A program made the position numbers and the translations under genes. The notes under the pieces were generated by a model. It was not told the origin of the DNA. It did not search any database and worked only from the letters and a program-made list of their open reading frames with translations. From the IMG/VR virus record IMGVR_UViG_2913112809_000002: 64,000 nucleotides of DNA; one strand, written 5' to 3'. The stretch is from a virus. Its lineage: Duplodnaviria > Heunggongvirae > Uroviricota > Caudoviricetes. Positions 1 through 64,000 of this stretch are shown here, piece after piece (positions within the stretch are counted from its first letter, which is position 1; every line of letters starts with the position of its first letter).

Positions 1-639
1 AGACTGGCTGGTAACGGAACGACCGGCACCGATACGTATACCGTTCGCGTATTCGTGCAACCGCTTAACTGCGCCAGAAGGAACGATACGAACAGCGCAA
101 TCATCATCCGCAACAGCCACTTTGATATCTTCCTGGGCTCTCTGTGACTCCAGTGCGATCTGCTGTTTTGCATGCTGGTTAGCCAGGGAGTTAATCTCAG
201 CGACCAACACTGGCTTCGTATAGCGCCATGCCGCCAGCCCTTGTCCGCAGAAGCTCGCCATGTCTTTCTTCTGGTCAAACTCATGACATTTCATGTTGAG
301 CTGCGCACTTAAGCTGTTGCGATGCTGAAGTTCTCCGGTGAAGTAGTCATCCAGGACTTTATAGGCTGCATATTTAAATCCGGGGTTTAGCCATGCTGCA
401 TAATCATAAGCAACAAACTTCCCGCCATATGTTCCACCGTGTACACCGCGCTCAGTAAAAACCACAGATTCGTGGTTTTTCTCCAGCTCGGCTAAGAACT
501 CTTTGGTCTGCTTGTTTCGCAGGTAGTGGTACGGAGATTCAGATTCACTTTTACCACTGGCTTTCCACATATCAGTGAGGCAGATCATGCCATCTTCACC
601 GATACGAATTGGTTGATTGAAGAGGGTTAATGATTTCAT
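1..639 (-). CDS. KilA-N domain protein (antirepressor-like cargo), 3' end cut by window
   Basis: Minus-strand ATG at 639; translation MKSLTLFNQPIRIGEDGMICLTDMWKASGK... has KilA-N signature; open to position 1. Confidence 0.65.
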   Translation of the reverse strand, partial: MKSLTLFNQPIRIGEDGMICLTDMWKASGKSESESPYHYLRNKQTKEFLAELEKNHESVVFTERGVHGGTYGGKFVAYDYAAWLNPGFKYAAYKVLDDYFTGELQHRNSLSAQLNMKCHEFDQKKDMASFCGQGLAAWRYTKPVLVAEINSLANQHAKQQIALESQRAQEDIKVAVADDDCAVRIVPSGAVKRLHEYANGIRIGAGRSVTSQS

Positions 640-791
640 AGCGTGTACCTACTCTTTGAAATGAACCTTTGCCGCACAGGAAACCAGCCCACCGAGGCTC
701 GCCAGCACTAACTGGTATCCTCAAAGGCCCATTCCAAAGGGTCAGGTTCGGTGTTTATTGTGCGCTGCGGTGCGCGGTGAAATACCGGTAC

Positions 792-824
792 AAAAATGCC
801 CCGCATCTGCGAGGCATTTTCCTG
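792..824 (-). terminator. Intrinsic terminator after lysis cassette
   Basis: GC hairpin gccccgca/tgcgaggc followed by T-run on minus strand, just downstream of Rz stop. Confidence 0.4.
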
Positions 825-857
825 AAAGTCACTTGTTAAATTTCAGTGAAATTAAAA

Positions 858-1295
858 TTATTTTAAGCACTGCGTCCTGATGTACTCCTGCAGGTAGTTA
901 ACCTGCGCGGTTATCCTGTCGATTCCACTTCGGAGACGGTAATAATTGAGTTCAGCATCTGCTGTAAGTCTTGGGCTTTCTCCATCGCCCATGCCGCTGG
1001 CTCCGGTCGTTGACTTTGCACAGGTGGCGGCGACTTGCAGGCGCTTACGCCCAGCAGAAACATCAGCACGGAGACTTTCGATAGTCGCGTTAGCATCAGC
1101 AAGCTCCTTTGTGTATCTGGCGTCGAGTTCTGCTACGTCACGTTGACGCTTCTGCATGTCAGCGATTATGGATGCGGCTTTGTCGCGCTGCTCTTTATAG
1201 GCGATGGCGTTATCACGGTAATGATTAACAGCCCATGACAGGCAGACGATGATGCAGATAATCAGAGCGGAGATAATCGCGGTTAACCTGCTCAT
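858..1295 (-). CDS. Rz: Rz i-spanin
   Basis: Translation [30 protein letters not shown]... resembles lambda/P21 Rz; N-terminal TM; start overlaps R stop. Confidence 0.8.
911..1102 (-). CDS. Rz1: Rz1 o-spanin lipoprotein, embedded in Rz in +1 frame
   Basis: Embedded ORF with lipobox LLGVSAC and proline-rich stretch [13 protein letters not shown]. Confidence 0.6.
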
Positions 1296-1789
1296 TGCTG
1301 CCCCCACAAACAGACTTCACGCTCAATCTCACGACGGGTCATCAGCCCTTTCCATTGCTTACCGCCAGCGTATGTCCAGCGACGTAGCTGGTCACATGCG
1401 CCCTTGATATCGCCCTGGTTGATTTTGCGAAGAAGCGTCGATGTTCTGAAATTGCCTGCGCCCACGTTATAGACGAACGAATAAAGAGCGCCGCGCGTTG
1501 TTTCCGGTATATCGACTTTGATGTACGGGTTAATTTGTCTGGCGACCGTGGCAAGGTCTTTATTCAGGAGGGCTTTGCATTCTGCTTCGGTATACGTTTT
1601 ACCGGGAATGATGTCTTTTCCTGTATGCCCGTAACATACAGTCCATACACCAACAATATCTTTGTATGGTATGTAGCTGACACCTTCCAGACCATCGTTA
1701 CCACTTGGTCCAGTGATTAACACAGATGCTATAGCAATAGCCCCGCCACCAATAGCAGCAGCAACGGCTTTTCGTAATGATGGAGGCAT
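1292..1789 (-). CDS. R: SAR endolysin (T4-type lysozyme, phage 21 R-like)
   Basis: N-terminal signal-anchor [20 protein letters not shown] followed by lysozyme E...C/D...T catalytic region. Confidence 0.85.
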
Positions 1790-2004
1790 TATTCACCTCT
1801 CGCAGCCTTTCGTCTGTCTTCTCTGATTTTGAAATACAGATTTGTCAGATAAGTGAGAAAACCCAACACAAGGCTTCCAAGCACTCCAATCGCAGCCCAC
1901 TGTGACGGACTGACCTGATCCAACCACTGCAAAAACCAGTATCCTGCACTACCAGCAGATGTTCCGTAGGCAATGCCAGTTGAGATTTTGTCCATTGATT
2001 TCAT
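1789..2004 (-). CDS. S: Pinholin, phage 21 S-like (dual start MKSMDK)
   Basis: 71 aa, [63 protein letters not shown] matches S21 pinholin as recalled. Confidence 0.85.
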
Positions 2005-2122
2005 AGCAACGCCTCCGCCAGTAACGGATTGCGTAGTTCTTATATTGGGAAGGGGAAAAAAGAAGGCCGCAGCGTAACTATCACTGATGAATTCAGGATA
2101 GCCAGTGGCTACGGCTCAGTTA

Positions 2123-2198
2123 TGGTGCTGGTTAACGGACTTGAACCGCTACCCATTCGCTTACAAGGCGACTGCTCCACCACTGGAGCTAAACCAGC
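2123..2198 (-). tRNA. tRNA-like gene, anticodon UGU (Thr) by manual fold
   Basis: 76 nt; acceptor GCTGGTT/AACCAGC, D-stem GCTC/GAGC, anticodon loop CTTGTAA, T-arm GGTTCAAGTCC, encoded CCA. Confidence 0.55.
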
Positions 2199-2203
2199 AT
2201 ATT

Positions 2204-2278
2204 TGGCGGGACAGCGTGGACTCGAACCACGATAAGAAGGTTAACAGCCTTCCGTAATGACCTTTATACGACTGACCC
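2204..2278 (-). tRNA. tRNA-like gene, anticodon GUU (Asn) by manual fold; one acceptor-stem mismatch, possibly degenerate
   Basis: 75 nt; anticodon stem GAAGG/CCTTC, loop CTGTTAA, T-arm CGTGGTTCGAGTCCACG, 3' GCCA; T:T mismatch at acceptor pair 4:68. Confidence 0.4.
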
Positions 2279-2280
2279 AA

Positions 2281-2341
2281 ATAAAAAATCCCGAAACCGT
2301 TATGCAGGCTCTAACTATTACCTGCGAACTGTTTCGGGATT
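2281..2341 (-). terminator. tR'-like terminator downstream of Q/PR'
   Basis: Inverted repeat tcccgaaac/gtttcggga with inner gcagg/cctgc stem, followed by T-run on minus strand. Confidence 0.5.
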
Positions 2342-2552
2342 GCATTTTGCAGACCTCTCAGCCTGCGATGGTTGGAGTTCCAGACGATACGTCGAAGTGA
2401 CCAACTAGGCGGAATCGGTAGTAAGCGCCACCTCTTTTTATCTCACTACCACAACGAGCGAATTAACCCATCGTTGGGTCAAATTTACCCAACCTTATTC
2501 AAAAAGTCAATATCATGCCGTTAATATGTTGCCATCCGTGGCAATCATGCTG
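2342..2552 (-). promoter_or_regulatory. Late promoter PR' / qut region (inferred from position)
   Basis: Intergenic segment between Q stop and tR'-like terminator, as in lambda. Confidence 0.35.
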
Positions 2553-3176
2553 CTAACGTGTGACCGCATTCAAAATGTTGTCTGCGATTGACTCTTCCTT
2601 GTGGCATTGCACCACCAGAGCGTCATACAGTGGCTTAACAGTGCGTGACCAGGTGGGTTGAGTAAGATTTGGGATTAGCATCGTTACAGCGCGATATGCG
2701 GCGCTTGCTGGCATCCTTGAATAGCCGACGCCTTTGCATCTTCCGCATTCTTTCTCAACAACTCTCCCCCACTGCTCTGTTTTTGCTATATCAACCGCAC
2801 GGCCTGTACCGTGACAATCTCTGCATCTTGCGCCCGGCGTCGCGGCACTACGGCAATAATCCGCATAAGCGAATGTTGCAAGCACTTGCAGTACCTTTGC
2901 CTTAGTATTTCCTTCAAGCTTTGCCACACCACGGTATTTCCCCGATACCTTGTGTGCAAATTGCATCAGATAGTTGATAGCCTTTTGTTTGTCGTTCTGG
3001 CTGAGTTCGTGCTTACCGCAGAATGCAGCCATTCCGAATCCGGCTTGTGATTGCGCCATCCCCATAGCAGCCATCACATCAGTACCAGAAAGAGAGTCAG
3101 AAGCCGTGGCCCGTGGTGAGTCACTCATCATCGGGCTTTTTGGCGAATGAAATTTAGCCACGCTTTCGAGTCTCAT
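2553..3176 (-). CDS. Q: Late antiterminator Q (lambda Q-like)
   Basis: 207 aa, [28 protein letters not shown]... with CxxC...CxxC zinc motif; matches lambda Q as recalled. Confidence 0.85.
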
Positions 3177-3838
3177 GCGCCTTCTCCCTGTACTTGAATC
3201 AATGTGAGGTTTCCGCAGAACACTGCGCCGGTATCGATATACATCTGGTTGGCAAACTTGAGTGGTTTCACTGCTGGCGTATGACCAAAGATGAACGTGT
3301 CCGCGCCTTTGATTTCTTTCACGATCCCGTCTTGTGAGTTGCTGATTCGTTCGCGGTTCCAGATTACCTGCTGATGATCAACTGGCTTTCCAAACTCGTA
3401 TTCGTCACAAGGATAATCGGCGTGGCAGATGACATATTTTTTATCTTTGCTCACCAGTTCGATGATTAACGGAAGTTCATCTGCTTTATGGGCAAGAGCT
3501 TTAGCCAGAATTTCTTTGTCGTAATCGAGATTAAAGAACCAGCCACCGCCATTAAGCATCCAGTGATTGACGTTTCCGCGCTCTGATAAGCCATCAATCA
3601 TCATTTGCTCATGGTTTCCACGTACAGCTCTGAACCAGGGGAATGTGATTAATTCCAGGCATTCGACGTTCTCTGTACCGCGATCGACCAAATCGCCAAC
3701 CGAGATAAGCAGGTCTTTTTTGGTGTCGAATCCTATCGTCTCCAGTTTTTTCATCAGGTTCGTGTAGCATCCGTGCAGATCGCCAACTACCCAAATATTT
3801 CGGTATTTGCTGCCATCAATTTTTTCGTAATAGCGCAT
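3173..3838 (-). CDS. ninI: Ser/Thr protein phosphatase NinI (lambda orf221-like)
   Basis: [23 protein letters not shown]...GNHE metallophosphatase motifs; start chosen at internal Met matching lambda. Confidence 0.85.
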
Positions 3839-4022
3839 CTCTTTCACTCCATCCGCGATGAACCATGAGAACGTCGTTGACGATGGCGTGCATTTTCCCG
3901 TCTTTATCATCAACGTATTTTCTGACCGTACCGCGACTACATTTCAGTCTGCGTGCTACTTCTGTCTGGTTTCCGTATGCTTCAACGAGCATGTCTGGAA
4001 TGGTTTTTACTGAGAACGTCAT
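3816..4022 (-). CDS. ninH: NinH
   Basis: 68 aa [39 protein letters not shown]... matches lambda NinH; 23-nt overlap with ninI as in lambda. Confidence 0.85.
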
Positions 4023-4630
4023 GCGGCCTCACTTCTGCTATTTCGCAGGTCTTTGAGTTTCTGTTGGTACTCTGCCTTGATCGCCTTGCACTCTTCGATA
4101 GTCCAGCGATGGCGGTTATGGTTTGATTCGATTTCGTCTACTGCTTCCTGCCCGATGCGGCTAATCAGTTCGACGCGATACGGAACGAGATTTCCGCTTT
4201 TGTGCTGGTTGCACACCACGCATTGCTTGTGAATATTGCGTTCATCAAATCGGAGTTGAGGTGCCGCAGCAGTTGTCCGGTAATGTCCGGCATCCCACTG
4301 AGCAGACGTGAGCGTTCCGCACGAGATACATGGTAAGTCGCGGTCTCTTTCTCTGATGAAGGCGTTTACGGCTTGTTGGGCTTGTTTAATCCAGTAACTG
4401 CGGGGCTTTAAGGCGAGTTTTCGAATCTTAAGTTTATCTTTCTGTTTCTGCTCCTCTCGTCGTCGTTTCTTCTCTGCTGCTTTTTCCGCTTTTTTGCGTT
4501 CTTTACTTCGTCGTTCGAGTGCTATCTTGGTTCCACACTCTGGAGAGCACCACCACTGATTAGCGAATGCAGGGTGAAACCATTCCCGACATTCATCGTT
4601 TTTACATCGTCTTCGCGCTGGTTTAGCCAT
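4019..4630 (-). CDS. ninG: NinG (Rap recombination endonuclease)
   Basis: 203 aa [33 protein letters not shown]... matches lambda NinG. Confidence 0.85.
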
Positions 4631-4799
4631 CGTCTTCTTCCTCGTACATTGAGCTATTCGGATCGCTCATCAGTTCTGCGCAGCAATCGGAGCACACGTG
4701 AACTTCCAGCACATGCAGCTTCTGACCGCAGTTAGCGCACGTTAAAGCTCGCTCGACGCTTTCTTTCTGGTATTGAAGAGATTGGGATGGACTAAGCAT
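4623..4799 (-). CDS. ninF: NinF
   Basis: Manual translation [58 protein letters not shown] (58 aa, below the ORF-track cutoff). Confidence 0.75.
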
Positions 4800-5217
4800 T
4801 ATTAGCGTCCTGCATCATGAGAAAGACAATCATGGCGGCGCGGAGAGGCGATTCGCCACAGAAGCAGTAGCCAGGAATATTTTCCCATTCCCAACAACCT
4901 TCCTCTAAATCACCTCCTGACCATGCGCACCATTCTTTTTCCGCTGTCATCCACATAGTGCTGATTTTGCTTTCAGTGATAATTGGCCACGCGTATTCAG
5001 GATTATTGCAAGGATTGAAGCAATTCCCGTTTGAAGAACGGAAGCCATTAATATCCCTTTTTTGCGTCTGCCAAATAGGACCTCTTTCGTCAGTGGGGAT
5101 CTCAGAATCGAAGTCTGCTTCGTCATCAGGTATGAAGAAATGCTCCTCCATATCTAAAGCCTCACATACTCGTCTGTTAATTTCAAAATCACTTAACTGT
5201 GAATAATCCATTGTCAT
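4792..5217 (-). CDS. Hypothetical nin-region protein (DUF2591-like by recollection)
   Basis: [31 protein letters not shown]...; compact overlap with neighbours. Confidence 0.45.
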
Positions 5218-5390
5218 TTCCTCGCACGATGTCTTAGCCACCGGATATCCAACAGGTGAGCCGTGTAGTTGAAGGTTTTTACGTCAGATTCTTTTGGGAT
5301 TGGCTTGCGTTTATTTCTGGAGCGTTTCGTTGGAAGGTATTTGCAGTTTTCACAGATTATGTCGGTGATACTTCGTCGCTGTCGTCTCAT
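5214..5390 (-). CDS. ninE: NinE
   Basis: [46 protein letters not shown]... matches lambda NinE; start at internal Met of the ORF. Confidence 0.8.
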
Positions 5391-5797
5391 TCGTACCTCC
5401 TGTCGGTAAATCTGACGCCCTGACCAATAGCCCATGCTGTCGTGTACTCAATCAGACTTGCCATACGCTTCACACTCATCTGCGCGCTACTTTCGCGAAT
5501 GTTGACGTATTCGCCTTCAAGGCCGGGCAAAACATCAGCTTCCTGCTTTGTTGCCACTGCATGACCGCTAATCAACAAAACCTTCCATTGTTCTGGTTTT
5601 AACCACTTATCGCACCATTGAACCTGACGTGCGATATCCGCCAGCATCGCGTGAAATTTTGCGTTCTGGTCAAGGTTGCGCTTGTAGTCAGTAATGCGGA
5701 TGGTGACTGGCTTGTCTTTATCGAGTGGTGTTGCGAGGATGGCATTTATTGCAGCTTGCTGTTGTTGTTTAGTTCGGAGGAAGATTGTTTGCTTCAT
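5387..5797 (-). CDS. ninB: NinB family recombination protein
   Basis: 136 aa with DQN..RQV.W pattern of NinB/Orf family; position upstream of ninE. Confidence 0.6.
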
Positions 5798-6131
5798 CGA
5801 AATTCTTCTCTTTAATTCCAGCGGCTCTGATAGCTTTCATTACTGCAATTACCGTTTTGTCTCTCCCATCCTCATAACCCATCGCATAAGCACCTTCTTC
5901 ACCATCTTTCCAAAAGTCGTCATTCGATTCGGGCCAGTCAATATCCAGTTCAATAGCTGCTCGCGATGCCTGCCACGTTTGCCAGTGGCCTTGAACATCG
6001 TCCATCACGTATTGACCACCAATATCACCACTGCCAATTTCATGGTGATTTTCAGGGTAACGGATAAGGTCTGAGGATTCGCCTCCACGTCGCAACCAAC
6101 TTTCTTCAAACTGCTTTCTTGATTCGTCCAT
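5769..6131 (-). CDS. Hypothetical acidic protein
   Basis: 120-aa ORF in nin-region operon; no recognised domain. Confidence 0.35.
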   Translation of the reverse strand: MDESRKQFEESWLRRGGESSDLIRYPENHHEIGSGDIGGQYVMDDVQGHWQTWQASRAAIELDIDWPESNDDFWKDGEEGAYAMGYEDGRDKTVIAVMKAIRAAGIKEKNFDEANNLPPN

Positions 6132-6148
6132 CGATACTTACCCTCAGT

Positions 6149-6355
6149 TCAACTCACAAAACGCCACGCCATTTTTGCTACAGCGACAGGCATAACACCG
6201 ATAATCACCCACAGGAAAATGCTACCGAAAAGCACACCCACCAGGTCTTTACCTTCGCCTACCAACCGGACAAAACTGCTGGCAACAACAATGAACGTCG
6301 CCACCATCCACATAGCACCGAGAATCCTCAATGCAGAGAAAATTAACTCAGCCAC
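6149..6355 (-). CDS. Small membrane protein (two predicted TM helices)
   Basis: 68 aa, hydrophobic segments MWMVATFIVVASSFV and VLFGSIFLWVIIGVMPVAVA. Confidence 0.4.
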   Translation of the reverse strand: MAELIFSALRILGAMWMVATFIVVASSFVRLVGEGKDLVGVLFGSIFLWVIIGVMPVAVAKMAWRFVS

Positions 6356-6429
6356 GATTTACCCTCCCCCCCAAATAAAAAGGCCTGCGATTACCAGCAG
6401 GCCTGTTATTAGCTCAGTGATGTAGATGG

Positions 6430-7806
6430 TCATACGTCAGCCCCTTGTGCATATCGTCTGCCACGCGCAGCAGGTGCATTTGATGCTGTGCAAATCTGTC
6501 TGGCTTCATCCTGGTCACATGCAACAAAGTGTCCGTTGCAGAACCGCTGGTAAACCGTACCAAGTGAGCCAAAACGGTTTTTCGTCACGATGATTTCAGC
6601 AAATGGCGCGGCGCTACTGTTCTCGTCATATACCGCTTCCCGATAGAGCATGATGATTGAGTCTGCGTCCTGCTCAATGCTTCCTGAATCACGCAAATCT
6701 GCGTTTGTCGGACGTTTGTTTGGTCGCTTCTCAACATCGCGCGAAAGCTGACTCAGGGAGATAACCGGTGTTTTCAGGTCTTTCGCCATCGCCTTCAGGC
6801 TTCCGGAGATGTGAGCAATTGCGAGGTCGTTGCGGTCTGCTTTCGGCTTCTCAATCAGGCCAAGATAATCCGCCATGATGAGTGACAGGTTTGGATTTTC
6901 CTGTTTGTGCCGCTCTGCGATTGAGCGAATTTCTTCGACCGATAACCGCGAGGCATCGACTACCCATACATCCAAATCTGCAAGCTGACTCATGCCGTTA
7001 GCAACACGCGCCCAGCCTTCGTCATCCATCGATGCAGGATTTCGCAGCACGCTAACCGACATCCTCCCGGCGTTGGCAATACTTCGCTCTGCAATCTGCA
7101 ATGCGCTCATTTCCATTGAGAAAATCAATACTCCGCGCCGGACGTCAGAACCAGGAATAACACGACTTGCAACGCCTTCGGCAATCTTCAGCGCCAGTTC
7201 GGTTTTCCCCATACCAGGACGAGCGGCGATAATCACCAGGTCTTCTGCGTTCATCCCTCCGGTGATGGCGTCAAGTTCTTCGATTCCGGTCTTCAGGGTA
7301 TCTGACTCTTCTCCGTTCCTCAGACGCCTGTCAAGCGTGTCAGTGTAGTCAGTGATGATTTCCCCTAACCGTACAGGTTTAACCTCGTCACGGGGCTTTC
7401 TGATGGCTGAAAGACGCTTTACAAACTCATCCATCGCCTGACTCGATGCGTCGATGGTTCCGCTCTGAATTGGTTCACGCATTTCATCCATGATTTCCAG
7501 CACCAGACGGCGGTGATAGTTATCCGCGACCATTCCGGCATATCCCTTCAGGTTTGCGGCACTCGGGCAGTTTTTGCTGGTCATCAGGATTGACGTGAAA
7601 TGCTCCTCTCCGCACGCCTCGGCAACCATCAGCGCGTCGATTAGGTTTCTGTTTCGCGCCTGCTTCCGGATAACCTCGAAGGCTTTCCGGTAGAGCGGAA
7701 TTGAAAACGCTTCCGGCTCAAGCGTTGCCAGAACGTCACTGGCAGTTGGTGTTAATCCACCAATCAGCAGGCCACCGATAACGCTCGCTTCGATATCCTG
7801 TTTCAT
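6430..7806 (-). CDS. Replicative DNA helicase (DnaB-like, P22 gene 12-type)
   Basis: 458 aa with Walker A GMGKTE and DnaB C-terminal motifs. Confidence 0.9.
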
Positions 7807-8750
7807 GCAATCCCCCTGTCTGCAAACTTTCCTTCCCGTACTCCCGTTAACGAATCTTCCCTCAGCAGGTAATCAAAATCTGCCGTCCAGCCCGTGTCGT
7901 TGTCTCCGAAGTAAAACGGCTTTGCCTGATGCACAAACGCCCTGACATACGCTCTGAAACCGTCCACATTTGGCGTTTTCAGTTGCGGGATGATTTTCTT
8001 CAGGCGGCGTTTGCGTTTCTCGTTGACCGCAACAGCGTGTGGCAGTCTGTCACCGACTTCGGTGTTGTAGGCGTTCAGGAAGGATTCGTAGTCGATTCGT
8101 TCTGCCTTGCGACGTTCAGGTTTAACCTGCCCATCGCCTCCCCCATTGGGGGGTAGGGGGGTATTATTTATATTCTTGTTAATACCTTCTTGTTCATGAT
8201 GTGCGGTTGTTTGTGCGGCTCCATGTGCGCTTTCATGTGCGGCATGTGCCCTGAAAGCCGCGCCATTACTGGCTTCGTCATGTGCGGCTTCATGTGCGGT
8301 TGTTTGTGCGGCTTCATGTGCGGGTGAATCGTCCATTTTTTGAGCATATTCATGGTAATTTGTGATGGTGATCACACGACCTTTTTGCTTCTCTCCATCA
8401 ATGGAGATCATCCCCTCTTTCACAAAAACCTGAAGCATCCGCTCAACCTGATCACGGCTTGCTGGCTTGCCATGCCTGTCGCATAACTGAAGACCTAAAT
8501 CAGCTGCTGTCACAACCAGTTGACCGGGTTGCAGATGCCATTCATGACCTTTGAAATTCGCTTTGTATGGCTTTCTGGCGGCATTCAGGAGAAGGTTTTC
8601 CCACAGGGTGCGAAGATAAACATCTTTCGCCCATGACTGTTTCAGAATGCTCCGGTACAACGGAATGTAACCAGTTTTCTGGTTCTCCATCCTGTTGCTC
8701 CTGCGCTCGTGTGCGGCGCTGAAATCGTAGATTTTTGCTGTATTGCTCAT
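7803..8750 (-). CDS. Replication initiator O-like protein (iterons inside gene)
   Basis: N-terminus [10 protein letters not shown] resembles lambda O; central AHEAA/AHGAA repeats encoded by DNA iterons. Confidence 0.75.
8190..8340. repeat. Iteron array (putative origin) inside O-like gene
   Basis: Direct repeats of catgtgcgg(c)t/gtttgtgcgg units; they also create the spurious HMKPH-repeat ORF 8168..8353. Confidence 0.55.
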
Positions 8751-8752
8751 AA

Positions 8753-9025
8753 CTACCTGCCTTGACGAAAGACCTTAAGAACATCGTTAAACTGACTTAC
8801 GGATATGTCTTCTTTGAGAAGCTTTTCCAGAAATGCGTTTGGAATGAACGTATATCCCTCCTCTTTTGGTAGAGACGGGAGCAACGCCCTCGCCTCAGCC
8901 TTCAGAAGCTCAGTTCTGGCAACTTTCACAAAAGAGATTTGAGTTCTTTCATCAATGGAACGAAGGAAGCGCAAACGCTTAGCTTCTTTGTGTGTATCAG
9001 GTGGATTAAAGCCTTTGTTTCGCAT
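8753..9025 (-). CDS. Hypothetical protein between cII-like and O-like genes
   Basis: 90-aa ORF, compact arrangement. Confidence 0.4.
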   Translation of the reverse strand: MRNKGFNPPDTHKEAKRLRFLRSIDERTQISFVKVARTELLKAEARALLPSLPKEEGYTFIPNAFLEKLLKEDISVSQFNDVLKVFRQGR

Positions 9026-9069
9026 ATAATTACCTCGTTGGATGTTGTTAAAATTCCATTTGTATTTGA

Positions 9070-9345
9070 TCAGAACGCTCGGTTGCCGCCGGGCGTTTTT
9101 TTATTGGTGAGTCCATCCAATGCATACTTAAAAGCCCTGCTAATCGGACTGATGTCTGATGCCATTCCAAAAGCACACAAGACCGAAGCAATAAATCTCC
9201 AGTCCGTTCTGCTTATCTTCGATTCATGACAGCCAATCATCTTTGCCAGACCGCGCTGGGTAAGCGTTGACAGGTTGATGAGTAAATCTGTTTCTGCGCG
9301 ATCAACGTCGCGCTGTGATAGTTTGCTGCAGCTTGTTTGTTCCAT
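9070..9345 (-). CDS. CII-like transcriptional activator
   Basis: 91 aa; HTH-like segment GLAKMIGCHESKISRTDWRF and ...NKKTPGGN resemble lambda CII; correct position. Confidence 0.5.
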   Translation of the reverse strand: MEQTSCSKLSQRDVDRAETDLLINLSTLTQRGLAKMIGCHESKISRTDWRFIASVLCAFGMASDISPISRAFKYALDGLTNKKTPGGNRAF

Positions 9346-9384
9346 TTCTTACTATTTCCATAGGTAAATAATCACTAATACCCA

Positions 9385-9420
9385 TCTTTCGATGAGCGCT
9401 TAATTAGTTACCGCGTTGTC
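9385..9420 (-). promoter_or_regulatory. Candidate nutR (boxA-like CGCTCTTTA plus hairpin with GACAA-type loop)
   Basis: Minus-strand read ccgctctttatc ... accgc-cgacaac-gcggt between cro-like and cII-like genes. Confidence 0.35.
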
Positions 9421-9451
9421 GGCGGTGCAGATTGATAAAGAGCGGTGTTAC

Positions 9452-9679
9452 TTATGCAGCCAGAAGGTTCTTTTTGCTTATTTCAAGCATTTCGCTTGCT
9501 TGATATTTGCCACCAGAAATCTCTTCGATTTTTGATGCGTATTTAGTTTTCCCAAAAAACTCAGTCTTAGGGAGGAAGCCGTTTTTGAGCCACTTATAGA
9601 CAGCCCTTTCGCTAACTCCACAAGCCTTCGCAACTTCAGGGATGCCGACACCTTTAATCGGCTCATCAAGATTTTGCAT
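9452..9679 (-). CDS. Cro-like repressor (HTH)
   Basis: Divergent from cI; MQNLDEPIKGVGIPEVAKACGVSERAVYKWLKNG...; start set at second Met because upstream Met lies inside operator palindrome. Confidence 0.5.
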   Translation of the reverse strand: MQNLDEPIKGVGIPEVAKACGVSERAVYKWLKNGFLPKTEFFGKTKYASKIEEISGGKYQASEMLEISKKNLLAA

Positions 9680-9757
9680 AGGAATATCCTTTTTCGTACT
9701 TTCAGTACGCATTATGATTGAACTGAAAGTTTTTGCAAGTGCTTTAGTATCGTACTC
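9680..9757. promoter_or_regulatory. OR operator/promoter region (PR/PRM)
   Basis: Perfect palindrome cgtactttcagtacg at 9695..9709 plus half-sites actgaaagt (9722..9730) and cgtac (9751..9755) between cro-like and cI. Confidence 0.55.
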
Positions 9758-10465
9758 ATGGTTCAGAATGAAAAAGTGCGCAAAGAATTCGCCCAGCGGC
9801 TAGCGCAAGCCTGTAAAGAAGCTGGTCTTGATGAACATGGTAGGGGGATGGCCATAGCCCGTGCCCTTTCTCTTTCGTCCAAAGGCGTTAGCAAATGGTT
9901 TAATGCTGAGTCTTTACCGCGTCAGGAAAAAATGAATGCGCTTGCGAAATTTCTAAACGTTGATGTTGTTTGGCTTCAGCACGGCACTTCGTTAAATGGA
10001 GCGAATGATGAAGATACTCTTTCATTTGTTGGCAAATTAAAAAAAGGGTTAGTGCGCGTGGTTGGTGAGGCAATTCTTGGTGTTGATGGTGCCATCGAGA
10101 TGACCGAAGAGCGCGATGGGTGGCTCAAAATTTATAGCGATGATCCTGATGCCTTTGGTCTTCGTGTGAAAGGAGACAGCATGTGGCCCAGAATAAAATC
10201 AGGAGAATATGTACTCATTGAGCCTAACACCAAAGTATTCCCGGGTGATGAGGTGTTTGTCAGAACCATCGAAGGACACAACATGATCAAGGTTCTTGGC
10301 TATGACAGAGATGGAGAATACCAATTTACAAGCATCAACCAGGACCACAGACCAATAACGTTGCCTTATCATCAAGTAGCCAAAGTGGAGTATGTGGCTG
10401 GTATTCTGAAGCAATCTCGCCATCTGGATGACATCGAGGCAAGGGAGTGGCTGAGAGATTCCTGA
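9758..10465 (+). CDS. cI: CI repressor (HTH + S24 LexA-like peptidase)
   Basis: 235 aa; N-terminal HTH, C-terminal GDSM...K autocleavage domain. Confidence 0.9.
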   Translation: MVQNEKVRKEFAQRLAQACKEAGLDEHGRGMAIARALSLSSKGVSKWFNAESLPRQEKMNALAKFLNVDVVWLQHGTSLNGANDEDTLSFVGKLKKGLVRVVGEAILGVDGAIEMTEERDGWLKIYSDDPDAFGLRVKGDSMWPRIKSGEYVLIEPNTKVFPGDEVFVRTIEGHNMIKVLGYDRDGEYQFTSINQDHRPITLPYHQVAKVEYVAGILKQSRHLDDIEAREWLRDS

Positions 10466-10571
10466 CATCAAAGTCATAGAGTGAGTTTTCTAGTTAGAAA
10501 TAGTGGTCAATGGGTACGCGTAGGTAAACCGTTTAAACATAATAAACAAGCCATATAAGATGAAATAAATC

Positions 10572-10928
10572 ATGAGCGATAAAGAGTTTAAAGTACTTAA
10601 TTTTGATGACTTTGCTCATTATTTGAGCACATTGAACGGCGAACAAATTTGTCCAATGTGTATGGAAGAGTCATGGACGCTTTTCACCCCAAACAAGCTT
10701 CCTCCAGAAGACGAGGATAGGTATGTAATAAGTTCTATCCCAGGATCACTTATTTCAAGTAAAAGACCTGAAAAATCAAATCTCTTCTTCAGAAGTTACA
10801 ACAACGATGTCCTCCTGATGCAATGCAGAAATTGTGGATACATGGCATTTTTTAATTATAAAAAAGTCCAAGAAAACCTTGAGTCAGGGGATTATATAAA
10901 AAAAAGAAGATATAGATATGGTGGATGA
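10572..10928 (+). CDS. Hypothetical zinc-ribbon protein (cargo at rexA position)
   Basis: 118 aa, CPMC and CRNC pairs; AT-rich; stop overlaps next start (ATGA). Confidence 0.55.
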   Translation: MSDKEFKVLNFDDFAHYLSTLNGEQICPMCMEESWTLFTPNKLPPEDEDRYVISSIPGSLISSKRPEKSNLFFRSYNNDVLLMQCRNCGYMAFFNYKKVQENLESGDYIKKRRYRYGG

Positions 10929-11410
10929 AAATGACAAATCAGAAGACTGATTTCTTCCGTCCAATGGAGTATGATAACAAATATGAGCAATTTGGTGTTA
11001 TAGAAGCACACAGGAATGGTCGCTCTACTCCGTCATATCAGCCAGGCACCATTGGTAAGGATATCCCGGTTATTATTGCGCATAAGTTAAGCGATCAACC
11101 AGCAGAGGGTGAGTCACAGATGAGCGTAAAATCACTGTCACGTTGGGAGTTTTGGCTAGGGATTTTCACTGCCATTATTGGGATATTTTCCATTGTTGTA
11201 GGAGCAACGTGGACAATTTCTAATAATATCAATGATAAGATTAATGCATCAAGACAAGAGCTAACTGGGAACATCCAATCCAGTCGAGCAGAAATCACGG
11301 CAAGAATTGACAGGCTCGAAGATAAGATGGAGTCTAATTTCAAAGAAACATCATCGAGCCTGTTCAAAATACAGGCAATTCTAGAAGCAAAATCCGACAA
11401 AGAAAAATAA
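10925..11410 (+). CDS. Hypothetical single-pass membrane protein with coiled-coil C-terminus (cargo at rexB position)
   Basis: 161 aa, TM segment WEFWLGIFTAIIGIFSIVVGATW, heptad-like C-terminus; followed by terminator. Confidence 0.55.
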   Translation: MKMTNQKTDFFRPMEYDNKYEQFGVIEAHRNGRSTPSYQPGTIGKDIPVIIAHKLSDQPAEGESQMSVKSLSRWEFWLGIFTAIIGIFSIVVGATWTISNNINDKINASRQELTGNIQSSRAEITARIDRLEDKMESNFKETSSSLFKIQAILEAKSDKEK

Positions 11411-11416
11411 GAAAGT

Positions 11417-11440
11417 CCGGCCTCAGCGCCGGGTTTTCTT
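11417..11440 (+). terminator. Intrinsic terminator after cI/cargo operon
   Basis: ccggc-ctcagc-gccgg hairpin followed by gttttcttt. Confidence 0.55.
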
Positions 11441-11594
11441 TGCCTCACGTTCCCCACACCTAATAACACATTAACCAATTGTATTTATTGAAAAATTGAT
11501 AGATACAACTTGCTAAACCACGAAATTCTGATCCCTGCCGCATAACCTTCATCCGCAACATTTACAAAAATAAATTTCCTTATATATCAAAATC

Positions 11595-11665
11595 ATATTT
11601 CGTAGAGTTAATAAACCACAAAAATTTCGTACCAATAGTTCTTGATAATGTCGAACTATTGGTTC
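11595..11665. promoter_or_regulatory. OL/PL region
   Basis: Half-sites ttcgtag and ttcgtac matching OR half-site ttcgtac; 11-bp inverted repeat accaatagttc/gaactattggt at 11631..11663. Confidence 0.4.
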
Positions 11666-11714
11666 ATTATTATCGCCATCAGCAGGAAGCTGGAAGCCAA
11701 ACGGAACAGATTGG

Positions 11715-11751
11715 CATGCTCTTTAACTTCGATGGGGCGCTGACAAAGCGC
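11715..11751 (+). promoter_or_regulatory. nutL (boxA gctctttaa; boxB gcgctgacaaagcgc, P22-type)
   Basis: boxB hairpin GCGC-TGACAAA-GCGC at 11737..11751 upstream of N. Confidence 0.6.
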
Positions 11752-11870
11752 AAACAGATACCAAACGAGATGGGTTTGGCGGTGATGTGAATTGCAGCTG
11801 CAACGACAGCAACCAGAAGATCAGCATCTGGCGCATCACCACCAAAGCCATTTCACATGAGGAAAACATC

Positions 11871-12206
11871 ATGACGGTAATCGTGTACGGAAAATCAACA
11901 TTTGCAGGAAATGCCAAAACTCGCCGTCATGAGCGGCGCAGAAAGCTTGCTATTGAGCGTGATGCTATCTGTAACATCATTGATTCTATCTTCGGCACAG
12001 ATAGTGAGGAACCTGTTCAGGAGGCCCCAAGAAAGCGTTTAAGCCTTTCTGAAAAAGCAATATCACTCGGAAGCCTTCGCTGCAAGAAGGCAGAAGAAGT
12101 CGAGCGTAAACAGAACCGTATTTACTACAGCAAGCCACGCAGTGAAATGGGTGTGACCTGTGTCGGTCGCCAGAAAATGAAATTAGGCAGCAAACCACTT
12201 ATTTGA
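11871..12206 (+). CDS. N: Antiterminator N (P22 gene 24-like arginine-rich motif, lambda-like C-terminus)
   Basis: ARM GNAKTRRHERRRKLAIERD; C-terminus YSKPRSEMGVTCVGRQKMKLGSKPLI resembles lambda N; SD gagga before ATG. Confidence 0.75.
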   Translation: MTVIVYGKSTFAGNAKTRRHERRRKLAIERDAICNIIDSIFGTDSEEPVQEAPRKRLSLSEKAISLGSLRCKKAEEVERKQNRIYYSKPRSEMGVTCVGRQKMKLGSKPLI

Positions 12207-12216
12207 GGACTGATAC

Positions 12217-12459
12217 ATGAGAGTAAAAACTATGGGCGCAAGCCCATTAAGCGGTCGTATTTTTCAAGGAACATTAAACACTGAAAAAGGAATGTGGGTA
12301 GGAAAAAAAGAAGATGTAACCGAACAGGCAGTTAAGGCAGTAACTGAACACCTGATGATAAAAGACCGGAAATATGCATACGAAACGAATGATGGCAAAT
12401 GGGTGATAATAATGCATCAACTGGTTGATGAATTACCAGAAGAGTTTATTGCTGATTAA
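12217..12459 (+). CDS. Hypothetical protein
   Basis: 80-aa ORF directly after N, AT-rich. Confidence 0.4.
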   Translation: MRVKTMGASPLSGRIFQGTLNTEKGMWVGKKEDVTEQAVKAVTEHLMIKDRKYAYETNDGKWVIIMHQLVDELPEEFIAD

Positions 12460-12490
12460 AATTATTTTGGCATAAACAACAGAAGCGAAG

Positions 12491-12688
12491 ATGTTGACAG
12501 TTGGTAAGTCATATTCAACTAAAAATGGAAAGACATTTAGTTGTGAAAAAGATATTGGAGAAATAGACACCATCTTTCCATTTGGTGGATGGGTATACAA
12601 TTCTGATGGAAGCAAAGACAGATTTGCATATTACACCAGAGGAGGTGCTTATAAACCAACCAAATCAGAATATGACTTAATTATTTAG
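12491..12688 (+). CDS. Hypothetical protein
   Basis: 65-aa ORF, AT-rich. Confidence 0.35.
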   Translation: MLTVGKSYSTKNGKTFSCEKDIGEIDTIFPFGGWVYNSDGSKDRFAYYTRGGAYKPTKSEYDLII

Positions 12689-12834
12689 CACAGAGAAGCA
12701 CTGTGTATTCATTCCAACGAGTGAATACACGGAGCAATGTCGCTCGTAACTAAACAGGAGCCGACTTGTTCTGATTATTGGAAATCTTCTTTGCCCTCCA
12801 GTGTGAGGGCAATTTTTTTGACGGAGAAATTATG

Positions 12835-13248
12835 AAAATTACAGATATTCTGGTTAATCCAGATAATTACGACCAATTCAATATCTCTACTAAATCGGTT
12901 GATTTGGGATGTGCAACTGTCAGCGCATGGCTACTTAATGGTAAACAGTTGGATAAATGCCTTGATGCACATATGACGGTTAACAGCTTCCTTGCAGAAA
13001 AGACACACTGGCAAGATGCTGGAGGGAAATATGCTGGATGGCTTGAAAGCATGGGATTTGAATATCAATCTGATGAAGGTTGGTGGAGCCTCATAGCTGT
13101 AACGCCTGAGACAATAGAATGCTTCGTTAAATACTCAAACGACGATGACTATAAACACCAGGTAGATTCTGCGATAGAAAGATATAGAAGAAAATCATTC
13201 AACCACGAAATATCATCAGTTCTTGATTTCATAGAAGTATTCAAATAA
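12835..13248 (+). CDS. Hypothetical protein
   Basis: 137 aa from MKITDILVNPDNYDQ..., SD ggag before ATG; preceded by hairpin and T-run at 12788..12823. Confidence 0.45.
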   Translation, partial: KITDILVNPDNYDQFNISTKSVDLGCATVSAWLLNGKQLDKCLDAHMTVNSFLAEKTHWQDAGGKYAGWLESMGFEYQSDEGWWSLIAVTPETIECFVKYSNDDDYKHQVDSAIERYRRKSFNHEISSVLDFIEVFK

Positions 13249-13331
13249 GCCGCCAAGAGCGGCTTTACCGCATACCAATAATGCTTCACCCGAGGCATTT
13301 CCGTTATGTGTAAATAAATAAGGAGCACACC

Positions 13332-13472
13332 ATGCAATATGTCATTGCAGGGTGGCCTGTTGCTGGCTGCCCTTCCGAATCTTTACTTGAACGAATCACC
13401 CGTAAATTACGTGACGGATGGAAACGCCTTATCGACATACTTAATCAGCCGGGAGTTCCAAAAAATGGATAA
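13332..13472 (+). CDS. cIII: CIII (protease FtsH inhibitor)
   Basis: Manual translation MQYVIAGWPVAGCPSESLLERITRKLRDGWKRLIDILNQPGVPKNG matches lambda CIII. Confidence 0.85.
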   Translation: MQYVIAGWPVAGCPSESLLERITRKLRDGWKRLIDILNQPGVPKNG

Positions 13473-13578
13473 AACACTTATGGCTATCCAGACTAAATTC
13501 ACTATCGCCACTTTTATTGGCGATGAAAAGATGTTTCGTGAGGCCGTCGAAGCCTACAGGAAATGGAGGTCAAAATGA
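13465..13578 (+). CDS. kil: Kil-like host-killing protein
   Basis: MDKTLMAIQTKFTIATFIGDEKMFREAVEAYRKWRSK; overlaps cIII end as in lambda. Confidence 0.55.
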   Translation: MDKTLMAIQTKFTIATFIGDEKMFREAVEAYRKWRSK

Positions 13579-13763
13579 TTCCGGTAGAACTGGCGAAAAC
13601 TCCAGAGTTAAGTCGATTAAAAAGAGAATATCACATTGCTGAGGCTCGTTACTGGCGTAAAGCGGGAGATAAATCAAAGAAACAACTTTGTTTATGGCAG
13701 GCACAAAGAGAGCGCATGAATGAGCGCGAGTTTCTTTCCTCCCCATCCGAATTACCATTCTGA
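13575..13763 (+). CDS. Hypothetical protein
   Basis: ATGA overlap with kil, SD ggagg. Confidence 0.35.
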   Translation: MIPVELAKTPELSRLKREYHIAEARYWRKAGDKSKKQLCLWQAQRERMNEREFLSSPSELPF

Positions 13764-13771
13764 GGCAAATT

Positions 13772-14452
13772 ATGGGAACTGCGACATTAATACTCGGTGA
13801 GTCTGGCACCGGAAAATCAACCAGCATGAGAAATATCAATCCCGAGGAAGCAATACTTATAAAACCAATAGGCAAGCCGCTACCATTTAAATCAAAAGAC
13901 TGGCTTGCATGGGATGCCAGAGCAAAAAAAGGAACCGTAGTTACCACTGACAAATGGGACGTAATAGTTGCCGTAATTAAGCGTGCTCACGAATACGGGA
14001 AAAGAATCGTTATTGTTGATGACTTCCAGTATGTGATGAGCAATGAGTTTATGCGCCGCTCAGAAGAAAAATCGTTTGATAAATTTACTGAGATAGGCCG
14101 CCACGCATGGGAGGTGATTAAGGCTGCACAGGATGCGCCTGATGACCTGAGAGTCTATTTTCTTGCCCATACCGAAGAAACCCCTATGGGGCGTGTGAAA
14201 ATGAAGACTATCGGCAAAATGCTGGACGAGAAAATCACTGTCGAAGGCATGTTTACTATAGTTCTTCGCACTCTTACCCGCGATGACCAGTTCTTTTTCA
14301 CCACGAAAAACAACGGTGCAGACACTGTTAAATCCCCAATGGGAATGTTTGATTCCAATGAGATTGATAACGATCTCTCTTTCGTCGATGCCACTGTTTG
14401 TGATTACTACGGCATCAATAATGTTCATCAAATTAAGGAAAACGCCGCATGA
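13772..14452 (+). CDS. P-loop ATPase (AAA_24/Sak4-like recombination-associated ATPase)
   Basis: Walker A GESGTGKS, Walker B RIVIVDDF; position of recombination module. Confidence 0.55.
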   Translation: MGTATLILGESGTGKSTSMRNINPEEAILIKPIGKPLPFKSKDWLAWDARAKKGTVVTTDKWDVIVAVIKRAHEYGKRIVIVDDFQYVMSNEFMRRSEEKSFDKFTEIGRHAWEVIKAAQDAPDDLRVYFLAHTEETPMGRVKMKTIGKMLDEKITVEGMFTIVLRTLTRDDQFFFTTKNNGADTVKSPMGMFDSNEIDNDLSFVDATVCDYYGINNVHQIKENAA

Positions 14453-15036
14453 GCAACGTGATTTTTACTTATAACGAAGAAGCAGCACTGACCGCAGGAC
14501 AAGGTGGTTTTATTAATGAAACTGGCGCTCATATTATTACCATTACTGAAGCAGAACTAAAGCAATCAGAAAAAGGAGCCAAATTTATTGAGTTTTCTGG
14601 AGAATCCGACGACGGACGTAAAATCCAATATCTTAGCGTTTGTGTTCAGAAAAATGACGGCACGGAAAACAAATTTGGCGCAAATGTCGTTCACGCCATG
14701 ATGGGGTGTGCCGGGATTGGGCAATTAACGCAACATATGGTTTCCGCCAGTAAATTTGTTGCACCTGAATTTCATGGAAAGAAAATCGGGTTAGTGCTCC
14801 AGAAAGTATTAACCACAAACAAAAAGACTGGCGCAGACAGCTACCAGATGGAAATACGCATCCCGTTTATTGCACAAACAGGTCAAACCCTTAAAGAAAA
14901 GGCGGAAGGCAAGCAACCAGAAACTATCGCCAACATGGTTGCCAGCCTCAAAGATAAAGACAATCGCTCTAAAAACGTAAGCCAGAATCATGCAGATGAT
15001 TATGGTTACAGCCAGAACGATTACCCTCCTTTCTGA
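14449..15036 (+). CDS. Hypothetical protein (DUF669-like partner of AAA_24 ATPase, by recollection)
   Basis: 195 aa, translationally coupled to the ATPase. Confidence 0.4.
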   Translation: MSNVIFTYNEEAALTAGQGGFINETGAHIITITEAELKQSEKGAKFIEFSGESDDGRKIQYLSVCVQKNDGTENKFGANVVHAMMGCAGIGQLTQHMVSASKFVAPEFHGKKIGLVLQKVLTTNKKTGADSYQMEIRIPFIAQTGQTLKEKAEGKQPETIANMVASLKDKDNRSKNVSQNHADDYGYSQNDYPPF

Positions 15037-15059
15037 TTATTGAAAATAAGGCTCCCATT

Positions 15060-15356
15060 ATGCCAGCGCCTCTGTATGGTGCGGATGACCCGCGCCGCTG
15101 TTCCGGCAATTCCGTATTGGAGGTGCTGGATAAATTCAGAAAAAACTACGACCTGATAATGTCGCTACCGCAGGAAACGAAAGAGGAAAAGGAATTTCGC
15201 CATTGTATATGGCTTGCAGAGAAAGAAGAACGCGAGCGAATTTACCAGACATTAATCCGACCATTCCGCAAAGCCACATATACCCACTTCCCTGAATATA
15301 TCGACTCGCGCCTACGTAATTACCGCTCACGCTATGGCGCTATCAGTAATGACTGA
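15060..15356 (+). CDS. Hypothetical protein
   Basis: 98-aa ORF. Confidence 0.35.
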
Positions 15357-15543
15357 GGAATTTACCATGAGAGGACTTGCATACAATCCCGGCATTCTTC
15401 CGGCAGAAATGATTATTCGCCAACGCGTAAAGCCAATGCCATCAAGAGAGGAATTACTTAAGAGAAATAGTTTCGGTTCTGTTAACGACAACAGATATCT
15501 TGAAATGATTTTGAGGAGTAAGAAGGATTATGTCAAAAAATGA
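15334..15543 (+). CDS. Hypothetical protein
   Basis: 69-aa ORF. Confidence 0.3.
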
Positions 15544-16108
15544 CATTTCATATGAATACCTCATTAGCAACATTCACTACGATAAAGAAACTGGGGTTTT
15601 CAAGAAGATAATTAAATCAAATAATGGGGATATAATTGGTTTCAAACCAACTGGCTGTACGCACTCGATGGGATACATAAGGATATATATTAATAAAAAA
15701 TGGTATTTAGCGCACAGACTAGCTTGGTTATATGTTACCGGGAAATGGCCAGTAAATGTAATTGATCACATCAACAGAAATAAAGCTGACAACAGGTTTA
15801 TTAACCTACGAGATGTCTCCAGTAGGGAAAACAATAGCAATACAAGTAGAAATAAAGGAACTGAAATAGGCACAGAAAGGTGTGCTTATGGATGGAGAGC
15901 ATACATAGGTGTTAATGGAAAACTACATCACCTTGGCTCATATGCAACATGTGATGGTGCAAAATATGCGTATGCTCTAGCAAAATATCAAGTAGAAATA
16001 TATGGTTACCTGCGCCCCACACCAATCGATTGCAGAAAATTAAATTACGGAAACAGGGGGAATCGTAATGGAAATCCTAAATCAAACCGTCGCAAGTTCC
16101 ATCAGTGA
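15530..16108 (+). CDS. HNH homing endonuclease
   Basis: [16 protein letters not shown]...[20 protein letters not shown] motif; AT-rich insertion-like. Confidence 0.75.
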
Positions 16109-16631
16109 ATCAAAACAAATATCTGAATGCGATGTGGCGGAGTGGGAAGAAATGAAACAAATGTCACTAATTGAGATGGATGGATTTCTGAAAGGTAAAT
16201 GCATCCCAAGTGATTTAAAGGTTAACGAAACAAACGCTGAATATCTGGTGCGTAAATTTGCTGAAGCAGAGGCCAAGTGCGCGGCGCTGGCAGCGGAGAA
16301 TGCGAGACTGAAGGTGATGTGTGAGGACCGCCGCAGGTTCATCATGAAAGGGGTGCAACTGGGGTATATCAAGGTGCCAAAAGCGGAAACAGATCCGGAC
16401 CTTGAGACAATTCGCATTGCTATATCACCACAAAAGCCCATTCCAGCCACCGATGCTTTCCTGGCTGAAGTACGGGCGCAGGGCGTGGAGATGCTGGCAA
16501 AAAATCATCAGAGTATCGTCAATGCACTTAAGGGAGATTCTTTATTTTCTGATGGTGAATACCGACATGCAGCTATTGTTTCCGCAGCTGTATATTTCGC
16601 CGCCCAGCTTCGCAAAGGAGGCAACCAGTGA
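16068..16631 (+). CDS. Ea22-like protein, N/middle part
   Basis: Shares ALAAENARLK..CDDRRRFIM..VQLG.IK...ETIRIAISPQKP motif with 62794..63372. Confidence 0.45.
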   Translation: MEILNQTVASSISESKQISECDVAEWEEMKQMSLIEMDGFLKGKCIPSDLKVNETNAEYLVRKFAEAEAKCAALAAENARLKVMCEDRRRFIMKGVQLGYIKVPKAETDPDLETIRIAISPQKPIPATDAFLAEVRAQGVEMLAKNHQSIVNALKGDSLFSDGEYRHAAIVSAAVYFAAQLRKGGNQ

Positions 16632-17113
16632 CTGGACATGCAACAATCCTCGACATGTGCTGTGGCAGTCGCATGTTCTGGTTCGATAAGAATGACGACC
16701 GGGCGATATTTAGCGATATCAGAAAAGAAGAGCACACATTGTGTGATGGACGACGCCTGATTATCAGTCCTGACCTGATAGCAGATTTTCGAGCATTACC
16801 ATTTGCAGACGCATCGTTTCCGGTTGTTGTATTCGACCCTCCGCATCTTGAGCGTGTTGGTGATAAAGCCTGGATGGGAAAGAAATATGGACGGCTGAAT
16901 AAAGATACCTGGCGTGATGATTTGCGGCAGGGATTTAAAGAAGCCTTTCGTGTGTTGTGGCCACATGGCGTTATGATTTTTAAATGGAATGAAACACAAA
17001 TACCTGTTCGCCAGATATTGGCACTGACCGACAGAAAGCCTGTTATCGGTCAACGAACAGGAAAGGGTGACAAGACCCACTGGATTATTTTTATGAAGGA
17101 GGGCAACCAGTGA
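16628..17113 (+). CDS. Putative DNA methyltransferase
   Basis: SAM-binding-like DMCCGSRMF and catalytic-like VVVFDPPH motifs; GTG start. Confidence 0.5.
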   Translation: MTGHATILDMCCGSRMFWFDKNDDRAIFSDIRKEEHTLCDGRRLIISPDLIADFRALPFADASFPVVVFDPPHLERVGDKAWMGKKYGRLNKDTWRDDLRQGFKEAFRVLWPHGVMIFKWNETQIPVRQILALTDRKPVIGQRTGKGDKTHWIIFMKEGNQ

Positions 17114-17310
17114 GCAAGATTGACTACCAGGAATTGGCTGCTGCTAACGCTTTCTTGGCGGATGTGCGGGCTGGGGCGTTTAACGACCTTTGCGCGGCGT
17201 TTGTCAGGAACGCAAAAATTGCAGGACTGGACGATGGCGATCTCGTTACGGTGAAAGAAGCGACCGATGCTCTGCTGCATTGTGTGGAACAGCTTCGCGC
17301 TCCAGAATAA
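17110..17310 (+). CDS. Ea22-like protein, short C-terminal form
   Basis: MSKIDYQ...AFNDLCAAFVRNAKIAGLDD...DALLHCVEQLRAPE homologous to ends of 62794..63372. Confidence 0.45.
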   Translation: MSKIDYQELAAANAFLADVRAGAFNDLCAAFVRNAKIAGLDDGDLVTVKEATDALLHCVEQLRAPE

Positions 17311-17840
17311 TTAAATTTAGTACTGTAAATAAAATTTAATCCTTAACCGGAGGGATTTCTGCACCCTCAGAACATCAGGAGGCCGCCCGAAAGGGCGGTA
17401 ATAAAAATGGCAGAATTAACTAAAGAATGGTTGCAACAAACAATTACTGATATTCAGGTCAATTGAGGTGAGAAACGCGGATGGAAAATTGTTTAGTGCC
17501 GTATCTGGTGCGGTTCGGGGCGTCGTCGTTAACAGTTGTGCCGCATGTCCTGGTGGCTGACAACGTCATCCCGGCACCGAAACGTCGTACCGGTATTGCA
17601 GCGGCACGCCGTGCAGCAAAGAAACGCAGGAGAGCAAAGCGATGAAAAACCGTAAAGCAAAACTGCTTACAGCAAAGCCCGGGCAGCTTATCCGCATCTC
17701 AAATCGACTTGTTGTTCGTTATGCGCCTTCTGGCCTTGCCAGGTGGTTACCAACGCATTTTTACGGTGTCAGGCGACGTAGAAGTGCGGCACAAAACCGC
17801 TGGAGAAATCACGGTTCTAGGCAAATTAAATGGGAGTGAT

Positions 17841-18059
17841 ATGACTACACTATTCAGGAAAAATTATCCGCGAAAGAGCAGAGCAACAGAATTCCTGTTT
17901 CTCATTCTGTTTATCGTGTTGATGATACCGATATCCCCGTTAATTCTGGTATGGGGAATCGGGAAAATAATTGAGCCAGTTATTGAATTGTATAACGACG
18001 TGGTATGGGCGTCGTTCAACGCACTACACAATAAAATTAATCCGTATAAGGAAAACTGA
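17841..18059 (+). CDS. Small membrane protein
   Basis: 72 aa from MTTLFRKNYP..., TM FLFLILFIVLMIPISPLILVWGIG, SD before ATG. Confidence 0.35.
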   Translation: MTTLFRKNYPRKSRATEFLFLILFIVLMIPISPLILVWGIGKIIEPVIELYNDVVWASFNALHNKINPYKEN

Positions 18060-18060
18060 T

Positions 18061-18591
18061 ATGACCACTATTACGAGAGAAAGCGCGGAGATTAAATCAT
18101 TCATCACTGGCTTCCTGAGCGACGCGGCGCACGATAACCAATCGTCAAACAGTCTGCTTGCTAATGTGTTTCGTATCGCACTGGCATCGCTGGAAGCAGA
18201 GCCGGTGGCGTGGAAGGCAACCTTCACGCAAATTGACAATGAATATAATACGTTCACTGCTCTGTATTCTGACAAAGCAGAAGTCGAACGGTGGGTGCGA
18301 CTGCATGAAATAGGTGACTTTCGGGCAGAAATAACACCGCTTTATACAGCCCAACCAGCGCCGGTAGCTCCAGATGGTTGGATAAGCTGTAGTGATGCAG
18401 TTCCTGCGGAATACTGCGATGTGATTCTTCGCGATGATCTCGGGAATGTATTCCCCGGTTCCTGGGATAAGGTTTTTTGCCCCATTCGTGGCGGGAATAA
18501 GATGGCTTTTGTGGACAAAGACGGCATCGAAGTAGAGAGCTCAACTCACTGGATGCCGCTACCGGAACCACCGCAGGAGGTGAATCGATGA
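18061..18591 (+). CDS. DUF551-like early-left protein
   Basis: MTTITRESAEIKSF...IALASLEAEPVAWK...; paralog of 63470..64000. Confidence 0.55.
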   Translation: MTTITRESAEIKSFITGFLSDAAHDNQSSNSLLANVFRIALASLEAEPVAWKATFTQIDNEYNTFTALYSDKAEVERWVRLHEIGDFRAEITPLYTAQPAPVAPDGWISCSDAVPAEYCDVILRDDLGNVFPGSWDKVFCPIRGGNKMAFVDKDGIEVESSTHWMPLPEPPQEVNR

Positions 18592-18755
18592 CCTGGCCTG
18601 AAGCATTCACAACGGTAGGAATTGCAATGGCGGTGGCGCTGGTGGTGTATTCGATTTGCCGCTGGGGTTGACGTAATTACTAATCCGGGGCTATATTTCC
18701 GACGCGCCAGCAAAATCTGGCGTCGGGATTAGCACCCCGGATGTTTACGGAGCGA

Positions 18756-18781
18756 TATGAGACGCGCCCGCGTCTTTTTTT
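18756..18781 (+). terminator. Intrinsic terminator ending early-left operon
   Basis: agacgcg-ccc-cgcgtct hairpin followed by T7. Confidence 0.55.
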
Positions 18782-18945
18782 CATATCGTTTGCACAGTCA
18801 CATTCGCGATTTATGGCGGGCTGTGTGGGGGAGCCGAAAGGCTCGCCGGTTTCCGTACCCGGTAGTGCTAACCCCGCACAGTTCGCCACCACGATGATTA
18901 GCACCTGACGGTGGCGATAATGTCCAAATGTACGGAGTAATCGTT

Positions 18946-19504
18946 ATGACCACTCAGATTTCTGTCGAAACTCTTTCCCCAATTACACACAACCAAATTC
19001 CCGTTATCACTACCGAGTTACTGGCACAGCTTTACTGTACCGAGATCAACAACATCAAAGTAAATTACACCCGTAATTCCGAGCGTTTTGTTGAGGGTAA
19101 ACACTTTTTCAAGATTGTTGGTGATGAGTTGAAAAAATTTGCGGGTTACTTTAAGTAACTCACAAACGCCTGTTTCCCCCAAAACCCGCTCCCTCATCCT
19201 CTGGACAGAACGCGGAGCAGCCCGCCACGCAAAAATGCTGGAAACCGAGCAGGCGTGGGAAGTGTTCGAAAAACTGGAAGACTGTTATTTCAGTCAGAAA
19301 CGCCCGGAAGAAAAAGCACCGGATTTTATGCCACGCCGCTTTCTTCTCACTCTGGTCAATAACCAGTGGTATGTTGAGCCTGTGTCTGCTGATGCGTTTG
19401 TGGCAACGCCGGACTCACTGGTGGCCAGGCTTCAGGCCGAGAGATATCTGTTCGATCAGCAGAGCATAAAGGAGATCATCCAGACCTGCCTGAAGATGAT
19501 TTAA
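18946..19504 (+). pseudogene. ORF6N/Rha-type antirepressor-like gene split over two frames
   Basis: First frame ends ...GDELKKFAGYFK*, second frame continues ...RSLILWTERGAARHAKMLETEQAWEVFEKLED. Confidence 0.35.
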
Positions 19505-19768
19505 AAATTCATTCCGATATGGGAATCCCCATATCGGGAGAATATTACCACCGGGGATAAAATGATTTGCGGTGAAAGGGAAGTTAAGTAGAATTGCTGC
19601 GGGTGCTTGAGGCTATCTGCCTCGGGCATGAATACCAACGGCAGATAGAGAAAAGCCCCAGTTAACATTACGCGTCCTGCAAGACGCTTAACATTAATCT
19701 GAGGCCATATCTATGCGACACATAGAGATTAGCCTCTTACGGACCGAAAGGTCAAGGAGAAGCAGGCT

Positions 19769-19924
19769 ATGAAGCAGCAAAAGGCGATGTTAATCGCCCT
19801 GATCGTCATCTGTTTAACCGTCATAGTGACGGCACTGGTAACGAGGAAAGACCTCTGCGAGGTACGAATCCGAACCGGCCAGACGGAGGTCGCTGTCTTC
19901 ACAGCTTACGAACCTGAGGAGTAA
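19769..19924 (+). CDS. hok: Hok/Gef family type I toxin
   Basis: Manual translation MKQQKAMLIALIVICLTVIVTALVTRKDLCEVRIRTGQTEVAVFTAYEPEE (51 aa). Confidence 0.85.
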   Translation: MKQQKAMLIALIVICLTVIVTALVTRKDLCEVRIRTGQTEVAVFTAYEPEE

Positions 19925-19993
19925 GAGTGACCAGGCGAGGGAGAAATCCCTCGCCGCCTCTGACGTGTCAGGCATTCTCAAAGCACCCGCACT

Positions 19994-20025
19994 TAACCCG
20001 CTTCGGCGGGTTTTGTTTTTTTCTG
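19994..20025 (+). terminator. Terminator-like hairpin after hok
   Basis: cccgcttcggcggg hairpin followed by T-run. Confidence 0.45.
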
Positions 20026-20093
20026 GCATTCTGGTTTACAATCCACTCGTCAGCCTGAACAACTGACACCTGCTGCGCCAGCAGAGAAAACCG

Positions 20094-20372
20094 ATGGCGC
20101 AAAATTCCAGACCACACAATTCTGATAATTCAGCCGTCTTTGCCAGCAGGCACGGGCGGCGTTCCCGCACATTCAAATCTGACTGGTTCCAGCACGACCC
20201 ATGCACTGAAGAACAAGCCGAATGGCTAATTCAGAACTACCGCAGACGTGGGTATGAGTTTCAGAAAGACCTCAGTCTTGACTTCCGACACTGGATAATC
20301 TCAGTCAGGCTGCCGTACTCCGAGCGCCCACCGCGTCCATCCCGCACATTCCAGCAACGGATCTGGAGGTAA
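20094..20372 (+). CDS. Hypothetical protein (position of rem in Qin-type prophages)
   Basis: 92-aa ORF after hok. Confidence 0.4.
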   Translation: MAQNSRPHNSDNSAVFASRHGRRSRTFKSDWFQHDPCTEEQAEWLIQNYRRRGYEFQKDLSLDFRHWIISVRLPYSERPPRPSRTFQQRIWR

Positions 20373-20373
20373 T

Positions 20374-20934
20374 GTGAGAGCATTACTGACACCTGAAATT
20401 GCCCCGCGTATGGGGATCGTACTGTTCAGGCCAGGTTCAGAGCTGATGCCATTGTTTATGCAGGGGCGTGTCTTGCTGGAGCCTGAGCCGGAACGTTATT
20501 CATCTTTTGCCAGTGGTGTCGTTCCGGCGGCATCGCAACCGCTGGCGGATGATCCTGTCGTTCGGGCCGTATTCCGCAATGAGGCAGTGATCCGTCGTGC
20601 AGGTGGCGTGGAATGCCTTGAAAGCTGGTTACTTCGTGAAAAAGGCTGTCAGTGGCCTCATTCTGACTGGCACAGCGAGAACATGACCACAATGCGTCAC
20701 GCGCCGGGAGCAATCCGTTTGTGCTGGCACTGCGATAATCAACTGCGCGATCAGTTCACAGAACGGTTGGAATCAATGGCAACGGATAACTGCGTCCGTT
20801 GGGTGTTGTCTGTTGTCCGTCGGGATCTCGGTTTTGATGAAAGTCACGTTGTGACAATGCCGGAACTGTGTTGGTGGCTGGTTCGTAATGACCTGGCGGA
20901 TGCCTTACCTGAAAGCGCAGCCCGTAGGCTCTGA
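20374..20934 (+). CDS. DUF968-like protein, N-terminal portion
   Basis: 186-aa ORF; may be first half of a split ydfU-like gene. Confidence 0.4.
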   Translation: MRALLTPEIAPRMGIVLFRPGSELMPLFMQGRVLLEPEPERYSSFASGVVPAASQPLADDPVVRAVFRNEAVIRRAGGVECLESWLLREKGCQWPHSDWHSENMTTMRHAPGAIRLCWHCDNQLRDQFTERLESMATDNCVRWVLSVVRRDLGFDESHVVTMPELCWWLVRNDLADALPESAARRL

Positions 20935-20951
20935 GATTACCGAAGCCTGCT

Positions 20952-21362
20952 GTGCAGTCTGTCACTCGGGAAAGTGACCTCGTACCTTCAGTTCCGGCCA
21001 CCAGCATCATCCAGGATAAAGCGAAAAAGGTGCTGGCGCTGAAAGTGGATCCGGAATCGCCGGAGTCTTTTATGTTACGCCCCAAACGTCGCCGCTGGGT
21101 TAACGAAAAGTACACGCGCTGGGTTAAGACACAGCCGTGTGCATGTTGTGGTAAGCCAGCCGACGATCCCCATCACCTGATTGGTCACGGTCAGGGAGGG
21201 ATGGGGACAAAAGCCCACGATATTTTCACGCTACCGCTGTGCCGGGAGCATCACAACGAACTTCATGCTGATCCGCTGGCATTTGAAGAAAAGCATGGTT
21301 CCCAGATTGATTTAATTTTTCGTTTTCTTGATCACGCCTTTGCAACCGGCGTGCTTGGGTAA
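20952..21362 (+). CDS. DUF968-like C-terminal portion with HNH-like Cys/His motif
   Basis: CACCGKPADDPHHLIGHGQGG...CREHHNELH; frame differs from upstream ORF; true start uncertain. Confidence 0.4.
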   Translation: MQSVTRESDLVPSVPATSIIQDKAKKVLALKVDPESPESFMLRPKRRRWVNEKYTRWVKTQPCACCGKPADDPHHLIGHGQGGMGTKAHDIFTLPLCREHHNELHADPLAFEEKHGSQIDLIFRFLDHAFATGVLG

Positions 21363-21374
21363 AAGAGGTTACTG

Positions 21375-21734
21375 ATGCGTATAGAGTTTGTTTTGCCTTA
21401 CCCGCCGACGGTGAACACCTACTGGCGACGTCGTGGCAGCATATATTTTGTATCAAAAGCCGGTGAGCGTTATCGCCGTGATGTGGCGCTTATTGTTCGT
21501 CAGCAGCGGCTGAAATTAAACCTGTCCGGAAGGCTGGCGATAAAGATTATTGCAGAGCCACCGGATAAGCGCCGTCGTGACCTGGACAATATTCTGAAAG
21601 CTCCACTGGATGCGCTGACGCATGCCGGACTACTCATAGACGACGAGCAGTTTGATGAAATCAATATTGTGCGCGGTCAGCTCGTTCCTGGTGGGCGGCT
21701 GGGGATAAAAATCACAGAACTGGAGTGCGCATGA
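21375..21734 (+). CDS. rusA: Holliday junction resolvase RusA
   Basis: 119 aa with DKRRRDLDN...LIDDEQ RusA motifs. Confidence 0.85.
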   Translation: MRIEFVLPYPPTVNTYWRRRGSIYFVSKAGERYRRDVALIVRQQRLKLNLSGRLAIKIIAEPPDKRRRDLDNILKAPLDALTHAGLLIDDEQFDEINIVRGQLVPGGRLGIKITELECA

Positions 21735-22420
21735 ATAACCAGTATTTACAGTTTGTTCGTGAGCAACTCATGATTGCCACCGCCGATTTGAGTGGAGCAA
21801 CAAAAGGACAGCTTGAGGCCTGGCAGGAGAATGCCATGCTTGAAACAGGGCGTTACAGGCGTAAAAAAATCCGGTACCGCGATGAAGTGACCGGAAAAAT
21901 GATAACGCGGGATAATCCACCAATCCCGGGAAAACAATCGCTTGCGAAAGGTTCGTCAATTCCTCTGGTAAGTCAGGTTGAGTTTTCGACATCATCATGG
22001 CGACGGGCAGTTCTGTCTCTTGAAGAACATCATAAAGCCTGGTTGTTGTGGTGTTACAGCGGCAGCATTTGCTGGGAACACCAGATCGCGATAACGCAGT
22101 GGGTGTGGAATGAATTTAACGCACAATCCGGTACCAGAAAAATTGCAGGGAAAACGCTGGAGCGCCTGAAAAAATTAATCTGGCTGGCGGCACAGGATGT
22201 CAGAGGATGGATTACCGGGCGTGAGGTCTACCAGCGACAGGAACTTGCCAGGCTGTGTGGAATTAAACCTGACAACTGGAGCCATAATTATGCGAACTAC
22301 TGGCGTGAGATGTGCGACATTTTTAAGAATCTTGATACAGAATCCTTGATTTGCACAGTGAAAATGAGAACGCAACAAAAAGCGACCTTTTCGCGACGAG
22401 ATGTTGCAAAAATCAATTAA
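21725..22420 (+). CDS. Late antiterminator Q-like protein (Qin quuQ-type)
   Basis: 231 aa; position before terminator, tRNAs and lysis genes. Confidence 0.6.
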   Translation: MRMNNQYLQFVREQLMIATADLSGATKGQLEAWQENAMLETGRYRRKKIRYRDEVTGKMITRDNPPIPGKQSLAKGSSIPLVSQVEFSTSSWRRAVLSLEEHHKAWLLWCYSGSICWEHQIAITQWVWNEFNAQSGTRKIAGKTLERLKKLIWLAAQDVRGWITGREVYQRQELARLCGIKPDNWSHNYANYWREMCDIFKNLDTESLICTVKMRTQQKATFSRRDVAKIN

Positions 22421-22484
22421 ATCGCGTACATTTCGTGTAAATTTGATATTTTGCCGATTTTATACGCGATGGCAAAGCAAGCAA

Positions 22485-22510
22485 AACCCGCCGCCGAGCG
22501 GGTTTTTTTA
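22485..22510 (+). terminator. tR'-like terminator after second Q
   Basis: cccgc-cgccgagc-gggtt hairpin followed by T7. Confidence 0.5.
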
Positions 22511-22744
22511 TGTCCGCAAAATGGCGTGGAAGAAAAAATTAATCAGATTGTAACTGAGATAAAAAACAATCGTTAAATATGCATTTAATAATTTCTTTAT
22601 TTCATAAAAAATAAAAACATATACGTATATTTACAAATCTTGATATGATTTTCCATTGAAAAGAGAGCTGGTATTATTAATATCGGTCCCCGGTTCCGAA
22701 GGGGATGTAAGCGCGGTCATTTTTATTTCTCTTGAGGAACCAAT

Positions 22745-22820
<76 letters not shown>

Positions 22821-22823
22821 TAT

Positions 22824-22898
<75 letters not shown>

Positions 22899-23120
22899 TA
22901 GTAGTAAGGCGAGATTGTGTTATGCACTGACACATTATATATGTGGGGATGGTTTTTGGCCTCTTTATCCACGTCCCGTTCTGTAATGAGTGATACCAAT
23001 TGCAGTCCAGTGCTATTTTTTTACACCATCGGAATGGTGCATCATCCCGATGTTGTAAACATCGCTAAACGTGACATTGAGATTAATCATATATTAATCA
23101 AAATCTGGTAATACATCCTT

Positions 23121-23148
23121 AACCGCCGAACCAGGCGGTTTTTTTTAT
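23121..23148 (+). terminator. Intrinsic terminator after tRNA pair
   Basis: accgcc-gaacca-ggcggt hairpin followed by T9. Confidence 0.55.
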
Positions 23149-23420
23149 TTCTTCTCCGGACAAAAAAAAGACACGAGCATCCTGGAATACTCGTGGGACA
23201 AGGTACTTGGTTAGCAATTTGCGAGAGGGTGAAAAAAATGGCGCGGCTGTCGGATTAAAGCCGCGGGACAAAGTCCATGAAGAATAATAAGTATCAGTCT
23301 CCTACAGGAGACGAGTTGATATTACTAAGCTTTAAAAATGGTTTAAATCCTCAGATTAACCTTAATTTCAGGTAAGTCTTATTTCATTTCTTCGCGCCGC
23401 GCCCGGCGCACATCAAAAAC

Positions 23421-23524
23421 CACAGAGCCTTTCAGGGGTGAGCTTACGGGATGGTCAGTGTGACTTTCTCTGTGGGCTGGTCACTCCTGGGGCGCAGGCT
23501 CACCCACTAAAAGGAAAAGTCACG
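23421..23524 (+). promoter_or_regulatory. Conserved ~100-nt leader element, copy B1
   Basis: Homologous to 25646..25754 and to minus-strand 640..760. Confidence 0.45.
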
Positions 23525-23950
23525 ATGTTTGGTATTTTCAAAAAGAAAACCCGCAAGGCCATTACCGAAGTGAAGAAGATGGAGAACCGCGACGCAGTGG
23601 AGGCGACCGTCTGGGGTGCGTATTCCATTGCATACGCTGACGGCACCTGTGACGCGAAAGAAATCGCGGTACTGGAGAAAACCATTGCAGCACTTCCTGC
23701 CTTTGCGCCGTTCTCCGGTGAGATTGCACAAATGAGCGCAAATATCCGCGCCCGTTATGAAGCGTCACCGCGTAGCGCGAATGCTCAGGCATTGCGTGAA
23801 CTGGCTGATGTGGCAGGAACAGACGACGCGGTGAATGTGCTGTGCCTGTGTCTGGATATCGCTGACCAGGATGGAATTGGTCCGGAGGAAGAAGCACAAC
23901 TCAAGAAAATTGCTCAGGCGCTTCAGCTACCGCTGGAGCAGTACCTGTGA
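23525..23950 (+). CDS. TerB-like domain protein (cargo between tRNAs and lysis genes)
   Basis: 141 aa MFGIFKKKTRKAITEVKKMENRDAVEATVWGAYSIAYADG..., helical; TerB assignment from recollection only. Confidence 0.45.
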   Translation: MFGIFKKKTRKAITEVKKMENRDAVEATVWGAYSIAYADGTCDAKEIAVLEKTIAALPAFAPFSGEIAQMSANIRARYEASPRSANAQALRELADVAGTDDAVNVLCLCLDIADQDGIGPEEEAQLKKIAQALQLPLEQYL

Positions 23951-24037
23951 AAAGTGCGCGCCTTGTGCTGGCTGCCATCCTGCTGTTTCTGGTAGTGGCG
24001 GTGGATTTCACCGGACGGCTGATGTCGGTGCTGGCAG

Positions 24038-24583
24038 ATGGTGTGCTGGTGGCGATGGTGCTGGTCGTGCTCCGGCCTTTACTGCGCAAATCTGAATAAC
24101 ACCACACAAAAGGCATCTGCGGGTGCCTTTGACGGGGTGTTGTTTTTTACGGGCCGCTGGTGGCCCTTTTTTATTTGCAGGAGAAGTTATGGCAGCAGAA
24201 CCTTGTCTGGTGGCGGGGCGGTGGGGCTGACGATAGGTGGAGCCAGTGTATTCGGGATTCTGACCAACACCGATTTCGGCGTGGTTATTGGCGCGTTTGC
24301 AGGGGCGCTTTTTGTTGTCACACAGCAAAAGGAAGTGCCTGTCTGGCGGATGTGTATCCACCTGCTGGTTGCTTTCGTGGTTGGCGTACTTGGTGCGGGT
24401 GTGGCTGCGTCTTTCATGCAGTGGTTAACGCACTACGACGACAAGCCACTGGACGCTCTGTGTGCGGTTGGTGTTTCAGCCCTGTCAATTAAGGCGCTGA
24501 CGTTCCTGTATCAGCAGGAGATTACATCGCTGTTCGGTTTTCTGACGAAGCTGCGCGGCGGAGGAGGAGGAAATGGTAAGTGA
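24038..24583 (+). CDS. Membrane protein (2-3 TM), possible holin/antiholin; start uncertain
   Basis: Hydrophobic segments; good RBS+ATG at 24189 is in a different frame. Confidence 0.3.
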   Translation: MVCWWRWCWSCSGLYCANLNNTTQKASAGAFDGVLFFTGRWWPFFICRRSYGSRTLSGGGAVGLTIGGASVFGILTNTDFGVVIGAFAGALFVVTQQKEVPVWRMCIHLLVAFVVGVLGAGVAASFMQWLTHYDDKPLDALCAVGVSALSIKALTFLYQQEITSLFGFLTKLRGGGGGNGK

Positions 24584-24848
24584 TGTTGCCGGGCAGGTGA
24601 ATGTATTCGTCTGTGTGGCTGTTGTGCTGGGATTGCTCGTGTTCCGGTGGAGGGATGCGGCCCACAAACCCGTCATGGCCTGGCTGACTTATCTGCTGAT
24701 GCTGGGATACGCAATTATTCCGCTGCGCTGGCTTTACGGTACCTACATGCAGTCGAGCTGGCTGGTCGTGGTGCTGAATCTTGTTTTCTGCGCACTGATA
24801 GTCTGGTCGCGTGGAAACGTATCAAAAATTATTTCATTACGGAGGTGA
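24573..24848 (+). CDS. Putative holin (three TM helices)
   Basis: 91 aa, SD ggagga before ATG, immediately upstream of endolysin. Confidence 0.45.
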   Translation: MVSDVAGQVNVFVCVAVVLGLLVFRWRDAAHKPVMAWLTYLLMLGYAIIPLRWLYGTYMQSSWLVVVLNLVFCALIVWSRGNVSKIISLRR

Positions 24849-24850
24849 GT

Positions 24851-25228
24851 ATGCCGGGGAAATTCAGATTCAGTCGTCGTAGCGAAAAAAATCTGGAGGG
24901 CGTCAAACCACAGCTGGTTGCCGTTGTTCGCCGTGCGCTGGAACTGACGGATGTTGATTTCGGTATTACGGAAGGTCTGCGCACGAAAGAACGCCAGAAA
25001 CAGCTGGTTGCTGAAGGAAAAAGCCAGACCATGAACAGCCGCCACCTGACCGGTGATGCGGTGGATGTTGTGGCCTACATTGGCAGCCAGGTGTCATGGG
25101 ACTGGCCTCTGTACGAGAAAATCGCGCATGCATTTAAGCAGGCTGCCGCAGAGCTGGGAACTGCCATCGAATGGGGTGGGGACTGGCGGACGCTTAAAGA
25201 CGGCCCACATTTTCAATTGAAACGATAG
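24851..25228 (+). CDS. Endolysin, peptidase M15 family (L-alanyl-D-glutamate peptidase type)
   Basis: MPGKFRFSRRSEKNLEGVKPQLVAV...H..D..DV...W.DGPHFQL motifs. Confidence 0.7.
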   Translation: MPGKFRFSRRSEKNLEGVKPQLVAVVRRALELTDVDFGITEGLRTKERQKQLVAEGKSQTMNSRHLTGDAVDVVAYIGSQVSWDWPLYEKIAHAFKQAAAELGTAIEWGGDWRTLKDGPHFQLKR

Positions 25229-25298
25229 CTTGCAAAACATACAGGGCCGCCATGAGCGGCTTTTTTATTGCTCAAAAAACGAAAGAACGGAGGTACGT

Positions 25299-25580
25299 AT
25301 GTACGCACTGAAAAAAATTACGGTAACTGAAGATGGTCGCCAGGTTGAGGAAGTGCATGTCCTGGGGGATATGTATCGTCTGGAATTTTACCCGCGTAAT
25401 ACCCATCTTGCAGCGCAGGTTGAGTATTGTCGGGACGGGAATATTCCATGCATTTCTGTAGAAAAAACGGATGAGGCTTATATCACTACGCTGAATGGCG
25501 ATACGGTGCGTTGCATTTGTCGCGGTGACAGCAAAGCCCGGAATGAAATAGCCAGATGTCGCGCCCATACAGATAAATAA
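25299..25580 (+). CDS. Hypothetical Cys-rich protein
   Basis: 93 aa, between terminator-like hairpins. Confidence 0.35.
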   Translation: MYALKKITVTEDGRQVEEVHVLGDMYRLEFYPRNTHLAAQVEYCRDGNIPCISVEKTDEAYITTLNGDTVRCICRGDSKARNEIARCRAHTDK

Positions 25581-25645
25581 AAAGCAAAATACAAGGCTGC
25601 AACGAGTGGCCTTGTTTATCTCAGCACTTCGCACGGTGCGCATAA

Positions 25646-25754
25646 AACAGAGAATCTTTCAGGATGAGCCTTGAGGAAAACCGGTAGTGGTCTGGTTAAC
25701 CCTCTCTGGCTGGTTATTCCTGTGCGCAAGGTTCATCACTAAAAGGAATAAACC
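25646..25754 (+). promoter_or_regulatory. Conserved ~100-nt leader element, copy B2
   Basis: Homologous to 23421..23524; ends at ATG of antirepressor. Confidence 0.45.
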
Positions 25755-26450
25755 ATGAACGAGATGATTTCTGTCGATCATGAAATATCCATGAGCAGTC
25801 TGGACTTCCTGAATAACATTATTAATCCAGCTCGTATAGAGGCTGGAGAAGTCCCTCACGAACCGCGTAAGTTTCTTGCAAAAATTGAAGACGAGCTTGA
25901 GCTTGATGGAACCGGAAAAAAATTCCGGTTAAACAATAACCAGACAAGAACAGCATATTACGATCTGGACTTCGACCAAATGATGCTCGTTGGCATGAGA
26001 GAGTCTAAGGCTGTTCGGCGTTCTGTGCTGGCAAGACTTAAAGCGATGCACGGTATACAAATTCCTCAGACCTTACCTGATGCATTGCGATTTGCGGCAA
26101 AATTGGCAGAGCAAAAAGCAGAGCTGGAAAATAAACTGGCAATAGCGGCACCGAAAGCTGAATTTGTTGATAATTATGTTGAGGCATCCGGCCTGATGGG
26201 GTTCAGGGAGGTTGCTAAATTGCTCGGTATTAGAGAAACCGATTTCCGGCTGTTTTTGCTGGAGAACGGCATAATGTATCGTCTTGCCGGAAAAATGACG
26301 CCTTACTCACATCACCTGGATGCTGGTCGTTTTAGCGTGAAAACCGGAGAAGCAGGCAATGGTCATGCTTTTACACAGGTTAAGTTCACTCCAAAAGGCA
26401 TTCAGTGGGTTGCTGGCTTGATCGCTGCTTGGAGAGCCACCGCAGCATGA
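25755..26450 (+). CDS. Antirepressor-like protein (KilA-C-type C-terminal domain)
   Basis: 231 aa; C-terminal FVDNYVEASGLMGFREVAKLLGIRETDFRLFLLENGIMY. Confidence 0.6.
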   Translation: MNEMISVDHEISMSSLDFLNNIINPARIEAGEVPHEPRKFLAKIEDELELDGTGKKFRLNNNQTRTAYYDLDFDQMMLVGMRESKAVRRSVLARLKAMHGIQIPQTLPDALRFAAKLAEQKAELENKLAIAAPKAEFVDNYVEASGLMGFREVAKLLGIRETDFRLFLLENGIMYRLAGKMTPYSHHLDAGRFSVKTGEAGNGHAFTQVKFTPKGIQWVAGLIAAWRATAA

Positions 26451-26543
26451 ACACGAAACAAACATACTGGAAGTTTTTACTCATATGGATAATTCCATTC
26501 TTGTGGGTGCGGCCCAATTGATTACAGCCATTAAGGGATAAAC

Positions 26544-26678
26544 ATGTCGGATAAAATGGTAAAGCTGGCACAGATCCTCTGTGTGATAACTGGTCTTTCA
26601 TTTTCGGTAATGCTGGTGGCTATTTTCATTTCCACAGCCTGGATGGCGTTGAGTTCATCCGGATTGATTGGTGGATAG
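26544..26678 (+). CDS. Small membrane peptide (44 aa)
   Basis: MSDKMVKLAQILCVITGLSFSVMLVAIFISTAWMALSSSGLIGG; SD before ATG. Confidence 0.3.
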   Translation: MSDKMVKLAQILCVITGLSFSVMLVAIFISTAWMALSSSGLIGG

Positions 26679-26682
26679 CGAG

Positions 26683-26865
26683 ATGAAGCGGAAGCACTGG
26701 ACACACAGAATGCCTCGAGCGGCGGCAAAATGGGCACTGGTAGCGATACCGGTGCCTTTTTTATTGGCGGGATGCGTCAGCCTAGATAAGGCGCGTCAGC
26801 TTTTCGATACGGCTTCTCAGGTTTGCCAGCTTATTGATGGCGTTCGGCGGTGCACACAGAATTGA
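26683..26865 (+). CDS. Putative small lipoprotein
   Basis: Lipobox LLAGC after a basic N-terminus; weak RBS. Confidence 0.35.
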   Translation: MKRKHWTHRMPRAAAKWALVAIPVPFLLAGCVSLDKARQLFDTASQVCQLIDGVRRCTQN

Positions 26866-27789
26866 TCGCTTGTAAGAGTAGAATATTTTGCTGAAAAATG
26901 AAGGGTGCGCCAGCGTCCGGAAAGCATGAAATTCTGTGTTTGTGGCTACTCAATAAAATAAATTCTTTCTGTCGCCGCGAATACTCAAATGTTGATCAGT
27001 GCCCGGTGCGGCGACGGGCTTCGATATCAGGAGACGATGATGGAAGCAACAGAAGATGATCGTCATCCTGGTTGTCCGGTATTTGCCTGCATGAAATTAC
27101 CGGAAGGCGCAGTCGTTACTAAGTAACAGGCATTACAGCAGCCCTTCTGTGAGGGGCTGCGATAATGCAACACAGGAATAAAAACCGGCCAGGGAGAATC
27201 CGTTAAAGGTCTGCCGGTGGCGAAAGATAGCCAAGGCGTCAACTTACGCTATTGCTCATGGTGATGCAATGCATCGCCCTAATGAAGTTAATAGATCTCT
27301 GATTTATCTCTGCGCGTCGTATCGTCGCCGTATTCCCGCATTAACAGAGACCGCAGCCCGATGGGAAGCTCTTCTGCGCGAGTGTGCAGGAATAATCAAA
27401 AACGATGCACACCGGGTTTTTACCGCGCTATTGATTCGCGGGTTTGTCCCTCATGCTCGCCAGTCCTGTGCGAGGTTGGAAGAAACAGGGCATGTATTCA
27501 GGAGCGTGCGACCGTGGTCGCACGGTATCTTTGTCAGGAGGTTGTGATGAAAGAGTCGCAGAAATTTAATTCAAAAATGGAACGATTCAGTTCTCCTGAG
27601 CGAGAGGCTTACAACATGCATTCATTGAGTGCCTGTTGTAATATCGCCAAACATTAATCAGGTGCACGAGATGTCGGCTAATACTGACCCTGACGAAATG
27701 TGGCGCTGCTTTAATCTGAAAGATGGTGCAGACGACCTGTAGTTCGCATCCATTCCTGATTACCCTATTCAAGTTGATGAGACAGAAAC

Positions 27790-28035
27790 ATGACAGCTGC
27801 TAAAGAGCAGATTGAATATGAGCTAAATGTATTCTTCGCGTCCGCCCTTGGTGATGTGTTTAAAAGTTGCCGACTGGCTGAAAGCGTATTGGATTACCAG
27901 ATTTCTACTGTTAGTTTTCCAACGGAAAAAAACGCCTGGCTGGAGCTAGGTGAATTACCCGTGATTATCGAGTTGTCTAACGGACGTCGCTTTGAGATTA
28001 GTGCGTCTGAATGGTTGCAAATCACACCGCTTTAA
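27790..28035 (+). CDS. Hypothetical protein near cos
   Basis: 81-aa ORF upstream of cos. Confidence 0.3.
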   Translation: MTAAKEQIEYELNVFFASALGDVFKSCRLAESVLDYQISTVSFPTEKNAWLELGELPVIIELSNGRRFEISASEWLQITPL

Positions 28036-28111
28036 ATTAAGCCCGCTGCCCACCTTGGCTACAGGCATACGCTTAGTGGCTGGGTCCTTTCCGGCGATCC
28101 GGCAGGCTACG

Positions 28112-28123
28112 GGGCGTCAGGCG
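28112..28123. other. cos: cosN-like cohesive-end site (gggcgtcaggcg), with lambda-like cosB flank
   Basis: Flank cgcgggttttcgctatttatgaaaaatttccggtttaaggcg matches lambda left end as recalled; 12-mer differs from lambda GGGCGGCGACCT. Confidence 0.55.
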
Positions 28124-28300
28124 CGCGGGTTTTCGCTATTTATGAAAAATTTCCGGTTTAAGGCGTTTCCGTTCTTCTTCGTCGTAACTTAATGTTTTTA
28201 TTTAAAACACCCCCTGAAAAGAAAGGAAACGACAGGTGCTGAAAACGGGCTTTTTGGCCTCTGTCGTTTCCTTTCTCTGTTTTTGTCCGTGGAATGAACA

Positions 28301-28820
28301 ATGGAAGTCAACAAAAAGCAGCTGGCTGACATTTTCGGCGCGAGTATCCGTACCATTCAGAACTGGCAGGAGCAGGGAATGCCCGTTCTGCGAGGCGGTG
28401 GGAAGGGTAATGAGGTGCTTTATGACTCTGCCGCCGTCATAAAATGGTATGCCGAAAGGGATGCTGAAATTGAGAACGAAAAGCTGCGCCGGGAGGTTGA
28501 AGAACTGCGACAGGCCAGCGAGACAGATCTCCAGCCAGGGACTATTGAGTACGAACGCCATCGACTTACGCGTGCGCAGGCCGACGCACAGGAGCTGAAA
28601 AATGCCAGAGACTCCGCTGAAGTGGTGGAAACTGCATTCTGTACTTTCGTGCTGTCGCGGATCGCAGGTGAAATTGCCAGTATTCTCGACGGGATCCCCC
28701 TGTCGGTGCAGCGGCGTTTTCCGGAACTGGAAAACCGACATGTTGATTTCCTGAAACGAGATATCATCAAAGCCATGAACAAAGCATCCGCGCTGGATGA
28801 ACTGATACCGGGGTTGCTGA

Positions 28821-28846
<26 letters not shown>
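28301..28846 (+). CDS. Nu1: Terminase small subunit Nu1
   Basis: MEVNKKQLADIFGASIRTIQNWQEQGMPVLRGGGKGNEVLYD... matches lambda Nu1. Confidence 0.95.
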
Positions 28847-32527
<3,681 letters not shown>

Positions 32528-32547
<20 letters not shown>

Positions 32548-33847
32548 TCTCCCGCATATTGCCAGTATGGCCTTTAATGAGCCGCTGATGCTTGAACCCG
32601 CCTATGCGCGGGTTTTCTTTTGTGCGCTTGCAGGCCAGCTTGGGATCAGCCGCCTGACGGATGCGGTGTCCGGCGACAGCCTGACTGCCGGAGAGGCACC
32701 CGCGACGCTGGCGTTATCCGGTGATGATGGCGGGCCACGACAGGCCCGCAGTTATCAGGTCATGAACGGCATCGCCGTGCTGCCGGTGTCCGGCACGCTG
32801 GTCAGCCGGACGCGGGCGCTGCAGCCGTATTCGGGGATGACCGGTTACAACGGCATTATCGCCCGTCTGCAACAGGCTGCCAGTGACCCGATGGTGGACG
32901 GCATTCTGCTCGATATGGATACGCCAGGCGGAATGGTGGCGGGGGCATTTGACTGCGCTGACATCATCGCCCGTGTGCGTGACATAAAGCCGGTATGGGC
33001 GCTGGCCAACGACATGAACTGCAGTGCAGGTCAGCTGCTTGCCAGTGCCGCCTCCCGGCGTCTGGTCACGCAGACCGCACGGACAGGCTCCATCGGCGTC
33101 ATGATGGCTCACAGTAATTACGGTGCTGCGCTGGAGAAACAGGGCGTGGAAATCACGCTAATTTACAGCGGCAGCCATAAGGTGGATGGCAACCCCTACA
33201 GCCATCTTCCGGATGACGTCCGGGAGACACTGCAGTCCCGGATGGATGCAACCCGCCAGATGTTTGCGCAGAAGGTGTCGGCATATACCGGCCTGTCCGT
33301 GCAGGCTGTGCTGGATACCGAGGCTGCAGTGTACAGCGGTCAGGAGGCCATTGATGCCGGACTGGCTGATGAACTTGTTAACAGCACCGATGCGATCACC
33401 GTCATGCGTGATGCACTGGATGCACGTAAATCCCGTCTCTCAGGAGGGCGAATGACCAAAGAGACTCAATCAACAACTGTTTCAGCCACTGCTTCGCAGG
33501 CTGACATCACCACCGTGGTGCAAGCGACGGAGGGCGAAAACGCCAGCGCGGCGCAGCCGGACGTGAACGCGCAGATCACCGCAGCGGTTGCGGCAGAAAA
33601 CAGCCGCATTATGGGGATCCTCAACTGTGAGGAGGCCCACGGACGCGAAGAACAGGCACGCGTGCTGGCAGAAACCCCCGGAATGACCGTGGAAACGGCC
33701 CGCCGCATTCTGACCGCAGCACCACAGAGTGCACAGGCGCGCAGTGACACTGCGCTGGATCGTCTGATGCAGGGGGCACCGGCACCGCTGGCTGCAGGTA
33801 ACCCGGCATCTGATGCCGTTAACGATTTGCTGAACACACCAGTGTAA
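32528..33847 (+). CDS. C: Capsid assembly protease C (Nu3 scaffold nested at 3' end)
   Basis: GTG start giving (M)TAELRNLPHIASMAFNEPLMLEPAYARVFF... as lambda gpC. Confidence 0.8.
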
Positions 33848-33856
33848 GGGATGTTT

Positions 33857-34189
33857 ATGACGAGCAAAGAAACCTTTACCCATTACCAGCCGCTGGGCAA
33901 CAGTGACCCGGCTCATACCGCAACCGCGCCCGGCGGATTGAGTGCGAAAGCGCCTGCAATGACCCCGCTGATGCTGGACACCGCCACCCGTAAGCTGGTT
34001 GCGTGGGATGGCACCACCGACGGTGCTGCCGTTGGCATTCTGGCGGTCGCTGCTGACCAGACCAGCACCACGCTGACGTTCTACAAGTCCGGCACGTTCC
34101 GTTATGAGGATGTGCTCTGGCCGGAGGCTGCCAGCGACGAGACGAAAAAACGGACCGCGTTTGCCGGAACGGCAATCAGCATCGTTTAA
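33857..34189 (+). CDS. D: Capsid decoration protein D
   Basis: [41 protein letters not shown]... Confidence 0.9.
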
Positions 34190-34244
34190 CTTTACCCTTC
34201 ATCACTAAAGGCCGCCTGTGCGGCTTTTTTTACGGGATTTTTTT

Positions 34245-35270
34245 ATGTCGATGTACACAACCGCCCAGCTGCTGGCGGCAAATGAGCAGAAATTTAAGTT
34301 TGATCCGCTGTTTCTGCGTCTCTTTTTCCGTGAGAGCTATCCCTTCACCACGGAGAAAGTCTATCTCTCACAAATTCCGGGACTGGTAAACATGGCGCTG
34401 TACGTTTCGCCGATTGTTTCCGGTGAGGTTATCCGCTCCCGTGGCGGCTCCACCTCTGAATTTACGCCGGGATATGTCAAACCCAAGCATGAAGTGAATC
34501 CGCAGATGACCCTGCGTCGCCTGCCGGATGAAGATCCGCAGAATCTGGCGGACCCGGCTTACCGTCGCCGTCGCATCATCATGCAGAACATGCGTGACGA
34601 AGAGCTGGCCATTGCCCAGGTCGAAGAGATGCAGGCAGTTTCTGCCGTGCTTAAGGGCAAATACACCATGACCGGTGAAGCCTTCGATCCGGTTGAGGTG
34701 GATATGGGCCGCAGTGCGGCGAATAACATCACGCAGTCCGGCGGCACGGAGTGGAGCAAGCGTGACAAGTCCACGTATGACCCGACCGACGATATCGAAA
34801 CTTACGCGCTGAACGCCAGCGGTGTGGTGAATATCATCGTGTTTGACCCGAAAGGCTGGGCGCTGTTCCGTTCCTTCAAGGCCGTCAGGGAGAAGCTGGA
34901 TACCCGTCGCGGCTCTCATTCCGAGCTGGAGACAGCGGTGAAAGACCTGGGTAAAGCGGTGTCCTATAAGGGGATGTATGGCGATGTGGCCATCGTCGTG
35001 TATTCCGGACAGTACGTGGAAAACGGTGTCAAAAAGAACTTCCTGCCGGACAACACGATGGTGCTTGGGAACACTCAGGCACGCGGTCTGCGCACCTATG
35101 GCTGTATTCAGGATGCGGATGCATTGAGTGAGGGTATTAATGCGTCTCCTCGTTATCCGAAAAACTGGAAGACATCCGGCGATCCGGCGCGTGAGTTCAC
35201 CATGATTCAGTCAGCACCGCTGATGCTGCTGGCTGATCCTGATGAGTTCGTGTCCGTACAACTGGCGTAA
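34245..35270 (+). CDS. E: Major capsid protein E
   Basis: MSMYTTAQLLAANEQKFKFDPLFLRLFFRESYPF... Confidence 0.95.
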   Translation: MSMYTTAQLLAANEQKFKFDPLFLRLFFRESYPFTTEKVYLSQIPGLVNMALYVSPIVSGEVIRSRGGSTSEFTPGYVKPKHEVNPQMTLRRLPDEDPQNLADPAYRRRRIIMQNMRDEELAIAQVEEMQAVSAVLKGKYTMTGEAFDPVEVDMGRSAANNITQSGGTEWSKRDKSTYDPTDDIETYALNASGVVNIIVFDPKGWALFRSFKAVREKLDTRRGSHSELETAVKDLGKAVSYKGMYGDVAIVVYSGQYVENGVKKNFLPDNTMVLGNTQARGLRTYGCIQDADALSEGINASPRYPKNWKTSGDPAREFTMIQSAPLMLLADPDEFVSVQLA

Positions 35271-35311
35271 TCATGGCCCTTCGGGGCCATTTTCTCTCTG
35301 TGGAGGAGTCC

Positions 35312-35707
35312 ATGACGAAAGATGAACTGATTGCCCGTCTCCGCTCGCTGGGTGAACAACTGAACCGTGATGTCAGCCTGACGGGGACGAAAGAAGAACT
35401 GGCGCTCCGTGTGGCAGAGCTGGAAGAGGAGCTTGATGACACGGATGACACTGCCGGTCAGGACACCCCTCTCAGCCCGGAAAATGTGCTGACCGGGCAT
35501 GAAAATGAGGTGGTATCAGCGCAGCCGGATACCGTGATTGATACGGCTGAACTGGTCACGGTCGTGGCACTGGTGACGCTGCATACCGATGCACTTCACG
35601 CCACGCGGGATGAACCTGTGGCATTTGTGCTGCCGGGAACGGCGTTTCGTGTCTCTGCCGGTGTGGCAGCCGAAATGACAGCGCGTAGCCTGGCCAGAAT
35701 GCAATAA
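35312..35707 (+). CDS. FI: DNA packaging protein FI
   Basis: MTKDELIARLRSLGEQLNRDVSLTGTKEELALRVAELEEELDD... Confidence 0.9.
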   Translation: MTKDELIARLRSLGEQLNRDVSLTGTKEELALRVAELEEELDDTDDTAGQDTPLSPENVLTGHENEVVSAQPDTVIDTAELVTVVALVTLHTDALHATRDEPVAFVLPGTAFRVSAGVAAEMTARSLARMQ

Positions 35708-35718
35708 CGGGAGGCGCT

Positions 35719-36072
35719 GTGGCTGATTTCGATAACCTGTTCGATGCTGCCATTACCCGCGCCGATGAAACGATACGCGGGTACATGGGAATGTCAGCCA
35801 TCATTACATCCGGTGAGCAGTCAGGTGTTGTGATACGTGGTGTTTTTGATGACCCTGAAAATATCAGCTATGCCGGACAGGGCGTGCGCGTTGAAGGCTC
35901 CAGCCCGTCCCTGTTTGTCCGGACTGATGAGGTGCGGCAGCTGCGGCGTGGAGACACGCTGACCATCGGTGAGGAAAACTTCTGGGTAGACCGGGTTTCG
36001 CCGGATGATGGCGGAAGCTGTCATCTCTGGCTTGGGCGTGGCGTGCCGCCTGCCGTTAACCGTCGCCGCTGA
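35719..36072 (+). CDS. FII: Head completion protein FII
   Basis: GTG start; (M)ADFDNLFDAAITRADETIRGYMG... Confidence 0.9.
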   Translation: MADFDNLFDAAITRADETIRGYMGMSAIITSGEQSGVVIRGVFDDPENISYAGQGVRVEGSSPSLFVRTDEVRQLRRGDTLTIGEENFWVDRVSPDDGGSCHLWLGRGVPPAVNRRR

Positions 36073-36083
36073 AGGGAGGATGT

Positions 36084-36662
36084 ATGGCCATAAAAGGTCT
36101 TGAGCAGGCCGTTGAAAACCTCAGCCGTATCAGCAGAACGGCGGTGCCCGGTGCCGCCGCAATGGCCATTAACCGCGTTGCTTCATCCGCGATATCGCAG
36201 TCGGCGTCACAGGTTGCCCGTGAGACAAAGGTACGCCGGAAACTGGTAAAGGAAAGGGCCAGGCTGAAAAGGGCCACGGTCAAAAATCCGCAGGCCAGAA
36301 TCAAAGTTAACCGGGGGGATTTGCCCGTAATCAAGCTGGGTAATGCGCGGGTTGTCCTGTCCCGCCGCAGGCGTCGTAAAAAGGGGCAGCGTTCATCCCT
36401 GAAAGGTGGCGGTAGCGTGCTTGTGGTGGGAAACCGTCGTATTTCTGGCGCGTTTATTCAGCAACTGAAAAATGGCCGGTGGCATGTTATGCAGCGTGTG
36501 GCCGGGAAAAACCGTTACCCCATTGATGTGGTGAAAATCCCGATGGCGGTGCCACTGACCACGGCGTTTAAACAGAATATTGAGCGGATACGGCGTGAGC
36601 GTCTTCCGAAAGAGCTGGGCTATGCGCTGCAGCATCAACTGAGAATGGTAATAAAGCGATGA
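36084..36662 (+). CDS. Z: Tail completion protein Z
   Basis: 192 aa MAIKGLEQAVENLSRISRTAVPGAAAMAINRV... Confidence 0.9.
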   Translation: MAIKGLEQAVENLSRISRTAVPGAAAMAINRVASSAISQSASQVARETKVRRKLVKERARLKRATVKNPQARIKVNRGDLPVIKLGNARVVLSRRRRRKKGQRSSLKGGGSVLVVGNRRISGAFIQQLKNGRWHVMQRVAGKNRYPIDVVKIPMAVPLTTAFKQNIERIRRERLPKELGYALQHQLRMVIKR

Positions 36663-37054
36663 AACATACTGAACTCCGTGCAGCCGTACTGGATGCACTG
36701 GAGAAGCATGACACAGGGGCGACGCTTTTTGATGGTCGCCCCGCTGTTTTTGATGAGGAAGATTTTCCGGCAATTGCCGTTTATCTCACCGGCGCTGAAT
36801 ACACGGGCGAAGAGCTGGACAGCGATACCTGGCAGGCGGAGCTGCATATTGAAGTTTTCCTGCCTGCTCAGGTGCCGGATTCAGAGCTGGATTCGTGGAT
36901 GGAGTCCCGGATTTATCCGGTGATGAGCGATATCCCGGCACTGTCAGATTTGATCACCAGTATGGTGGCCAGTGGCTATGACTACCGACGCGACGATGAT
37001 GCGGGCCTGTGGAGTTCAGCCGATCTGACGTATGTCATTACCTATGAAATGTGA
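36659..37054 (+). CDS. U: Tail terminator protein U
   Basis: 131 aa [42 protein letters not shown]... Confidence 0.9.
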
Positions 37055-37061
37055 GGACGCT

Positions 37062-37802
37062 ATGCCTGTACCAAATCCAACAATGCCGGTGAAAGGTGCC
37101 GGGACCACACTGTGGGTTTATAAGGGGAACGGTGACCCTTATGCGAACCCGCTTTCAGACGTTGACTGGTCGCGTCTGGCAAAAGTTAAAGACCTGACGC
37201 CCGGCGAACTGACCGCTGAGTCCTATGACGACAGCTATCTCGATGATGAAGATGCGGACTGGACTGCGACCGGGCAGGGGCAGAAATCTGCCGGAGATAC
37301 CAGCTTCACGCTGGCGTGGATGCCCGGAGAGCAGGGGCAGCAGGCGCTGCTGGCGTGGTTTAATGAAGGTGATACCCGTGCCTATAAAATCCGCTTTCCG
37401 AACGGCACGGTCGATGTGTTCCGTGGCTGGGTCAGCAGTATCGGTAAGGCGGTGACGGCGAAGGAAGTGATCACCCGCACGGTGAAGGTCACCAATGTGG
37501 GACGCCCGTCGATGGCAGAAGATCGCAGCACGGTAACAGCGGCCACCGGCATGACGGTAACGCCAGCCAGTGCTTCCGTAGTGAAAGGGCAGAGCACCAC
37601 GCTGACCGTGGCATTCCAGCCGGAGGGCGCAACCGACAAGAGCTTCCGTGCGGTGTCAGCGGATAAAACAAAAGCCACCGTGTCGGTCAGTGGTATGACC
37701 ATCACCGTGAACGGCGTTGCTGCAGGCAAGGTCAACATTCCGGTTGTATCCGGTAATGGTGAGTTTGCTGCGGTTGCAGAAATCACCGTCACCGCCAGTT
37801 AA
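37062..37802 (+). CDS. V: Major tail tube protein V
   Basis: [22 protein letters not shown]..., Ig-like C-terminus. Confidence 0.95.
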
Positions 37803-37817
37803 TCCGGAGAGTCAGCG

Positions 37818-38240
37818 ATGTTCCTGAAAACCGAATCATTTGAATATAACGGCGTGACCGTCACGCTTTCTGAACTGTCAGCCCTGCAGCGTATTGAGCA
37901 TCTTGCCTGGTTGAAAGAGCAGGAAAAAAAGGCTGAATCCAGTGGCAACCTGCAGGTGTCTGTAGAGGATCTTATCAGAGGCGGGGCGTTTCTGGTGGCG
38001 ATGTCTCTGTGGCATAACCATCCGCAGAAGACAAAGCTGCTGTCCATGAATGAAGCCATTACGCAGATTGAGCAGGAAGTGCTTACCACCTGGCCCACGG
38101 AGGCAATTGCTCAGGCTGAAAACGTGGTGCTACGTCTGTCCGGAATGTCTGAGTTTGTGGTGAATAATGCCCCTGAACAGGCAGAGGACGCCGGGCCTGC
38201 AGAGCCTGTTTCTGCGGGAAAGTGTTCGACGGTGAGCTGA
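37818..38240 (+). CDS. G: Tail assembly chaperone G
   Basis: 140 aa MFLKTESFEYNGVTVTLSELSALQRIEHLAWL... Confidence 0.9.
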   Translation: MFLKTESFEYNGVTVTLSELSALQRIEHLAWLKEQEKKAESSGNLQVSVEDLIRGGAFLVAMSLWHNHPQKTKLLSMNEAITQIEQEVLTTWPTEAIAQAENVVLRLSGMSEFVVNNAPEQAEDAGPAEPVSAGKCSTVS

Positions 38241-38656
38241 GTTTTGCCCTGAAACTGGCGCGTGAGATGGGGCGACCCGACTGGCGCGCCATGCTTGCCG
38301 GGATGTCATCCACGGAGTATGCCGACTGGCACCGTTTTTACAGTACCCATTATTTTCATGATGTTCTGCTGGATATGCACTTTTCCGGGCTGACGTACAC
38401 CGTGCTCAGCCTGTTTTTCAGCGATCCGGAGATGCATCCGCTGGATTTCAGTCTGCTGAATCGGTGTGAGGCTGACGAAGAGCCTGAAGATGATGTGCTG
38501 ATGCAGAAAGCGGCAGGGCTTGCCGGAGGCGTCCGCTTTGGTCCGGACGGGAATAAAGTTATCCCCGCTTCCCCGGATGTGGCGGACATGACGGAGGATG
38601 ACGTAATGCTGATGACAGTATCAGAAGGGATCGCAGGAGGAGTCCGGTATGGCTGA
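37818..38656 (+). CDS. G-T: Tail assembly chaperone GT, made by programmed -1 frameshift at G GGA AAG (38214..38220)
   Basis: Slippery heptamer gggaaag at end of G; T frame (38222..38656) has no independent RBS. Confidence 0.75.
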
Positions 38657-41209
38657 ACCGGTAGGCGATCTGGTCGTTGATTTAAGTCTGGATGCGGCCA
38701 GATTTGACGAGCAGATGGCCAGAGTCAGGCGTCATTTTTCCGGTACGGAAAGTGATGCGAAAAAACAGCGGCAGTCGTTGAACAGTCGCTGAGCCGACAG
38801 GCGCTGGCTGCACAGAAAGCGGGGATTTCCGTCGGGCAGTATAAAGCCGCCATGCGAATGCTGCCTGCACAGTTCACCGACGTGGCCACGCAGCTTGCAG
38901 GCGGGCAAAGCCCGTGGCTGATCCTGCTGCAACAGGGTGGTCAGGTTAAGGACTCCTTCGGCGGGATGATCCCCATGTTCCGGGGGCTTGCCGGTGCGAT
39001 CACCCTGCCGATGGTCGGGGCCACCTCGCTGGCGGTGGCGACCGGTGCGCTGGCGTATGCCTGGTATCAGGGTAACTCAACCCTGTCCGATTTCAACAAA
39101 ACGCTGGTCCTTTCCGGTCATCAGTCAGGTCTGACGGCAGATCGTATGCTGGTCCTGTCCAGAGCCGGACAGGCGGCAGGGCTGACGTTTAACCAGACCA
39201 GCGAGTCACTCAGCGCACTGGTTAAGGCGGGGGTAAGCGGTGAGGCTCAGATTGCGTCCATCAGCCAGAGTGTGGCGCGTTTCTCCTCTGCATCCGGTGT
39301 GGAGGTGAACAAGGTCGCTGAAGCCTTCGGGAAGCTGACCACAGACCCGACGTCGGGGCTGACGGCGATGGCACGCCAGTTCCATAACGTGACGGCGGAA
39401 CAGATTGCGTATGTTGCTCAGTTGCAGCGTTCCGGCGATGAAGCCGGGGCATTGCAGGCGGCGAACGAGGCCGCAACGAAAGGGTTTGATGACCAGACCC
39501 GACGCCTGAAAGAGAACATGGGCACGCTGGAAACCTGGGCAGACAGGACAGCACGGGCATTCAAATCCATGTGGGATGCGGTGCTGGATATTGGTCGTCC
39601 TGATACCGCTCAGGAGATGCTGATTAAGGCAGAGGCTGCGTTTAAGAAAGCGGACGACATCTGGAATCTGCGCAAGGATGATTATTTTGTTAACGATGAA
39701 GCGCGGGCGCGTTACTGGGATGATCGTGAAAAGGCCCGTCTTGCGCTTGAAGCCGCCCGAAAGAAGGCTGAACAGCAGAGTCAACAGGACAAAAATGCGC
39801 AGCAGCAGAGCGATACCGAAGCGTCACGGCTGAAATATACCGAAGAGGCGCAGAAGGCTTACGAACGACTGCAGACGCCGCTGGAGAAATATACCGCCCG
39901 TCAGGAAGAACTGAATAAGGCACTGAAAGACGGGAAAATCCTGCAGGCAGATTACAACACGCTGATGGCGGCGGCGAAAAAGGATTATGAAGCGACGCTG
40001 AAAAAGCCGAAACAGTCCGGCGTGAAGGTGTCTGCGGGCGATCGTCAGGAAGACAGTGCTCATGTTGCCCTGCTGACGCTTCAGGCAGAACTCCGGACGC
40101 TGGAGAAACATGCCGGAGCGAATGAGAAAATCAGCCAGCAGCGCCGGGATTTGTGGAAGGCAGAAAGTCAGTTCGCGGTACTGGAGGAGGCGGCACAACG
40201 TCGCCAGCTGTCCGCACAGGAGAAATCCCTGCTGGCGCATAAAGATGAGACGCTGGAGTACAAACGCCAGCTGGCTGCACTTGGTGACAAGGTTACGTAT
40301 CAGGAGCGCCTGAACGCGCTGGCGCAGCAGGCGGATAAATTCGCACAGCAGCAACGGGCAAAACGGGCAGCCATTGAGGCGAAAAACCGGGGGCTGACTG
40401 ACCGGCAGGCAGCGCGGGACGCCACGGAACAGCGCCTGAAGGAACAGTATGGCGATAATCCTCTGGCGCTGAATAACGTCATGTCAGAGCAGAAAAAGAC
40501 CTGGGCGGCTGAAGACCAGCTTCGCGGGAGCTGGATGGCAGGCCTCAAGTCTGGCTGGAGTGAGTGGGAAGAGAGCGCCACGGACAGTATGTCGCAGGTT
40601 AAAAGTGCTGCCACGCAGACCTTTGATGGTATTGCACAGAATATGGCGGCGATGCTGACCGGCAGTGAGCAGAACTGGCGCAGCTTCACCCGTTCCGTGC
40701 TGTCCATGATGACAGAAATTCTGCTTAAGCAGGCAATGGTGGGGATTGTCGGGAGTATCGGCAGCGCCATTGGCGGTGCTGCCAGTAGTGGCGCATCAGC
40801 GTCTGGTGGTACAGCCATTCAGGCAGCTGCGGCGAAATTCCATTTTGCGACCGGGGGATTTACGGGAACCGGCGGCAAATATGAGCCTGCGGGGATTGTT
40901 CACCGTGGTGAATTTGTCTTCACGAAGGAGGCAACCAGCCGGATTGGCGTGGGGAATCTCTACCGGCTGATGCGCGGCTATGCCACCGGTGGTTATGTCG
41001 GTACACCGGGCAGCCTGGCGGACAGCCGGTCGCAGGCGTCCGGGAAGTTTGAGCAGAATAACCATGTGGTGATTAATAACGACGGCACGAACGGTCAGAT
41101 AGGTCCGGCTGCTCTGAAGGCGGTGTATGACATGGCCCGCAAGGGTGCCCGTGATGAAATTCAGACACAGATGCGTGATGGTGGCCTGTTCTCCGGAGGT
41201 GGACGATGA
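38649..41209 (+). pseudogene. H: Tail tape measure protein H, frame broken in poly-A tract near 38760..38765
   Basis: Frame from ATG 38649 (MAEPVGDLVVDL...SGTESDAKK) hits a stop at 38788; homology resumes in -1 frame (...RQALAAQKAGISVGQYKAAMRMLPAQ...); six A here versus seven in lambda as recalled. Confidence 0.75.
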
Positions 41210-41535
41210 AAACCTTCCGCTGGAAAGTGAAACCCGGTATGGATGTGGCTTCGGCCCCTTCCGTCAGGAAGGTGCGCTTTGGTGATGGTTACTCCCAGCG
41301 CGCGCCTGCCGGGCTGAATGCCAACCTGAAAACGTACAGCGTGACGATTTCTGTCCCCCGTTGGGAGGCCACGGCGCTGGAATCGTTTCTGGCAGAGCAC
41401 GGAGGCTGGAAAGCCTTTCTGTGGACGCCGCCTTATGACTGGCGGCAGATAAAGGTGATCTGCGCAAAATGGTCGTCGCGGGTCAGTATGCTGCGTGTTG
41501 AGTTCAGCGCAGAGTTTGAACAGGTGGTGAACTGA
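41206..41535 (+). CDS. M: Tail tip assembly protein M
   Basis: 109 aa MKTFRWKVKPGMDVASAPSVRKVRFGDGYSQRAP... Confidence 0.9.
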   Translation: MKTFRWKVKPGMDVASAPSVRKVRFGDGYSQRAPAGLNANLKTYSVTISVPRWEATALESFLAEHGGWKAFLWTPPYDWRQIKVICAKWSSRVSMLRVEFSAEFEQVVN

Positions 41536-42233
41536 TGCAGGATATCCGACAGGAAACACTGAATGAATGCACCCGTGCGGAGCAGTCTGCCAGCGTGGTG
41601 CTCTGGGAAATCGATCTGACAGAGGTTGGTGGAGAACGTTATTTTTTCTGTAATGAGCAGAACGAAAAAGGTGAGCCGGTCACCTGGCAGGGGCGACAGT
41701 ATCAGGCGTATCCCATTCAGGGGAGTGGTTTCGAACTGAATGGCAAAGGCACCAGTACGCGCCCCACGCTGACGGTTTCTAACCTGTACGGTATGGTCAC
41801 TGGGATGGCGGAAGACCTGCAGAGTCTGGTCGGCGGAACGGTGGTCAGGCGTAAGGTTTATGCCCGTTTTCTGGATGCGGTGAACTTCGTCAACGGAAAC
41901 AGCGACGCCGATCCGGAGCAGGAGGTGATTAGCCGCTGGCGCATCGAGCAGTGCAGCGAACTGAGCGCGGTCAGTGCCTCTTTTGTACTGTCCACGCCGA
42001 CGGAAACGGATGGTGCCGTTTTTCCGGGACGTATCATGCTGGCCAACACCTGCACCTGGACCTATCGCGGTGATGAGTGCGGTTATAACGGTCCGGCTGT
42101 CGCTGATGAATATGACCAGCCGACGTCCGATATCACGAAGGATAAATGCAGCAAATGCCTGAGTGGCTGTAAGTTTCGCAATAATGTCGGCAACTTTGGC
42201 GGCTTCCTTTCCATTAACAAACTTTCGCAGTAA
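41535..42233 (+). CDS. L: Tail tip protein L
   Basis: 232 aa MQDIRQETLNECTRAEQSASVVLWEIDLTEVGGERYFFCNE... Confidence 0.9.
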   Translation: MQDIRQETLNECTRAEQSASVVLWEIDLTEVGGERYFFCNEQNEKGEPVTWQGRQYQAYPIQGSGFELNGKGTSTRPTLTVSNLYGMVTGMAEDLQSLVGGTVVRRKVYARFLDAVNFVNGNSDADPEQEVISRWRIEQCSELSAVSASFVLSTPTETDGAVFPGRIMLANTCTWTYRGDECGYNGPAVADEYDQPTSDITKDKCSKCLSGCKFRNNVGNFGGFLSINKLSQ

Positions 42234-42238
42234 ATCCC

Positions 42239-42982
42239 ATGACAGAGACAGAATCAGCGATTCTGGCGCACGCCCGACGATGTGCGCCAGCGGAGTCGTG
42301 CGGCTTCGTAGTGAGAACGCCGGAGGGGGAAAGATATTTTCCCTGCGTGAATATCTCCGGTGAGCCGGAGGATTATTTCCGGATGTCGCCGGAGGACTGG
42401 CTGCGGGCAGAAATGCAGGGTGAGATTGTGGCGCTGGTCCACAGCCACCCCGGTGGTCTGCCCTGGCTGAGTGAGGCCGACCGGCGGCTGCAGGTGCAGA
42501 GTGATTTGCCGTGGTGGCTGGTCTGCCGGGGGGCGATTCACAAGTTCCGCTGTGTGCCACATCTTACCGGGCGGCGCTTTGAGCACGGGGTGACGGACTG
42601 TTACACGCTGTTCCGGGACGCTTACCATCTGGCGGGGATTGAGATGCCGGATTTTCATCGCGGGGATGACTGGTGGCGTAACGGTCAGAATCTCTATCTG
42701 GATAATCTGGAGGCCACAGGGCTGTATCAGGTGCCGTTGTCATCAGCACAACCGGGCGATGTGCTGCTGTGCTGTTTTGGTTCATCGGTGCCGAATCATG
42801 CCGCCATTTACTGTGGTGATGGCGAGCTGCTGCACCATATTCCTGAACAACTGAGCAAACGAGAGAGGTATACCGACAAATGGCAGCGACGCACACACTC
42901 CCTCTGGCGTCACCGGGCATGGCACGCATCTGCCTTTACGGGGATTTACAACGATTTGGCCGCCGCATCGACCTTCGTGTGA
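42239..42982 (+). CDS. K: Tail tip assembly protein K (JAB/MPN + NlpC/P60); lambda annotation starts at internal Met 42383
   Basis: ...ESCGFV...HSHPGG...SEAD JAMM-like motif and Cys/His peptidase region. Confidence 0.85.
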   Translation: MTETESAILAHARRCAPAESCGFVVRTPEGERYFPCVNISGEPEDYFRMSPEDWLRAEMQGEIVALVHSHPGGLPWLSEADRRLQVQSDLPWWLVCRGAIHKFRCVPHLTGRRFEHGVTDCYTLFRDAYHLAGIEMPDFHRGDDWWRNGQNLYLDNLEATGLYQVPLSSAQPGDVLLCCFGSSVPNHAAIYCGDGELLHHIPEQLSKRERYTDKWQRRTHSLWRHRAWHASAFTGIYNDLAAASTFV

Positions 42983-43551
42983 AAACGGGGGCTGAAGCCA
43001 TCCGCGCACTGGCCACACAGCTCCCGGCGTTTCGTCAGAAACTGAGCGACGGCTGGTATCAGGTACGGATTGCCGGGCGGGACGTCAGCACGTCCGGGTT
43101 AACGGCGCAGTTACATGAGACTCTGCCTGATGGCGCTGTGATTCATATTGTTCCCAGAGTCGCCGGGGCCAAGTCAGGTGGCGTATTCCAGATTGTCCTG
43201 GGAGCAGCCGCCATTGCCGGATCATTCTTTACTGCCGGAGCCACCCTTGCAGCGTGGGGGGCAGCCATTGGGGCCGGTGGTATGACCGGCATCCTGTTTT
43301 CTCTCGGTGCCAGTATGGTGCTCGGTGGTGTGGCCCAGATGCTGGCACCGAAAGCCAGAACTCCCCGTACACAGACAACGGATAACGGTAAGCAGAACAC
43401 CTATTTCTCCTCACTGGATAACATGGTTGCCCAGGGCAATGTTATGCCTGTTCTGTATGGTGAAATGCGCGTGGGGTCACGTGTGGCATCTCAGGAGATC
43501 AGCACGGCAGACGAAGGGGACGGTGGTCAGGTTGTGGTGATTGGTCGCTGA
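42880..43551 (+). CDS. I: Tail tip assembly protein I
   Basis: 223 aa MAATHTLPLASPGMARICLYGDLQRFGRRIDLRVKTG... Confidence 0.9.
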   Translation: MAATHTLPLASPGMARICLYGDLQRFGRRIDLRVKTGAEAIRALATQLPAFRQKLSDGWYQVRIAGRDVSTSGLTAQLHETLPDGAVIHIVPRVAGAKSGGVFQIVLGAAAIAGSFFTAGATLAAWGAAIGAGGMTGILFSLGASMVLGGVAQMLAPKARTPRTQTTDNGKQNTYFSSLDNMVAQGNVMPVLYGEMRVGSRVASQEISTADEGDGGQVVVIGR

Positions 43552-43611
43552 TGCAAAATGTTTTATGTGAAACCGCCTCCGGGCGGTTTTGTCGTTTATG
43601 GAGCATGACGA

Positions 43612-46600
43612 ATGGGTAAAGGCAGCAGTAAGGGGCATACCCCGCGCGAAGCAAAGGACAACCTGAAGTCCACGCAGTTGCTGAGTGTGATCGATGCCAT
43701 CAGCGAAGGGCCGATAGAAGGTCCGGTGGATGGATTAAAAAGCGTGCTGCTGAACAGTACACCGGTGCTGGACAGTGAGGGAAATACCAACATCTCCGGC
43801 GTCACGGTGGTGTTCCGGGCAGGTGAGCAGGAACAGACACCGCCGGAGGGTTTTGAATCCTCCGGATCCGAGACGGTGCTGGGTACGGAAGTGAAATACG
43901 ACACGCCGATCACCCGGACCATCACGTCGGCAAACATCGACCGTCTGCGCTTTACCTTCGGTGTGCAGGCACTGGTGGAAACCACCTCAAAGGGGGACCG
44001 GAATCCGTCGGAAGTCCGCCTGCTGATTCAGATACAACGTAACGGTGGCTGGGTGACGGAAAAAGACATCACCATTAAGGGCAAAACCACCTCGCAGTAT
44101 CTGGCCTCGGTGGTGGTGGGTAACCTGCCGCCGCGCCCGTTCAACATCCGGATGCGCAGGATGACACCGGACAGCACCACAGACCAGCTGCAGAACAAAA
44201 CGCTCTGGTCGTCATACACCGAAATCATCGATGTGAAACAGTGCTACCCGAACACGGCACTGGTCGGCGTGCAGGTGGATTCGGAGCAGTTCGGCAGCCA
44301 GCAGGTGAGCCGTAATTATCATCTTCGCGGGCGCATTCTGCAGGTGCCGTCGAACTATAACCCGCAGACGCGGCAATACAGCGGTATCTGGGACGGAACG
44401 TTTAAGCCAGCATACAGCGACAATATGGCCTGGTGTCTGTGGGATATGCTGACCCACCCGCGCTACGGCATGGGGAAACGTCTTGGTGCGGCGGATGTGG
44501 ATAAATGGGCGCTGTATGTCATCGGCCAGTACTGCGACCAGTCTGTACCGAATGGTTTTGGTGGCACGGAGCCGCGTATCACCTGTAATGCCTACCTGAC
44601 CACACAGCGTAAGGCGTGGGATGTGCTCAGTGATTTCTGCTCGGCGATGCGCTGTATGCCGGTATGGAACGGGCAGACGCTGACGTTCGTGCAGGACCGA
44701 CCGTCGGATAAGGTGTGGACCTATAACCGCAGTAATGTGGTGACGCCGGATGATGGCGCGCCGTTCCGCTACAGCTTCAGCGCCCTGAAGGACCGCCATA
44801 ATGCCGTTGAGGTGAACTGGATTGACCCGAATAACGGCTGGGAGACAGCGACAGAGCTTGTGGAGGACACGCAGGCCATTGCCCGTTACGGTCGTAACGT
44901 CACGAAGATGGATGCCTTTGGCTGTACCAGTCGGGGGCAGGCGCACCGCGCCGGGCTGTGGCTGATTAAAACGGAGCTGCTGGAAACGCAGACCGTGGAC
45001 TTCAGCGTGGGCGCAGAAGGGCTTCGCCATGTACCGGGCGATGTCATTGAAATCTGTGATGATGACTATGCGGGGATCAGCATCGGCGGGCGTGTGCTGG
45101 CGGTGAACAGCCAGACCCGGACGCTGACGCTCGACCGTGAAATCACGCTGCCATCCTCCGGCACCACGCTGATAAGCCTGGTTGACGGGCAGGGGAATCC
45201 GGTCAGCGTGGAGGTCCAGTCCGTCACCGACGGCGTGAAGGTGAAAGTGAGCCGGGTTCCTGACGGCGTTGCCGAGTACAGCGTGTGGGGGCTGAAGCTG
45301 CCGACGCTGCGCCAGCGCCTGTTCCGCTGCGTGAGTATCCGTGAGAATGACGACGGCACGTATGCCATCACCGCTGTGCAGCATGTGCCGGAGAAAGAGG
45401 CCATCGTGGATAACGGGGCGCACTTTGACGGCGACCAGAGCGGCACGGTGAATGGTGTCACGCCGCCAGCGGTGCAGCACCTGACCGCAGAAGTCACCGC
45501 AGACAGCGGGGAATACCAGGTGCTGGCGCGCTGGGATACGCCGAAGGTGGTGAGGGGGGTGAGCTTTATGCTTCGCCTGACCGTGGCAGCGGATGACGGC
45601 AGTGAGCGGCTGGTCAGCACGGCCAGGACGACGGAAACCACATACCGCTTCACGCAACTGGCGCTGGGAAATTACAGGCTGACAGTCCGGGCGGTAAATG
45701 CGTGGGGACAGCAGGGCGATCCGGCATCGGTATCGTTCCGGATTGCCGCACCGGCAGCACCGTCGCGGATTGAGCTGACGCCGGGCTATTTTCAGATAAC
45801 CGCCACGCCGCATCTTGCGGTTTATGACCCGACGGTACAGTTTGAGTTCTGGTTCTCGGAAAAGCGGATTGCGGATATCAGGCAGGTTGAAACCACAGCA
45901 CGCTATCTTGGTACGGCGCTGTACTGGATAGCCGCCAGTATCAATATTAAGCCGGGCCATGATTATTATTTTTATATCCGCAGTGTGAATACTGTTGGTA
46001 AATCGGCATTCGTGGAGGCTGTCGGTCGGGCGAGCGATGATGCGGAAGGTTACCTGGATTTTTTCAAAGGCCAGATAACCGAATCCCATCTCGGCAAGGA
46101 GCTGCTGGAAAAAGTCGAGCTGACGGAGGATAACGCCAGCAAACTGGAGGAGTTTTCGAAAGAGTGGAAGGACGCCAACGATAAATGGAATGCCATGTGG
46201 GGCGTCAAAATTGAGCAGACCGAAGACGGCAAACATTATGTCGCGGGGCTTGGCCTCAGCATGGAGGATACAGAGGAAGGCAAACTGAGCCAGTTCCTGG
46301 TTGCCGCTAACCGTATCGCGTTTATTGATCCGTCCAGTGGCAACACGAAACCGATGTTTGTGGCGCAGGGCAACCAGATATTCATGAACGAAGTGTTTCT
46401 GAAATATCTGACGGCTCCCACCATTACCAGCGGCGGTAATCCTCCGTCATTTTCCCTTACACCGGACGGGCGGCTGACGGCGAGAAATGCCGATATCAGC
46501 GGTAACGTGAATGCGAACTCCGGGACGCTCAATAATGTCACGGTAAATGAAAACTGTACGATTAAGGGCATGCTGGAGGCGAACCAGGTCAGAGGTGACT

Positions 46601-47025
46601 TCGTTAAAACTGTATCCAAATCATTCCCGAAACAGGCTGGTACGTGGGGTAACACGGAAACACCAGGCGGGACGGTTACAGTCACCATTTACGATGATCA
46701 TAACTTTGACCGCCAGATTATTATTCCGCCCATTATTTTTAACGGTGTGGCGTATGACGATCCGGGGAGCGGTAATAAACCGGGAGGTACGCGATACACG
46801 GGTTATGGTTTTGAAGTTCGCAAAAACGGCGTATTAATCGCATCCAGAGAAACTAAAGGAGCCATTCCCGGTAGTTACAGTGCGGTTATTGATATGCCGA
46901 GTGGTGGTGGTAGCGTCACTCTGGAGTTTAAGATTTTCCAGAAAGGCAATCGGGGCGCAGGTAACATCACAGACTGTACGGTGATTGTGACCAAAAAAGC
47001 TGCTTCCGGTATCAGTATCCGTTGA
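43612..47025 (+). CDS. J: Central tail fibre / host specificity protein J
   Basis: 1137 aa lambda gpJ-like. Confidence 0.95.
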
Positions 47026-47045
47026 AATATTTATAACCCAAATAC

Positions 47046-47071
47046 GGGCGCCAGAAATGGCGCCTTTTTTA
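47046..47071 (+). terminator. Intrinsic terminator after J
   Basis: ggcgcc-agaaat-ggcgcc hairpin followed by T6. Confidence 0.5.
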
Positions 47072-47094
47072 TTGCAGAAAAGCGAGAGGTAATT

Positions 47095-47694
47095 ATGCGT
47101 AAATTATGTGCTGTTATTCTGTCTGCAGTAGTCTGGCTGGTCGCCGCTGGTACGCCAGCGAGTGCAGCAGAGCATCAGTCCACACTAAGCGGAGGGTATC
47201 TTCAGTCCCATACTGATATGCCCGGCAACGATGACCTGAAGGGCATTAACGTGAAATACCGTTATGAATTTACGGACACGCTGGGGCTGGTGACGTCATT
47301 CAGCTATGCAGGAGACAAGAATCGCCAGATTACCCGTTACAGCGATACCCGCTGGCATGAAGATTCAGTGCGTAACCGCTGGTTCAGCGTGATGGCGGGG
47401 CCGTCTGTACGCGTGAATGAATGGTTCAGTGCTTATGCGATGGCGGGTGTGGCTTACAGCCGTGTTTCGACCTTCTCCGGAGATTATCTCCGCGTAACTG
47501 ATAACAAGGGGAAAACGCACGATGTGCTGACCGGAAGTGATGACGGTCGCCACAGCAACACGTCTCTGGCGTGGGGGGCTGGCGTGCAGTTTAACCCGAC
47601 CGAATCCGTGGCCATTGATATTGCTTATGAAGGTTCCGGCAGTGGCGACTGGCGTACTGACGGTTTCATCGTGGGTGTCGGTTATAAATTCTGA
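47095..47694 (+). CDS. lom: Outer membrane protein Lom (Ail/Lom family, lysogenic conversion)
   Basis: 199 aa with signal peptide and beta-barrel-like alternating pattern, C-terminal ...GVGYKF. Confidence 0.85.
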
Positions 47695-47720
47695 TTAGCC
47701 AGGTAACACAGTGTTATGAC

Positions 47721-47748
47721 AGCCCGCCGGTTCAGGCGGGCTTTTTTG
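47721..47748 (+). terminator. Intrinsic terminator after lom
   Basis: agcccgcc-ggttcag-gcgggct followed by T6. Confidence 0.55.
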
Positions 47749-47752
47749 TGGA

Positions 47753-50158
47753 GTGGATATGGCAGCGGTAAAAATCTCAGGTGTACTGAAAGATGGTGCG
47801 GGAAAACCAATACAGAACTGCACTATTCAACTGAAGGCAAAGCGTAACAGCACCACGGTACTGGTGAACACGGTGGCCTCTGAAAATCCGGATGAAGCCG
47901 GGCGTTACAGCATGGATGTTGAGCATGGCCAGTACAGCGTCACCCTGCTGGTTGAAGGTTTTCCGCCTTCACATGCCGGGACCATTACCGTCTATGAAGG
48001 TTCCAGACCAGGTACGCTGAATGATTTTCTCGGTGCCATGACGGAAGATGATGTCATGCCGGAGGCATTGCGTCGTTTTGAGGAAATGGTGGAAGAAGCG
48101 GCACGCAACGCTGAAGCCGCCTCTCAGAGCGCAGCGGCGGCAAAGAAATCCGAAACTGCAGCGGCATCATCGAAGAACGCGGCGAAAACCTCAGAAACGA
48201 ATGCAGCTAACAGCGCACAGGCGGCAGCGTCCTCGCAGACTGCATCGGCAAACTCCGCGACAGCAGCCAAAAAATCAGAAACCAACGCGAAAAACAGCGA
48301 GACAGCCGCAAAAACGAGTGAAACCAACGCAAAGTCCAGCCAGACGGCAGCGAAAACCAGCGAAACGAATGCCAAAGCCAGTGAAACTGCGGCGAAAAGC
48401 AGTCAGGATGCAGCAGCTGAAAGCGAGAGTGCGGCGGCCGGTTCTGCGACTTCAGCAGCCGGATCAGCAACTGCTGCGGCTAACAGTCAGAAAGCAGCGA
48501 AGACGAGTGAAACTAACGCAAAGTCCAGCCAGACGGCAGCGAAGACCAGCGAAACGAATGCCAAAGCCAGCGAAACTGCGGCGAAAAATAGCCAGAACGC
48601 AGCAGCCGAAAGCGAAAGTGCCGCAGCCGGTTCTGCAAGTGCGGCGGCTACTTCTGCCACTGCATCAGCCAACAGCCAAAAAGCAGCAAAAACCTGTGAA
48701 ACCAACGCAAAGGCGAGCGAAACAGCGGCTGCGAACTCGGCGAAAGCATCGGCAGCAAGCCAGACGGCAGCTAAAGCAAGTGAAGACGCCGCCAGAGAGT
48801 ATGCAAGCCAGGCAGCAGAGCCGTATAAATATGTCTTACAGCCGCTGCCTGATGTGTGGATACCGTTTAACGATTCGCTGGATATGATTACGGGTTTTTC
48901 GCCATCATATAAAAAGATTGTTATTGGTGATGATGAAATAACGATGCCTGGCGATAAGGTTGTAAAGTTTAAACGCGCATCGAAAGCAACCTATATTAAT
49001 AAATCTGGTGTGCTGACAGAGGCTGCCATTGACGAGCCACGATTTGAACGTGATGGCCTGCTTATTGAGGGGCAAAGAACAAACTACATGCTCAATTCGG
49101 AAAACCCTGCCAGTTGGGGGCGATCGTCAAATATGGATGTTCCCGAAACCGGGAAGGACAGTTTTGGTTTTACCTATGGAAAGTTCGTCTGTAACGATTC
49201 TCTGATTGGGCAAACCTCAGCCATTAATATGGCATCAATTGCTGCAACAAAGTCAGTTGATGTATCAGGCGATAATAAATACGTGACAACCTCATGTCGT
49301 TTTAAAACAGAACTGCAGGTAAGGTTGCGTATCCGGTTTGATAAATATGACGGTAGCGCAACAACTTTTCTTGGTGATGCGTATATTGATACACAAACGC
49401 TTGAAATTAATATGACAGGCGGTGCTGCCTCAAGGATTACAGCGAGAGTCAGAAAGGACGAAGCTACCGGATGGATTTTTGCAGAGGCAACAATTCAGGC
49501 AATTGATGGGGAGTTAAAAATAGGTTCTCAGATACAGTATTCTCCTAAGCAGGGCGGGGCAACCGTATCTGGTGACTATATTTATCTGGCCACCCCACAA
49601 GTAGAAAATGGGCCTTGTGTATCATCTTTTATTATATCAGGAACGACGGCGGCGACTCGTGCGAGTGATATGGTTACGATCCCGACCGAAAACAACATTT
49701 ATAACAGACCGCTTACTTGTTTGGTCGAGGTTAACAGGAATTGGGGCGATATTCCCCCTAATGTAGCACCGCGTATTTTTGATTTTTCTGGTGTGCCGCC
49801 TATTGAGTCAATCACATACGCTTTTAACACAACCGAGAAATATTACGGTCAGCTTTATATGCAAACTTATAAAGCGTCGACAAGTAGTTACGTTTCTAGT
49901 TTGTTTACTGGTCGAACTGATGTTCGAAAATTCGTTGGTGGTTTTAATATTTATTCTGATGGTACTAAACGAGTAGTTTCTAACGGTGAGGCTACTAAAA
50001 CTATGAAAACGGAGTGGACGGGCGTAAAAACACGGACCTTTATTCGAATTGGATGTCAAGCCACATCTGGAACTCGTCATCTATTCGGCCATTTGAGAAA
50101 TCTTCGTCTCTGGCATAAAGAATTAACTGATGCGCAAATGGGGGAGAGTATTAAATGA
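47753..50158 (+). CDS. stf: Side tail fibre protein Stf with internal Ala/Ser-rich tandem repeats
   Basis: 801 aa; repeated AAKTSETNAKSSQTAAKTSETNAKASETAAK units. Confidence 0.85.
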   Translation: MDMAAVKISGVLKDGAGKPIQNCTIQLKAKRNSTTVLVNTVASENPDEAGRYSMDVEHGQYSVTLLVEGFPPSHAGTITVYEGSRPGTLNDFLGAMTEDDVMPEALRRFEEMVEEAARNAEAASQSAAAAKKSETAAASSKNAAKTSETNAANSAQAAASSQTASANSATAAKKSETNAKNSETAAKTSETNAKSSQTAAKTSETNAKASETAAKSSQDAAAESESAAAGSATSAAGSATAAANSQKAAKTSETNAKSSQTAAKTSETNAKASETAAKNSQNAAAESESAAAGSASAAATSATASANSQKAAKTCETNAKASETAAANSAKASAASQTAAKASEDAAREYASQAAEPYKYVLQPLPDVWIPFNDSLDMITGFSPSYKKIVIGDDEITMPGDKVVKFKRASKATYINKSGVLTEAAIDEPRFERDGLLIEGQRTNYMLNSENPASWGRSSNMDVPETGKDSFGFTYGKFVCNDSLIGQTSAINMASIAATKSVDVSGDNKYVTTSCRFKTELQVRLRIRFDKYDGSATTFLGDAYIDTQTLEINMTGGAASRITARVRKDEATGWIFAEATIQAIDGELKIGSQIQYSPKQGGATVSGDYIYLATPQVENGPCVSSFIISGTTAATRASDMVTIPTENNIYNRPLTCLVEVNRNWGDIPPNVAPRIFDFSGVPPIESITYAFNTTEKYYGQLYMQTYKASTSSYVSSLFTGRTDVRKFVGGFNIYSDGTKRVVSNGEATKTMKTEWTGVKTRTFIRIGCQATSGTRHLFGHLRNLRLWHKELTDAQMGESIK

Positions 50159-50436
50159 AAGATTTAACACTTAAATTTTCTGACAGGGCCGACTTTTCGG
50201 CCTTTATGGATAGCACTGGCTATTATGATGACGAGTCGATGCAGGATGATATTCTTATTGACGTGGTAGGTAACGTGTACAAAGAAACCGGAGAACTGAC
50301 TGAAGATGGCGAACCGGTATGTGTTAAGGAAGACGGATATTTTGTAAACGTGCGCATCATTAATGATGTGAAAACACCGTCAATATTCGATGAATACGTG
50401 GTTGCTGTTGAGCATCAACTTCGTGGCTGGATGTGA
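50155..50436 (+). CDS. Hypothetical acidic protein between tail fibre genes
   Basis: 93-aa ORF overlapping stf stop. Confidence 0.4.
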   Translation: MKDLTLKFSDRADFSAFMDSTGYYDDESMQDDILIDVVGNVYKETGELTEDGEPVCVKEDGYFVNVRIINDVKTPSIFDEYVVAVEHQLRGWM

Positions 50437-50445
50437 GGAAGAATA

Positions 50446-51486
50446 ATGGCTACATCGACAGTAATTCCTGATGACATCAAAACGCTAAAATCCGATGTTA
50501 GCAAATTAAAAAACGAACAAGGAAGCTACGCAACAAAATCATATGTAGACAGCAAAAATGAAACCGTTGGTGACTGGTCTGCTGCATGGTATCAGCAGGT
50601 ATTGCCAACTAGCGGGGCTATATTTGGGCGAAAACTTCGCTCAACTCACAGGACGGCAGGTGTTGAGGATGCGTATTGCGAACTATACCTTAAAAAATGG
50701 ATAGACAGCCCAGGGAACGCAATGGCGCGCCTTAACCTGAACGATAACGGGACAAACATTTGCTGGGACTTTACCAACCTTTATGGCGGTACGATGATTT
50801 TTCCCGGTGATAGCGGATACCTCAAAATGGGTAACTGCCTTATGTCATACGGCAGGCGTGGAAGTAACGCGCTTATTAAATTTGATTACACCGACACATT
50901 ACAGATCAAATATGCCAATCATGGGTCAACCATGACATTAAACACACAGGGGACCGCTCATTCTGGCGCTACTACTAGTTTGTGGGGTAACTCTACCCGT
51001 CCGGTTGTATATGAAGTTGGTGCTGATGGTGGCGCGTATATGTTCTATGCGCAGAAAAATACCGATAACACCTATATGTTAAGCGTTAATGGTGCATGTC
51101 ATGCCACCGCATTTAACCAGCATTCCGACCGGGATCTGAAAGACAACATTCAGGTGATCGATAATGCAACCGACCGCATCCGTAAAATGAACGGCTATAC
51201 ATACACGCTTAAAGAAAACGGCATACCCTATGCTGGTGTCATTGCACAGGAAGCACTGGAAGCAATCCCAGAAGTTGTAGGTTCCGCAATGAAATATCAG
51301 GACGGTGCAAGCGGATCGGAAGGTGAAGAAGGTGAACGTTATTACACAGTAGATTATTCTGGTGTTACTGGCTTGCTTGTTCAGGTAGCCAGAGAGTCAG
51401 ACGACAGAATAACAGCACTGGAAGAAGAAAACATAGAATTAAAACAAAGATTATCTGCAATTGAGGCGGCGCTTGCGTCTAAATAA
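50446..51486 (+). CDS. Tail fibre/tailspike-like protein with C-terminal S74-type intramolecular chaperone domain
   Basis: C-terminal ...[52 protein letters not shown]... Confidence 0.55.
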
Positions 51487-51500
51487 TATTAAGGGGCCGT

Positions 51501-52928
51501 GTGTCCCGCTATAGTATTCTGGAGTATAAAGTGTCAGTTTTAATATCTGGTGAATTATTGGATGGTTCCGGTAGTCCAATGTCTGATTTTCGGATAATTA
51601 TAAAGGCGAAAGTAAATACGTATGCGGTGCTACAGAAAACCACATTTGATATCTTAACTAATGAAGCTGGTGAATATTCGTTTAATATTCAAACCGGAAA
51701 GTACAGCGTTTATTTAAAGCAGGGCTGGCATGATCAGTATTACGTCGGTGACATTGTTGTATTTGATGATTCAAAGCCTGGCACGCTGAACGACTTCCTG
51801 ACCGCTCTCGATGAAGGCGACCTGAAACCGGATGTAGTGAAACGTTTTGAGGAAATTGCGGATACGGTCAACCGTCTCTCTGAACAGGTGAGCAGTGACA
51901 GGGAGAAAGCAGAAGCGGCCGCTGATGCTGCAAAAAACGCAGCAACCACAGCTCTGGACAATAAAAATAAGGCGGAGGAATTTAAAGAACAATCACGGAA
52001 GAATGCCGAAATCGCTGCGGGATGCGCGCAAAGTGCCGGACAGCACGCTTCGGATGCTGCACAAACTGAAAAGCAGGTGGGAATCCTGGCGACAGATATT
52101 CGACAGAATGCAGGCGATGTTTATCAGAACGTACAGCATGTTGAGCGTCTGGCATCAGAAGTTGCGCAGAATGCCAGCCAGGTGCATCAGAATACCCTGA
52201 CAGTAACGGATGCAGCGCAGTCTGTGGAGCGGAATGCACAGCTGACAACGCAGTTAAGAAACGAAGCCGGTCGCTTTGCCGACGATTCCAGGAAAAGTTC
52301 AGAGGATGCAAAAGAGTACAGTGACAGTGCCAGAAAATTGGTCGATGAAATGAAATCTGTCAGTACTCATCCGGCAGGGATAGTTTTTGCATGGCCAGCG
52401 GATATTCCCCCGGAAGGATTTGCATTAATGCGGGGTCAGCCATTCGATAAATCTGCGTATCCACAACTGGCAACTGCATTTCCGTCAGGTGTAATACCTG
52501 ATATGCGAGGGTGGATAATAAAAGGCAAACCCGACGGGCGAGCTGTTCTGTCCCTTGAAGAGGACGGTGTTAAGCGGCACGAGCATACAGCAAAGGTGAT
52601 ACCGACGGATTTGGGTTCAAGGGAGACAAGTTCCTTTGATTATGGCTCTAAAAGCACAGAGTCAGGTGGAGAGCATAATCATATTGTTAATGGTGTGTGG
52701 GCTGGAACAACAACAAGGAACGGTGGAACAAAATGGGATACGCCAGGATATATAGCGGATATAACAACCAGCAGTGGCGGTACACATGCACATCGTACCA
52801 ATATAGGCCCACACGCCCATACCGTGGTGCTGGGTGAACATGGTCATGATGTTATGGTTGATGAGACGGGTAATGCAGAAAATACAGTTAAAAATATCGC
52901 GTTTAACTTCATTGTGAGGCTGGCATGA
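51501..52928 (+). CDS. Second Stf-like side tail fibre protein (divergent C-terminal domain)
   Basis: N-terminus resembles stf N-terminus (ISG.L.DG.G.P......I..KAK.N...VL, GTLNDFL). Confidence 0.55.
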
Positions 52929-53530
52929 CAAATTTCAAAATGAGTCCGGAATCCCGGACACTGAAAATTTATAACTTACGGGCTGATACAAAAGAGTATA
53001 TAGGCGCGGGAGATGTTTATATTCCACCGTATACAGGATTACCGGCGAACTGCACGCTTATCGAACCGCCAGAGGCTGGCCCCGGCCAGGTTGCCGTTTT
53101 CAACGATGCACAGCAACAGTGGGAAGTTGTTGAAGATCACCGTGGGAAAACGGTATATGACACAGCCACCGGGAAGACATTGTGCATTTCCCGTCCGGGG
53201 GCTTTGCCGGATGATATCACCACTTTACCGCCAGAGGGGGAATTCCATCGATGGGATGGTGCGAAATGGATAAAAGACGACGAGGCCGAAAGGGCGGCGA
53301 AAATTCGTGACGCTGAACGGGAGAAGCAAAAATTACTTCAGGAGATAATGGAAAAAACACAGCTGTGGCAAACGTGGCTGTCACTTGGGATTATCAGCGA
53401 AGCTGATAAAAAATCACTCAGGGAGTGGATGTTGTATGCCCAAAAAGTTGAAGCGACGGACACATCTGAATTACCTGTGAGATTTCCCGACAAACCGCTT
53501 ATTGCGGGTGAGCTATCCGGCACGGCGTAA
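52925..53530 (+). CDS. tfa: Tail fibre assembly protein Tfa
   Basis: 201 aa, N-terminal ...[29 protein letters not shown]...VAVFN...[15 protein letters not shown]. Confidence 0.8.
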
Positions 53531-53568
53531 AAAACCAAAAGATAATCGCAGGTTTTAAAGGCTGAAAA

Positions 53569-53817
53569 TATACCAATTGGTATACCAAGTTTATACCAAG
53601 AGCCCAAAAGGCAAAGGGGCTACCATTTGGTAACCCCTTGATTATTTGGCGGAAGCGCAGAGATTCGAACTCTGGAACCCTTTCGGGTCGCCGGTTTTCA
53701 AGACCGAAGAAAAACAAAGGAAAATCAATATAATACGGAAAAGTGATTAAAAGATAATCAACTTTAACCTCTAGAAAAATCAGGCTATTAGGTGGTTTTC
53801 TGAGTTTTTATACCAAG
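53569..53817. other. att-like region: repeated TATACCAAG arm-type motifs flanking a tRNA-Ser 3' fragment
   Basis: tataccaa at 53569, tataccaag at 53581 and 53809, ataccaag at 53593; tRNA fragment 53647..53705 between them; integrase immediately adjacent. Confidence 0.5.
53647..53705 (-). other. 3' fragment of a tRNA-Ser-like gene (anticodon loop to CCA end), putative att core
   Basis: Minus strand reads GGTCTTGAAAACCGGCGACCCGAAAGGGTTCCAGAGTTCGAATCTCTGCGCTTCCGCCA; no matching 5' half. Confidence 0.6.
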
Positions 53818-53846
53818 TATTTTTGCGAAAAGATTTTCTGAATTGT

Positions 53847-54866
53847 CTATTTACTAACCACAAGTGGCAAGTCCAGTGTTGGTGTGACTTTTGTTTTTCG
53901 ATCATAAATCAACACCTGATTTTCTGTTTTATGCCCACTGAAAATTTGTTTGTCGCGACTGCTGCCTTCGTAATCTGAAATCCCTTTGGCTTTTATGTCA
54001 TGGAAGTTGCACCCAAACGGAACACCGGCTTTTTGCTCCGCTGCGCGTTTAGCCTGATTCCACCAGTTGTTCAGCGTTTTGGCTATAACTTTCCCACCTT
54101 TGGTTGTATTGATCACATACTCGCATGTGCCGGAAGTTACATTTCGGGCTAACTGGATCGCGGTACGTAATCGCGGAGACCATTCCTTAATTTGTTTAGC
54201 ACCAGTCTTGTTTTGCTCAATGTAAATTCCTTTATCCATAATATCCTGCCATTTTAGCTCGAGCACATCACCGAGCCTTGCCGCACAAAGATAGGATATC
54301 TCCATTGCAATACGTAACTGCGGAATTGCTTCCGCATATATCGCAGCATATTGTTCATCAGTGATGTAAACAGTACGAGCTTTAAGCGTGAATTTTCTGA
54401 CTCCTTTGCATGGATTATTTTTCACATACCCACGCTCATACCCCCATCCGTATACGCGACTCAGACTTGCCAGTTCATGGTTTGCCTGGGTTTTGCTCTC
54501 TAGTCCTCGTTTATCCATGAAAATTCTTACCTGTTCAATTTTTACATTATCAGCAAGCACTTTACCGAATACCGCCAGCAACGCTCTTTGATGTTGCCGA
54601 TAATCTTTTTGGGTTCGGGGGGCCAGTTCTGTAAATGCAGGGGAGTCCATAAACATGTGCCATAATTTAGCGACGGTCATTATGTTGTGGAGTTTTGCTT
54701 TTTCCAGTTCATAATTTTGCCAGACTTTAGCTACGCTGGTTTCCCGCACTCTTCCGAGCCCTATAGTTCTTGTGCTTCCTTCGGGTTTCCATACATAACT
54801 GTAACCATTCGACCTGACACGTGGTGGCAGTGCATTATCTTTTTTGTTTTTTCTTGGTCTTCCCAT
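53847..54866 (-). CDS. int: Tyrosine integrase (lambda Int family)
   Basis: 339 aa; C-terminal catalytic region ...FHDIKAKG...GHKTENQVLIYDRK; adjacent to att-like region. Confidence 0.85.
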   Translation of the reverse strand: MGRPRKNKKDNALPPRVRSNGYSYVWKPEGSTRTIGLGRVRETSVAKVWQNYELEKAKLHNIMTVAKLWHMFMDSPAFTELAPRTQKDYRQHQRALLAVFGKVLADNVKIEQVRIFMDKRGLESKTQANHELASLSRVYGWGYERGYVKNNPCKGVRKFTLKARTVYITDEQYAAIYAEAIPQLRIAMEISYLCAARLGDVLELKWQDIMDKGIYIEQNKTGAKQIKEWSPRLRTAIQLARNVTSGTCEYVINTTKGGKVIAKTLNNWWNQAKRAAEQKAGVPFGCNFHDIKAKGISDYEGSSRDKQIFSGHKTENQVLIYDRKTKVTPTLDLPLVVSK

Positions 54867-55086
54867 TGTTCAGCGCCTCAAAATCGGGTTCAGCAGAAAC
54901 CAGTTCAGATACTTTCGGCATCGCGGTCGTTCCACGTGGAACATCACTGCGAAGAACTATTGGTTCGTTTTTAGGACCGGTTACAAATGGGATGCCGTGC
55001 AACCTTAACTGGTGTTGCTGTTTTGTGTATCGTTCGTATCTCGTAAGCTCTCTAATCTCTGCTGGCGATAGAGTTAATTCGTACAT
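54835..55086 (-). CDS. Possible excisionase-like protein
   Basis: 83-aa ORF overlapping int start; assignment by position only. Confidence 0.3.
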   Translation of the reverse strand: MYELTLSPAEIRELTRYERYTKQQHQLRLHGIPFVTGPKNEPIVLRSDVPRGTTAMPKVSELVSAEPDFEALNNGKTKKKQKR

Positions 55087-55152
55087 GTGGTCACGTGCCT
55101 TACAGCATGACCGCCGCCACTATAGCTGGTGGACGGCGATCAGGGTTGAACA

Positions 55153-57630
55153 TTAAAAATCAGTCTGATTAGGGATCAGTTTTTGCCAGATTGCTGAAAC
55201 GTATTTCGCCTGGTGGCGGGCGTCATCCAGTGCATTGTGGGGTACACCCTCGAACGGAATAGCCGCTCTGGCATCAAATTCCAGGGCTTTTCCCAGCTCA
55301 ACGATTGTGCGCACATCGCGATCGTTGTAGTAACGCCACGGACAGGGGATCCCCTGTCGTTCATGTGAACGGCGTAAAATCACGTTGTCGAAGTTAGCCC
55401 CATTTCCCCAGACCCGAACAAAAAATTCACCGGAGTTTTCGTCTATAAATTCACGCAACTGCAGCAGTGCATCATCCAACGGGATTTCATCGACCAGAAT
55501 GGCGGATTGCGCTTCGCGTGATTGTTTCAGCCACCATTTTATGGCGTCCCGATCAATGATTCCGCCTGCAGTTTCCAGATCAATAGTCTTAATAAATTCC
55601 GGCCCCATATCTCCGGTCTGCGGATCGAAAAATATTGCACCTATTGAGATAATCGGGGCATCAGGATTTTTTCCCATCGTTTCAAGGTCGATCATCAGAT
55701 GGTGCCACACCCTGCTGGTGGATGTGGTTTCATGATGACCGTTCACCTTAACTAAGGGATCAGTCGCCTCGCCAGTTTCATTATCGCTGACGTGGTCCTG
55801 ATCGCCGCCAGTGTTCTCCTTGTGCGGATGTTCAGTGCCTTCCATTTCCTCTGGAGCTTCTTCCCGAGATTCATCCTGATTTTCTCCATCGAATGTTTCC
55901 TGGTATGTTGCGTCGCCCATCACTGCACCACAATCAGGGCAGTTGCCACTGCCTGTCTGCCCGCAGGCGGTGCAAACTTTTTCCACTTCTTGTTGCACTA
56001 CTGGTTCAGGCTGTTTCGTTTCTGGCTCGTTTTGTAACGCATTTTGGCTGTTTTGTTCCGCTTTCTGGTCGTTTTGTTCCGTTTCTGTTTCTTGCAGGTT
56101 CTGGTTCACAGAATCGCGAGTCTGGATCCCCTTAACCCATTTTGGATCATTCGGGTCGCTAATCCCGTCAACAAATTCACCACGTGATACAGCAAGCAAC
56201 TTATCGGCGTCAGTCTGCTTGATATTGGCTGCCTGCATAATTTGGTTTACTTCGTCAGCGGTAACTTTTACCAGTTCCGGTTGTGCGATCGTGTCAGATG
56301 CACCAGTATTTTGTTGTGAACCTGAGTATGTGCCGTTTTTGCGGGCAAAATATTCTTCTTTCGTGATTTCAGTAGCCCCGGCAGCCAGCGCCTTATCCAG
56401 ACCTGAAAGTTTGTTTGCACGACCGTATTTTTCGCCATCCTTATCGGTGAATAGGAAGTAGAACGGCCCCTCACGCTCTACAGATGGTTCTGCTTCCACT
56501 TCGCATTCGGTTTTTTCGTTGTCCGGCATTGCCGTTTCCACTGCATTAGTTTCTGGTACTGGCGACGGGAGAGTATTAGTTGTGCTCTGATTTGTACCTT
56601 CATCTTCAAACACGCCCTTTGTAGTCAGGTATTCAGTGATGTATTTGTTCAGTGCCACGGGATCCTTGTGAATGTCGATCGGACGCTCACGGACAAGGCC
56701 AAAAATAGTCTGACGGTCATAGCGAATGGCATCAGGCTGTTTGCGCATTGATGCGGAAATACGCTTCCAGTCTTCGCGATCGTTCTCGATAACTTCATTT
56801 TTTGCCCAGCGATGGATGCTGCCGTCAATGTTTCCGGCATCAATGTCACCAGGCCACAGAGCGTAGGCCAGCTCATCATCCAGTGTTTTCCATGTCTGCT
56901 TGTATTCGCGACGAATGACAGCAGTGACAGGGGGGATTTTTTCTGCTGAGTTTTCAGTGTGCTGTCGGTTGACTCTGGCGCGGGCGAGATCAACAACAGA
57001 AGTATATTTCCCGGTTTCTTTTCGTTCGGCTTCGCGACGTTTTTTCCAGGCGCGTAATTCAGTCTGGATCTCAGGCCATTTTGCCCCCGGCTTACATTTA
57101 TGTTTAACCCACCCGATGGCGAACAGCTTAAGCTCCGGATACATGATGTTAACTTCAGGCATTTTCATTAATGCTTCAACGATATGCCCGTCGAATGTTG
57201 CCATGTCTTCCTGCAGTAACTCCTGTGCGCTAATCACCATATCAACGGTGATGTTTTCACATGTACCGAACTTAACCAGGACCGCGTTCTGTACTTCAAG
57301 GGACAGTTTGTCAAAATTGACGTTCATCGGATCGGATTCTGGTTCGACCAGGACAAAAGAAGCTGAGTTTTCATCCCAGCGATTTTCCTGCATATATTCG
57401 GTATCCCAGGAATCGAGGGCAGGGCGTGGCATGCCGGGCTTATCCTCACAGACAATAATTTTATAAGCGCAGTCCTGAGCTGCCGGATATTGCTCCAGGA
57501 ATAACCAGCCAAATTTAGCTCTTGCGCGGCGTTCGTCGCCGGCTTCAATGGCAGTGGCTACAGCAACAGCACCTTCTTCCTTTATTGCCTGTTCGTCCGG
57601 CATGGCGGCGCAAATAAAGACTTTACTCAT
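55153..57630 (-). CDS. RecE-like exonuclease with C-terminal DnaQ-like 3'-5' exonuclease-type region
   Basis: 825 aa; acidic low-complexity linker; C-terminal MIDLETMG...H..DD motifs. Confidence 0.6.
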   Translation of the reverse strand: MSKVFICAAMPDEQAIKEEGAVAVATAIEAGDERRARAKFGWLFLEQYPAAQDCAYKIIVCEDKPGMPRPALDSWDTEYMQENRWDENSASFVLVEPESDPMNVNFDKLSLEVQNAVLVKFGTCENITVDMVISAQELLQEDMATFDGHIVEALMKMPEVNIMYPELKLFAIGWVKHKCKPGAKWPEIQTELRAWKKRREAERKETGKYTSVVDLARARVNRQHTENSAEKIPPVTAVIRREYKQTWKTLDDELAYALWPGDIDAGNIDGSIHRWAKNEVIENDREDWKRISASMRKQPDAIRYDRQTIFGLVRERPIDIHKDPVALNKYITEYLTTKGVFEDEGTNQSTTNTLPSPVPETNAVETAMPDNEKTECEVEAEPSVEREGPFYFLFTDKDGEKYGRANKLSGLDKALAAGATEITKEEYFARKNGTYSGSQQNTGASDTIAQPELVKVTADEVNQIMQAANIKQTDADKLLAVSRGEFVDGISDPNDPKWVKGIQTRDSVNQNLQETETEQNDQKAEQNSQNALQNEPETKQPEPVVQQEVEKVCTACGQTGSGNCPDCGAVMGDATYQETFDGENQDESREEAPEEMEGTEHPHKENTGGDQDHVSDNETGEATDPLVKVNGHHETTSTSRVWHHLMIDLETMGKNPDAPIISIGAIFFDPQTGDMGPEFIKTIDLETAGGIIDRDAIKWWLKQSREAQSAILVDEIPLDDALLQLREFIDENSGEFFVRVWGNGANFDNVILRRSHERQGIPCPWRYYNDRDVRTIVELGKALEFDARAAIPFEGVPHNALDDARHQAKYVSAIWQKLIPNQTDF

Positions 57631-57723
57631 TTTGTTTTAACCTCATTGCAGATTTAAGGATGAACAAATCCCTGCCATTGCTGGCATATAAAAATGGAAC
57701 CGGATATTTACTGCAGGTCTGTT

Positions 57724-57915
57724 TTAAAGCCCTGCCGGGATTTCGCTATTATCTGTGTGAATAACTTTATCGACCGGATAACAGTTACCGGGAATTTTCT
57801 GTTCGTCTGCGGCGGTCGTGCATTCTTTCATTGAGCCGTATACGCCTGTGACCAGGTCAACAGGCTCTCCGGTATTAAGGAAAACTGTCAGAACAAGTGC
57901 AAATGCAGTATTCAT
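57724..57915 (-). CDS. ydfD: YdfD-like small lysis-associated protein
   Basis: MNTAFALVLTVFLNTGEPVD...KIPGNCYPVDKVIH.DN.EIPAGL resembles K-12 YdfD as recalled. Confidence 0.55.
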   Translation of the reverse strand: MNTAFALVLTVFLNTGEPVDLVTGVYGSMKECTTAADEQKIPGNCYPVDKVIHTDNSEIPAGL

Positions 57916-58100
57916 TGCAAGCATCCTTTTTTCATCAGGTTTAAGCGAGCCATCTTTGAAGCAATGCATACTTTATTTAATAAATCCGGCATGCGCTTTA
58001 TCTGATTAATGGCATCCTCAATAAAAGTTTTATCACCAGTTATAACGCCAATTTCAAAACGGGTTTCAGGCGTAGTGGAATTGAGTAATAACGTTTCCAT
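57912..58100 (-). CDS. dicB: Cell division inhibitor DicB
   Basis: 62 aa METLLLNSTTPETRFEIGV...EDAIN...LLNKVCIASKMARLNLMKKGCLQ resembles K-12 DicB as recalled. Confidence 0.75.
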   Translation of the reverse strand: METLLLNSTTPETRFEIGVITGDKTFIEDAINQIKRMPDLLNKVCIASKMARLNLMKKGCLQ

Positions 58101-58254
58101 TATCGCGTCCTCAACAATGAATTTTGTGATGCGGTGCCTGGTGCCTCCAGGTGACGTTAACCAGTTAACAATTAACGCCGGAGTATTTCACCCATAAGGT
58201 CGCTTGTTTTAACTGTTCCGCGTGCGCTTAGCCGCATTCACCGCATCACAAAAT

Positions 58255-58325
58255 TCACTTTAAAAAGGGCGGGTATCACAAGGGAAAACAAAAAACGGAT
58301 ACCCGCCAAAAGGTAATCAACATGG
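58255..58325 (-). ncRNA. dicF: DicF-like sRNA candidate
   Basis: Upstream of dicB; minus strand reads ...ccttttggcgggtatccgttttttgttttcccttgtgatacccgccctttttaaag (hairpin + U-run), resembles DicF 3' half as recalled. Confidence 0.4.
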
Positions 58326-58555
58326 GTTGTTGTAGCTGATTGCCACAACCGGAAGCGCACGGACGAAGATGCCGGCGGCACGCAACAGAGGGAGAAATAA
58401 CTTCGCCGTGCGCTTTCGTGTTGTGCCCTGACTTTTCAGGGATATATCCTTTCAGTAAACTGTCAGTGCCGGATTCTTATCCGTGTCCGGCGCACGACAA
58501 CACGCTGTCACGTGTGGTCTCCATTCTCAACCAGTAACCTCAATGGAGGATAAAA

Positions 58556-58764
58556 TGCCAAACAAACCAATACATCCGCTTATTGAAAAACAGATTGAAT
58601 GTCTGGTTAATCAACTCAGGCAATCAGGGTTATTAAAAACTCATTCAGAGCTAGGGCTCACAGAATCGGCATTCGACGATAAATTAAACAATGCGCTTTA
58701 TAATGGCATCATTGATTACAATCGTGGTGCTGGTCGCCGTGGCCCTGCTGGTACAGCTTTGTAA
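58556..58764 (+). CDS. Hypothetical protein, convergent with 58765..59403
   Basis: SD ggagga before ATG; 69 aa. Confidence 0.35.
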
Positions 58765-59403
58765 TTACCAGTTAATCCAGAGCGGATAGTGTTCAGCATA
58801 AATATAGCTATACACATCCAGGTTGTATTTGCGGTCTGTCCTTAGCAGGTCGCAAATACAGGCCGCAGCTTCCAGGGCAGCAGCTTTGTTGCTGAATAAC
58901 CATGTAGCAACATTCCAGCGATTATCTGTATCCCACTCTTTTGCGAGAGTTGACACCACGAAGGAGCCGTTGGTGTTGCCATCAAATACTTCCGTTTCCA
59001 GATTTTTAAGTAATGCCTGGTGAATTCTTGCCAGGTATTCAGTCGGAATTTCGCCACGAATTCTGATAAGGTTGTCATAAACAAACATATTCCCCGTATA
59101 TGGCGATTTTTCTTTCCTGCATTTTAAGCCAGCATCACGGGTAAACTGGTCAATTTCTTCTTCGGTTTGTTTCGTATTGATGTTTTGCGTTATCGTTTCT
59201 GCAATGGGCTTTGCTTTATTTTCTACACAATGATTGTTTGTGAACGAATCTGAATACAGTCCGGTAAAAGAATTGCGGACATGATTTGATAAATTTCTGA
59301 TGAACACTTTATCTACTAATATCATTGGGTTCCGCGCCAGTTGCGAGCGAATCACATCAGCGGCCATTTCCTGTATTGATATTGGTAAATCTTTAAATTC
59401 CAT
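58765..59403 (-). CDS. Hypothetical protein (212 aa) in early-left operon
   Basis: AT-rich ORF between ydfB-like gene and DicF-like region; no recognised domain. Confidence 0.5.
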   Translation of the reverse strand: MEFKDLPISIQEMAADVIRSQLARNPMILVDKVFIRNLSNHVRNSFTGLYSDSFTNNHCVENKAKPIAETITQNINTKQTEEEIDQFTRDAGLKCRKEKSPYTGNMFVYDNLIRIRGEIPTEYLARIHQALLKNLETEVFDGNTNGSFVVSTLAKEWDTDNRWNVATWLFSNKAAALEAAACICDLLRTDRKYNLDVYSYIYAEHYPLWINW

Positions 59404-59414
59404 CTTTAACCCCG

Positions 59415-59543
59415 TTAGTCGATAGATTTTGTCGAACTGGAAAGCGCCTGTTTAAACTCACTGAAGCTGAGAGTTTCTTCGCCTTCGGCAAGGCCTTCGA
59501 AGTATTCTTCGTAAGCCTTTTCCATGATTGCGTCGAAATCCAT
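59415..59543 (-). CDS. ydfB: YdfB-like small protein
   Basis: Manual translation MDFDAIMEKAYEEYFEGLAEGEETLSFSEFKQALSSSTKSID (42 aa). Confidence 0.55.
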   Translation of the reverse strand: MDFDAIMEKAYEEYFEGLAEGEETLSFSEFKQALSSSTKSID

Positions 59544-59544
59544 A

Positions 59545-59700
59545 TCACTCACCTGAGTTTCTTTCCAGCCAGCGACGTGCGCCAGCTTCGGTTTTAAACG
59601 TTTTGCTTTTGGTATACGTCATCGCGGTGAACGTACCGTCCTGGTTGGGGAACACGCCGCATACCAGAGATTCGTTGTTGCCAAGATCGATAGTATCCAT
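59545..59700 (-). CDS. ydfA: YdfA-like small protein
   Basis: MDTIDLGNNESLVCGVFPNQDGTFTAMTYTKSKTFKTEAGARRWLERNSGE. Confidence 0.6.
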   Translation of the reverse strand: MDTIDLGNNESLVCGVFPNQDGTFTAMTYTKSKTFKTEAGARRWLERNSGE

Positions 59701-59878
59701 GTTGACCTCATTTCCCCTTAACGCCGGGGTAGCGGAACAAAAACCTGCTGCATAGTTAAAGTTGAACCCTGCCGTCATGTTCTTACGCCTCGGGCTGGCT
59801 ACTTACCCCCTGACCACTGCCTGGTAACTCGAAGTATTGCCCTGCGTTCTGTGGGGCGGGGTGGGTTGGTATGCAATA

Positions 59879-59955
59879 AATCTAAAAGTATTTAGTTTTA
59901 TAGTCAAGGGGAATCTAAATTAATTTAAAAAAAAGGTCGGCATAACCGACCTTAA
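59879..59955. promoter_or_regulatory. OL-like operators and terminator downstream of cI-like gene
   Basis: aatctaaaagtatttagtt resembles OR palindrome aatctaaaaatacttagatt; ggtcgg/ccgacc hairpin with T8 on minus strand. Confidence 0.4.
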
Positions 59956-59974
59956 GTTCAAGGACATGGCAGTG

Positions 59975-60622
59975 TTATAGGTTGAACTGTACACCTTTTG
60001 CTACGGCAACAATTTTACACTCTGGCGTAAGCAAGGATGATTGATAGCGCGGATTGAGAGGGCTTAAATACACAAGTTTTCCATCAATAACTAATTTTTT
60101 TATAGTCATAGACGGTTCATTTGTAAGTGGATCTGGAACTATTACAGCGACAATACTGCCATTTTTATAACTTTCTCCTGGTCTTAGGATCACAGTGGCA
60201 CCAACCGGGATACTCGGCGACCCTGAGGGGTTATGCATAGTGTCATCAGGCATTGAAACGGCAAAATCACCTTCCACTACATCAAAGAATGTGGTGATCC
60301 TATCGACATTTCCCATTGTTTTCTCTCCTTCTAAGATTAGGAAAGAAATCGCGTCACCCCACGAAAAGTAGGGGATCTTGGTGCCTGGATTGCTCTGCAC
60401 AAAAGATAGTTCAGGAGACGATACTCCATACAGGAGATAGGACTCAGTAGTTCCTAATGCTTGGGCTAACTTACTTAGAGCTTTGCTGCCGGGTTCGTTT
60501 AGATCTTTCTCCCAGTACCCTATAGTAACCCCAGTCACGCCTGAAAGCTTACCCAGTTCTACCTGGGTGAGTCCCTTATCTTTTCTGAGTTTCTTAAGCC
60601 TGATGCCAAGGCTTTCCATCAT
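59975..60622 (-). CDS. CI-like repressor (HTH + S24 peptidase)
   Basis: 215 aa; N-terminal HTH LTQVELGKLSGVTGVTIGYWE; C-terminal peptidase-like domain. Confidence 0.85.
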   Translation of the reverse strand: MMESLGIRLKKLRKDKGLTQVELGKLSGVTGVTIGYWEKDLNEPGSKALSKLAQALGTTESYLLYGVSSPELSFVQSNPGTKIPYFSWGDAISFLILEGEKTMGNVDRITTFFDVVEGDFAVSMPDDTMHNPSGSPSIPVGATVILRPGESYKNGSIVAVIVPDPLTNEPSMTIKKLVIDGKLVYLSPLNPRYQSSLLTPECKIVAVAKGVQFNL

Positions 60623-60719
60623 TTTCTCCCGCGAGTTGAATATAAATTATTTTAGATTGCATTGACCTAAAAAAAAATTATCCTGTAATCTAAAAATACT
60701 TAGATTTTAGGAGAGTGAA
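60623..60719. promoter_or_regulatory. OR operator/promoter region
   Basis: TTAGATT / AATCTAA half-sites at 60653, 60687 and 60700. Confidence 0.5.
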
Positions 60720-60947
60720 ATGCGAGTTGATGAACTTGTTCAGTTTTTTGGCTCTGTTCAGAGGGTCGCTGATTTTTATGGGATAACCCGCGAAGCTATT
60801 TACATGTGGCGTAAGCGCCCCGGTGAAATAGTTCCGAAAGGGAGAGCTGCGGAAGCTGCTGCATACTCCAAGGGAAAATTATCTTTGAACCCAGAACTTT
60901 ACAAAAAGAATGATACCACCCGGGACGAAAGGAAGAGTGATTCATGA
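60720..60947 (+). CDS. Cro-like HTH regulator
   Basis: 75 aa, SD aggagag, divergent from cI-like gene. Confidence 0.6.
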   Translation: MRVDELVQFFGSVQRVADFYGITREAIYMWRKRPGEIVPKGRAAEAAAYSKGKLSLNPELYKKNDTTRDERKSDS

Positions 60948-61369
60948 AAATCAAGCATGAACACATCCGCATGGCGATGAAAGCCTGGGCGCATCCGGAT
61001 GGCGAGAAAGTACCAACTGCGAAGATTACCAAAGCATATTTTGAACTGGGAATGACGTTTCCGGAGCTGTACGACGATTCACATCCGGAAGGCCTGGCTC
61101 GTAATACCCAGAAAATTTTCCGCTGGGTGGAGAAAGACACCCCTGATGCGGTTAAAAAAATTCAGGCGCTTTTACCAGCGATCGAAAAGGCAATGCCACC
61201 TCTGCTGGTGGCCCGAATGCGCAGCCACAGTTCAGCCTATTTTCGGGAGCTGGTGGAGACGCGGGAACGACTGGTGAGAGACGCTGATGATTTTGTCGCA
61301 GTGGCAATCACTGGTTTCAATCAGATGAATCGTGGTGGTCCGGCGGGAAATGCCGTGGTGATGCACTAA
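60944..61369 (+). CDS. CII-position regulator (YdaT-like by recollection)
   Basis: 141 aa, translationally coupled to cro-like gene. Confidence 0.4.
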   Translation: MKIKHEHIRMAMKAWAHPDGEKVPTAKITKAYFELGMTFPELYDDSHPEGLARNTQKIFRWVEKDTPDAVKKIQALLPAIEKAMPPLLVARMRSHSSAYFRELVETRERLVRDADDFVAVAITGFNQMNRGGPAGNAVVMH

Positions 61370-61392
61370 AAGCACGGTGTTCGGAGTTTTAT

Positions 61393-62340
61393 ATGAGCAG
61401 CAAGCTTCATGGTCTTGTCTGGGAAGGGTGTGCCTTCACCGGCATGATCTTATCCCGGGTAGCAGTAATGGCTCGCCTTGCAGACTACAGCAATGACGAA
61501 GGTGTGTCATGGCCTGCAGTGGAGACTATTCGTCGTCAGATTGGGGCAAAGAGTGAATCAACGGTTAAAGCTGCGATAGCGGAACTGGAAAAGAACGGCT
61601 GGCTGACGAAGGAGGAACGTAAGGTCGGTGGGCGTAATGTAAGCAATATTTACCGCCTTAATGTGGAAAAACTTGAAGCAGCAGCGGCGGCGGCGCGTGA
61701 GGCATATAAACCGAAAAGAAAAATTAACCCGGTAAAAAATGACCCGTCAAATATTGACCCCTCAACGGTTGACCCGTCAAATTTTGATGGATCAACAGTT
61801 GATAAAAAACAGCCGGTTAGGGGGGCGATGGTTGGCCCCGATCCGTCAGTATTAAAACCTGATCCGTCAGATAAAAGATCTTCTTGTCCGGACGCTTCGC
61901 AACCGGACCCGCAGACGGCTGAACAGGATTTTTTAACCCGACACCCTGACGCTGTTGTGTTCAGTGCGAAAAAACGCCAGTGGGGCAGCCAGGAAGATTT
62001 GGCGTGTGCGCAGTGGATCTGGGGGCGAATCGTGAGTCTTTACGAGCAGGCCGCCAGCGATGATGGCGAGCTCATGCGACCGAAAGAACCCAACTGGGCT
62101 GCATGGGCCAATGATGTGCGCACAATGCGGATGCTGGATGGCAGAACTCACAGACAAATTTGTGAAATGTTTGGTCGGGTACAGCGGGATCCATTCTGGG
62201 TAAAAAACATCATGAGCCCGTCAAAGCTCCGCGAAAAATGGGACGAACTGGTCATTCGCCTGGGGCGTTCGCCTGTACAGCGTTGTGTGAATCACATTTC
62301 TGAACCGGATACCGAAATTCCGCAGGGCTTCAGGGGGTGA
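61393..62340 (+). CDS. Replication initiator O-like protein with internal iterons
   Basis: 315 aa; N-terminal HTH-like region; NDPSNIDPSTVDPSNFDGSTVD peptide repeats encoded by DNA iterons. Confidence 0.55.
   Translation: MSSKLHGLVWEGCAFTGMILSRVAVMARLADYSNDEGVSWPAVETIRRQIGAKSESTVKAAIAELEKNGWLTKEERKVGGRNVSNIYRLNVEKLEAAAAAAREAYKPKRKINPVKNDPSNIDPSTVDPSNFDGSTVDKKQPVRGAMVGPDPSVLKPDPSDKRSSCPDASQPDPQTAEQDFLTRHPDAVVFSAKKRQWGSQEDLACAQWIWGRIVSLYEQAASDDGELMRPKEPNWAAWANDVRTMRMLDGRTHRQICEMFGRVQRDPFWVKNIMSPSKLREKWDELVIRLGRSPVQRCVNHISEPDTEIPQGFRG
61735..61810. repeat. Iteron array (putative origin)
   Basis: Direct repeats tgacccgtcaaat / ttgacccctcaacgg / ttgacccgtcaaatt / ttgatggatcaacag. Confidence 0.5.
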
Positions 62341-62380
62341 GTGTTTATTTCAGATCATGAGGTAATTTTCAGGAGGGTTT

Positions 62381-62797
62381 GTGGCAAAAGTATTTACACA
62401 AGAAGAGCGGGAAAAAATTAAGGGGCAGGTTGTTGAACTCGTGCGCCAGAGCGGGCGCGAGACGCTACGACAACTGGAAGCTAAGACGGGTGCGACAAGA
62501 TATCTGATGAGTGTTCTCGCCAGAGAGCTGGTTGCCAGTGGCGATGTATACAATTCTGGCTACGGATTATTTCCGTCTGAACAGGCTCGTAAGGACTGGA
62601 TAAAGGCCCGCAAAAAGATGTCGAAAGCAGCAGTGAAAAAAAAGAGCGACCCGGACCTGGTTTATTCATTACCAGACGGAGAAATACGCCGCTACGACAG
62701 GCGTCTGAACATAATCTGTCGCGAGTGTCGGAAAAGCGAAGCTATGCAGCGTGTACTGGCGTTCTATCAGGGTAATTTTCAGGAGGTGCTTTTGTGA
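62381..62797 (+). CDS. Hypothetical protein (replication-module position)
   Basis: 138-aa ORF downstream of initiator. Confidence 0.4.
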   Translation: MAKVFTQEEREKIKGQVVELVRQSGRETLRQLEAKTGATRYLMSVLARELVASGDVYNSGYGLFPSEQARKDWIKARKKMSKAAVKKKSDPDLVYSLPDGEIRRYDRRLNIICRECRKSEAMQRVLAFYQGNFQEVLL

Positions 62798-63372
62798 GCA
62801 AAATTAACTATCAGGCACTGCGTGATGCGGCACAGAACGCGAGAGATTTAGGTGGGATTAAGAATTACAAGCGAGGTGAGCAAGCTGTTGCCGAATTTGA
62901 GTCCTTGATAACGCCACACCTTGTGCTTGCGTTACTGGATGAGCTGGAAATTAAAAGCAAACGAATTAACGAGTTAATCAAGGGCGGTGAAAACGCCAAA
63001 TACGTGACGGAAATTTTCCGACTTGAGAAAGAACGCATGGCTCTGGCGGCGGAGAATGCTGGGCTGAAGGCGATATGTGATGACCGTCGCAGGTTCATCA
63101 TGAATGCGGTGCAACTTGGGCATATCAAAGCGCCAGCAATGAAAACAAAATCGGGGCTTGAAACAATTCGTATTGCTATATCACCACAAAAGCCCACTCC
63201 GGCCACCGATGTTTTTCTGGCTGAAGTACGGGCGTGGGCGTTTAACGACCTTTGCGCGGCGTTTGTCAGGCACGCAAAAGTTGCAGGGCTGGATGATGCC
63301 GATACCGTAACGCTTAATGAAGCAACGGATGCGCTGCTGCATTGTGTGGAACAGCTTCGCGCTCCAGAATAA
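62794..63372 (+). CDS. Ea22-like protein
   Basis: GTG start (M)SKINYQ...; homologous to 16068..16631 and 17110..17310. Confidence 0.5.
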   Translation: MSKINYQALRDAAQNARDLGGIKNYKRGEQAVAEFESLITPHLVLALLDELEIKSKRINELIKGGENAKYVTEIFRLEKERMALAAENAGLKAICDDRRRFIMNAVQLGHIKAPAMKTKSGLETIRIAISPQKPTPATDVFLAEVRAWAFNDLCAAFVRHAKVAGLDDADTVTLNEATDALLHCVEQLRAPE

Positions 63373-63469
63373 TTAAATTTAGTACTGTAAATAAAATTTA
63401 ATCCTTAACCGGAGGGATTCCTGCAACCTCAATACATCAGGAGTCCGTCCGAAAGGGCGGTAATGAAAA

Positions 63470-64000
63470 ATGACAGAATTAACCAAAGAGCAATTAATCG
63501 AAGAAGCCAAATTAAAAATAGCGATTGCGAAATGCCACCCCAATTCAGGGATGGCGCGGGTAGAGGGCGAGTTATTCAAAATTGCACTGACATCGCTGGA
63601 AGTAGAACCGATAGCGTGGGAATGCGGCGAAAACATAATCCTGTTTAATCCTGACACAGTTGAAGCATATGCAAAACGTGCGGAGATATCACCTAAACCA
63701 CTATTCGCCGCCCCGCCAGTGCTGCCTGATAGACCGGTAGTATCGCTGGAAGCAGAGCCAGTTGTAGTAAACGACGACATGGCTTACGCATTTCACCATG
63801 CGCTTTCTGACTCATCGCTTGGCTCTGATGAAATCGAAGAAATTAAAACCGGGTTGCGTGCTGCCTTTGCCAATGCCACCGTCCAGCCAGCACTGATAGT
63901 GCCGGATGAAATCGAGCCAGACGATAGCAATACGTTTGATTATGTTGATGGCTGGAATGCCTGCCGCGAGGCCATGCTTCAGGATAATAGGGGGAAGTAA
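63470..64000 (+). CDS. DUF551-like protein
   Basis: 176 aa; IALTSLEVEPIAWE motif shared with 18061..18591; stop at window end. Confidence 0.5.
   Translation: MTELTKEQLIEEAKLKIAIAKCHPNSGMARVEGELFKIALTSLEVEPIAWECGENIILFNPDTVEAYAKRAEISPKPLFAAPPVLPDRPVVSLEAEPVVVNDDMAYAFHHALSDSSLGSDEIEEIKTGLRAAFANATVQPALIVPDEIEPDDSNTFDYVDGWNACREAMLQDNRGK

Follow-up and report, generated by a model that had tools for sequence, protein, structure and literature searches.

Mosaic late-gene switch and predicted pinholin/SAR-endolysin lysis cassette of a lambdoid prophage of Escherichia

Introduction

Phage 21 lyses its host by means of a pinholin, S21, and a signal-anchor-release (SAR) endolysin, R21. The channels formed by S21 are about 2 nm wide and are too small for lambda R (PMC6116005). 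R21 is exported through the Sec system and then stays tethered and inactive because of its uncleaved SAR helix, and the collapse of the proton-motive force releases and activates SAR endolysins (PMC6116005).

The closest described phages organise this part of their genomes in different ways. Phage 21 (OL657228) possesses a late switch of its own, consisting of the antiterminator Q21, pR' and a Q-binding element, and carries lambda-like Rz/Rz1 spanin genes followed by bor. In lambda, tR' is followed by the genes for a canonical S105/S107 holin and a soluble R transglycosylase, whereas P22 combines a lambda-type holin (gp13) with a soluble lysozyme (gp19). The essD-rrrD-rzpD genes of DLP12, in E. 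coli K-12, belong to the same pinholin and SAR-endolysin families as those of the locus described here; DLP12 is a defective remnant.

The DNA analysed here, called the window throughout, is a stretch of 64,000 nucleotides (IMG/VR record IMGVR_UViG_2913112809_000002). Attention is focused on positions 858-2004 and on the sequences that precede them on the minus strand. It is very likely that this region comprises a lysis cassette and the late-gene switch that controls it, that both belong to a lambdoid prophage (prophage A) residing in an Escherichia genome, most probably that of Escherichia sp. E4742, that the cassette is a recombinant with two joints, and that lysis would proceed by the pinholin/SAR mechanism.

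The lysis cassette

The four lysis genes, S, R, Rz and Rz1, fill the interval 858-2004 on the minus strand. The limits of the interval are exact: the Rz stop codon (858-860) ends at 858, and the S start codon ATG (2004-2002) begins at 2004. Adjacent genes overlap as they do in the reference phages, the stop codon of S and the start codon of R in the sequence TAATG and those of R and Rz in ATGA. All four reading frames are intact and these overlapping signals are preserved. The scores of the corresponding Pfam families (PF04971, PF00959, PF03245 and PF06085), as well as that of PF03589 for the Q gene discussed below, are all far above the cut-offs. At the DNA level, phage 21 is 96.7% identical to window positions 1179-2288.

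The S gene (1789-2004, minus strand) codes for a pinholin/antiholin, or class II holin, of 71 amino acids that belongs to PF04971, "Bacteriophage P21 holin S" (E=8.6e-36; 122 bits against a cut-off of 26). The protein is identical to phage 21 S21-71 in 71 of 71 positions, and its sequence equals that of the UniProt entry HOLIN_BPP21. It begins with MKSMDK, in which Met1 and Met4 provide a dual start with Lys2 lying between both Met codons. Initiation at Met1 gives the 71-residue antiholin and initiation at Met4 the 68-residue holin, in agreement with the phage 21 annotations of S21-71 (antiholin) and S21-68 (holin). The ribosome-binding site, GGAGG, also matches that of phage 21. Two transmembrane segments can be distinguished in S: the first (residues 8-27) is weakly hydrophobic and rich in Gly, Ala and Ser, and the second (residues 36-57) is strongly hydrophobic and contains the hydropathy maximum of the protein. 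Given its complete identity to S21, the S protein is predicted to form pinholes of about 2 nm that would depolarise the membrane and would not allow the passage of a folded endolysin.

The R gene (1292-1789, minus strand) codes for a SAR endolysin of the GH24, or T4-lysozyme, type. The product has 165 residues, matches PF00959 (E=4.4e-47, 160 bits) and is 96.4% identical to R21, from which it differs by six substitutions. The matches in the PDB are the R21 structures 3HDE (full length) and 3HDF (active form) and the DLP12 RrrD structure 4ZPU, with E values of about 1e-108; all of them span the 165 residues of R, 4ZPU being the best. Residues 8-27 constitute an N-terminal helix in which Gly, Ala and Ser account for 60% of the positions, residues 1-52 are identical to those of R21-type RrrD, and the catalytic triad E35/D44/T50 is present with the spacing of T4 lysozyme. 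On the basis of the 96% identity to R21, R would be exported in a Sec-dependent manner and released upon loss of the proton-motive force. Since S and R are 100% and 96% identical to the phage 21 proteins, respectively, the natural inference is that the lysis mechanism would be the same.

The spanin genes have a different affinity. Rz (858-1295, minus strand) codes for an i-spanin of 145 amino acids of the P22 gp15 type (PF03245, E=5e-36, 124 bits). Rz1 (911-1096, minus strand) codes for an o-spanin lipoprotein of 61 amino acids, also of P22 type (PF06085, E=2.4e-20, 72 bits), and lies wholly within Rz with a frame offset of 1 (the +1 frame). Rz has an N-terminal transmembrane segment, with its hydropathy maximum at residues 4-23, whereas Rz1 exhibits a lipobox-like sequence (LLGVSAC) followed by a proline-rich stretch (KSPPP). 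The identity of Rz is 92.4% to P22 gp15, in contrast to 56.6% to the Rz of phage 21 and 57.9% to that of lambda; similarly, Rz1 is 96.7% identical to P22 Rz1 but only 45% identical to the phage 21 and lambda Rz1 proteins.

The DNA alignment locates the transition between these two affinities. The window tracks phage 21 up to the end of R, and from about the 35th codon of Rz it tracks P22. The approximately 100 nt at the 5' end of Rz, which code for the membrane segment, are common to all four aligned phages, and the switch from 21-like to P22-like sequence falls in this conserved stretch. The embedded Rz1 begins downstream of the crossover, so that it shares its source with the periplasmic domain of Rz.

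A previous description of this region, made from the letters of the DNA and referred to here as the sequence-only reading, had proposed an S21 pinholin with a dual start, a signal-anchor-release endolysin, and an Rz gene with an embedded Rz1. These three proposals agree with the alignments: S has all 71 residues of S21-71 including Met1 and Met4, R combines 96.4% identity to R21 with a Gly/Ala/Ser-rich helix and the residues E35, D44 and T50, and Rz1 sits inside Rz in the +1 frame. The same description had assigned the spanins to phage 21 as well, which has to be corrected, since by identity Rz (92.4% versus 56.6%) and Rz1 (96.7% versus 45%) are of the P22 type.

Q and the late regulatory region

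The gene for the late antiterminator Q (2553-3176, minus strand; PF03589, E=1.3e-57) is of lambda type. Its product is identical to lambda Q in 206 of 207 positions (99.5%), so that the attribution to lambda in the sequence-only reading is confirmed, and it is 97.6% identical to P22 gp23. The lambda Q structures 7UBM and 4MO1 match the protein from end to end.

Alignment with lambda, 21 and P22 shows that Q is followed by a late regulatory region of lambda type (2283-2552, minus strand), composed of pR', the qut or Q-binding region, the 6S leader and tR'. A promoter scan places the pR' hexamers, -35 TTGACT and -10 TAAATT, at 2510 to 2482. The start-proximal pause element AACGAT, the 6S leader and the tR' hairpin align with lambda with a handful of substitutions. 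In the Q-binding region of pR' there are about four differences from lambda between -35 and +1. Some of these differences are also present in P22, which makes it likely that the variant pR'/qut would be functional.

Two tRNA genes detected by ARAGORN on the minus strand follow tR'. The first, for tRNA-Asn with anticodon GUU (2204-2278), is located directly downstream of tR', and the second, for tRNA-Thr with anticodon UGU (2123-2198), between tR' and S; both are found in the same position in the phage 21 annotation (OL657228). The alignment of the Q-S intergenic region is lambda-like from the Q stop codon to the T-run of tR', and phage 21-like from there through both tRNA genes and the ribosome-binding site of S. 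The joint thus lies in the tR' T-run, at about 2283-2290, and since this T-run is common to lambda and 21, the joint sits in a short sequence shared by both phages.

A possible course of lysis

The whole lysis mechanism proposed for prophage A derives from the near-identity of its products to characterised proteins and could be as follows. After induction, RNA polymerase would pause at the lambda-type pR'/qut, where it would acquire the lambda-type Q. The Q-modified polymerase would pass tR' and the two tRNA genes and transcribe S, R and Rz/Rz1 and then the head genes situated past the left edge of the window. The R protein would be exported by Sec and kept tethered and inactive in the inner membrane by its Gly/Ala-rich SAR helix. 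Meanwhile, the 68-residue pinholin S would build up under the restraint of the 71-residue antiholin initiated at the upstream start. At a set time, S pinholes of nanometre scale would collapse the proton-motive force, upon which R would be released, refold and degrade the murein. Finally, the P22-type Rz/Rz1 spanin complex would disrupt the outer membrane.

The nin region, replication genes, N and nut sites

The genes upstream of Q were compared by tblastn with lambda, phage 21 and P22. In the nin region (3173-5797), all of whose genes are on the minus strand, NinI (3173-3838), NinH (3816-4022) and NinG (4019-4633) are 96.8%, 100% and 98.5% identical to their lambda counterparts, respectively. 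NinF (4623-4799) is closer to P22 (96.6%) than to lambda (85%). The gene for NinX (4792-5217) is a long allele with 40% identity to P22 NinX, a gene that lambda does not have. NinE (5217-5390) is 98% identical to that of phage 21. NinB (5387-5797) is a divergent allele, with 38% identity to the lambda, 21 and P22 proteins, although it is a clear member of PF05772. For NinC and NinD no tblastn match was obtained in the nin region.

The replication module consists of two genes, also on the minus strand. One of them (6430-7806) codes for a DnaB-type helicase of the P22 gp12 type (90% identity to gp12; Pfam DnaB/DnaB_C), and the other (7803-8750) for an O/gp18-like initiator (Pfam Phage_rep_O) that is 58% identical to P22 gp18 over its C-terminal 126 amino acids only.

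Both nut sites are of P22 type. In nutL (plus strand), boxA (11717-11727) is identical to that of P22 and boxB (11737-11751; GCGCTGACAAAGCGC) is exactly the boxB of P22 nutL. In nutR (about 9405-9445, minus strand), which lies downstream of cro, boxA (CGCTCTTTA) and boxB (ACCGCCGACAACGCGGT) are identical to those of P22 nutR. The N gene (11871-12206, plus strand; PF25694) has a more complex origin. Over its first 75 amino acids the product is 71% identical to P22 gp24, and the arginine-rich motif GNAKTRRHERRRKLAIERD is identical to that of P22. However, it is the lambda N C-terminus, and not P22 gp24, that aligns with the last 35 residues or so (VERKQNRIYYSKPRSEMGVTCVGRQKMKLGSKPLI). As judged from these alignments, N is a chimera in which a P22 N-terminus, predicted to bind boxB, is joined to a C-terminus resembling that of lambda N, which is the part of the lambda protein that binds RNA polymerase.

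Alignment of the proteins with the lambda, phage 21 and P22 references thus upholds most of the sequence-only reading, and in particular its outline of a mixture of lambda, 21 and P22 modules and of lambdoid modular mosaicism. Besides the spanin type, some of its attributions stand only in part. From the set described there as lambda-like ninB to ninI, ninG, ninH and ninI are of lambda type, but there is neither ninC nor ninD, ninB represents a third allele, and ninE, ninX and ninF are closest to 21 or P22. The replication module described as P22-type is so for the helicase, whereas the resemblance of the initiator to gp18 is restricted to the C-terminal 126 residues. With respect to the P22-like N and boxB, the boxB and the arginine-rich motif are indeed those of P22, but the C-terminal third of N is lambda-like, so that N is not purely P22-like. 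The corrections on spanins, nin and N are more evidence for mosaicism, not less.

Occurrence in other genomes and previous annotation

Nine complete E. coli genomes contain at least 80% of window positions 800-3200 in one piece. In E. coli EC45 (NZ_CP059125, 3.219-3.221 Mb), these positions are fully covered at 96.9% identity and the gene order is kept. The EC45 annotation lists, in this order, an antitermination protein, tRNA-Asn, tRNA-Thr, a class II holin, lysozyme RrrD, a lysis protein and a Rha-family regulator. EC45 thus shares with the window Q, both tRNA genes, the class II holin, the RrrD-type lysozyme and the P22-type spanin. The flanks, however, are unlike those of the window: in EC45 there is a nin region with RusA, DUF1364 and KilAC on one side, and P22-like terminase and portal late genes on the other.

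Further instances were found in a set of 80 IMG/VR loci with S21-like holin genes, of which L016 and L045 are collinear with positions 858-3176 at 96.5-97% identity. An exact copy of the 36-nt joint between tR' and the tRNA genes is present in EC45 and in the loci L012 and L016, and L045 differs from it by one base. A scan of one genome per species gave no match to the 36-nt joint, which is attributable to sampling and not to rarity of this kind of arrangement. In a megablast search of the phage collection, no record covered at least 80% of window positions 800-2600. The idea that the combination of modules had not been seen before was abandoned, since the nine complete E. coli genomes and the two collinear IMG/VR contigs have it.

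In the 80 loci, S21-type holins are located downstream of at least three Q types (that of lambda, that of 21 and the type of the second Q of the window), and the spanins that follow them are either of 21/lambda type or of P22 type. Such variety of Q and spanins is expected from free reassortment around a conserved core. The gene that follows S was caught in 32 of the 80 loci by a strict next-ORF rule, and in 24 of these it codes for a protein with an R21-type SAR N-terminus, a count that is not a test of whether pinholin and SAR endolysin are strictly linked. In the other eight, the next ORF codes for a different protein of 177 amino acids with a hydrophobic N-terminus (one locus) or for unrelated, non-hydrophobic proteins (seven loci).

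With respect to previous annotation, Escherichia sp. E4742 has NCBI entries for proteins identical to R ("lysozyme RrrD") and Rz ("lysis protein"). Positions 1-11295 of the window are 100% identical to the NCBI draft contig PDHY01000019.1 (GCA_004745255.1) and 99.98% identical to a Logan assembly. The set of modules, including its recombinant arrangement, is already known, in the sense that it is present in public genomes and named by standard annotation pipelines. Every component is well studied or is a close allele of a well-studied one, and the significance of the locus goes little beyond its correct annotation.

Genomic context of prophage A

The surroundings of the cassette bear on whether it still serves phage release. 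Within the window, int and xis are absent from the left arm of prophage A. Between about 12.7 and 16.63 kb, its pL arm shares 97.7% identity with phage HK629. Beyond this point HK629 carries the ea genes, xis and int, whereas the window continues with nin-region genes like those of a lambdoid prophage of E. coli EC21Z-048. Lacking int and xis, and with its arm fused to another prophage, prophage A may be defective in excision, which would leave the lysis genes themselves unaffected.

The genes located after the fusion comprise a methyltransferase, DUF551, ORF6N and hok genes, a split DUF968 gene, RusA and a second Q. They are followed by a second lysis cassette, a lambda-like terminase, and head, tail and tail-fibre genes up to 53.5 kb, and then by an integrase gene (53847-54866, minus strand) and a third early region. 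Returning to prophage A, two ORFs occupy the position of rex (10572-11410), and scans of them with PADLOC and Pfam gave no match.

The absence of int and xis and the fusion of the left arm, at about 16.63 kb, to the nin region and late half of another prophage could indicate that prophage A is defective and that its lysis cassette, although conserved in sequence, is a decaying remnant that no longer serves phage release, as in the case of essD-rrrD-rzpD of DLP12; the RefSeq name of the endolysin, RrrD, is itself taken from the DLP12 gene. We regard this explanation as unlikely. All four lysis frames are intact and have kept their overlapping start and stop signals, and S does not differ from the functional S21 at any position. 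The regulatory and replication set of prophage A is likewise intact, comprising Q, pR', tR', cI, cro, N, both nut sites and the replication genes. In addition, the draft contig PDHY01000019.1 shows that the late operon continues past the left edge of the window with genes for a KilA-N protein, Terminase_3, Portal_3, a Mu-F-like protein, capsid and tail, so that a full terminase, portal and capsid set is present.

The fusion itself falls next to a gene (16068-16631) with 55% identity to the Ead/Ea22-like gene of the third early region (62794-63372). Two DNA repeats are shared by the segments at 16.3-17.4 kb and 63.0-63.5 kb, and the remaining internal repeats of the window are located at 48.3-48.7 kb and, as a 31-nt pair, at 8.2-8.3 kb in the initiator gene. 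The fusion at about 16.63 kb was also found in a draft contig and in the Logan assembly, both of which may derive from the same strain. Most probably, prophages recombined at a gene that they had in common, and the integration module of A was deleted in this event.

Across the fusion, the N-antiterminated pL operon of A leads directly, on the same strand, into the nin region, second Q, lysis genes and lambda-like head and tail genes of the second prophage, and the whole could be a working composite. If this were true, one immunity region (cI, 9758-10465) would control two divergent late regions and two lysis systems. Two such systems are present in this stretch, namely the S21/R21 pinholin and SAR endolysin and a holin-endolysin pair at 24.0-25.2 kb. 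A composite of this kind seems quite improbable, and it is more likely that the fusion between A and the second prophage is the scar of a deletion.

The least credible explanation, that the lambda/21/P22 mixture is an assembly chimera of collapsed similar prophages, could be prompted by the presence in the window of parts of at least three lambdoid prophages with shared repeats, a situation prone to misassembly, but it can practically be discarded because the order Q-tRNA-S-R-Rz and the exact 36-nt joint recur in the independent, complete EC45 genome and in IMG/VR contigs, because the separate NCBI draft contig and the Logan assembly carry the first 11,295 positions at the identities given above, and because none of the internal repeats of the window touches the lysis cassette.

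Comparison with lambda, phage 21 and P22

The region of prophage A examined here can thus be described in terms of three well-known phages. With phage 21 it shares S (100%), R (96.4%), both tRNA genes, and the S leader with its ribosome-binding site. Where phage 21 has its own late switch and lambda-like spanins followed by bor, the window carries Q, pR' and tR' of lambda type, spanins of P22 type, and a KilA-N/Rha-like gene in place of bor.

With lambda, the region has in common Q (99.5%), NinG (98.5%), NinH (100%) and NinI (96.8%), as well as a segment from pR' to tR' with few substitutions. The likeness ends at the T-run, where the window turns to 21-type sequence and the canonical holin and soluble transglycosylase of lambda are left behind.

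With P22, it shares Rz (92%), Rz1 (97%), gp12 (90%), NinF (97%) and the boxA and boxB elements of nutL and nutR, and a gene of the Rha/KilA-N type also follows the spanins in P22. The holin and lysozyme of P22 are of other types, and the head genes of the window prophage (Terminase_3, Portal_3, Mu_F) are not P22-like.

Both joints of the cassette fall between interacting units, so that recombination has separated neither Q from qut, nor the pinholin from the SAR endolysin, nor Rz from Rz1. The locus therefore illustrates the textbook rule that the joints of lambdoid phages are located in short conserved stretches between functional units, represented here by the tR' T-run, where lambda-like sequence gives way to that of phage 21, and by the 5' end of Rz, where phage 21 in turn gives way to P22.

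Junction between two prophages

Prophage A, the lambdoid prophage in the left part of the window, contains neither int nor xis. Its HK629-like pL arm stops at approximately 16.63 kb (junction at about 16630, in the region 16068-22420), and from there the same strand continues with the nin region of another lambdoid prophage (prophage B), with genes for a methyltransferase, DUF551, ORF6N, hok, a split DUF968 gene, RusA and a second Q (21725-22420). The same junction was also found in a draft NCBI contig and in a Logan assembly, which may stem from the same strain. Two direct DNA repeats (16283-16486/63039-63241 and 17151-17426/63214-63489), of 84% and 90% identity, connect the fusion point with a third prophage, in its early region, and the Ead/Ea22-like genes at 16068-16631 and 62794-63372 are 55% identical. 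The repeats, together with this gene pair, are a plausible substrate for rearrangement.

The DUF968/HNH-like gene (20374-21362, + strand) is broken into two ORFs (20374-20934 and 20952-21362), whereas its E. coli homologue is one gene of about 350 amino acids. It is probably a pseudogene; alternatively, the split is possibly a sequencing error.

At the other end of prophage B, the tail-fibre assembly gene ends at 53530 and an integrase on the opposite strand begins 317 bp beyond it (region 53530-54866). The late end of one prophage thus adjoins the integration end of another, and the prophage order here is tandem or circularly permuted.

A different, second late switch and lysis cassette is present at 21725-25228 (+ strand). 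It comprises the second Q, a Q-like antiterminator (21725-22420, +, phrog_304), a TerB-like protein (+), a holin (24038-24583, +) and an endolysin (24647-25228, +). Also part of it are tRNA-Thr and tRNA-Gly (22745-22898), and a lambda-like terminase (28301-30746) lies downstream of the lysis cassette.

Comparison with lambda, P22 and phage 21

The N gene (11871-12206, + strand) is an intragenic chimera in which a P22 gp24 N-terminus, containing the boxB-binding arginine-rich motif, is joined to a lambda-N-like C-terminal stretch of about 35 residues. Between cI and pL/N, at the position occupied in lambda by rexA and rexB, there are two ORFs (10572-10928 and 10925-11410, + strand), one coding for a 118-aa CxxC...CxxC protein and the other for a 161-aa protein in which a membrane segment is predicted. 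Their PHROGs matches are solely to families of unknown function, and neither Pfam nor PADLOC gave a match. These ORFs may be prophage-expressed exclusion genes.

About 60 nt of lambda (reference L002, about 10950-11015; AACTGAGCCGTAGCCACTG...TACGCTGCGGCCTT) are homologous to about 2035-2100 of the window. In both phage 21 and the window this sequence lies directly downstream of tRNA-Thr, while in lambda there are no tRNA genes at this place. Since lambda retains the homologous stretch without them, it may represent a remnant of an ancestral arrangement with tRNAs.

Follow-up and report, generated by a model that had tools for sequence, protein, structure and literature searches.

The stretch of DNA analysed here (64,000 nucleotides of a Caudoviricetes record in IMG/VR, IMGVR_UViG_2913112809_000002; referred to below as the window) contains two tRNA-like sequences between a late terminator and a set of lysis genes, one of them with a mispaired acceptor stem. 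The locus raises the questions whether both sequences are genuine tRNA genes or one of them is decaying, and for what purpose a phage would carry this particular pair.

The two tRNA genes and their place in the late operon

On the minus strand, ARAGORN called a tRNA-Thr with the anticodon UGU (tgt) at 2123-2198 and a tRNA-Asn with the anticodon GUU (gtt) at 2204-2278. The tRNA-Asn is transcribed first, and the 5-nt spacer AAUAU (2199..2203, minus strand) separates it from the tRNA-Thr. The coordinates and anticodons coincide exactly with those that a sequence-only reading of the window had proposed for two minus-strand tRNAs 5 nt apart. The Rfam tRNA model RF00005, which that reading had suggested as a check, recognised both genes, with 56.5 bits for the tRNA-Thr and 55.3 bits for the tRNA-Asn (E=1.6e-9 and 3.4e-9, respectively, for the whole 64-kb window). 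These scores are well above the gathering score of 29 bits and far above chance. At a relaxed E-value, the search of 2050-2400 for other RNA families gave the two tRNAs only.

The T:T mismatch of the acceptor stem and the weak D-stem that had been pointed out in the tRNA-Asn gene are real, as the Rfam alignment marks a U4·U69 mismatch and a U13·U22 non-pair. All core nucleotides are present in this gene (U8, A14, G18-G19, A21, U33 and the T-loop GTTCRA), its anticodon stem is GAAGG/CCUUC and its discriminator base is G73; the 3' CCA is encoded in both genes. The view that the tRNA-Thr folds cleanly could be upheld only in part. A cloverleaf was indeed called, but the reading had overlooked that the basal pair of the anticodon stem is a conserved mismatch, G27·A43 (Rfam alignment), and that the gene has C14 and two private changes of the D-loop. 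C14 replaces A14 in every copy of the cassette, while G21 is found in the present window alone.

The asparaginyl-tRNA synthetase of E. coli recognises the anticodon GUU and G73, and the tRNA-Asn has both (G34-U35-U36 and G73). The identity elements of the threonyl-tRNA synthetase are G1-C72, C2-G71, G35 and U36; the tRNA-Thr possesses the GC...GC acceptor ends and the UGU anticodon that correspond to them. We infer that the pair yields functional elongator tRNAs, charged with Asn and Thr, which belong to a phage lineage and are not copies of host tRNAs. It is virtually certain that both are genuine, conserved tRNA genes belonging to a known cassette.

Upstream of the pair lies a late control region of the lambda type, all of it on the minus strand. 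The 207-aa ORF at 2553..3176 is a lambda-type late antiterminator Q (Pfam PF03589, Antiterm, 1.3e-57) with approx. 97% DNA identity to lambda Q. The promoter scan detected TTGACT-17-TAAATT at 2482..2510, which we take to be the late promoter pR' from its position in the lambda homology and from what is known of lambda, the promoter being unannotated in the lambda record. It is situated within a stretch that is 97% identical to lambda 44363-44781, i.e. to Q, pR' and the tR'-containing 6S leader. The terminator tR' at the end of the 6S leader occupies 2279..2341 and consists of a hairpin (2341-2287; RNAfold -28.2 kcal/mol, z = -6.4) and a U-run ending at 2279. It was placed by homology and folding, the terminator scan having missed this long, interrupted hairpin; in phage 21 a terminator is annotated at the equivalent position. 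The lambda homology stops at 2281, 3 nt before the 5' end of the tRNA-Asn.

On the other side, a flank shared with lambda (2063..2121, minus strand, 93% identity; blastn and pairwise alignment) marks the joint on the right-hand side of the replacement. The late genes then begin, 118 nt beyond the tRNA-Thr, with an S21-type pinholin/antiholin with the dual start MKSM (1789..2004, minus strand; annotated in phage 21 as S21-71/S21-68), and it is followed by a 165-aa ORF (1292-1789, minus strand) whose phage 21 counterpart is annotated as SAR endolysin. The stretch of these two genes has 98.8% DNA identity to phage 21. With the lambda homology ending at 2281 and the holin gene starting at 2004, the placement of the tRNAs between tR' and the lysis cassette is confirmed. 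Since the promoter scan gave no promoter-like site between tR' and the tRNAs, the simplest reading is that the tRNAs would be expressed only from Q-modified read-through transcripts. Q would let RNA polymerase read through from pR', the tRNAs would be co-transcribed with the lysis and virion genes, and they would then presumably be excised from the late transcript by the host tRNA-processing enzymes.

A known cassette and its relatives

The two genes form a 159-nt cassette (2122-2280 of the window) situated 0-3 nt beyond tR', and this cassette travels as a unit among lambdoid phages. Lambda and a prophage of the E. coli strain MLI108K3 share homology with the window as far as 2281; it resumes at 2121, and the slot between is filled with 163 and 155 nt of unrelated DNA, respectively, in which ARAGORN finds no tRNA. 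The idea of a tRNA remnant at these empty sites was rejected, the alignment being at noise level save for a short AACAGCAC..CCA patch beside the joint. In phage 21, phage L, JLK-2012 and mEp506, the late terminator leads straight into the unit made of tRNA-Asn, 5 nt and tRNA-Thr, and the antiterminators upstream of it are of three types (Q21 in phage 21, the P22 gp23 type in phage L and lambda Q in mEp506).

In a pattern scan of IMG/VR, 69 of the 120 matches were Asn-Thr arrays with the 5-nt spacer, a spacing found in 69 of the 77 Asn-Thr arrays. Among the 88 cassettes of the clade, 74 adjoin a terminator T-run with ATTT behind it; both 21-type and lambda-type terminators occur. The cassette is carried by 369 of 5426 complete E. 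coli genomes. The pattern reaching from the Asn anticodon to the T-arm (26 nt, one free position) was present in only six contigs when single representatives of 185,579 bacterial species were scanned, four of them Enterobacteriaceae contigs and two belonging to gut MAGs. Such a distribution points to accessory DNA, carried mainly on prophages, rather than to a housekeeping tRNA.

The cassette is already known. It is annotated in phage 21, SfI, BTP1, mEp506 and Kapi1, and a tandem pair downstream of Q was described in SfI, as well as in Sf6, ST64T, PS3 and p21 (Sun et al. 2013, PMC3636060); the pair of these phages is the same element as that of the window. Phage 21 (OL657228.1, 39591-39746) agrees with the window in gene order, 5-nt spacing and the slot between the late terminator and S21; its tRNA-Asn is identical, and its tRNA-Thr shares 74 of 76 nt, the anticodon arm being identical. 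However, its cassette stands behind Q21, while that of the window stands behind lambda-type Q/pR'/tR', as in HK446 and mEp506, and the window has one spacer change (2201) and two private changes in the D-loop of the tRNA-Thr (2183 and 2178). In phage L (species Lederbergvirus ST64T) the Thr slot is degenerate, whereas the tRNA-Thr of the window is intact; the second gene of phage L is 72 nt long and annotated as Leu(TAA), and ARAGORN makes no call there. ST64T probably carries the same degenerate form, judging from its match to the window over an equal stretch at equal identity.

More distant relatives were compared as well. The tRNA-Thr is 87% identical to the tRNA-Thr of N4, 81% to that of P1 and 70.5% to host thrU, the N4 and P1 genes being the nearest relatives found. 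P1 resembles the cassette in having Asn then Thr, 2 nt apart, and N4 in the order Asn-Ser-Thr. However, the Asn genes of both are built on a different, ordinary scaffold, the stem of the P1 tRNA-Thr has its full 5 bp, with CNG on either strand, and the P1 tRNAs belong to the C1-controlled ban operon. For the tRNA-Asn of the window, identity reaches 61.5% with host asnT and 69% with glyT; many big lytic phages have its scaffold in their large tRNA arrays. An origin of the tRNA-Asn from a glyT-like gene by anticodon change was considered and found too weak (15 of 18 D-arm positions shared with glyT by our own count, 69% overall).

T5 shares the Thr(UGU) and Asn(GUU) specificities, with substitutions at or beside the cleavage site between positions 40 and 41. 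It differs from the window by its tRNA region of more than 20 tRNA genes, as compared with a two-gene late-operon cassette, by the tRNA-Lys partner that the window lacks and by its scaffolds (identity approx. 61% for Asn and below 70% for Thr). The ileZ-argN-argO genes upstream of stx in Stx phages sit at the same place, with the late terminator on one side and the first late genes on the other, but their specificities are for rare Ile and Arg codons. In the Stx2c phage 1717, approx. 200 nt separate ileZ-argN-argO from the terminator, and a 24-nt stump of the Asn gene precedes them.

Possible roles of the tRNA-Thr and the tRNA-Asn

P2-OLD is the effector of P2-lambda interference, and it cuts the anticodon arm off the host tRNA-ThrU(UGU) at paired CNG motifs in positions 28-30 and 40-42; its substrates have these paired motifs and A37 in common, and thrU is the sole UGU tRNA of E. 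coli K-12 (Govande et al. 2025, PMC12445682). The same study reported that phage Thr(UGU) tRNAs, including that of phage 21, suppress P2-OLD toxicity, although the rescue is only partial, while the host tRNA-ThrU gives little or no protection in the assay. Rescue by a phage tRNA-Thr requires its anticodon. The phage 21 tRNA-Thr, named tRNA-Thr21, resists cleavage in vitro, which was related to its 'shorter anticodon stem' and to C28U/G42A, and this allele, C14 included, is functional in vivo and rescues ACA decoding (PMC12445682).

The anticodon arm of the window tRNA-Thr (GUCGC-CUUGUAA-GCGAA) is identical to that of phage 21, and more than 70 cassettes keep it nearly unchanged, mismatch included, while the acceptor stem covaries (e.g. 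from GCUGGUU/AACCAGC to GCCGGCU/AGCCGGC). Thus the G27·A43 mismatch of the supposedly clean tRNA is to be regarded as a functional feature. Besides the UGU anticodon and the stem shortened by G27·A43, the window gene has altered CNG sites at both places, namely U28-C-G and C40-G-A instead of the C28-U-G and C40-A-G of thrU. The mismatch together with U28 and A42 would make it a poor substrate of P2-OLD. P2-OLD kills lambda-infected P2 lysogens by destroying thrU, the only ACA reader of the host; in the mechanism that we propose, the phage tRNA would take over ACA decoding and add to the ACA capacity. By analogy with the phage 21 allele, we consider it quite likely that the Thr member serves counter-defence. 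One finding may count against P2-OLD as the adversary: lambda Gam triggers P2-OLD, and the first phage of the window carries a P22-type Abc2 (15060-15356) in place of Gam. In the form of the phage 21 allele, the Thr member of the cassette has experimental backing for a role in P2-lambda interference, and the cassette illustrates that a small temperate phage can bring along just two tRNAs for a specific purpose.

The question is then whether the tRNA-Asn could be a second substitute of this kind. PARIS AriB cuts host tRNAs between positions 40 and 41, beside a UAAU motif; it attacks Lys(UUU) and Thr(UGU) and also Asn(GUU), a target of second rank that still matters biologically, and the change of U39 to A in tRNA-Lys abolishes cleavage (Belukhina et al. 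2025, PMC12409363). The tRNA variants of T5 neutralise PARIS AriB (Burman 2024, PMC11464382; PMC12409363), the rescue of T5 requiring the Lys, Thr and Asn variants together (PMC12409363). PARIS also protects against lambda (PMC9122126), and host tRNA-Asn was among the tRNAs probed in the cleavage time courses of P2-OLD (PMC12445682).

Comparison of the anticodon stems (GCGGA/UCCGU in host asnT, GAAGG/CCUUC in the window tRNA-Asn) indicated that the CNG triplets of the host at 28-30 and 40-42 (CGG and CCG) are replaced by AAG and CUU, so that no CNG is left. At the AriB site, positions 36-41 read UAAUC/C in asnT, the stroke marking the cut, and UAACCU in the window tRNA-Asn; the corresponding sequences are UAAUCA in thrU and UAAGCG in the window tRNA-Thr. 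Both window tRNAs thus have substitutions within U36-A-A-U39-C40/N41, and position 39 is not U in either of them (G39 in Thr, C39 in Asn), nor is it in the Thr and Asn tRNAs of T5. The motif comparison therefore presents the cassette as the two non-lysine specificities hit by the Toprim nucleases borne by P2 and P4 elements, with the motifs removed.

From these substitutions it may be tentatively proposed that the Asn member, like the Thr member, is a nuclease-resistant substitute. With similar reserve, the pair might form a matched two-tRNA counter-defence cassette against the Toprim tRNases of P2/P4 elements (P2-OLD and PARIS AriB), whose principal non-lysine targets its composition would mirror. 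A cleavage-resistant tRNA-Asn would, if this is true, remove the residual growth defect left when only the tRNA-Thr is replaced. However, rescue from B185 PARIS depends on a resistant tRNA-Lys(UUU), the main target of AriB (PMC12409363). None of the four ARAGORN tRNAs of the window is a tRNA-Lys(UUU), and therefore the pair alone would not defeat the B185 PARIS system. Further, a sister allele of the tRNA-Asn with the stem GCAGG/CCUGC or GCAGG/CCUGU, found in a Klebsiella phage and in 14 of the 88 cassettes, has CNG on both strands, and therefore the loss of CNG is not a property of the whole Asn clade. Many relatives of the Asn scaffold in lytic phages keep A31-U39, and the C31-G39 or G31-C39 pairs of the cassette could simply reflect ancestry. 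The main text of the P2-OLD and PARIS AriB papers makes no mention of the tRNA-Asn of the lambdoid cassette. In 2013 the purpose of the Asn member was described as unclear; this member is now a directly testable candidate for a part in the arms race. Taken as a whole, the explanation by a genuine cassette with counter-defence by both the Thr and the Asn member is the one that we favour as the probable one.

A pure supply of codons is the rival that survives best, although we regard it as rather unlikely. The pair would in this case supplement the decoding of ACA and of AAU/AAC during the late burst, and the odd stems would be neutral marks of a foreign ancestry. The codon counts agree with it for Thr. 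When ORFs were called in one and the same crude way in the window and in a K-12 sample of 50 kb, ACA amounted to 13.4-14.0 per 1000 codons in the two phages of the window and to 5.3 in the K-12 sample (approx. 2.5 times enriched in both phages), and for SfI 17.3% ACA as against 7.1% was reported (PMC3636060); that E. coli K-12 has a single UGU tRNA points in the same direction. For Asn the counts obtained by the same ORF calling are 42-47 per 1000 codons vs. 35 in the K-12 sample, i.e. merely 1.2-1.3 times enriched with the share of AAU unchanged, and the authors of the SfI study likewise saw no Asn bias and called the role of the tRNA-Asn unclear (PMC3636060). In addition, lambda and the empty-site prophages, which have the same Q and flanks, do without the cassette, the host tRNA-ThrU fails to protect against P2-OLD where the phage allele does, and the Thr anticodon arm with its mismatch stays nearly invariant while other stems drift. 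Codon supplementation thus fits the Thr member but is weak for Asn, and it can coexist with counter-defence.

Peculiarities of the two genes and the second tRNA pair

The real oddity of the window is not the mismatch of the tRNA-Asn but the two private A-to-G changes of the tRNA-Thr at 2183 and 2178, which correspond to G16 and G21 of the D-loop. Neither the 78 related loci nor any of the 344 E. coli genomes with this tRNA (best identity 97.4%) show this D-loop variant, CAGUGGUG, and position 21 is A in every other Thr copy. It could be supposed that the impaired gene is the tRNA-Thr and not the tRNA-Asn, the changes making the D-arm rigid, or that they are sequencing errors. RNAfold predicted a 6-bp D helix closed by the 4-nt loop GUGG for the window gene (-29.1 vs. 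-23.7 kcal/mol), which would fit with impairment. However, the predicted loop leaves G18 and G19 unpaired, the Rfam score still reaches 56.5 bits, and the rest of the gene as well as the entire tRNA-Asn are unchanged. Positions 16 and 17 of the D-loop are, besides, generally variable in tRNAs. We therefore hold an impaired or misread tRNA-Thr to be improbable.

The tRNAs might also act mainly as RNA-processing signals, where cuts by RNase P and RNase E would free the 6S leader with the terminator hairpin and decoding would be secondary. The 5' end of the tRNA-Asn indeed comes immediately after the terminator U-run, and this junction is conserved behind two unrelated terminators. Nevertheless, the conservation of the anticodons, of the identity elements (G73; G1-C72 and C2-G71) and of CCA, the need for the anticodon of a phage tRNA-Thr in the rescue (PMC12445682) and the fact that lambda has no tRNA at this site render such a function very improbable.

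The suggestion that the tRNA-Asn gene may be decayed is not borne out, while its description as non-canonical is correct in the sense that the mismatches exist, though conserved. The gene is base for base the majority phage allele (55 of the pattern matches), and the identical allele occurs in phages of E. coli, Salmonella and Shigella. Of the 88 copies of the clade, 81 have U4·U69 and the others U·C (6) or U·G (1), and the sister alleles hold U4·U69 while the neighbouring pairs 5:68, 6:67 and 7:66 as well as 28:42 change in compensation. G73 is retained in 83 and CCA in 85 of the 88 copies. In more distant relatives of the scaffold, positions 4:69 are U-A, C-G, U·G or G-C, and U4·U69 is thus a trait of the lambdoid clade.

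Covariation supports all other stems. Among 43 distinct sequences of the Asn scaffold family, 92.8% of the cells were paired, compared to 67.4% in shuffles, and 16 of 21 pairs had changes on both sides; slid controls gave 35-51%. Since the D-arm and the anticodon loop were fixed by the search pattern, the invariance of U13·U22 in this set is forced. The same U13·U22 is found in the functional host glyT. The genuinely broken versions look different: the 24-nt Asn stump of the Stx2c phage 1717, an Asn/Gly chimera (L069) and the degenerate second gene of phage L.

A decaying or non-functional tRNA-Asn, for which the two non-Watson-Crick pairs and the failure of RNAfold alone to recover a clean D-arm could be cited, is thus the least probable of the alternatives, as the gene has none of the disabling, lineage-specific and unconserved lesions of a tRNA pseudogene and RNAfold does not form the D-arm of glyT either. 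If the tRNA-Asn is indeed a nuclease-resistant substitute, the conserved U4·U69 could perhaps be part of its resistance, beside the stripped CNG and UAAU motifs. For annotation, the mismatches G27·A43 and U4·U69 suggest that stem mismatches in phage tRNAs may be conserved, at least one of them being functional, and should not be taken as decay.

The window holds a second pair, located in its second phage on the plus strand: a tRNA-Thr(UGU) at 22745-22820 (Rfam 71.8 bits) and a tRNA-Gly(UCC) at 22824-22898 (Rfam 65.6 bits), both called by ARAGORN. The sequence-only reading had given the location (22745..22898) and the anticodons correctly, but its description of the pair as analogous and on related scaffolds is only loosely true, the identity to the first pair being just 70.5% and 66.7%. 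Judging from their sequences, these genes are copies of the host type that do not belong to the Asn-Thr cassette. The tRNA-Thr is 1 nt from thrU (98.7% identity) and keeps the nuclease-sensitive stem ACUGA/UCAGU, and the tRNA-Gly is one compensated pair away from glyT (97.3% identity). The pair lies downstream of a different Q-like gene (PF06323), approx. 240 nt past the terminator at 22483-22506; a promoter-like site is found nearby (22656-22683), and a TerB/TciA-like ORF follows. Both arrangements are linked in JLK-2012, where the order is Asn, a chimeric Thr, Gly and then tciAB.

Recombination and remodelling of the tRNA arrays

The tRNA arrays exchange parts by recombination, as can be seen in JLK-2012, phage L and the related locus L069. 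The tRNA-Thr of JLK-2012 (L004 1291-1366) is chimeric, its 5' half being of the phage type and its 3' half resembling the host gene thrU; its anticodon stem has 3 bp, and the gene was not called by ARAGORN. In the case of phage L a degenerate gene of 72 nt, annotated as Leu(TAA), was found (L003 1291-1362), while L069 holds an Asn/Gly fusion with the junction in the T-arm.

In the Klebsiella-type cassettes (L005, L109 and similar loci) the array is enlarged to Asn-Phe-Thr-Arg, with or without Gly. The Asn allele of these cassettes has the stem GCAGG/CCUGC and carries the CNG motif of P2-OLD in both strands, whereas this motif is missing from the allele found in the examined phages of E. coli, Salmonella and Shigella. 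The annotation of the lambdoid-type Escherichia phage PhiR47_1 (H123) shows Thr-Gly-Lys, therefore tRNA-Lys, the main target of AriB, is also present in some relatives, although it is absent from the window.

In the D-loop of the window tRNA-Thr (minus strand) two A-to-G changes were observed, at 2178 and 2183, by which CAAUGGUA becomes CAGUGGUG. They are private to the window, being absent from 78 related loci and 344 E. coli genomes. The predicted effect of the two changes is a longer D-stem, of 6 bp, capped by a 4-nt loop.

Possible traces of the cassette in other phages

In the Stx2c phage 1717 (L133 1201-1234) the tRNA-Asn gene is reduced to its first 24 nt, directly after the Q21-type late terminator, and is followed by unrelated DNA and then by ileZ-argN-argO and stx2. 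The stump seems to be what remains of the cassette. Beside the right-hand joint, lambda (L131 ~540-560) has AACAGCAC-AAC-CCA-AACTGAG, the cassette counterpart (window 2123-2135) being AACCAGCACCA-T-AACTGAG; in the lambda patch the 3' end of tRNA-Thr may have left a remnant, or else the likeness may be due to chance.

The second phage and other features of the window

In the second-phage region (22400-23950) a Q-like gene is accompanied by a terminator (22483-22506) and an AT-rich stretch with a promoter-like site (TTGAAA-16-TAATAT, 22656-22683); the host-type tRNA-Thr and tRNA-Gly come next, and after them a TerB/TciA-like ORF (23438-23950). Its gene layout is similar to those of JLK-2012 and of the P1 tciA region.

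Phage 1 encodes a P22-type Abc2, an anti-RecBCD protein (15060-15356, plus strand; PF11043, 9e-61), downstream of cIII, in the region where lambda carries gam. Triggering of P2-OLD by Abc2, if true, would bear on the tRNA story. Further Rfam matches above the gathering score were the lambda cIII thermoregulator (13319-13377), a cluster of isrK, C4 antisense RNA and c4-a1b1 (18691-18893), and a sok antitoxin RNA (19601-19771, 101 bits). The sok match implies a putative hok/sok-type module close to where the two phage regions meet.

Follow-up and report, generated by a model that had tools for sequence, protein, structure and literature searches.

The window analysed here, a stretch of 64,000 nt of phage DNA, carries two prophages, each with a gene for a putative replication initiator, and the question is whether the short direct repeats inside these two genes (locus 1 and locus 2) are the sites at which the initiators bind. 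It has been reported that a lambdoid origin consists of iterons and an AT-rich region in the middle of the initiator gene (PMC7466680), and lambda, P22 and L each carry different repeats inside this gene, including 11-bp units in L (PMC8022706). From the analysis of the two genes, their repeats and their relatives we concluded that each array very probably represents the iterons (initiator-binding sites) of a lambda-type phage origin located within the initiator's own gene.

The two initiator genes and their neighbors

The coordinates of all features are collected in Table 1. The two initiator proteins have the same length (315 aa) and are unrelated to each other by BLASTP. The locus 1 protein contains the Pfam domain Phage_rep_O at aa 20-132 (E=3.5e-15, above the curated cut-off), and its C-terminus (aa 185-309, 125 aa) shows 58% identity with P22 gp18; no lambda-O-type C-terminus was found in this protein, which is of the P22 gp18 type instead. 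The gene that overlaps its end encodes a helicase with the Pfam domain DnaB_C (E=1e-77) and a DnaB N-terminal domain. This combination of a gp18-type C-terminus and a DnaB-type helicase gene after it is that of P22 genes 18 and 12 and was found at locus 1 only. The locus 2 protein carries an HTH_36 domain at aa 25-71 in place of Phage_rep_O, which the Pfam search did not find in its N-terminus, and its aa 177-288 (112 aa) are 40% identical to aa 171-270 of lambda O. Both initiators are mosaic, each having one of the two features of the lambda O family. The initial assignment of both genes as replication initiators is upheld by the Phage_rep_O domain, the gp18-type C-terminus and the DnaB-type helicase at locus 1, and by the HTH_36 and lambda-O-like domains at locus 2. 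Searched by sequence against solved structures, the two N-terminal domains had no usable match (best E=0.17 and 0.83), and an AF2 single-sequence model of the locus 1 N-terminal domain was of low confidence (pLDDT 48).

At the DNA level, many Stx2a phages and phages HF4s and JEP4 have a replication gene with 98-99% identity to that of locus 1, and phage CUS-3 has the same repeat units and an identical N-terminal 135 aa. A check for toxin genes after the Q gene and tRNAs at the left end of the window found three ORFs (71, 165 and 149 aa), which resemble a lysis cassette by size and order only. At locus 2, a repressor gene, a cro-like gene and a YdaT-family gene are found upstream and a DUF977 gene directly downstream, with no helicase or loader gene after the initiator gene; annotated E. 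coli relatives of this locus are found in a racR-ydaS-ydaT context.

Table 1. Position and strand of the replication features found at locus 1 and locus 2 of the window
Feature	Position	Strand	Description
DnaB-type replicative helicase gene (P22 gene 12 type)	6430..7806	-	overlaps the end of the initiator gene
Locus 1 initiator gene	7803..8750	-	315-aa ORF, lambda-O/P22-gp18 class
CCCCC..GGGGG palindrome	8130..8152	.	start of the P22-type C-terminal module
AT-rich segment, candidate DNA-unwinding element	8160..8202	.	25% GC
Putative iteron cluster II	8197..8251	-	five units; cores start at 8199, 8211, 8223 and 8235, a weaker one at 8244
Central spacer	8252..8277	-	gene strand GAAGCCAGTAATGGCGCGGCTTTCAGG, aa SNGAAF
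Putative iteron cluster I	8278..8325	-	four 12-nt units: CCGCACATGAAG / CCGCACAAACAA / CCGCACATGAAG / CCGCACATGACG (gene strand)
Locus 1 N-terminal DNA-binding domain, presumed iteron reader	8346..8750	-	aa 1-135
Locus 2 initiator gene	61393..62340	+	315-aa ORF, Rac-type early region
A-rich low-stability tract directly upstream of the locus 2 repeats	61703..61743	.	least stable 41-mer in the gene, z=2.8
Putative iteron array, locus 2	61739..61810	+	four 15-nt units and a degenerate fifth (TGATAAAAAAC)
Two iteron-like GATCCGTCA units (61840, 61861) and a third GATC (61877)	61840..61880	+	AT-rich stretch
Lambda-O-like C-terminal domain of locus 2	61921..62256	+	BLASTP vs lambda O, E=8e-26

Repeat arrays and adjoining AT-rich DNA

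The locus 1 array consists of nine head-to-tail units with the core CCGCACA on the gene strand, mostly 12 nt apart, and spans codons ~142-185. In the direction of the gene a cluster of four units is followed by a 26-nt spacer and a cluster of five, of which the ninth unit (8244-8251) is weaker. Tandem Repeats Finder reported 12-nt arrays at 8212-8243 and 8278-8323, and a repeat search recovered copies of TCATGTGCGGC and a 50-nt duplication (8193-8242 vs 8274-8323). The four units of locus 2 start at 61740, 61755, 61770 and 61785 with an exact 15-nt period and the consensus TTGACCCGTCAA (codons ~116-140); here Tandem Repeats Finder called arrays with periods of 15 nt (61740-61787) and 30 nt (61740-61802). 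Two search patterns were derived from the data themselves, so their match probabilities are optimistic: WTGTGCGS has eight matches on the + strand of locus 1 (8199, 8211, 8223, 8235, 8280, 8292, 8304 and 8316, spaced 12, 12, 12, 45, 12, 12 and 12 nt) where ~0.017 are expected in the array interval, with a largest same-strand cluster of 2 in 200 shuffles, and TGAYSSNTCAA has four matches, all in the locus 2 array and nowhere else in the 64 kb, with a largest shuffle cluster of 1. The tandem-repeat calls, and the conservation in relatives described below, are independent of the choice of pattern.

The preliminary description had placed repeat arrays in both genes, with coordinates that are right within ~10 nt, and formal analysis found them periodic (12 nt at locus 1, exactly 15 nt at locus 2) rather than degenerate. 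As had been proposed, the arrays, which are in frame, also code for peptide repeats: AAHE/AAQTT at locus 1 and DPSN/DPST at locus 2. The two repeat families share no sequence, in agreement with the earlier view that they are unrelated, and the DNA-binding domains of the two proteins are unrelated as well. A different specificity of the two initiators, also suggested at that time, is thus the natural reading and is likely. The two prophages should therefore not cross-activate each other's origins.

No dyad symmetry was found within the locus 1 units, which at a 12-nt spacing differ from the 18-20-bp dyad iterons of lambda and P22. The binding geometry of lambda can therefore not simply be carried over to locus 1. 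The locus 2 units also differ from these dyads, being only 12 nt long at a 15-nt period, with inverted ends in two of the four: unit 3 (TTGAC..GTCAA) and unit 4 (TTGAT..ATCAA), the latter reading TTGATGGATCAA. Neither a DnaA box nor an IHF consensus was seen when the spacer and the units of locus 1 were inspected by eye. Of all that was observed at the two loci, only these short asymmetric 12-nt units are somewhat out of the ordinary.

An AT-rich unwinding segment next to each array was looked for, and the two loci differ in this respect. At locus 1 it is clear: the 41-mer at 8162-8202 is the least stable one of the gene and of the 4.5 kb from 6000 to 10500 (z=3.5-3.6, top 0.4%). In the direction of the gene, this candidate unwinding segment lies directly after the array and is followed by the CCCCC..GGGGG palindrome, which is homologous to CCCCCTTACCCCCTAAAGGGGG of P22; the P22 copy starts at the right-hand end of the annotated rep_origin. 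The AT-rich tracts on either side of the locus 2 array reach no more than moderate instability (z=2.5-2.8 in the gene; among the top 3-4% of the window). One of them lies directly upstream of the repeats (Table 1), and the second least stable 41-mer of the gene (61848-61888) lies downstream of the array.

Repeat units and DNA-binding domains among relatives

For locus 1 we compared five phage relatives and 36 loci from genomes across Enterobacterales. The N-terminal identity of the phage relatives to locus 1 is 100% for CUS-3, 81% for Klebsiella phage 2b LV-2017 and 74% for Yersinia phage vB_YenM_210.17; Salmonella phage S.Inf 5-2 (53%) and Enterobacter phage ENT1 (45-47%) are more distant. 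Full-length relatives have a common scaffold of 3-5 12-nt units, a spacer (CCAGYRRTGGCGCGGCYTC), 3-5 further units, CATCATGAACAAGAAG and AT-rich DNA; the exceptions are one locus interrupted by a stop, one that has lost the spacer together with a cluster, and two on contigs whose shortness prevents a reading. The scaffold is followed by one of several unrelated C-terminal modules (P22-type, lambda-type, Xenorhabdus type and others), and where this module is of the lambda type a P or DnaC-like gene lies downstream. Relatives with 66-100% N-terminal identity to locus 1 have CCGCACAT units whatever the type of the C-terminus. Relatives at 45-53% identity have wholly different 12-nt units (CCCGATGAA/CCATCCGA, GAGGTAAC, GTCGAA or CCGATACAC), and in this group the two clusters of a locus are near-identical copies of each other, a sign of concerted evolution. 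The central spacer of the locus 1 type is kept even in relatives with entirely different iterons. In more than 45 related loci, as judged by sequence comparison, the sequence of the unit tracks the N-terminal domain and not the C-terminal module.

The repeats might be a by-product of a repetitive, disordered linker, made by selection on the peptide or by neutral slippage, with the origin located elsewhere. Such a linker would account for in-frame arrays that encode low-complexity peptides between two folded domains, and for a copy number that varies as slippage would make it vary. Codon usage in the relatives argues against this explanation, which we consider highly improbable. In 142 in-frame units from 22 loci of the locus 1 family, at the wobble position codon 1 (the preceding codon) has C in 141 units and the Ala codon has A in 141, while the base at the start of codon 1 varies almost at random, so that P, A, G, T or S is encoded; these loci share ancestry and are not phylogenetically independent, so the counts overstate the significance. 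Nine loci have a silent change of GCA to GCG (or GAG) in every unit of the array, and exactly these nine carry S for A/P at residue 82 and H for D at residue 100 of the N-terminal domain (A82S, D100H). By overall identity they do not form one clade and fall in at least three sequence backgrounds: locus L032 is most similar (86%) to a protein of the CACAT type, and L038 likewise has its closest relatives in the CACAT type. The low-confidence AF2 model places residues 82 and 100 at the starts of helices; this would fit the reading head of a helix-turn-helix and is only a weak hint. Wobble bases that are fixed while the encoded residues vary, together with silent changes that extend to all copies, indicate that the constraint acts on the DNA. 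A linker by-product would also have to explain why the type of repeat goes with the N-terminal domain and not with the linker's neighbors, and why the arrays lie where lambda and P22 have their origins.

The relatives of locus 2 give a similar picture. Five phages with 55-72% N-terminal identity to locus 2 (Kp4866-6, vB_EcoS-716R3, SfII, YeP1 and phiP27) contain four to seven 15-nt TGAYNNNTCAAA units and 2-3 downstream GATC-bearing units. The known initiators closest to that of locus 2 are those of Rac-like prophages and of SfII, SfIV, 716R3 and YeP1, which have in common with it the N-terminal family and the design of the units. Among complete E. coli genomes the closest allele is 97% identical, and most are ~90% identical with one more unit. 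The copy number in E. coli alleles changes by whole 15-nt units: strain C7 has 15 nt more than the window (one more unit), and MS 145-7 has 30 nt fewer than C7. The repeat region of locus 2 is 91-98% identical to that of an allele with 81% overall identity. The Ser codon TCA, which lies in the unit core, makes up 54 of 86 Ser codons in the linker vs 20 of 147 elsewhere in this family (Fisher 1e-14, an upper bound on the significance because the sequences are related). This over-use of TCA only inside the array is again at odds with a linker by-product. In relatives that share only the C-terminal half of locus 2, the similarity starts right after the repeats (gene nt 448-481); one of these, L004, has a different N-terminus and, in the equivalent place, five GGTCAAAATG repeats with a spacing of 23-24 nt. 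Taken together, co-variation with the N-terminal domain, fixed silent sites and copy changes by whole units support the view that the arrays behave in relatives as initiator binding sites.

The arrays could also bind a factor other than the initiator and act, for example, through Dam/SeqA, in an exclusion system or as a transcription roadblock. In favor of this, the iteron-like units of locus 2 at 61840..61880 include three GATC sites over 40 nt, and several relatives encode a Dam methylase just downstream. The GATC-bearing units are conserved in SfII, 716R3, YeP1, Kp4866-6 and phiP27, and the mosaic junction to the C-terminal module of locus 2 falls in the same stretch. A role of these units in modulating an origin is more plausible than one in its place, and no host-factor consensus was recognised in the main arrays. 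From Escherichia to Xenorhabdus the array sequence changes with the N-terminal domain of the initiator, and a host factor would not be expected to co-vary in this way; binding of another factor in place of the initiator is therefore extremely unlikely.

Whether the two origins are still functional is a separate issue. The arrays may be true iterons by descent while one or both origins are non-functional relics in defective prophages, and under this explanation locus 2 is more likely the relic than locus 1, because it lies in a Rac-like region and no loader or helicase gene follows. At the position of DUF977 directly after the locus 2 initiator gene, C7, 14EC017, MS145-7 and K-12 Rac have a DnaC-like ATPase. 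The replicon of the locus 2 prophage may thus be inactive or rely on the host. The prophage layout of the window also looks rearranged, and no complete E. coli genome has more than 46% of 10500-35000 in one place. Against decay, the isolated phages SfII, 716R3 and YeP1 share the initiator type of locus 2 and likewise have no loader gene downstream, so that the missing gene need not mean a dead replicon, although it might. Both ORFs of the window are intact, the arrays are as regular as those in these phages, and the isolated phages HF4s and JEP4 carry the locus 1 module at 98% identity. We regard the relic explanation as unlikely.

The Rac-like context of locus 2 raised the possibility that it corresponds to oriJ of K-12 Rac, and this identification was rejected. 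K-12 YdaU is a DUF1376 protein in which only the last 19 aa (the IPxGFRG tail) are alike, and no array comparable to that of locus 2 was found in the ydaU region of K-12 Rac. As YdaU is of another protein family, the likeness of locus 2 to Rac is confined to the context and does not extend to the oriJ sequence of K-12. No open paper on the sequence anatomy of oriJ was found in a literature search in which the name of an author dominated the hits.

Comparison with known origins and a proposed course of initiation

The preliminary description had likened the arrays to lambda ori, and their placement bears this out: they are located where the annotated iterons of lambda (O codons 117-145) and the annotated rep_origin of P22 (inside gene 18) lie. 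Lambda ori is made up of four 18-19-bp iterons and an AT-rich region inside gene O. As in lambda, the repeat array in the middle of the gene encodes the linker that joins the binding domain to the partner domain, and at locus 1 an AT-rich stretch on the C-terminal side is followed by a palindrome. The relationship to lambda also extends to the proteins, through the Phage_rep_O domain in the N-terminus of locus 1 and the lambda-O-like C-terminus of locus 2. Unlike lambda, locus 1 has nine asymmetric units 12 nt apart in two clusters around a conserved spacer, a P22-type C-terminus and a helicase gene in place of a P-type loader, while locus 2 has units 15 nt apart, an HTH_36 N-terminus and no P gene after it.

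Locus 1 is closest to P22 in its C-terminal domain, in the CCCCC..GGGGG element after the AT-rich stretch, in the downstream DnaB-type helicase and in the position of the origin, which matches the annotated P22 rep_origin. In contrast to P22, the N-terminal domain of locus 1 has no BLAST similarity to gp18, and the match begins only at the AT-rich/CCCCC element. The iterons of P22 are unrelated to those of locus 1, being four TCGGTAAAA-containing repeats 20-24 nt apart. Gene 18 of phage L, taken here from its published description, contains six imprecise 11-bp repeats that were proposed as the origin (PMC8022706); phage L and locus 1 are alike in having short direct repeats (11-12 nt) in a gene-18-type initiator, read as an iteron specificity of their own, and differ in the sequence of the repeats (TGTCCAACGGA). 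Since phage L has short units and belongs to this class, the 18-20-bp dyad iteron typifies lambda and P22 and is not a defining feature of the class. The phage called 'P27' in one study has lambda-like iterons (PMC7466680); it was considered as evidence for the initiator of phiP27 (AJ298298), which is of the L17 type and belongs to the locus 2 family, and was rejected for this use.

Similarity was also noted to the origins of iteron plasmids of the RepA/pi family, which likewise combine head-to-tail repeats with a winged-helix initiator and an adjoining AT-rich unwinding element. Plasmid iterons are ~19-22 bp long and located outside the rep gene, whereas the units described here are of 12-15 nt and form part of the coding sequence. 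Pfam and solved-structure sequence searches showed no relationship of either initiator to plasmid Rep proteins.

With the arrays taken as iterons, initiation might proceed as follows. Prophage induction would lead to synthesis of the initiator, and its N-terminal helix-turn-helix domain would bind the repeats in the DNA that encodes the initiator's own inter-domain linker. The resulting nucleoprotein complex would strain and open the adjoining AT-rich stretch, and the C-terminal domain would then bring in a helicase. For locus 1 the helicase would come from the phage itself, being the DnaB-type enzyme encoded downstream, in the manner of P22 gp18/gp12; for locus 2 a host helicase may be recruited via the lambda-O-like C-terminus. 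Binding, unwinding and firing at the two candidate origins are what we infer from the sequence.

It is conceivable, though rather doubtful, that the locus 1 class assembles an initiation complex unlike that of lambda, with single winged-helix domains bound at about one per helical turn in two arms. Two arrays of asymmetric 12-bp head-to-tail units that flank a conserved spacer would suggest stacked single domains and not dimers on palindromic 19-mers. If this is true, CCGCACAT with A82/D100 vs CCGCGCAT with S82/H100 would represent a natural one-base recognition switch.

Both loci add to a well-known kind of origin, and the finding is correct but ordinary: it mostly confirms the textbook arrangement, in which lambdoid phages keep the origin in the initiator gene and swap the binding domain and its iterons as one unit. 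The only points of experimental interest are the co-variation of the iterons with residues 82 and 100 and the 12-bp bipartite layout. It has been reported that replication of Stx phages is necessary for toxin production (PMC7466680), which gives maps of origins and initiators in non-lambda modules some applied interest. The practical value is modest: the likely origins are pinned down for the replication module of many Stx2a-converting phages and for a widespread class of Rac-like prophages. The two prophages of this window are predicted to replicate independently, and the co-variation of two residues with one base per repeat might be used to study or re-engineer the specificity of phage initiators.

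Gene order in the window and the region after Q

The prophage layout at 1-18600 and 53847-64000 of the window looked rearranged. The left part carries lysis-sized ORFs, two tRNAs, Q, a nin-like region, a helicase and the initiator on the (-) strand; the CI-like gene and the early-left genes are on the (+) strand, and the latter reach about 17 kb. No integrase was found between these early-left genes and the late genes that start at about 18 kb, and for the region 10500-35000 no complete E. coli genome had more than 46% in one place. In lambdoid and Stx phages tRNAs are often found just downstream of Q. The window has tRNA genes in two places, as a Thr-Asn and a Thr-Gly pair, and the pair next to Q is followed by the three ORFs of lysis-cassette size; judged by ORF size, no toxin-sized ORF pair was evident after Q and this tRNA pair.

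Coordinates of the features in the window
Feature	Position	Strand	Remark
Three ORFs	858-2004	(-)	lysis-cassette-like by size
First tRNA pair	2123-2278	(-)	just downstream of Q
Q antiterminator gene	2553-3176	(-)	
P22-type module palindrome	8130-8152		CCCCC..GGGGG
Locus 1 central spacer	8252-8277		between the two iteron clusters; about 20 nt; encodes SNGAA
CI-like gene	9758-10465	(+)	
Late genes	about 18-53.5 kb	(+)	terminase, portal, tail
Second tRNA pair	22745-22898	(+)	
Integrase	53847-54866	(-)	start of Rac-like element carrying locus 2
Three GATC sites	61840-61880		within 40 nt
DUF977 gene	62381-62797		directly after locus 2 initiator

GATC sites and downstream genes at locus 2

Of the three GATC sites in the locus 2 initiator gene, two belong to iteron-like GATCCGTCA units spaced by 21 nt, and similar GATC-bearing units are present in all five phage relatives that were read (SfII, 716R3, YeP1, Kp4866-6 and phiP27; L012-L016 equivalents). 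A DNA methylase gene lies close downstream in SfII, YeP1 and 716R3, and it is adenine-specific in SfII and YeP1. Together, the units and the nearby methylase genes suggest that this type of origin may be under Dam/SeqA control.

The DnaC-like ATPase and DUF1627 genes, located between the initiator and the DUF977 gene in E. coli C7, are absent from the window; in 14EC017 and MS 145-7 both are downstream of the initiator. Initiators share the C-terminal tail IPxGFRG whether or not a loader gene accompanies them, and K-12 YdaU has it too; the tail may be a contact motif for helicase or loader.

Spacer and right-hand end of the probable origin

The locus 1 spacer (consensus CCAGYRRTGGCGCGGCYTC) is kept in relatives with an N-terminal identity of 45-53% and wholly different iterons (L007-L054 equivalents). 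It may act as a site for a host factor, or it may encode a peptide that is itself conserved. At two genome loci (L021 and L053), the initiator gene of Xenorhabdus ehlersii is cut by a stop just past the spacer and a Symbiopectobacterium MAG has lost the spacer and one iteron cluster by deletion; these are probably prophage origins in decay.

Every type of C-terminal module opens with its own palindrome directly after the AT-rich stretch, as seen in the window, at 850-900 of L006 and at the linker ends of L007 and L008; that of the lambda-type module is TCAGAGAATTCTGGCGAATCCTCTGA. Since each module type brings its own palindrome, the partner domain appears to take the right-hand end of the origin along with it, just as the binding domain appears to take the iterons.

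Follow-up and report, generated by a model that had tools for sequence, protein, structure and literature searches.

Genes and signals of the immunity region

Directly downstream of the cI-type repressor gene of a lambda-like prophage immunity region lie two small genes, here called ORF1 and ORF2, that form a compact AT-rich cassette. The window, that is, the whole stretch of 64,000 nucleotides of viral DNA that was analysed, carries this immunity region in the orientation opposite to that of the standard lambda map. The minus strand up to 9712 carries replication genes of the DnaB and O types together with cII and cro; on the plus strand, cI is the upstream gene of a putative cI-ORF1-ORF2 operon. 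The features of the region are as follows.

9452-9712, minus strand: cro, divergent from cI
9738-9711, minus strand: PR-like promoter
9758-10465, plus strand: cI-type prophage repressor, 235 aa (HTH_3, 1.2e-5; Peptidase_S24, 3.8e-16)
10466-10571, plus strand: spacer of 106 nt between cI and ORF1
10572-10950, plus strand: ORF1, predicted acidic C4 zinc-ribbon protein (ends at 10928 as written in the window, with a run of eight A)
10898-10905, plus strand: homopolymer run of eight A (A8) that shifts the ORF1 frame, with one A more than in the other same-strain assemblies and all relatives
10920-10924, plus strand: Shine-Dalgarno-like GGTGG for ORF2, 6 nt before the ATG at 10931 and within the 3' end of ORF1
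10931-11410, plus strand: ORF2, 159 aa (161 aa if the start is at 10925)
11409-11440, no strand assigned: Timm-type intrinsic terminator, stem-loop and U-tract (-16.2 kcal/mol, z -2.4)
11642-11670, plus strand: PL-like promoter that opens the next operon (TTGATA-17-CATTAT)
11871-12206, plus strand: N (N_peptide, 2.8e-26)

As written in the window, the two open reading frames run from 10572 to 10928 (118 aa) and from 10925 to 11410 (161 aa), co-oriented and downstream of cI, just as an earlier note on this DNA had described them. That note gave the operon as 10466-11445; the coding sequence itself begins at 10572, after the spacer. On the plus strand between cI and ORF1, neither promoter-like nor terminator-like sites were predicted. 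At the other end, the GC stem of the terminator occupies 11417-11432, with an A-tract before it and a U-tract after it, and is bidirectional in form. Timm, the terminator of the PRM and PRE transcripts, was annotated in phage mEp332 by its depositors and shares 97% identity with the 34 bases that surround the stem-loop. The terminator that had been placed ahead of PL and N was found where expected, with the stem-loop, the PL-like promoter and N following one another in that order.

Whereas the whole window has a GC content of 49.9%, and cI and N have 46.0% and 46.1%, that of the cassette is 37.4%, which agrees with the AT-rich character that had been remarked on before and is typical of a moron. 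Its borders could be placed by comparison with related phages. In an Stx2a phage with the same cI allele, homology ends at 10476 and picks up again at 11417, and in relatives with a different repressor homology begins exactly at the cI stop codon. The cassette is thus about 940 bp long with a left junction near 10477 and a right junction at the Timm-type terminator, giving bounds of about 10477-11416.

A second AT-rich stretch (12217-13250, 35-37% GC) lies just downstream of N. Its small ORFs comprise a DUF7446 gene (12217-12459), a 65-aa ORF and an ORF of 138-156 aa without a family match, and the stretch may represent further accessory cargo of the PL operon. The same operon includes an HNH_3 endonuclease ORF (15530-16108, 7.8e-15), upstream of which are an AAA_24-type ATPase gene (13772-14452) and a 195-aa ORF without a family. 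From N, the operon continues to a second Q gene, holin (24038), endolysin (24647), terminase (28821) and the structural genes, with no integrase seen. The two Q antiterminator genes of the window belong to different families (PF03589, PF06323) and are found at 2553-3176 on the minus strand and 21725-22420 on the plus strand, each followed by a pair of tRNA genes (2123-2278 and 22745-22898). With its two Q genes and one continuous PL operon, the window has the appearance of two lambda-like prophages in composite or rearranged form.

A homopolymer run determines the end of ORF1

The ORF1 and ORF2 proteins of the window are identical to those annotated in Escherichia sp. E4742. Two other assemblies of this strain were compared (L030 and L031, one of them a 5.12-Mb contig, the other assembled independently from run SRR6148341), and these show no mismatch over 3471 and 2113 nt, the sole difference being that the A-run at 10898-10905 has seven residues (A7) instead of eight. 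A7 is also present in all eight relatives whose full 980 bp match the window at 98.7-99.2% identity, this base being the only gap. With A7, ORF1 extends to 10950, for a length of 125 aa; its last residues form the acidic tail EDIDMVDENDKSED, and its overlap with the 159-aa ORF2 is 20 nt. With A8, it stops after 118 aa at 10928 and the acidic tail (net -7) is replaced by RRYRYGG. Since the same-strain assemblies differ only by lacking this one A, the 118-aa ORF1 and the ATGA overlap are specific to one assembly. The translational coupling proposed in the earlier note keeps its basis in an overlap of the two genes, which recurs in every paired locus, but loses the ATGA that had been cited for it.

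A six-residue allele (A6), which gives the 113-aa protein P0110, is found in four further E. coli accessions, and the run is therefore prone to length change. The eighth A at 10898-10905 could be a sequencing error or could mark a slippage hotspot at the ORF1/ORF2 junction. Given that A6, A7 and A8 have all been seen, slippage in the A7 run could also serve to turn the ORF1 tail on or off. Programmed frameshifting at the run was also considered as an explanation of the window sequence and was rejected, because the other E4742 assemblies have A7.

The frameshift raises the question of whether the pair is a decaying pseudogene that has no function in this strain, as the loss of the acidic tail in the window copy might suggest. 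The intact A7 form in the two other E4742 assemblies speaks against this, as does the fact that the zinc-ribbon core and the entire ORF2 are untouched. Furthermore, wherever dS was not saturated, homologues of ORF1 and ORF2 gave dN/dS values of 0.09-0.45, meaning that the family is under purifying selection. Both are therefore genes and not chance ORFs, and we consider decay in this strain to be extremely unlikely.

ORF1 is an acidic protein with two conserved CxxC pairs

ORF1 has CxxC pairs at residues 27-30 (CPMC) and 85-88 (CRNC). A word-indexed search of 5.8 billion proteins found homologues in 5 clusters, and an exhaustive profile search of 1.84 billion representatives found 65, all of them stand-alone proteins of 80-160 aa. 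In an alignment of 59 relatives the only invariant columns are the four cysteines C27, C30, C85 and C88, with W35 and G89 nearly invariant. The two pairs had been pointed out before in a protein of 118 aa; the pairs hold across the family, but the length does not, the A7 form and the closest relatives having 125 aa.

In the AlphaFold2 model of ORF1, which is confident (pLDDT 83.5, pTM 0.72), two CxxC knuckles flanked by three strands lie between an N-terminal and a C-terminal helix, and the tail is disordered. On this model ORF1 is a zinc ribbon as a structural class, with the two knuckles presented on beta-hairpins where they could bind one zinc ion. The suggestion of a zinc ribbon in the earlier note is in keeping with the model, zinc binding itself being predicted. 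No match to the overall fold was found among solved structures. The score against Pfam Zn_ribbon_13 (DUF2082) was 16 bits, below the gathering cut-off of 23, and named zinc-ribbon Pfam families gave only sub-threshold matches, in 19 of the 59 relatives. The net charge across the family ranges from -5 to -11, that of the frameshifted window copy being about zero. Since ORF1 is so strongly acidic, nucleic-acid binding is argued against, and it probably does not bind nucleic acid.

ORF2 is a single-pass membrane protein with a hendecad helix

The start of ORF2 is most likely the ATG at 10931, since GGTGG lies 6 nt upstream of it and the same start is called in all relatives. The resulting protein of 159 aa, rather than the 161 aa given earlier, retains the single transmembrane (TM) helix that had been noticed. 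It is made up of a disordered N-terminal tail of about 70 aa, the TM helix at about residues 74-94 (FWLGI...GATW) and a conserved C-terminal helix of about 65 aa. AlphaFold2 draws the TM and C-terminal regions as one continuous helix, residues 71-158, with pLDDT 83-92. Hydrophobic periodicity along this helix peaks at 3.67 residues, or 11/3. The C-terminus had been called coiled-coil-like, and it is indeed helical, but its repeat is a hendecad and not a heptad. At about residues 118-130, members of the family differ by 11-residue insertions that duplicate 'xIQSSKxELx', matching the 11/3 periodicity.

Homologues of ORF2 fall into 22 clusters. Mean identity is 19% in the N-terminal tail against 41% in the TM and C-terminal part, a pattern that would fit a role for the variable tail in partner binding or specificity. 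The counts of K and R around the TM helix are 2.5 on each side, so that the positive-inside rule favours neither orientation. We favour an orientation with the N-terminus inside, since a charged tail of 70 residues without a signal peptide is unlikely to be exported. A further observation touches on topology: the partners of two very distant ORF1 relatives (L025, 4434-4778; L027, 4365-4865) have the coiled coil first and a single TM helix at the C-terminus. If these partners are functionally equivalent to ORF2, the helical domain of ORF2 may be cytoplasmic.

Neither protein belongs to a recognised family

The earlier note had recognised no family for either protein, and wider searches led to the same result. 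Scans of both proteins, together with the 59 ORF1 and 22 ORF2 family members, against Pfam, NCBIfam and PADLOC returned sub-threshold matches only. The PADLOC scan for which that note had called gave no significant match for either protein, the best scores against PADLOC-DB v2 being 0.012 (2TM effector) and 5e-4 (LeoB, for one distant member). Weak matches of ORF2 to the 2TM effector, Saf_2TM, CyanoTRADDas_TM, LeoB, CorA and Apolipoprotein were treated as composition-driven, since they fall on the TM/helix region and differ from member to member. No enzymatic domain was found in ORF1 or ORF2, and neither is a member of a PDB family.

The only family matches of the pair were to PHROG 4293 (ORF1, phrog_4293, 7.9e-15) and PHROG 24865 (ORF2, phrog_24865, 1.2e-17). 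Both are annotated 'unknown function', and membership is therefore uninformative on mechanism. The PHROG identifiers and the accessions were mentioned nowhere in the literature searched, a body of work that excluded Brenes and Laub 2025 on prophage defences against temperate phages in E. coli. The motifs of ORF1 and ORF2 were likewise absent from the DefensePredictor supplements.

The two genes travel as a pair

ORF1 and ORF2 overlap by 1-26 nt in all ten loci from which both genes were extracted, and across these loci their pairwise identities correlate (r=0.83). By these sequence comparisons the pair is an obligate overlapping unit that is inherited together. It is present in Escherichia, E. 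albertii, Citrobacter (in two Rac-like prophage types), Yersinia rohdei, Providencia, Arsenophonus and metagenomic contigs. In at least 20 loci the pair lies directly 3' of a prophage repressor gene and co-oriented with it, in some cases with a gap of only 38-74 nt, and is followed by N, kilR or other PL genes. The repressors that adjoin the pair are of at least nine types, not all of them S24 repressors, and the replication, N and Q modules around it vary freely. One Edwardsiella locus has the pair without a recognisable repressor. Even where identity to ORF1 falls to about 20%, in a metagenome and in a Methylorubrum prophage, the next gene encodes a small coiled-coil protein with a single TM helix.

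In the P22-like coliphage N7, the gene before the pair is of the Arc family and takes the place of mnt, and the pair itself is convergent with gene 16 and the ejection-protein genes. A third small ORF of N7 (ORF14, 106 aa; L001, 5922-6242) lies after the pair and before the ejection-protein genes; it has no PADLOC match, and a counterpart is absent from the lambda-like versions of the pair.

The cassette is rare. A megablast search of 5,426 complete E. coli genomes with its DNA gave no match, and a comparison with 50,697 phage records matched the terminator alone; about 150 draft contigs carry it.

Strict pairing brings to mind a toxin-antitoxin-like addiction pair that stabilises the prophage, with ORF2 as a small membrane toxin and ORF1 as its labile antidote. 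The two genes are small and overlapping, the membrane protein is essentially one long helix, and ORF1 could have an element for degradation or neutralisation in its acidic disordered tail. Classical toxin-antitoxin operons autoregulate, however, and ORF1 has no DNA-binding features; nor was a promoter of the pair's own predicted. The gene order and the repressor-operon position are conserved, whereas toxin-antitoxin pairs are usually found at scattered sites. We therefore judge an addiction pair to be very unlikely, and since toxin-antitoxin and abortive-infection functions overlap, it would in part be a sub-case of a phage exclusion or defence module, the function that we propose for the pair.

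The same slot holds other cargo

Other phages have different genes between the same junctions. In the Stx2a phage Stx2_131033 (L002, 6661-8007), whose cI 3' end and terminator are the same as here, the slot contains a two-gene cargo: one gene encodes a DUF3024 protein (PADLOC candidate PDC-S43, 7e-42), the other a 285-aa nuclease with an NYN domain. In mEp332, a phage of lambda immunity (L029, 1457-2494), the interval from cI to Timm is filled by a single conserved hypothetical gene of 345 aa. In lambda itself the slot holds rexAB. Exclusion by rex, at this site, was the first phage exclusion to be described, and its mechanism is still debated. The view that the pair is a cargo cassette in the rexAB slot is thus upheld, the same junctions having other cargo in the Stx2a phage, mEp332 and lambda.

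In Salmonella phage BTP1 the same slot is occupied by bstA, and the cI-N interval has been described as a hotspot of mosaic diversity whose promoter ranks among the most active prophage promoters of lysogens (PMC8585504). The slot between cI and N is a known exchange and defence hotspot. A second exclusion locus is involved in N7, in that P22 carries orf59a and sieA at the position held by the pair in that phage (PMC10883804).

These locations also bear on the possibility that the pair is lysogenic-conversion cargo unrelated to phages, providing an envelope or stress function of benefit to the host in the manner of bor or lom. An AT-rich moron with its own terminator would suit such a role, as would a membrane protein whose conserved helix is possibly periplasmic. 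Against it, the pair occurs in two classical exclusion slots (rex and sieA) and shows no similarity to known envelope or virulence factors, and an obligate cytoplasmic zinc-ribbon partner would be left unexplained. We give lysogenic conversion little credence.

A proposed function in phage exclusion

From its context, and in line with the sensor and membrane effector suggested in the earlier note, we propose that the pair is a lysogen-expressed two-component phage exclusion or defence module, carried as exchangeable cargo of the repressor operon, a proposal for which we consider belief and doubt to be evenly balanced. It follows from the position in the repressor operon, from the exchange with known or candidate defence cargo at fixed junctions and from the home in the sieA slot, as well as from a composition like that of a moron and from the strict association of a soluble with a membrane protein. 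Against it, the pair has no homology to known defence proteins and no enzymatic domain, and some of the genes resident in the cI-N slot have roles that are not purely defensive.

In the proposed scheme, ORF1 and ORF2 would be transcribed with cI from PRM and PRE, and their translation would be coupled. ORF1 would be cytoplasmic, since reduced cysteines are needed for zinc and it has no signal peptide. At the inner membrane it would bind the disordered N-terminal tail of ORF2 and would serve as a sensor or regulator, with ORF2 as a membrane-acting effector that works through its conserved TM helix and hendecad helix.

Two sub-mechanisms can be envisaged. In the first, a Rex-like abortive infection, ORF1 would detect a phage product and release or activate ORF2, which would oligomerise and collapse the membrane potential. 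We regard this as possible, if doubtful; the obligate cytoplasmic partner fits a Rex-like sensor-effector system better than an entry block. In the second, phage DNA entry would be blocked at the inner membrane, by analogy with SieA, Imm or HK97 gp15, and ORF1 would be an assembly or regulatory partner. The occurrence in the sieA slot and the single-pass membrane protein fit such an entry block better, and yet the known entry-blocking Sie proteins are single genes, so that a strict cytoplasmic partner counts against it; on balance we think it somewhat unlikely.

Alternatively, the pair might modulate the lysis-lysogeny switch or sense the state of the envelope. ORF2 would then tether ORF1 at the membrane in an anti-sigma-like manner, and release of ORF1 would tune repressor stability, induction or early prophage transcription. 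We find this unlikely, and return to phage exclusion as the proposed function.

In its fullest form, which we advance tentatively and with rather more doubt than belief, the proposal is that enterobacterial temperate phages have in this pair a two-protein exclusion system that had so far escaped recognition and has no relationship to known defence proteins. An acidic cytoplasmic zinc-ribbon protein would in this view control a single-pass hendecad-helix protein, and the pair would have been captured independently in the two classical exclusion slots, after cI in lambda-like phages and after mnt in their P22-like counterparts. If this is true, a second two-component module, unrelated to rex, is found after repressor genes in several genera and in the sieA slot. 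It would provide a compact new model, of about 285 codons, for the coupling of a cytoplasmic sensor to a membrane effector or for a block of DNA entry, and would add a family that current defence-annotation tools miss. Of practical use are a precisely bounded cassette, natural variants of it, and a warning of the one-base discrepancy in the window copy.

Comparison with known exclusion systems

SieB (PF14163) gave no Pfam match to ORF1 or ORF2, and true SieB genes sit elsewhere in related prophages (L018, L022). Homology of ORF2 to SieA was rejected because architecture and motif differ: against three or four TM helices and a conserved cytoplasmic motif, FxRYPxEAxxFNK, in SieA (PMC10883804), ORF2 has one TM helix, and the motif is absent from both its sequence and its family alignment. 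P22 SieA acts alone; in contrast, ORF2 was accompanied by the zinc-ribbon partner in all ten loci. The two proteins are nevertheless of similar size (ORF2 about 160 aa), ORF2, like SieA, is probably an inner-membrane protein expressed in lysogens, and the pair in N7 occupies the sieA position.

BstA of BTP1 is conserved directly 3' of prophage repressors, presumably sharing their promoter (PMC8585504), and the pair resembles it in lying directly downstream of such genes. BstA is, however, one large protein of the cytoplasm and has a self-immunity element based on DNA; the pair shows no similarity to it and has no PADLOC match. The gp30/gp31 system of mycobacteriophage Butters is described as two-component and prophage-expressed, with a cytoplasmic and a membrane protein (PMC7542560). 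This system and similar repressor-adjacent prophage defences share with the pair the combination of a cytoplasmic and a membrane protein, but the Butters proteins and their host phylum are unrelated to those of the pair. The membrane partner of Butters reportedly has several membrane spans, compared with one in ORF2.

Lambda RexAB offers a parallel in arrangement. The earlier note had found no resemblance of either protein to RexA or RexB, and we likewise reject homology: there was no PADLOC match to the corresponding models (PDLC02339, PDLC02340) in a scan that detected lambda RexA (9e-110) and RexB (8.6e-61) as positive controls, and the hhalign probability was 0.1% for each. RexA has 279 aa and no zinc ribbon, whereas ORF1 is a predicted zinc ribbon, and RexB has four TM helices where ORF2 has one. 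What RexAB and the pair have in common is their organisation. Both lie downstream of cI and co-oriented with it, and end at Timm before OL/PL; both consist of two genes, one for a soluble protein and one for a small inner-membrane protein; and both are expressed with the repressor, which for the pair is presumed.

Follow-up and report, generated by a model that had tools for sequence, protein, structure and literature searches.

The nearest characterised relative of the locus described here is hokW-sokW of the Stx2 prophage Sp5, an experimentally established type I toxin-antitoxin system in which a 71-nt antisense RNA, sokW, neutralises the toxic HokW protein (Takada et al. 2021; PMC8621323). 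After treatment with mitomycin C the sokW RNA is lost in a RecA-dependent manner and HokW appears about 1 h ahead of the endolysin; without the locus, growth arrest comes about 40 min later and phage release falls by half, and under normal conditions hokW-sokW has no effect on growth (PMC8621323). In the plasmid-borne hok/sok (parB) locus of R1, for which post-segregational killing has been demonstrated, the mRNA acts as a switch: tac pairs with fbi and the Shine–Dalgarno (SD) sequence with ucb in the full-length RNA, and these pairings are replaced by tac/ucb and SD/dcb in the truncated RNA (summarised in PMC9841398). Mutagenesis of R1 further indicated that stop codons past the hok start are without effect on Hok and that the first 19 codons of mok suffice (PMC9841398). 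Escherichia coli K-12 carries two chromosomal loci outside prophages, hokC/mokC/sokC (gef), with mokC in frame with hokC, and hokB/mokB/sokB, with a mokB of 55 amino acids, and a further copy, hokD (relF), in the cryptic prophage Qin. The toxicity of HokD is established.

Here we analyse a hok locus in a stretch of 64,000 nucleotides, further called the window, from the IMG/VR record IMGVR_UViG_2913112809_000002 (Caudoviricetes); all positions refer to this window. The locus is very probably an intact hok/mok/sok type I toxin-antitoxin cassette of the hokD/hokW lineage, which forms a self-contained module in lambda-like prophages.

Comparison with described hok loci

The locus belongs to the same lineage as hokW-sokW, which is also located on a lambda-like (933W-type Stx2) phage genome, with 91% nucleotide identity over the cassette. 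The leader, tac, ucb, a 16-nt hairpin extension, fbi and the position of the Sok promoter are common to both. All eight of the published hokW-sokW primers that were checked map exactly onto Stx2 phage I (L180). The two copies differ in the mok frame, which in hokW is in phase with hok and gives an extended Hok ORF of 70 amino acids, whereas a 2-nt difference in the window leads to a stop at AUGA after 19 codons. Furthermore, the Sok promoter hexamers of the window (TTGACC/TAATCT) are closer to consensus than those of hokW-sokW (TTGCC(T)/TAACCT), the Hok C-terminus reads FTAYEPEE instead of FVDYESEK, and the AACCCGC...GCGGGTT terminator of the window is absent from the Sp5 copy.

K-12 hokD encodes an identical 51-aa protein, shows 96% nucleotide identity from 19755 to 20020, and has the same downstream surroundings, a DUF968/ydfU gene followed by the Q antiterminator. 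However, it lies behind relBE and is devoid of the hok promoter, tac, ucb, the mok start, the Sok promoter and Sok, all of which are located left of 19755; in the window there is no relBE, and the part left of that position carries the full leader together with mok and sok. As judged from this alignment, K-12 hokD is a truncated copy that has become joined to the 3' side of relBE; the complete form is the one in the window, which is better likened to hokW-sokW.

The architecture and the predicted switch (tac/fbi, ucb, dcb, mok coupling, Sok) are the same as in R1, with promoters and start codons at homologous positions, even though the R1 sequence has diverged to the extent that blastn does not join the two. 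The mok gene of R1 has 70 codons in the +1 frame as compared to 19 codons in the window, and the R1 leader differs in the insertion of its 5' hairpin and in its Sok stem, which is without the 16-nt extension. The K-12 hokC and hokB leaders are homologous to that of the window (about 76% identity for hokC), and their sokC and sokB RNAs, which cover the same stretch, are 57-59 nt long and also lack the 16-nt hairpin extension.

The toxin gene

The toxin ORF covers the whole Pfam model HOK_GEF (PF01848) with 82.9 bits, as compared to a cut-off of 22 (E=1.2e-23). Its product is the same as HokD of K-12 in 51 of 51 residues (100%), and 47 of its 51 residues (92%) are identical to those of the tested HokW protein of Sp5. 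A search of NCBIfam with the Hok protein gave sub-threshold matches only, to Hok-family and HokA models, and found no HokD model. On the strength of its sequence, the ORF can be regarded as a real Hok/Gef toxin. Apart from the small size of the ORF, nothing suggests that it and the hairpins around it are chance features and that there is no hok locus at all; such a reading is already refuted by the Pfam match, the match of the leader to Rfam described below and the identity to HokD, and with homologous annotated loci occurring in thousands we give it virtually no credence.

The hok messenger and its leader

The features that were placed are collected in Table 1. Rfam family RF01794 ('sok') matches positions 19601 to 19771 of the plus strand over its full length (model positions 1-157), with a score of 101.3 bits, where the gathering score is 59 (E=8e-22). 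Since the consensus of this model begins with tac and finishes in the hok AUG, the match represents the hok mRNA leader, with the complement of Sok, and not the Sok strand itself. The 5' end of the mRNA was set near G19601 with the help of the R1-type sequence, the start of which we take to be the mRNA +1.

Table 1 Features of the hok/mok/sok cassette, in window coordinates
Feature	Position	Strand	Details
hok promoter (putative)	19566..19594	+	-35-like TTTGCG 19566-71, 17-nt spacer, -10 TAGAAT 19589-94
Full-length hok mRNA (predicted), ~420 nt	19601..20022	+	5' end from RF01794 start and R1-type alignment; 3' end from terminator
tac (translational activator element)	19601..19612	+	mRNA 5' end
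ucb, mok anti-SD	19653..19659	+	AAGCCCC
Leader hairpin (Sok terminator stem on opposite strand)	19661..19697		clade-specific 16-nt GC-rich extension 19671-19686
mok	19701..19772	+	SD GAGG 19701-04, ATG 19713, 19 codons MRHIEISLLRTERSRRSRL, UGA 19770-72
Sok-target hairpin holding mok AUG	19710..19726	+	loop CGACA 19716-20
dcb	19732..19736	+	GCCUC; pairs with mok SD in trimmed mRNA; matches R1 mok SD/dcb stem
Sok promoter (putative)	19726..19755	-	-35 TTGACC (19755 to 19750), 18-nt spacer, -10 TAATCT (19731 to 19726)
Sok RNA (predicted), ~69 nt	19719 to 19651	-	5' end near G19719; hairpin ending CUGGGG, then CUUUU; U-tail 19654-51
hok SD	19754-59	+	AAGGAG
hok ORF	19769..19924	+	51 aa, MKQQKAMLIALIVICLTVIVTALVTRKDLCEVRIRTGQTEVAVFTAYEPEE
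GC-rich 3' stem-loop	19934..19955	+	in both full-length and trimmed MFE folds; no T-run
fbi (fold-back inhibitory element)	19976..19988	+	UCUCAAAGCACCC
Intrinsic terminator	19995..20022	+	AACCCGC-TTCG-GCGGGTT (19995..20012), then TTGTTTTTTT T-run to 20022

A TAnnAT-type hexamer about 7 nt 5' of the start of tac is kept in nine out of ten aligned hok loci, the row of the R1 type being less clear. The promoter placed here by homology would be a weak one: its -35 region is poor and its consensus score of 8/12 is under the scan threshold. A generic sigma-70 scan of 19400-20150 returned zero promoters on either strand, and since the hok and Sok promoters both score 8/12, their assignment rests on homology. 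The full-length mRNA has a predicted minimum free energy (MFE) of -176.2 kcal/mol (z = -7.97 versus shuffled sequences). Regarding its 3' part, the stem-loop at 19934-19955 is the predicted protective end of the trimmed mRNA, as an analogous stem-loop in R1 is required for the stability of the trimmed messenger (PMC9841398).

The predicted MFE folds, which for RNAs of 400 nt are approximate, differ between the two forms of the messenger. In the full-length form, 12 pairs connect tac (19601-12) with fbi (19976-88), the ucb stretch G19655-C19659 pairs with the mok SD region (19701-05), and the hok SD is paired as well. In a 3'-trimmed form (19601-19977), tac is paired with ucb (19653-59) and the mok SD with dcb, and the hok SD is free. 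The two predicted folds thus reproduce the switch of plasmid R1, with 3' processing presumed to take place.

The conservation of these structures was assessed with an alignment (MAFFT) of 62 loci, composed of R1-type hok/sok, K-12 hokC and hokB, phage Rac and 50-odd further loci; more than 2600 plasmids contain the R1-type reference with 100% identity. The 46 pairs of the leader are formed in 93.9% of the cases, with 14 of them changing on both sides, as compared to 32-47% in controls in which the partner was slid. In the leader hairpin at 19661..19697, which has 13 pairs, 91% of cells are paired, and the 16-nt extension of its stem is found in 47 of the 62 loci, hokC, hokB, R1 and the Erwinia-type loci being without it. 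For tac/fbi the figure is 90.1% of cells, versus 35-58% with the partner slid, but only two pairs change on both sides; tac is nearly invariant in the 62 homologues, and since both sides of the pairing vary so little, covariation lends it weak support. The RF01794 match and the conservation of the leader pairs together identify a conserved, structured hok mRNA leader.

The Sok antisense RNA

The hexamers and the spacer of the predicted Sok promoter are conserved over the 62 loci, and its -10 element aligns with the -10 of sokW, TAACCT. This element was addressed in the hokW-sokW study, where replacement of TAGGTTA in a 'promoter-less' (pro-less) mutant caused loss of the protection against HokW (Takada et al. 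2021; PMC8621323); the replaced heptamer aligns with window positions 19727-33. The sokC and sokB RNAs annotated for K-12 in RefSeq align with window positions 19719 to 19645, and the 71-nt sokW corresponds to the Sok stretch of the window, in which there is a deletion of 2 nt. In the predicted fold of Sok (-31.9 kcal/mol, z = -5.1), calculated for a 77-nt version, an unpaired 5' tail precedes a long hairpin that is followed by a U-rich tail, and the 5' end would be complementary to the loop and the 5' arm of the hairpin that holds the mok AUG. In that hairpin, five of the six pairs change on both sides among homologues. Homology and predicted structure together point to a cis-antisense Sok that has a promoter and a terminator of its own and is complementary to the region where mok starts. 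A different hairpin, at 19514-19537, was considered as the Sok terminator and rejected; it is located outside the conserved cassette and is common to only one of 119 contigs.

These results agree with most of the original prediction, which had proposed a hok-family type I toxin locus. Its core reading is supported by the leader match to RF01794, the mok ATG and the antisense promoter, and its 51-aa Hok/Gef ORF and the terminator-like hairpin 3' of it are confirmed by the Pfam match and identity to HokD and by the hairpin with T-run listed in Table 1. The mok leader and Sok had been expected within 19560..19770 and are indeed located there, and alignment with characterised hok/sok loci allowed placing mok, the Sok promoter, fbi and tac. 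The antisense promoter and complementary element on which the prediction hinged were both found upstream, on the minus strand, as the two hexamers with their 18-nt spacer and the hairpin with U-tail.

The short mok frame

The stop codon of mok overlaps the hok start codon (AUGA), and reading of mok crosses the hok SD. Of the 62 aligned loci, 60 have kept the mok ATG, whereas the reading frame varies. All three possible frames are found among hok loci: a short one ending in AUGA, as in the window; an in-frame fusion that gives an extended Hok, as in hokW and K-12 hokC; and a long +1 overlap of 55-70 codons, as in R1, phage Rac and Kluyvera loci. The short class occurs in three separate lineages, the present prophage clade, hokC-type loci of E. 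ruysiae and E. whittamii, and loci of Erwinia and Kalamiella, and the exact mok allele, scored as a 32-mer, is present in at least 119 IMG/VR contigs.

Since R1 requires translation of mok up to the hok start only, the short mok can be expected to be functional, and it plausibly acts through termination and reinitiation. Whether a 19-codon mok with its stop on the hok AUG represents a distinct functional mode of termination-reinitiation coupling that has arisen repeatedly is a proposal for which we see the chances as evenly balanced. If it is true, the short mok would amount to a repeat, in nature, of the R1 result with the first 19 codons, and it might tune the tightness with which Hok output follows mok translation.

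Distribution and boundaries of the cassette

DNA similar to hok is present in 4728 of 5426 complete E. coli genomes (87%), with a median of two places per genome and up to ten, and at least 80% of the 601-nt query is found in 2160 complete E. coli genomes. The gene is named hokD in RefSeq. Identity over the locus does not exceed 95.8% in any complete E. coli genome, and the best cassette identity among GTDB representative genomes, scanned with the Hok protein, is about 92-93%. The window probably derives from Escherichia or Shigella. Similar DNA also occurs in temperate phages, including mEp460, Evi, HannyBb, Tritos, Rac and Stx phages, and many non-mobilizable plasmids with a size of about 90-100 kb have it at about 88% identity; a 'distant' blastn search of plasmids with the cassette did not reach R1-type hok/sok as a whole.

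Among the 119 allele-bearing contigs listed, homology ends on the left between 19552 and 19599, most often at 19559 (n=69), and on the right at 20011-20022 (n=57) or 20387-20395 (n=38). From these limits it follows that the cassette extends from its own promoter to its own terminator. With its sharp boundaries and a size of about 464 bp (approximately 19559-20022), it represents a discrete mosaic module, and it is in this form that the lineage travels among lambda-like phages.

Genomic context

In the window, hok is preceded by a DUF551 gene (17971-18591) and an inserted isrK/C4/ORF6N module (18667-19552), and followed by a 92-aa ORF, DUF968, RusA and Q. E. coli EC21Z-048 has replication genes and small ORFs, then DUF551, hokD, two further small ORFs, DUF968, RusA and Q, after which the lysis genes follow; the orders in phage pPE4 and phage Rac are similar, and K-12 Qin has hokD-rem-ydfU-Q. 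In the window and in the E. coli relatives tested, hok is located in the rightward early operon, upstream of Q and in the same orientation, within the order DUF551-hok-DUF968-RusA-Q; in the window these five genes are all on the plus strand. This position of the hok cassette is standard for a lambda-like prophage. The 92-aa ORF (20094-20372) was considered as a rem-like gene, which was rejected: its counterparts are the second hypothetical gene downstream of hokD in EC21Z-048 and unannotated DNA between rem and ydfU in K-12, and no rem-like gene is present in the window. Since the neighbouring DUF968 and ORF6N genes are frameshifted, the prophage appears to be decaying.

The surrounding DNA consists of two blocks. 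Block A is HK629-like and O121-prophage-like and has a cI-like repressor gene at 9758-10465 (plus strand) and, on the minus strand, O, DnaB, NinB/X/G, Q, tRNA and lysis genes. Its early-left operon runs rightward, and homology stops at 16277-16631, which is the exact end of the HK629 gp35 homologue; in HK629 this point is followed by gp34, ea22, eag, xis, int and attP. Block B, which is homologous to the distal genes of the pR right operon of an ordinary E. coli prophage and is without an immunity and replication region of its own, starts at 16616. Sequence homology thus places the junction of the two blocks at 16616-16632. The original prediction had put hok exactly at the seam where early-left DNA gives way to a nin/Q region, which has to be corrected: since homology to block A stops by 16631 and that to block B starts at 16616, hok belongs to block B and is found about 3 kb to the right of the junction. 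The cassette itself does have small local mosaic joints at its two ends, at about 19559 and about 20020. Its remark that relBE is missing upstream holds, as the upstream ORFs are ORF6N/antirepressor-like and homology to K-12 begins only at 19755.

Proposed mechanism and possible roles

The steps outlined here have been seen in R1 and Sp5; for the present copy, toxicity, Sok expression and 3' processing are presumed by analogy. The weak promoter would give a stable mRNA of about 420 nt, closed by tac/fbi pairing and with the mok SD sequestered by ucb. Slow trimming at the 3' end would strip off fbi, upon which tac refolds on ucb and the mok start becomes open to ribosomes and to Sok. Ribosomes on the 19-codon mok would traverse the hok SD and stop at the UGA over the hok AUG, coupling hok translation to that of mok, and Hok, a 51-aa inner-membrane toxin, would then be produced. 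As long as it is made, the short-lived Sok of about 69 nt would pair with the mok start region and block translation of both mok and hok, the duplex being cut by RNase III. When Sok synthesis ends, Hok would be made; prophage induction, loss of the element or a shut-off of transcription are possible triggers.

By analogy with Sp5, the cassette most likely serves to speed up membrane damage and lysis once the prophage is induced. One may speculate that upon induction antiterminated pL transcription of block A, which is co-directional through hok, silences the convergent Sok promoter. However, since block B has no immunity and replication region of its own, the induction role of the Sp5 type may not transfer to the present copy, and since its own immunity region is lost the cassette may simply be idle. 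In its strongest form this would mean that the cassette is intact but physiologically silent, a selfish remnant hitch-hiking in prophage mosaics, as has been suggested for chromosomal hok loci. In line with this, chromosomal hokA, hokB and hokC gave no post-segregational killing or activation by rifampicin in earlier tests (cited in bioRxiv 10.1101/2025.08.07.668861), K-12 hokD is a truncated relic without everything upstream of 19755, and the window has frameshifted flanking genes besides the lost immunity and replication region of block B. The regulatory elements of the present cassette, however, are all present and conserved, at least 119 viral contigs have kept the same allele, with the cassette sharply delimited, and hokW-sokW is active in its native prophage (PMC8621323), which makes a silent cassette improbable.

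An active cassette could also serve mainly for prophage stabilisation by post-segregational killing, or for abortive infection, in which Sok decays as the invader stops host transcription. The sequence does not discriminate between such roles and assistance in lysis. To a rearranged and probably defective prophage like this one, help with lysis would be of little value, and hok genes are about 4-fold enriched in prophages (bioRxiv 10.1101/2025.08.07.668861), although the same preprint finds no enrichment of hok near defence systems. R1 hok/sok gives post-segregational killing and reportedly lowered the plating of T4 by 42%, but the sole direct experiment on a prophage copy of the present lineage revealed a positive effect on phage release (PMC8621323). 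We consider stabilisation or defence as the main role possible, though rather doubtful; lysis assistance on induction is the leading interpretation, with prophage addiction and abortive infection as live alternatives.

Implications

The hok locus is an already known and widely annotated element, an ordinary prophage cassette, and the present results are of little importance beyond its correct annotation. It should be annotated as a complete hok/mok/sok cassette, with the coordinates of Table 1, instead of a lone 'hokD' ORF, the locus in the window being the untruncated counterpart of K-12 hokD. The corrected position of the junction at 16616-16632 matters for reconstructing how the two prophage blocks were joined. 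The sole mildly notable point is the recurrent short mok frame: this allele provides a natural test case for the notion that translation up to the hok start is sufficient.

Junction and layout of the two phage-derived blocks

The original prediction placed the seam between the two phage-derived blocks at hok, but the limits of sequence homology put the true joint, at the end of the HK629-like homology, at window positions 16616-16632. The homologue of gp35 in the left block (block A, HK629-like) ends exactly where the HK629-like early-left homology ends, and the next ORF matches a methyltransferase-like gene of an ordinary E. coli prophage, where it lies downstream of the replication genes. 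At the junction gp34, ea22, eag, xis, int and attP of block A are missing.

The regions on either side (1-16631 versus 16616-30000) show a mirror-like architecture. In block A the minus strand encodes O, DnaB, NinB/X/G, a phosphatase, a lambda-type Q, lysozyme and Rz as well as two tRNAs, and the plus strand encodes a cI-like repressor and the early-left operon N/kil/Sak4/SSB/Abc2/HNH; no hok gene is found in the block's own nin region. The arm of the right block (block B) runs DUF551-hok-DUF968-RusA-Q-tRNA-lysis-terminase, and is entered directly by the plus-strand early-left operon of block A. Since this operon is continuous into the block B arm, transcription of the block B Q could be driven by early-left transcription from block A. 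Both Q antiterminator genes are followed by a tRNA gene pair, and the two Q proteins belong to separate Pfam families, Antiterm and Phage_antiter_Q.

Positions of features around the hok cassette and in the two arms
Feature	Position	Strand	Remark
tRNA pair, left arm	2123-2278	-	Thr(TGT)+Asn(GTT)
gp35 homologue	16068-16631		ORF
Match to methyltransferase-like gene	16628-17113		ORF
Immunity-I-like module	18691-19504		P1/P7-type
c4-a1b1	18691-18743		Rfam match
isrK	18704-18780		Rfam match
C4 antisense RNA	18809-18893		Rfam match
ORF6N antirepressor-like gene	18928-19158, 19139-19504		Two overlapping frames
Inverted repeat	19514-19537	-	Perfect, 10 bp
RF01794 match	19601-19771	hok-sense	'sok antitoxin'
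hok codon 47 and next base	19907-19910		TAC, then G
92-aa ORF	20094-20372
DUF968 (ydfU-like) gene	20374-21362		Two ORFs, different frames
tRNA pair, right arm	22745-22898	+	Thr(TGT)+Gly(TCC)

Genes flanking the hok cassette

Between DUF551 and hok lies the immunity-I-like module, whereas the comparison phage pPE4 has a homologous module downstream of Q. The ORF6N antirepressor-like gene, 3' of the Rfam matches, is split in two, probably by a frameshift. Immediately past the stop of the ORF upstream of hok there is an inverted repeat that reads CCGATATGGG-GATT-CCCATATCGG on the minus strand and resembles a terminator in that orientation. The conserved hok cassette (the hok/mok/sok toxin-antitoxin module) does not include this repeat, and only one of the 119 related IMG/VR contigs shares it.

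In the K-12 cryptic prophage Qin, phage Rac and E. coli EC21Z-048, a rem-like gene comes next after hok, whereas the window has no such gene; the stretch concerned is 20023-20094. The hok terminator is instead followed directly by a 92-aa ORF, whose match in EC21Z-048 is the second of the small genes behind hokD. The DUF968 homologue of EC21Z-048 is intact (351 aa), whereas the window copy is broken in two: on the Pfam profile, a 186-aa ORF stops at position 27 and a 136-aa ORF begins at position 37. The broken gene is either a frameshifted pseudogene or the result of a sequencing error.

The hok cassette and its annotation

A hokD-type cassette with about 88-90% identity to that of the window occurs in hundreds of non-mobilizable plasmids of about 85-120 kb from E. 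coli, Salmonella and E. fergusonii; these plasmids may be P1-like phage-plasmids. Codon 47 of hok together with the following base forms a UACG motif, and this hok copy may be editable there, from Tyr47 to Cys.

The RF01794 match lies on the hok-sense strand, and the consensus of this family spans the region from tac, the 5' end element of the hok mRNA, to the hok AUG. An Rfam-based 'sok' annotation would therefore be misplaced: the antisense RNA would come to lie on the wrong strand and be about 100 nt too long.
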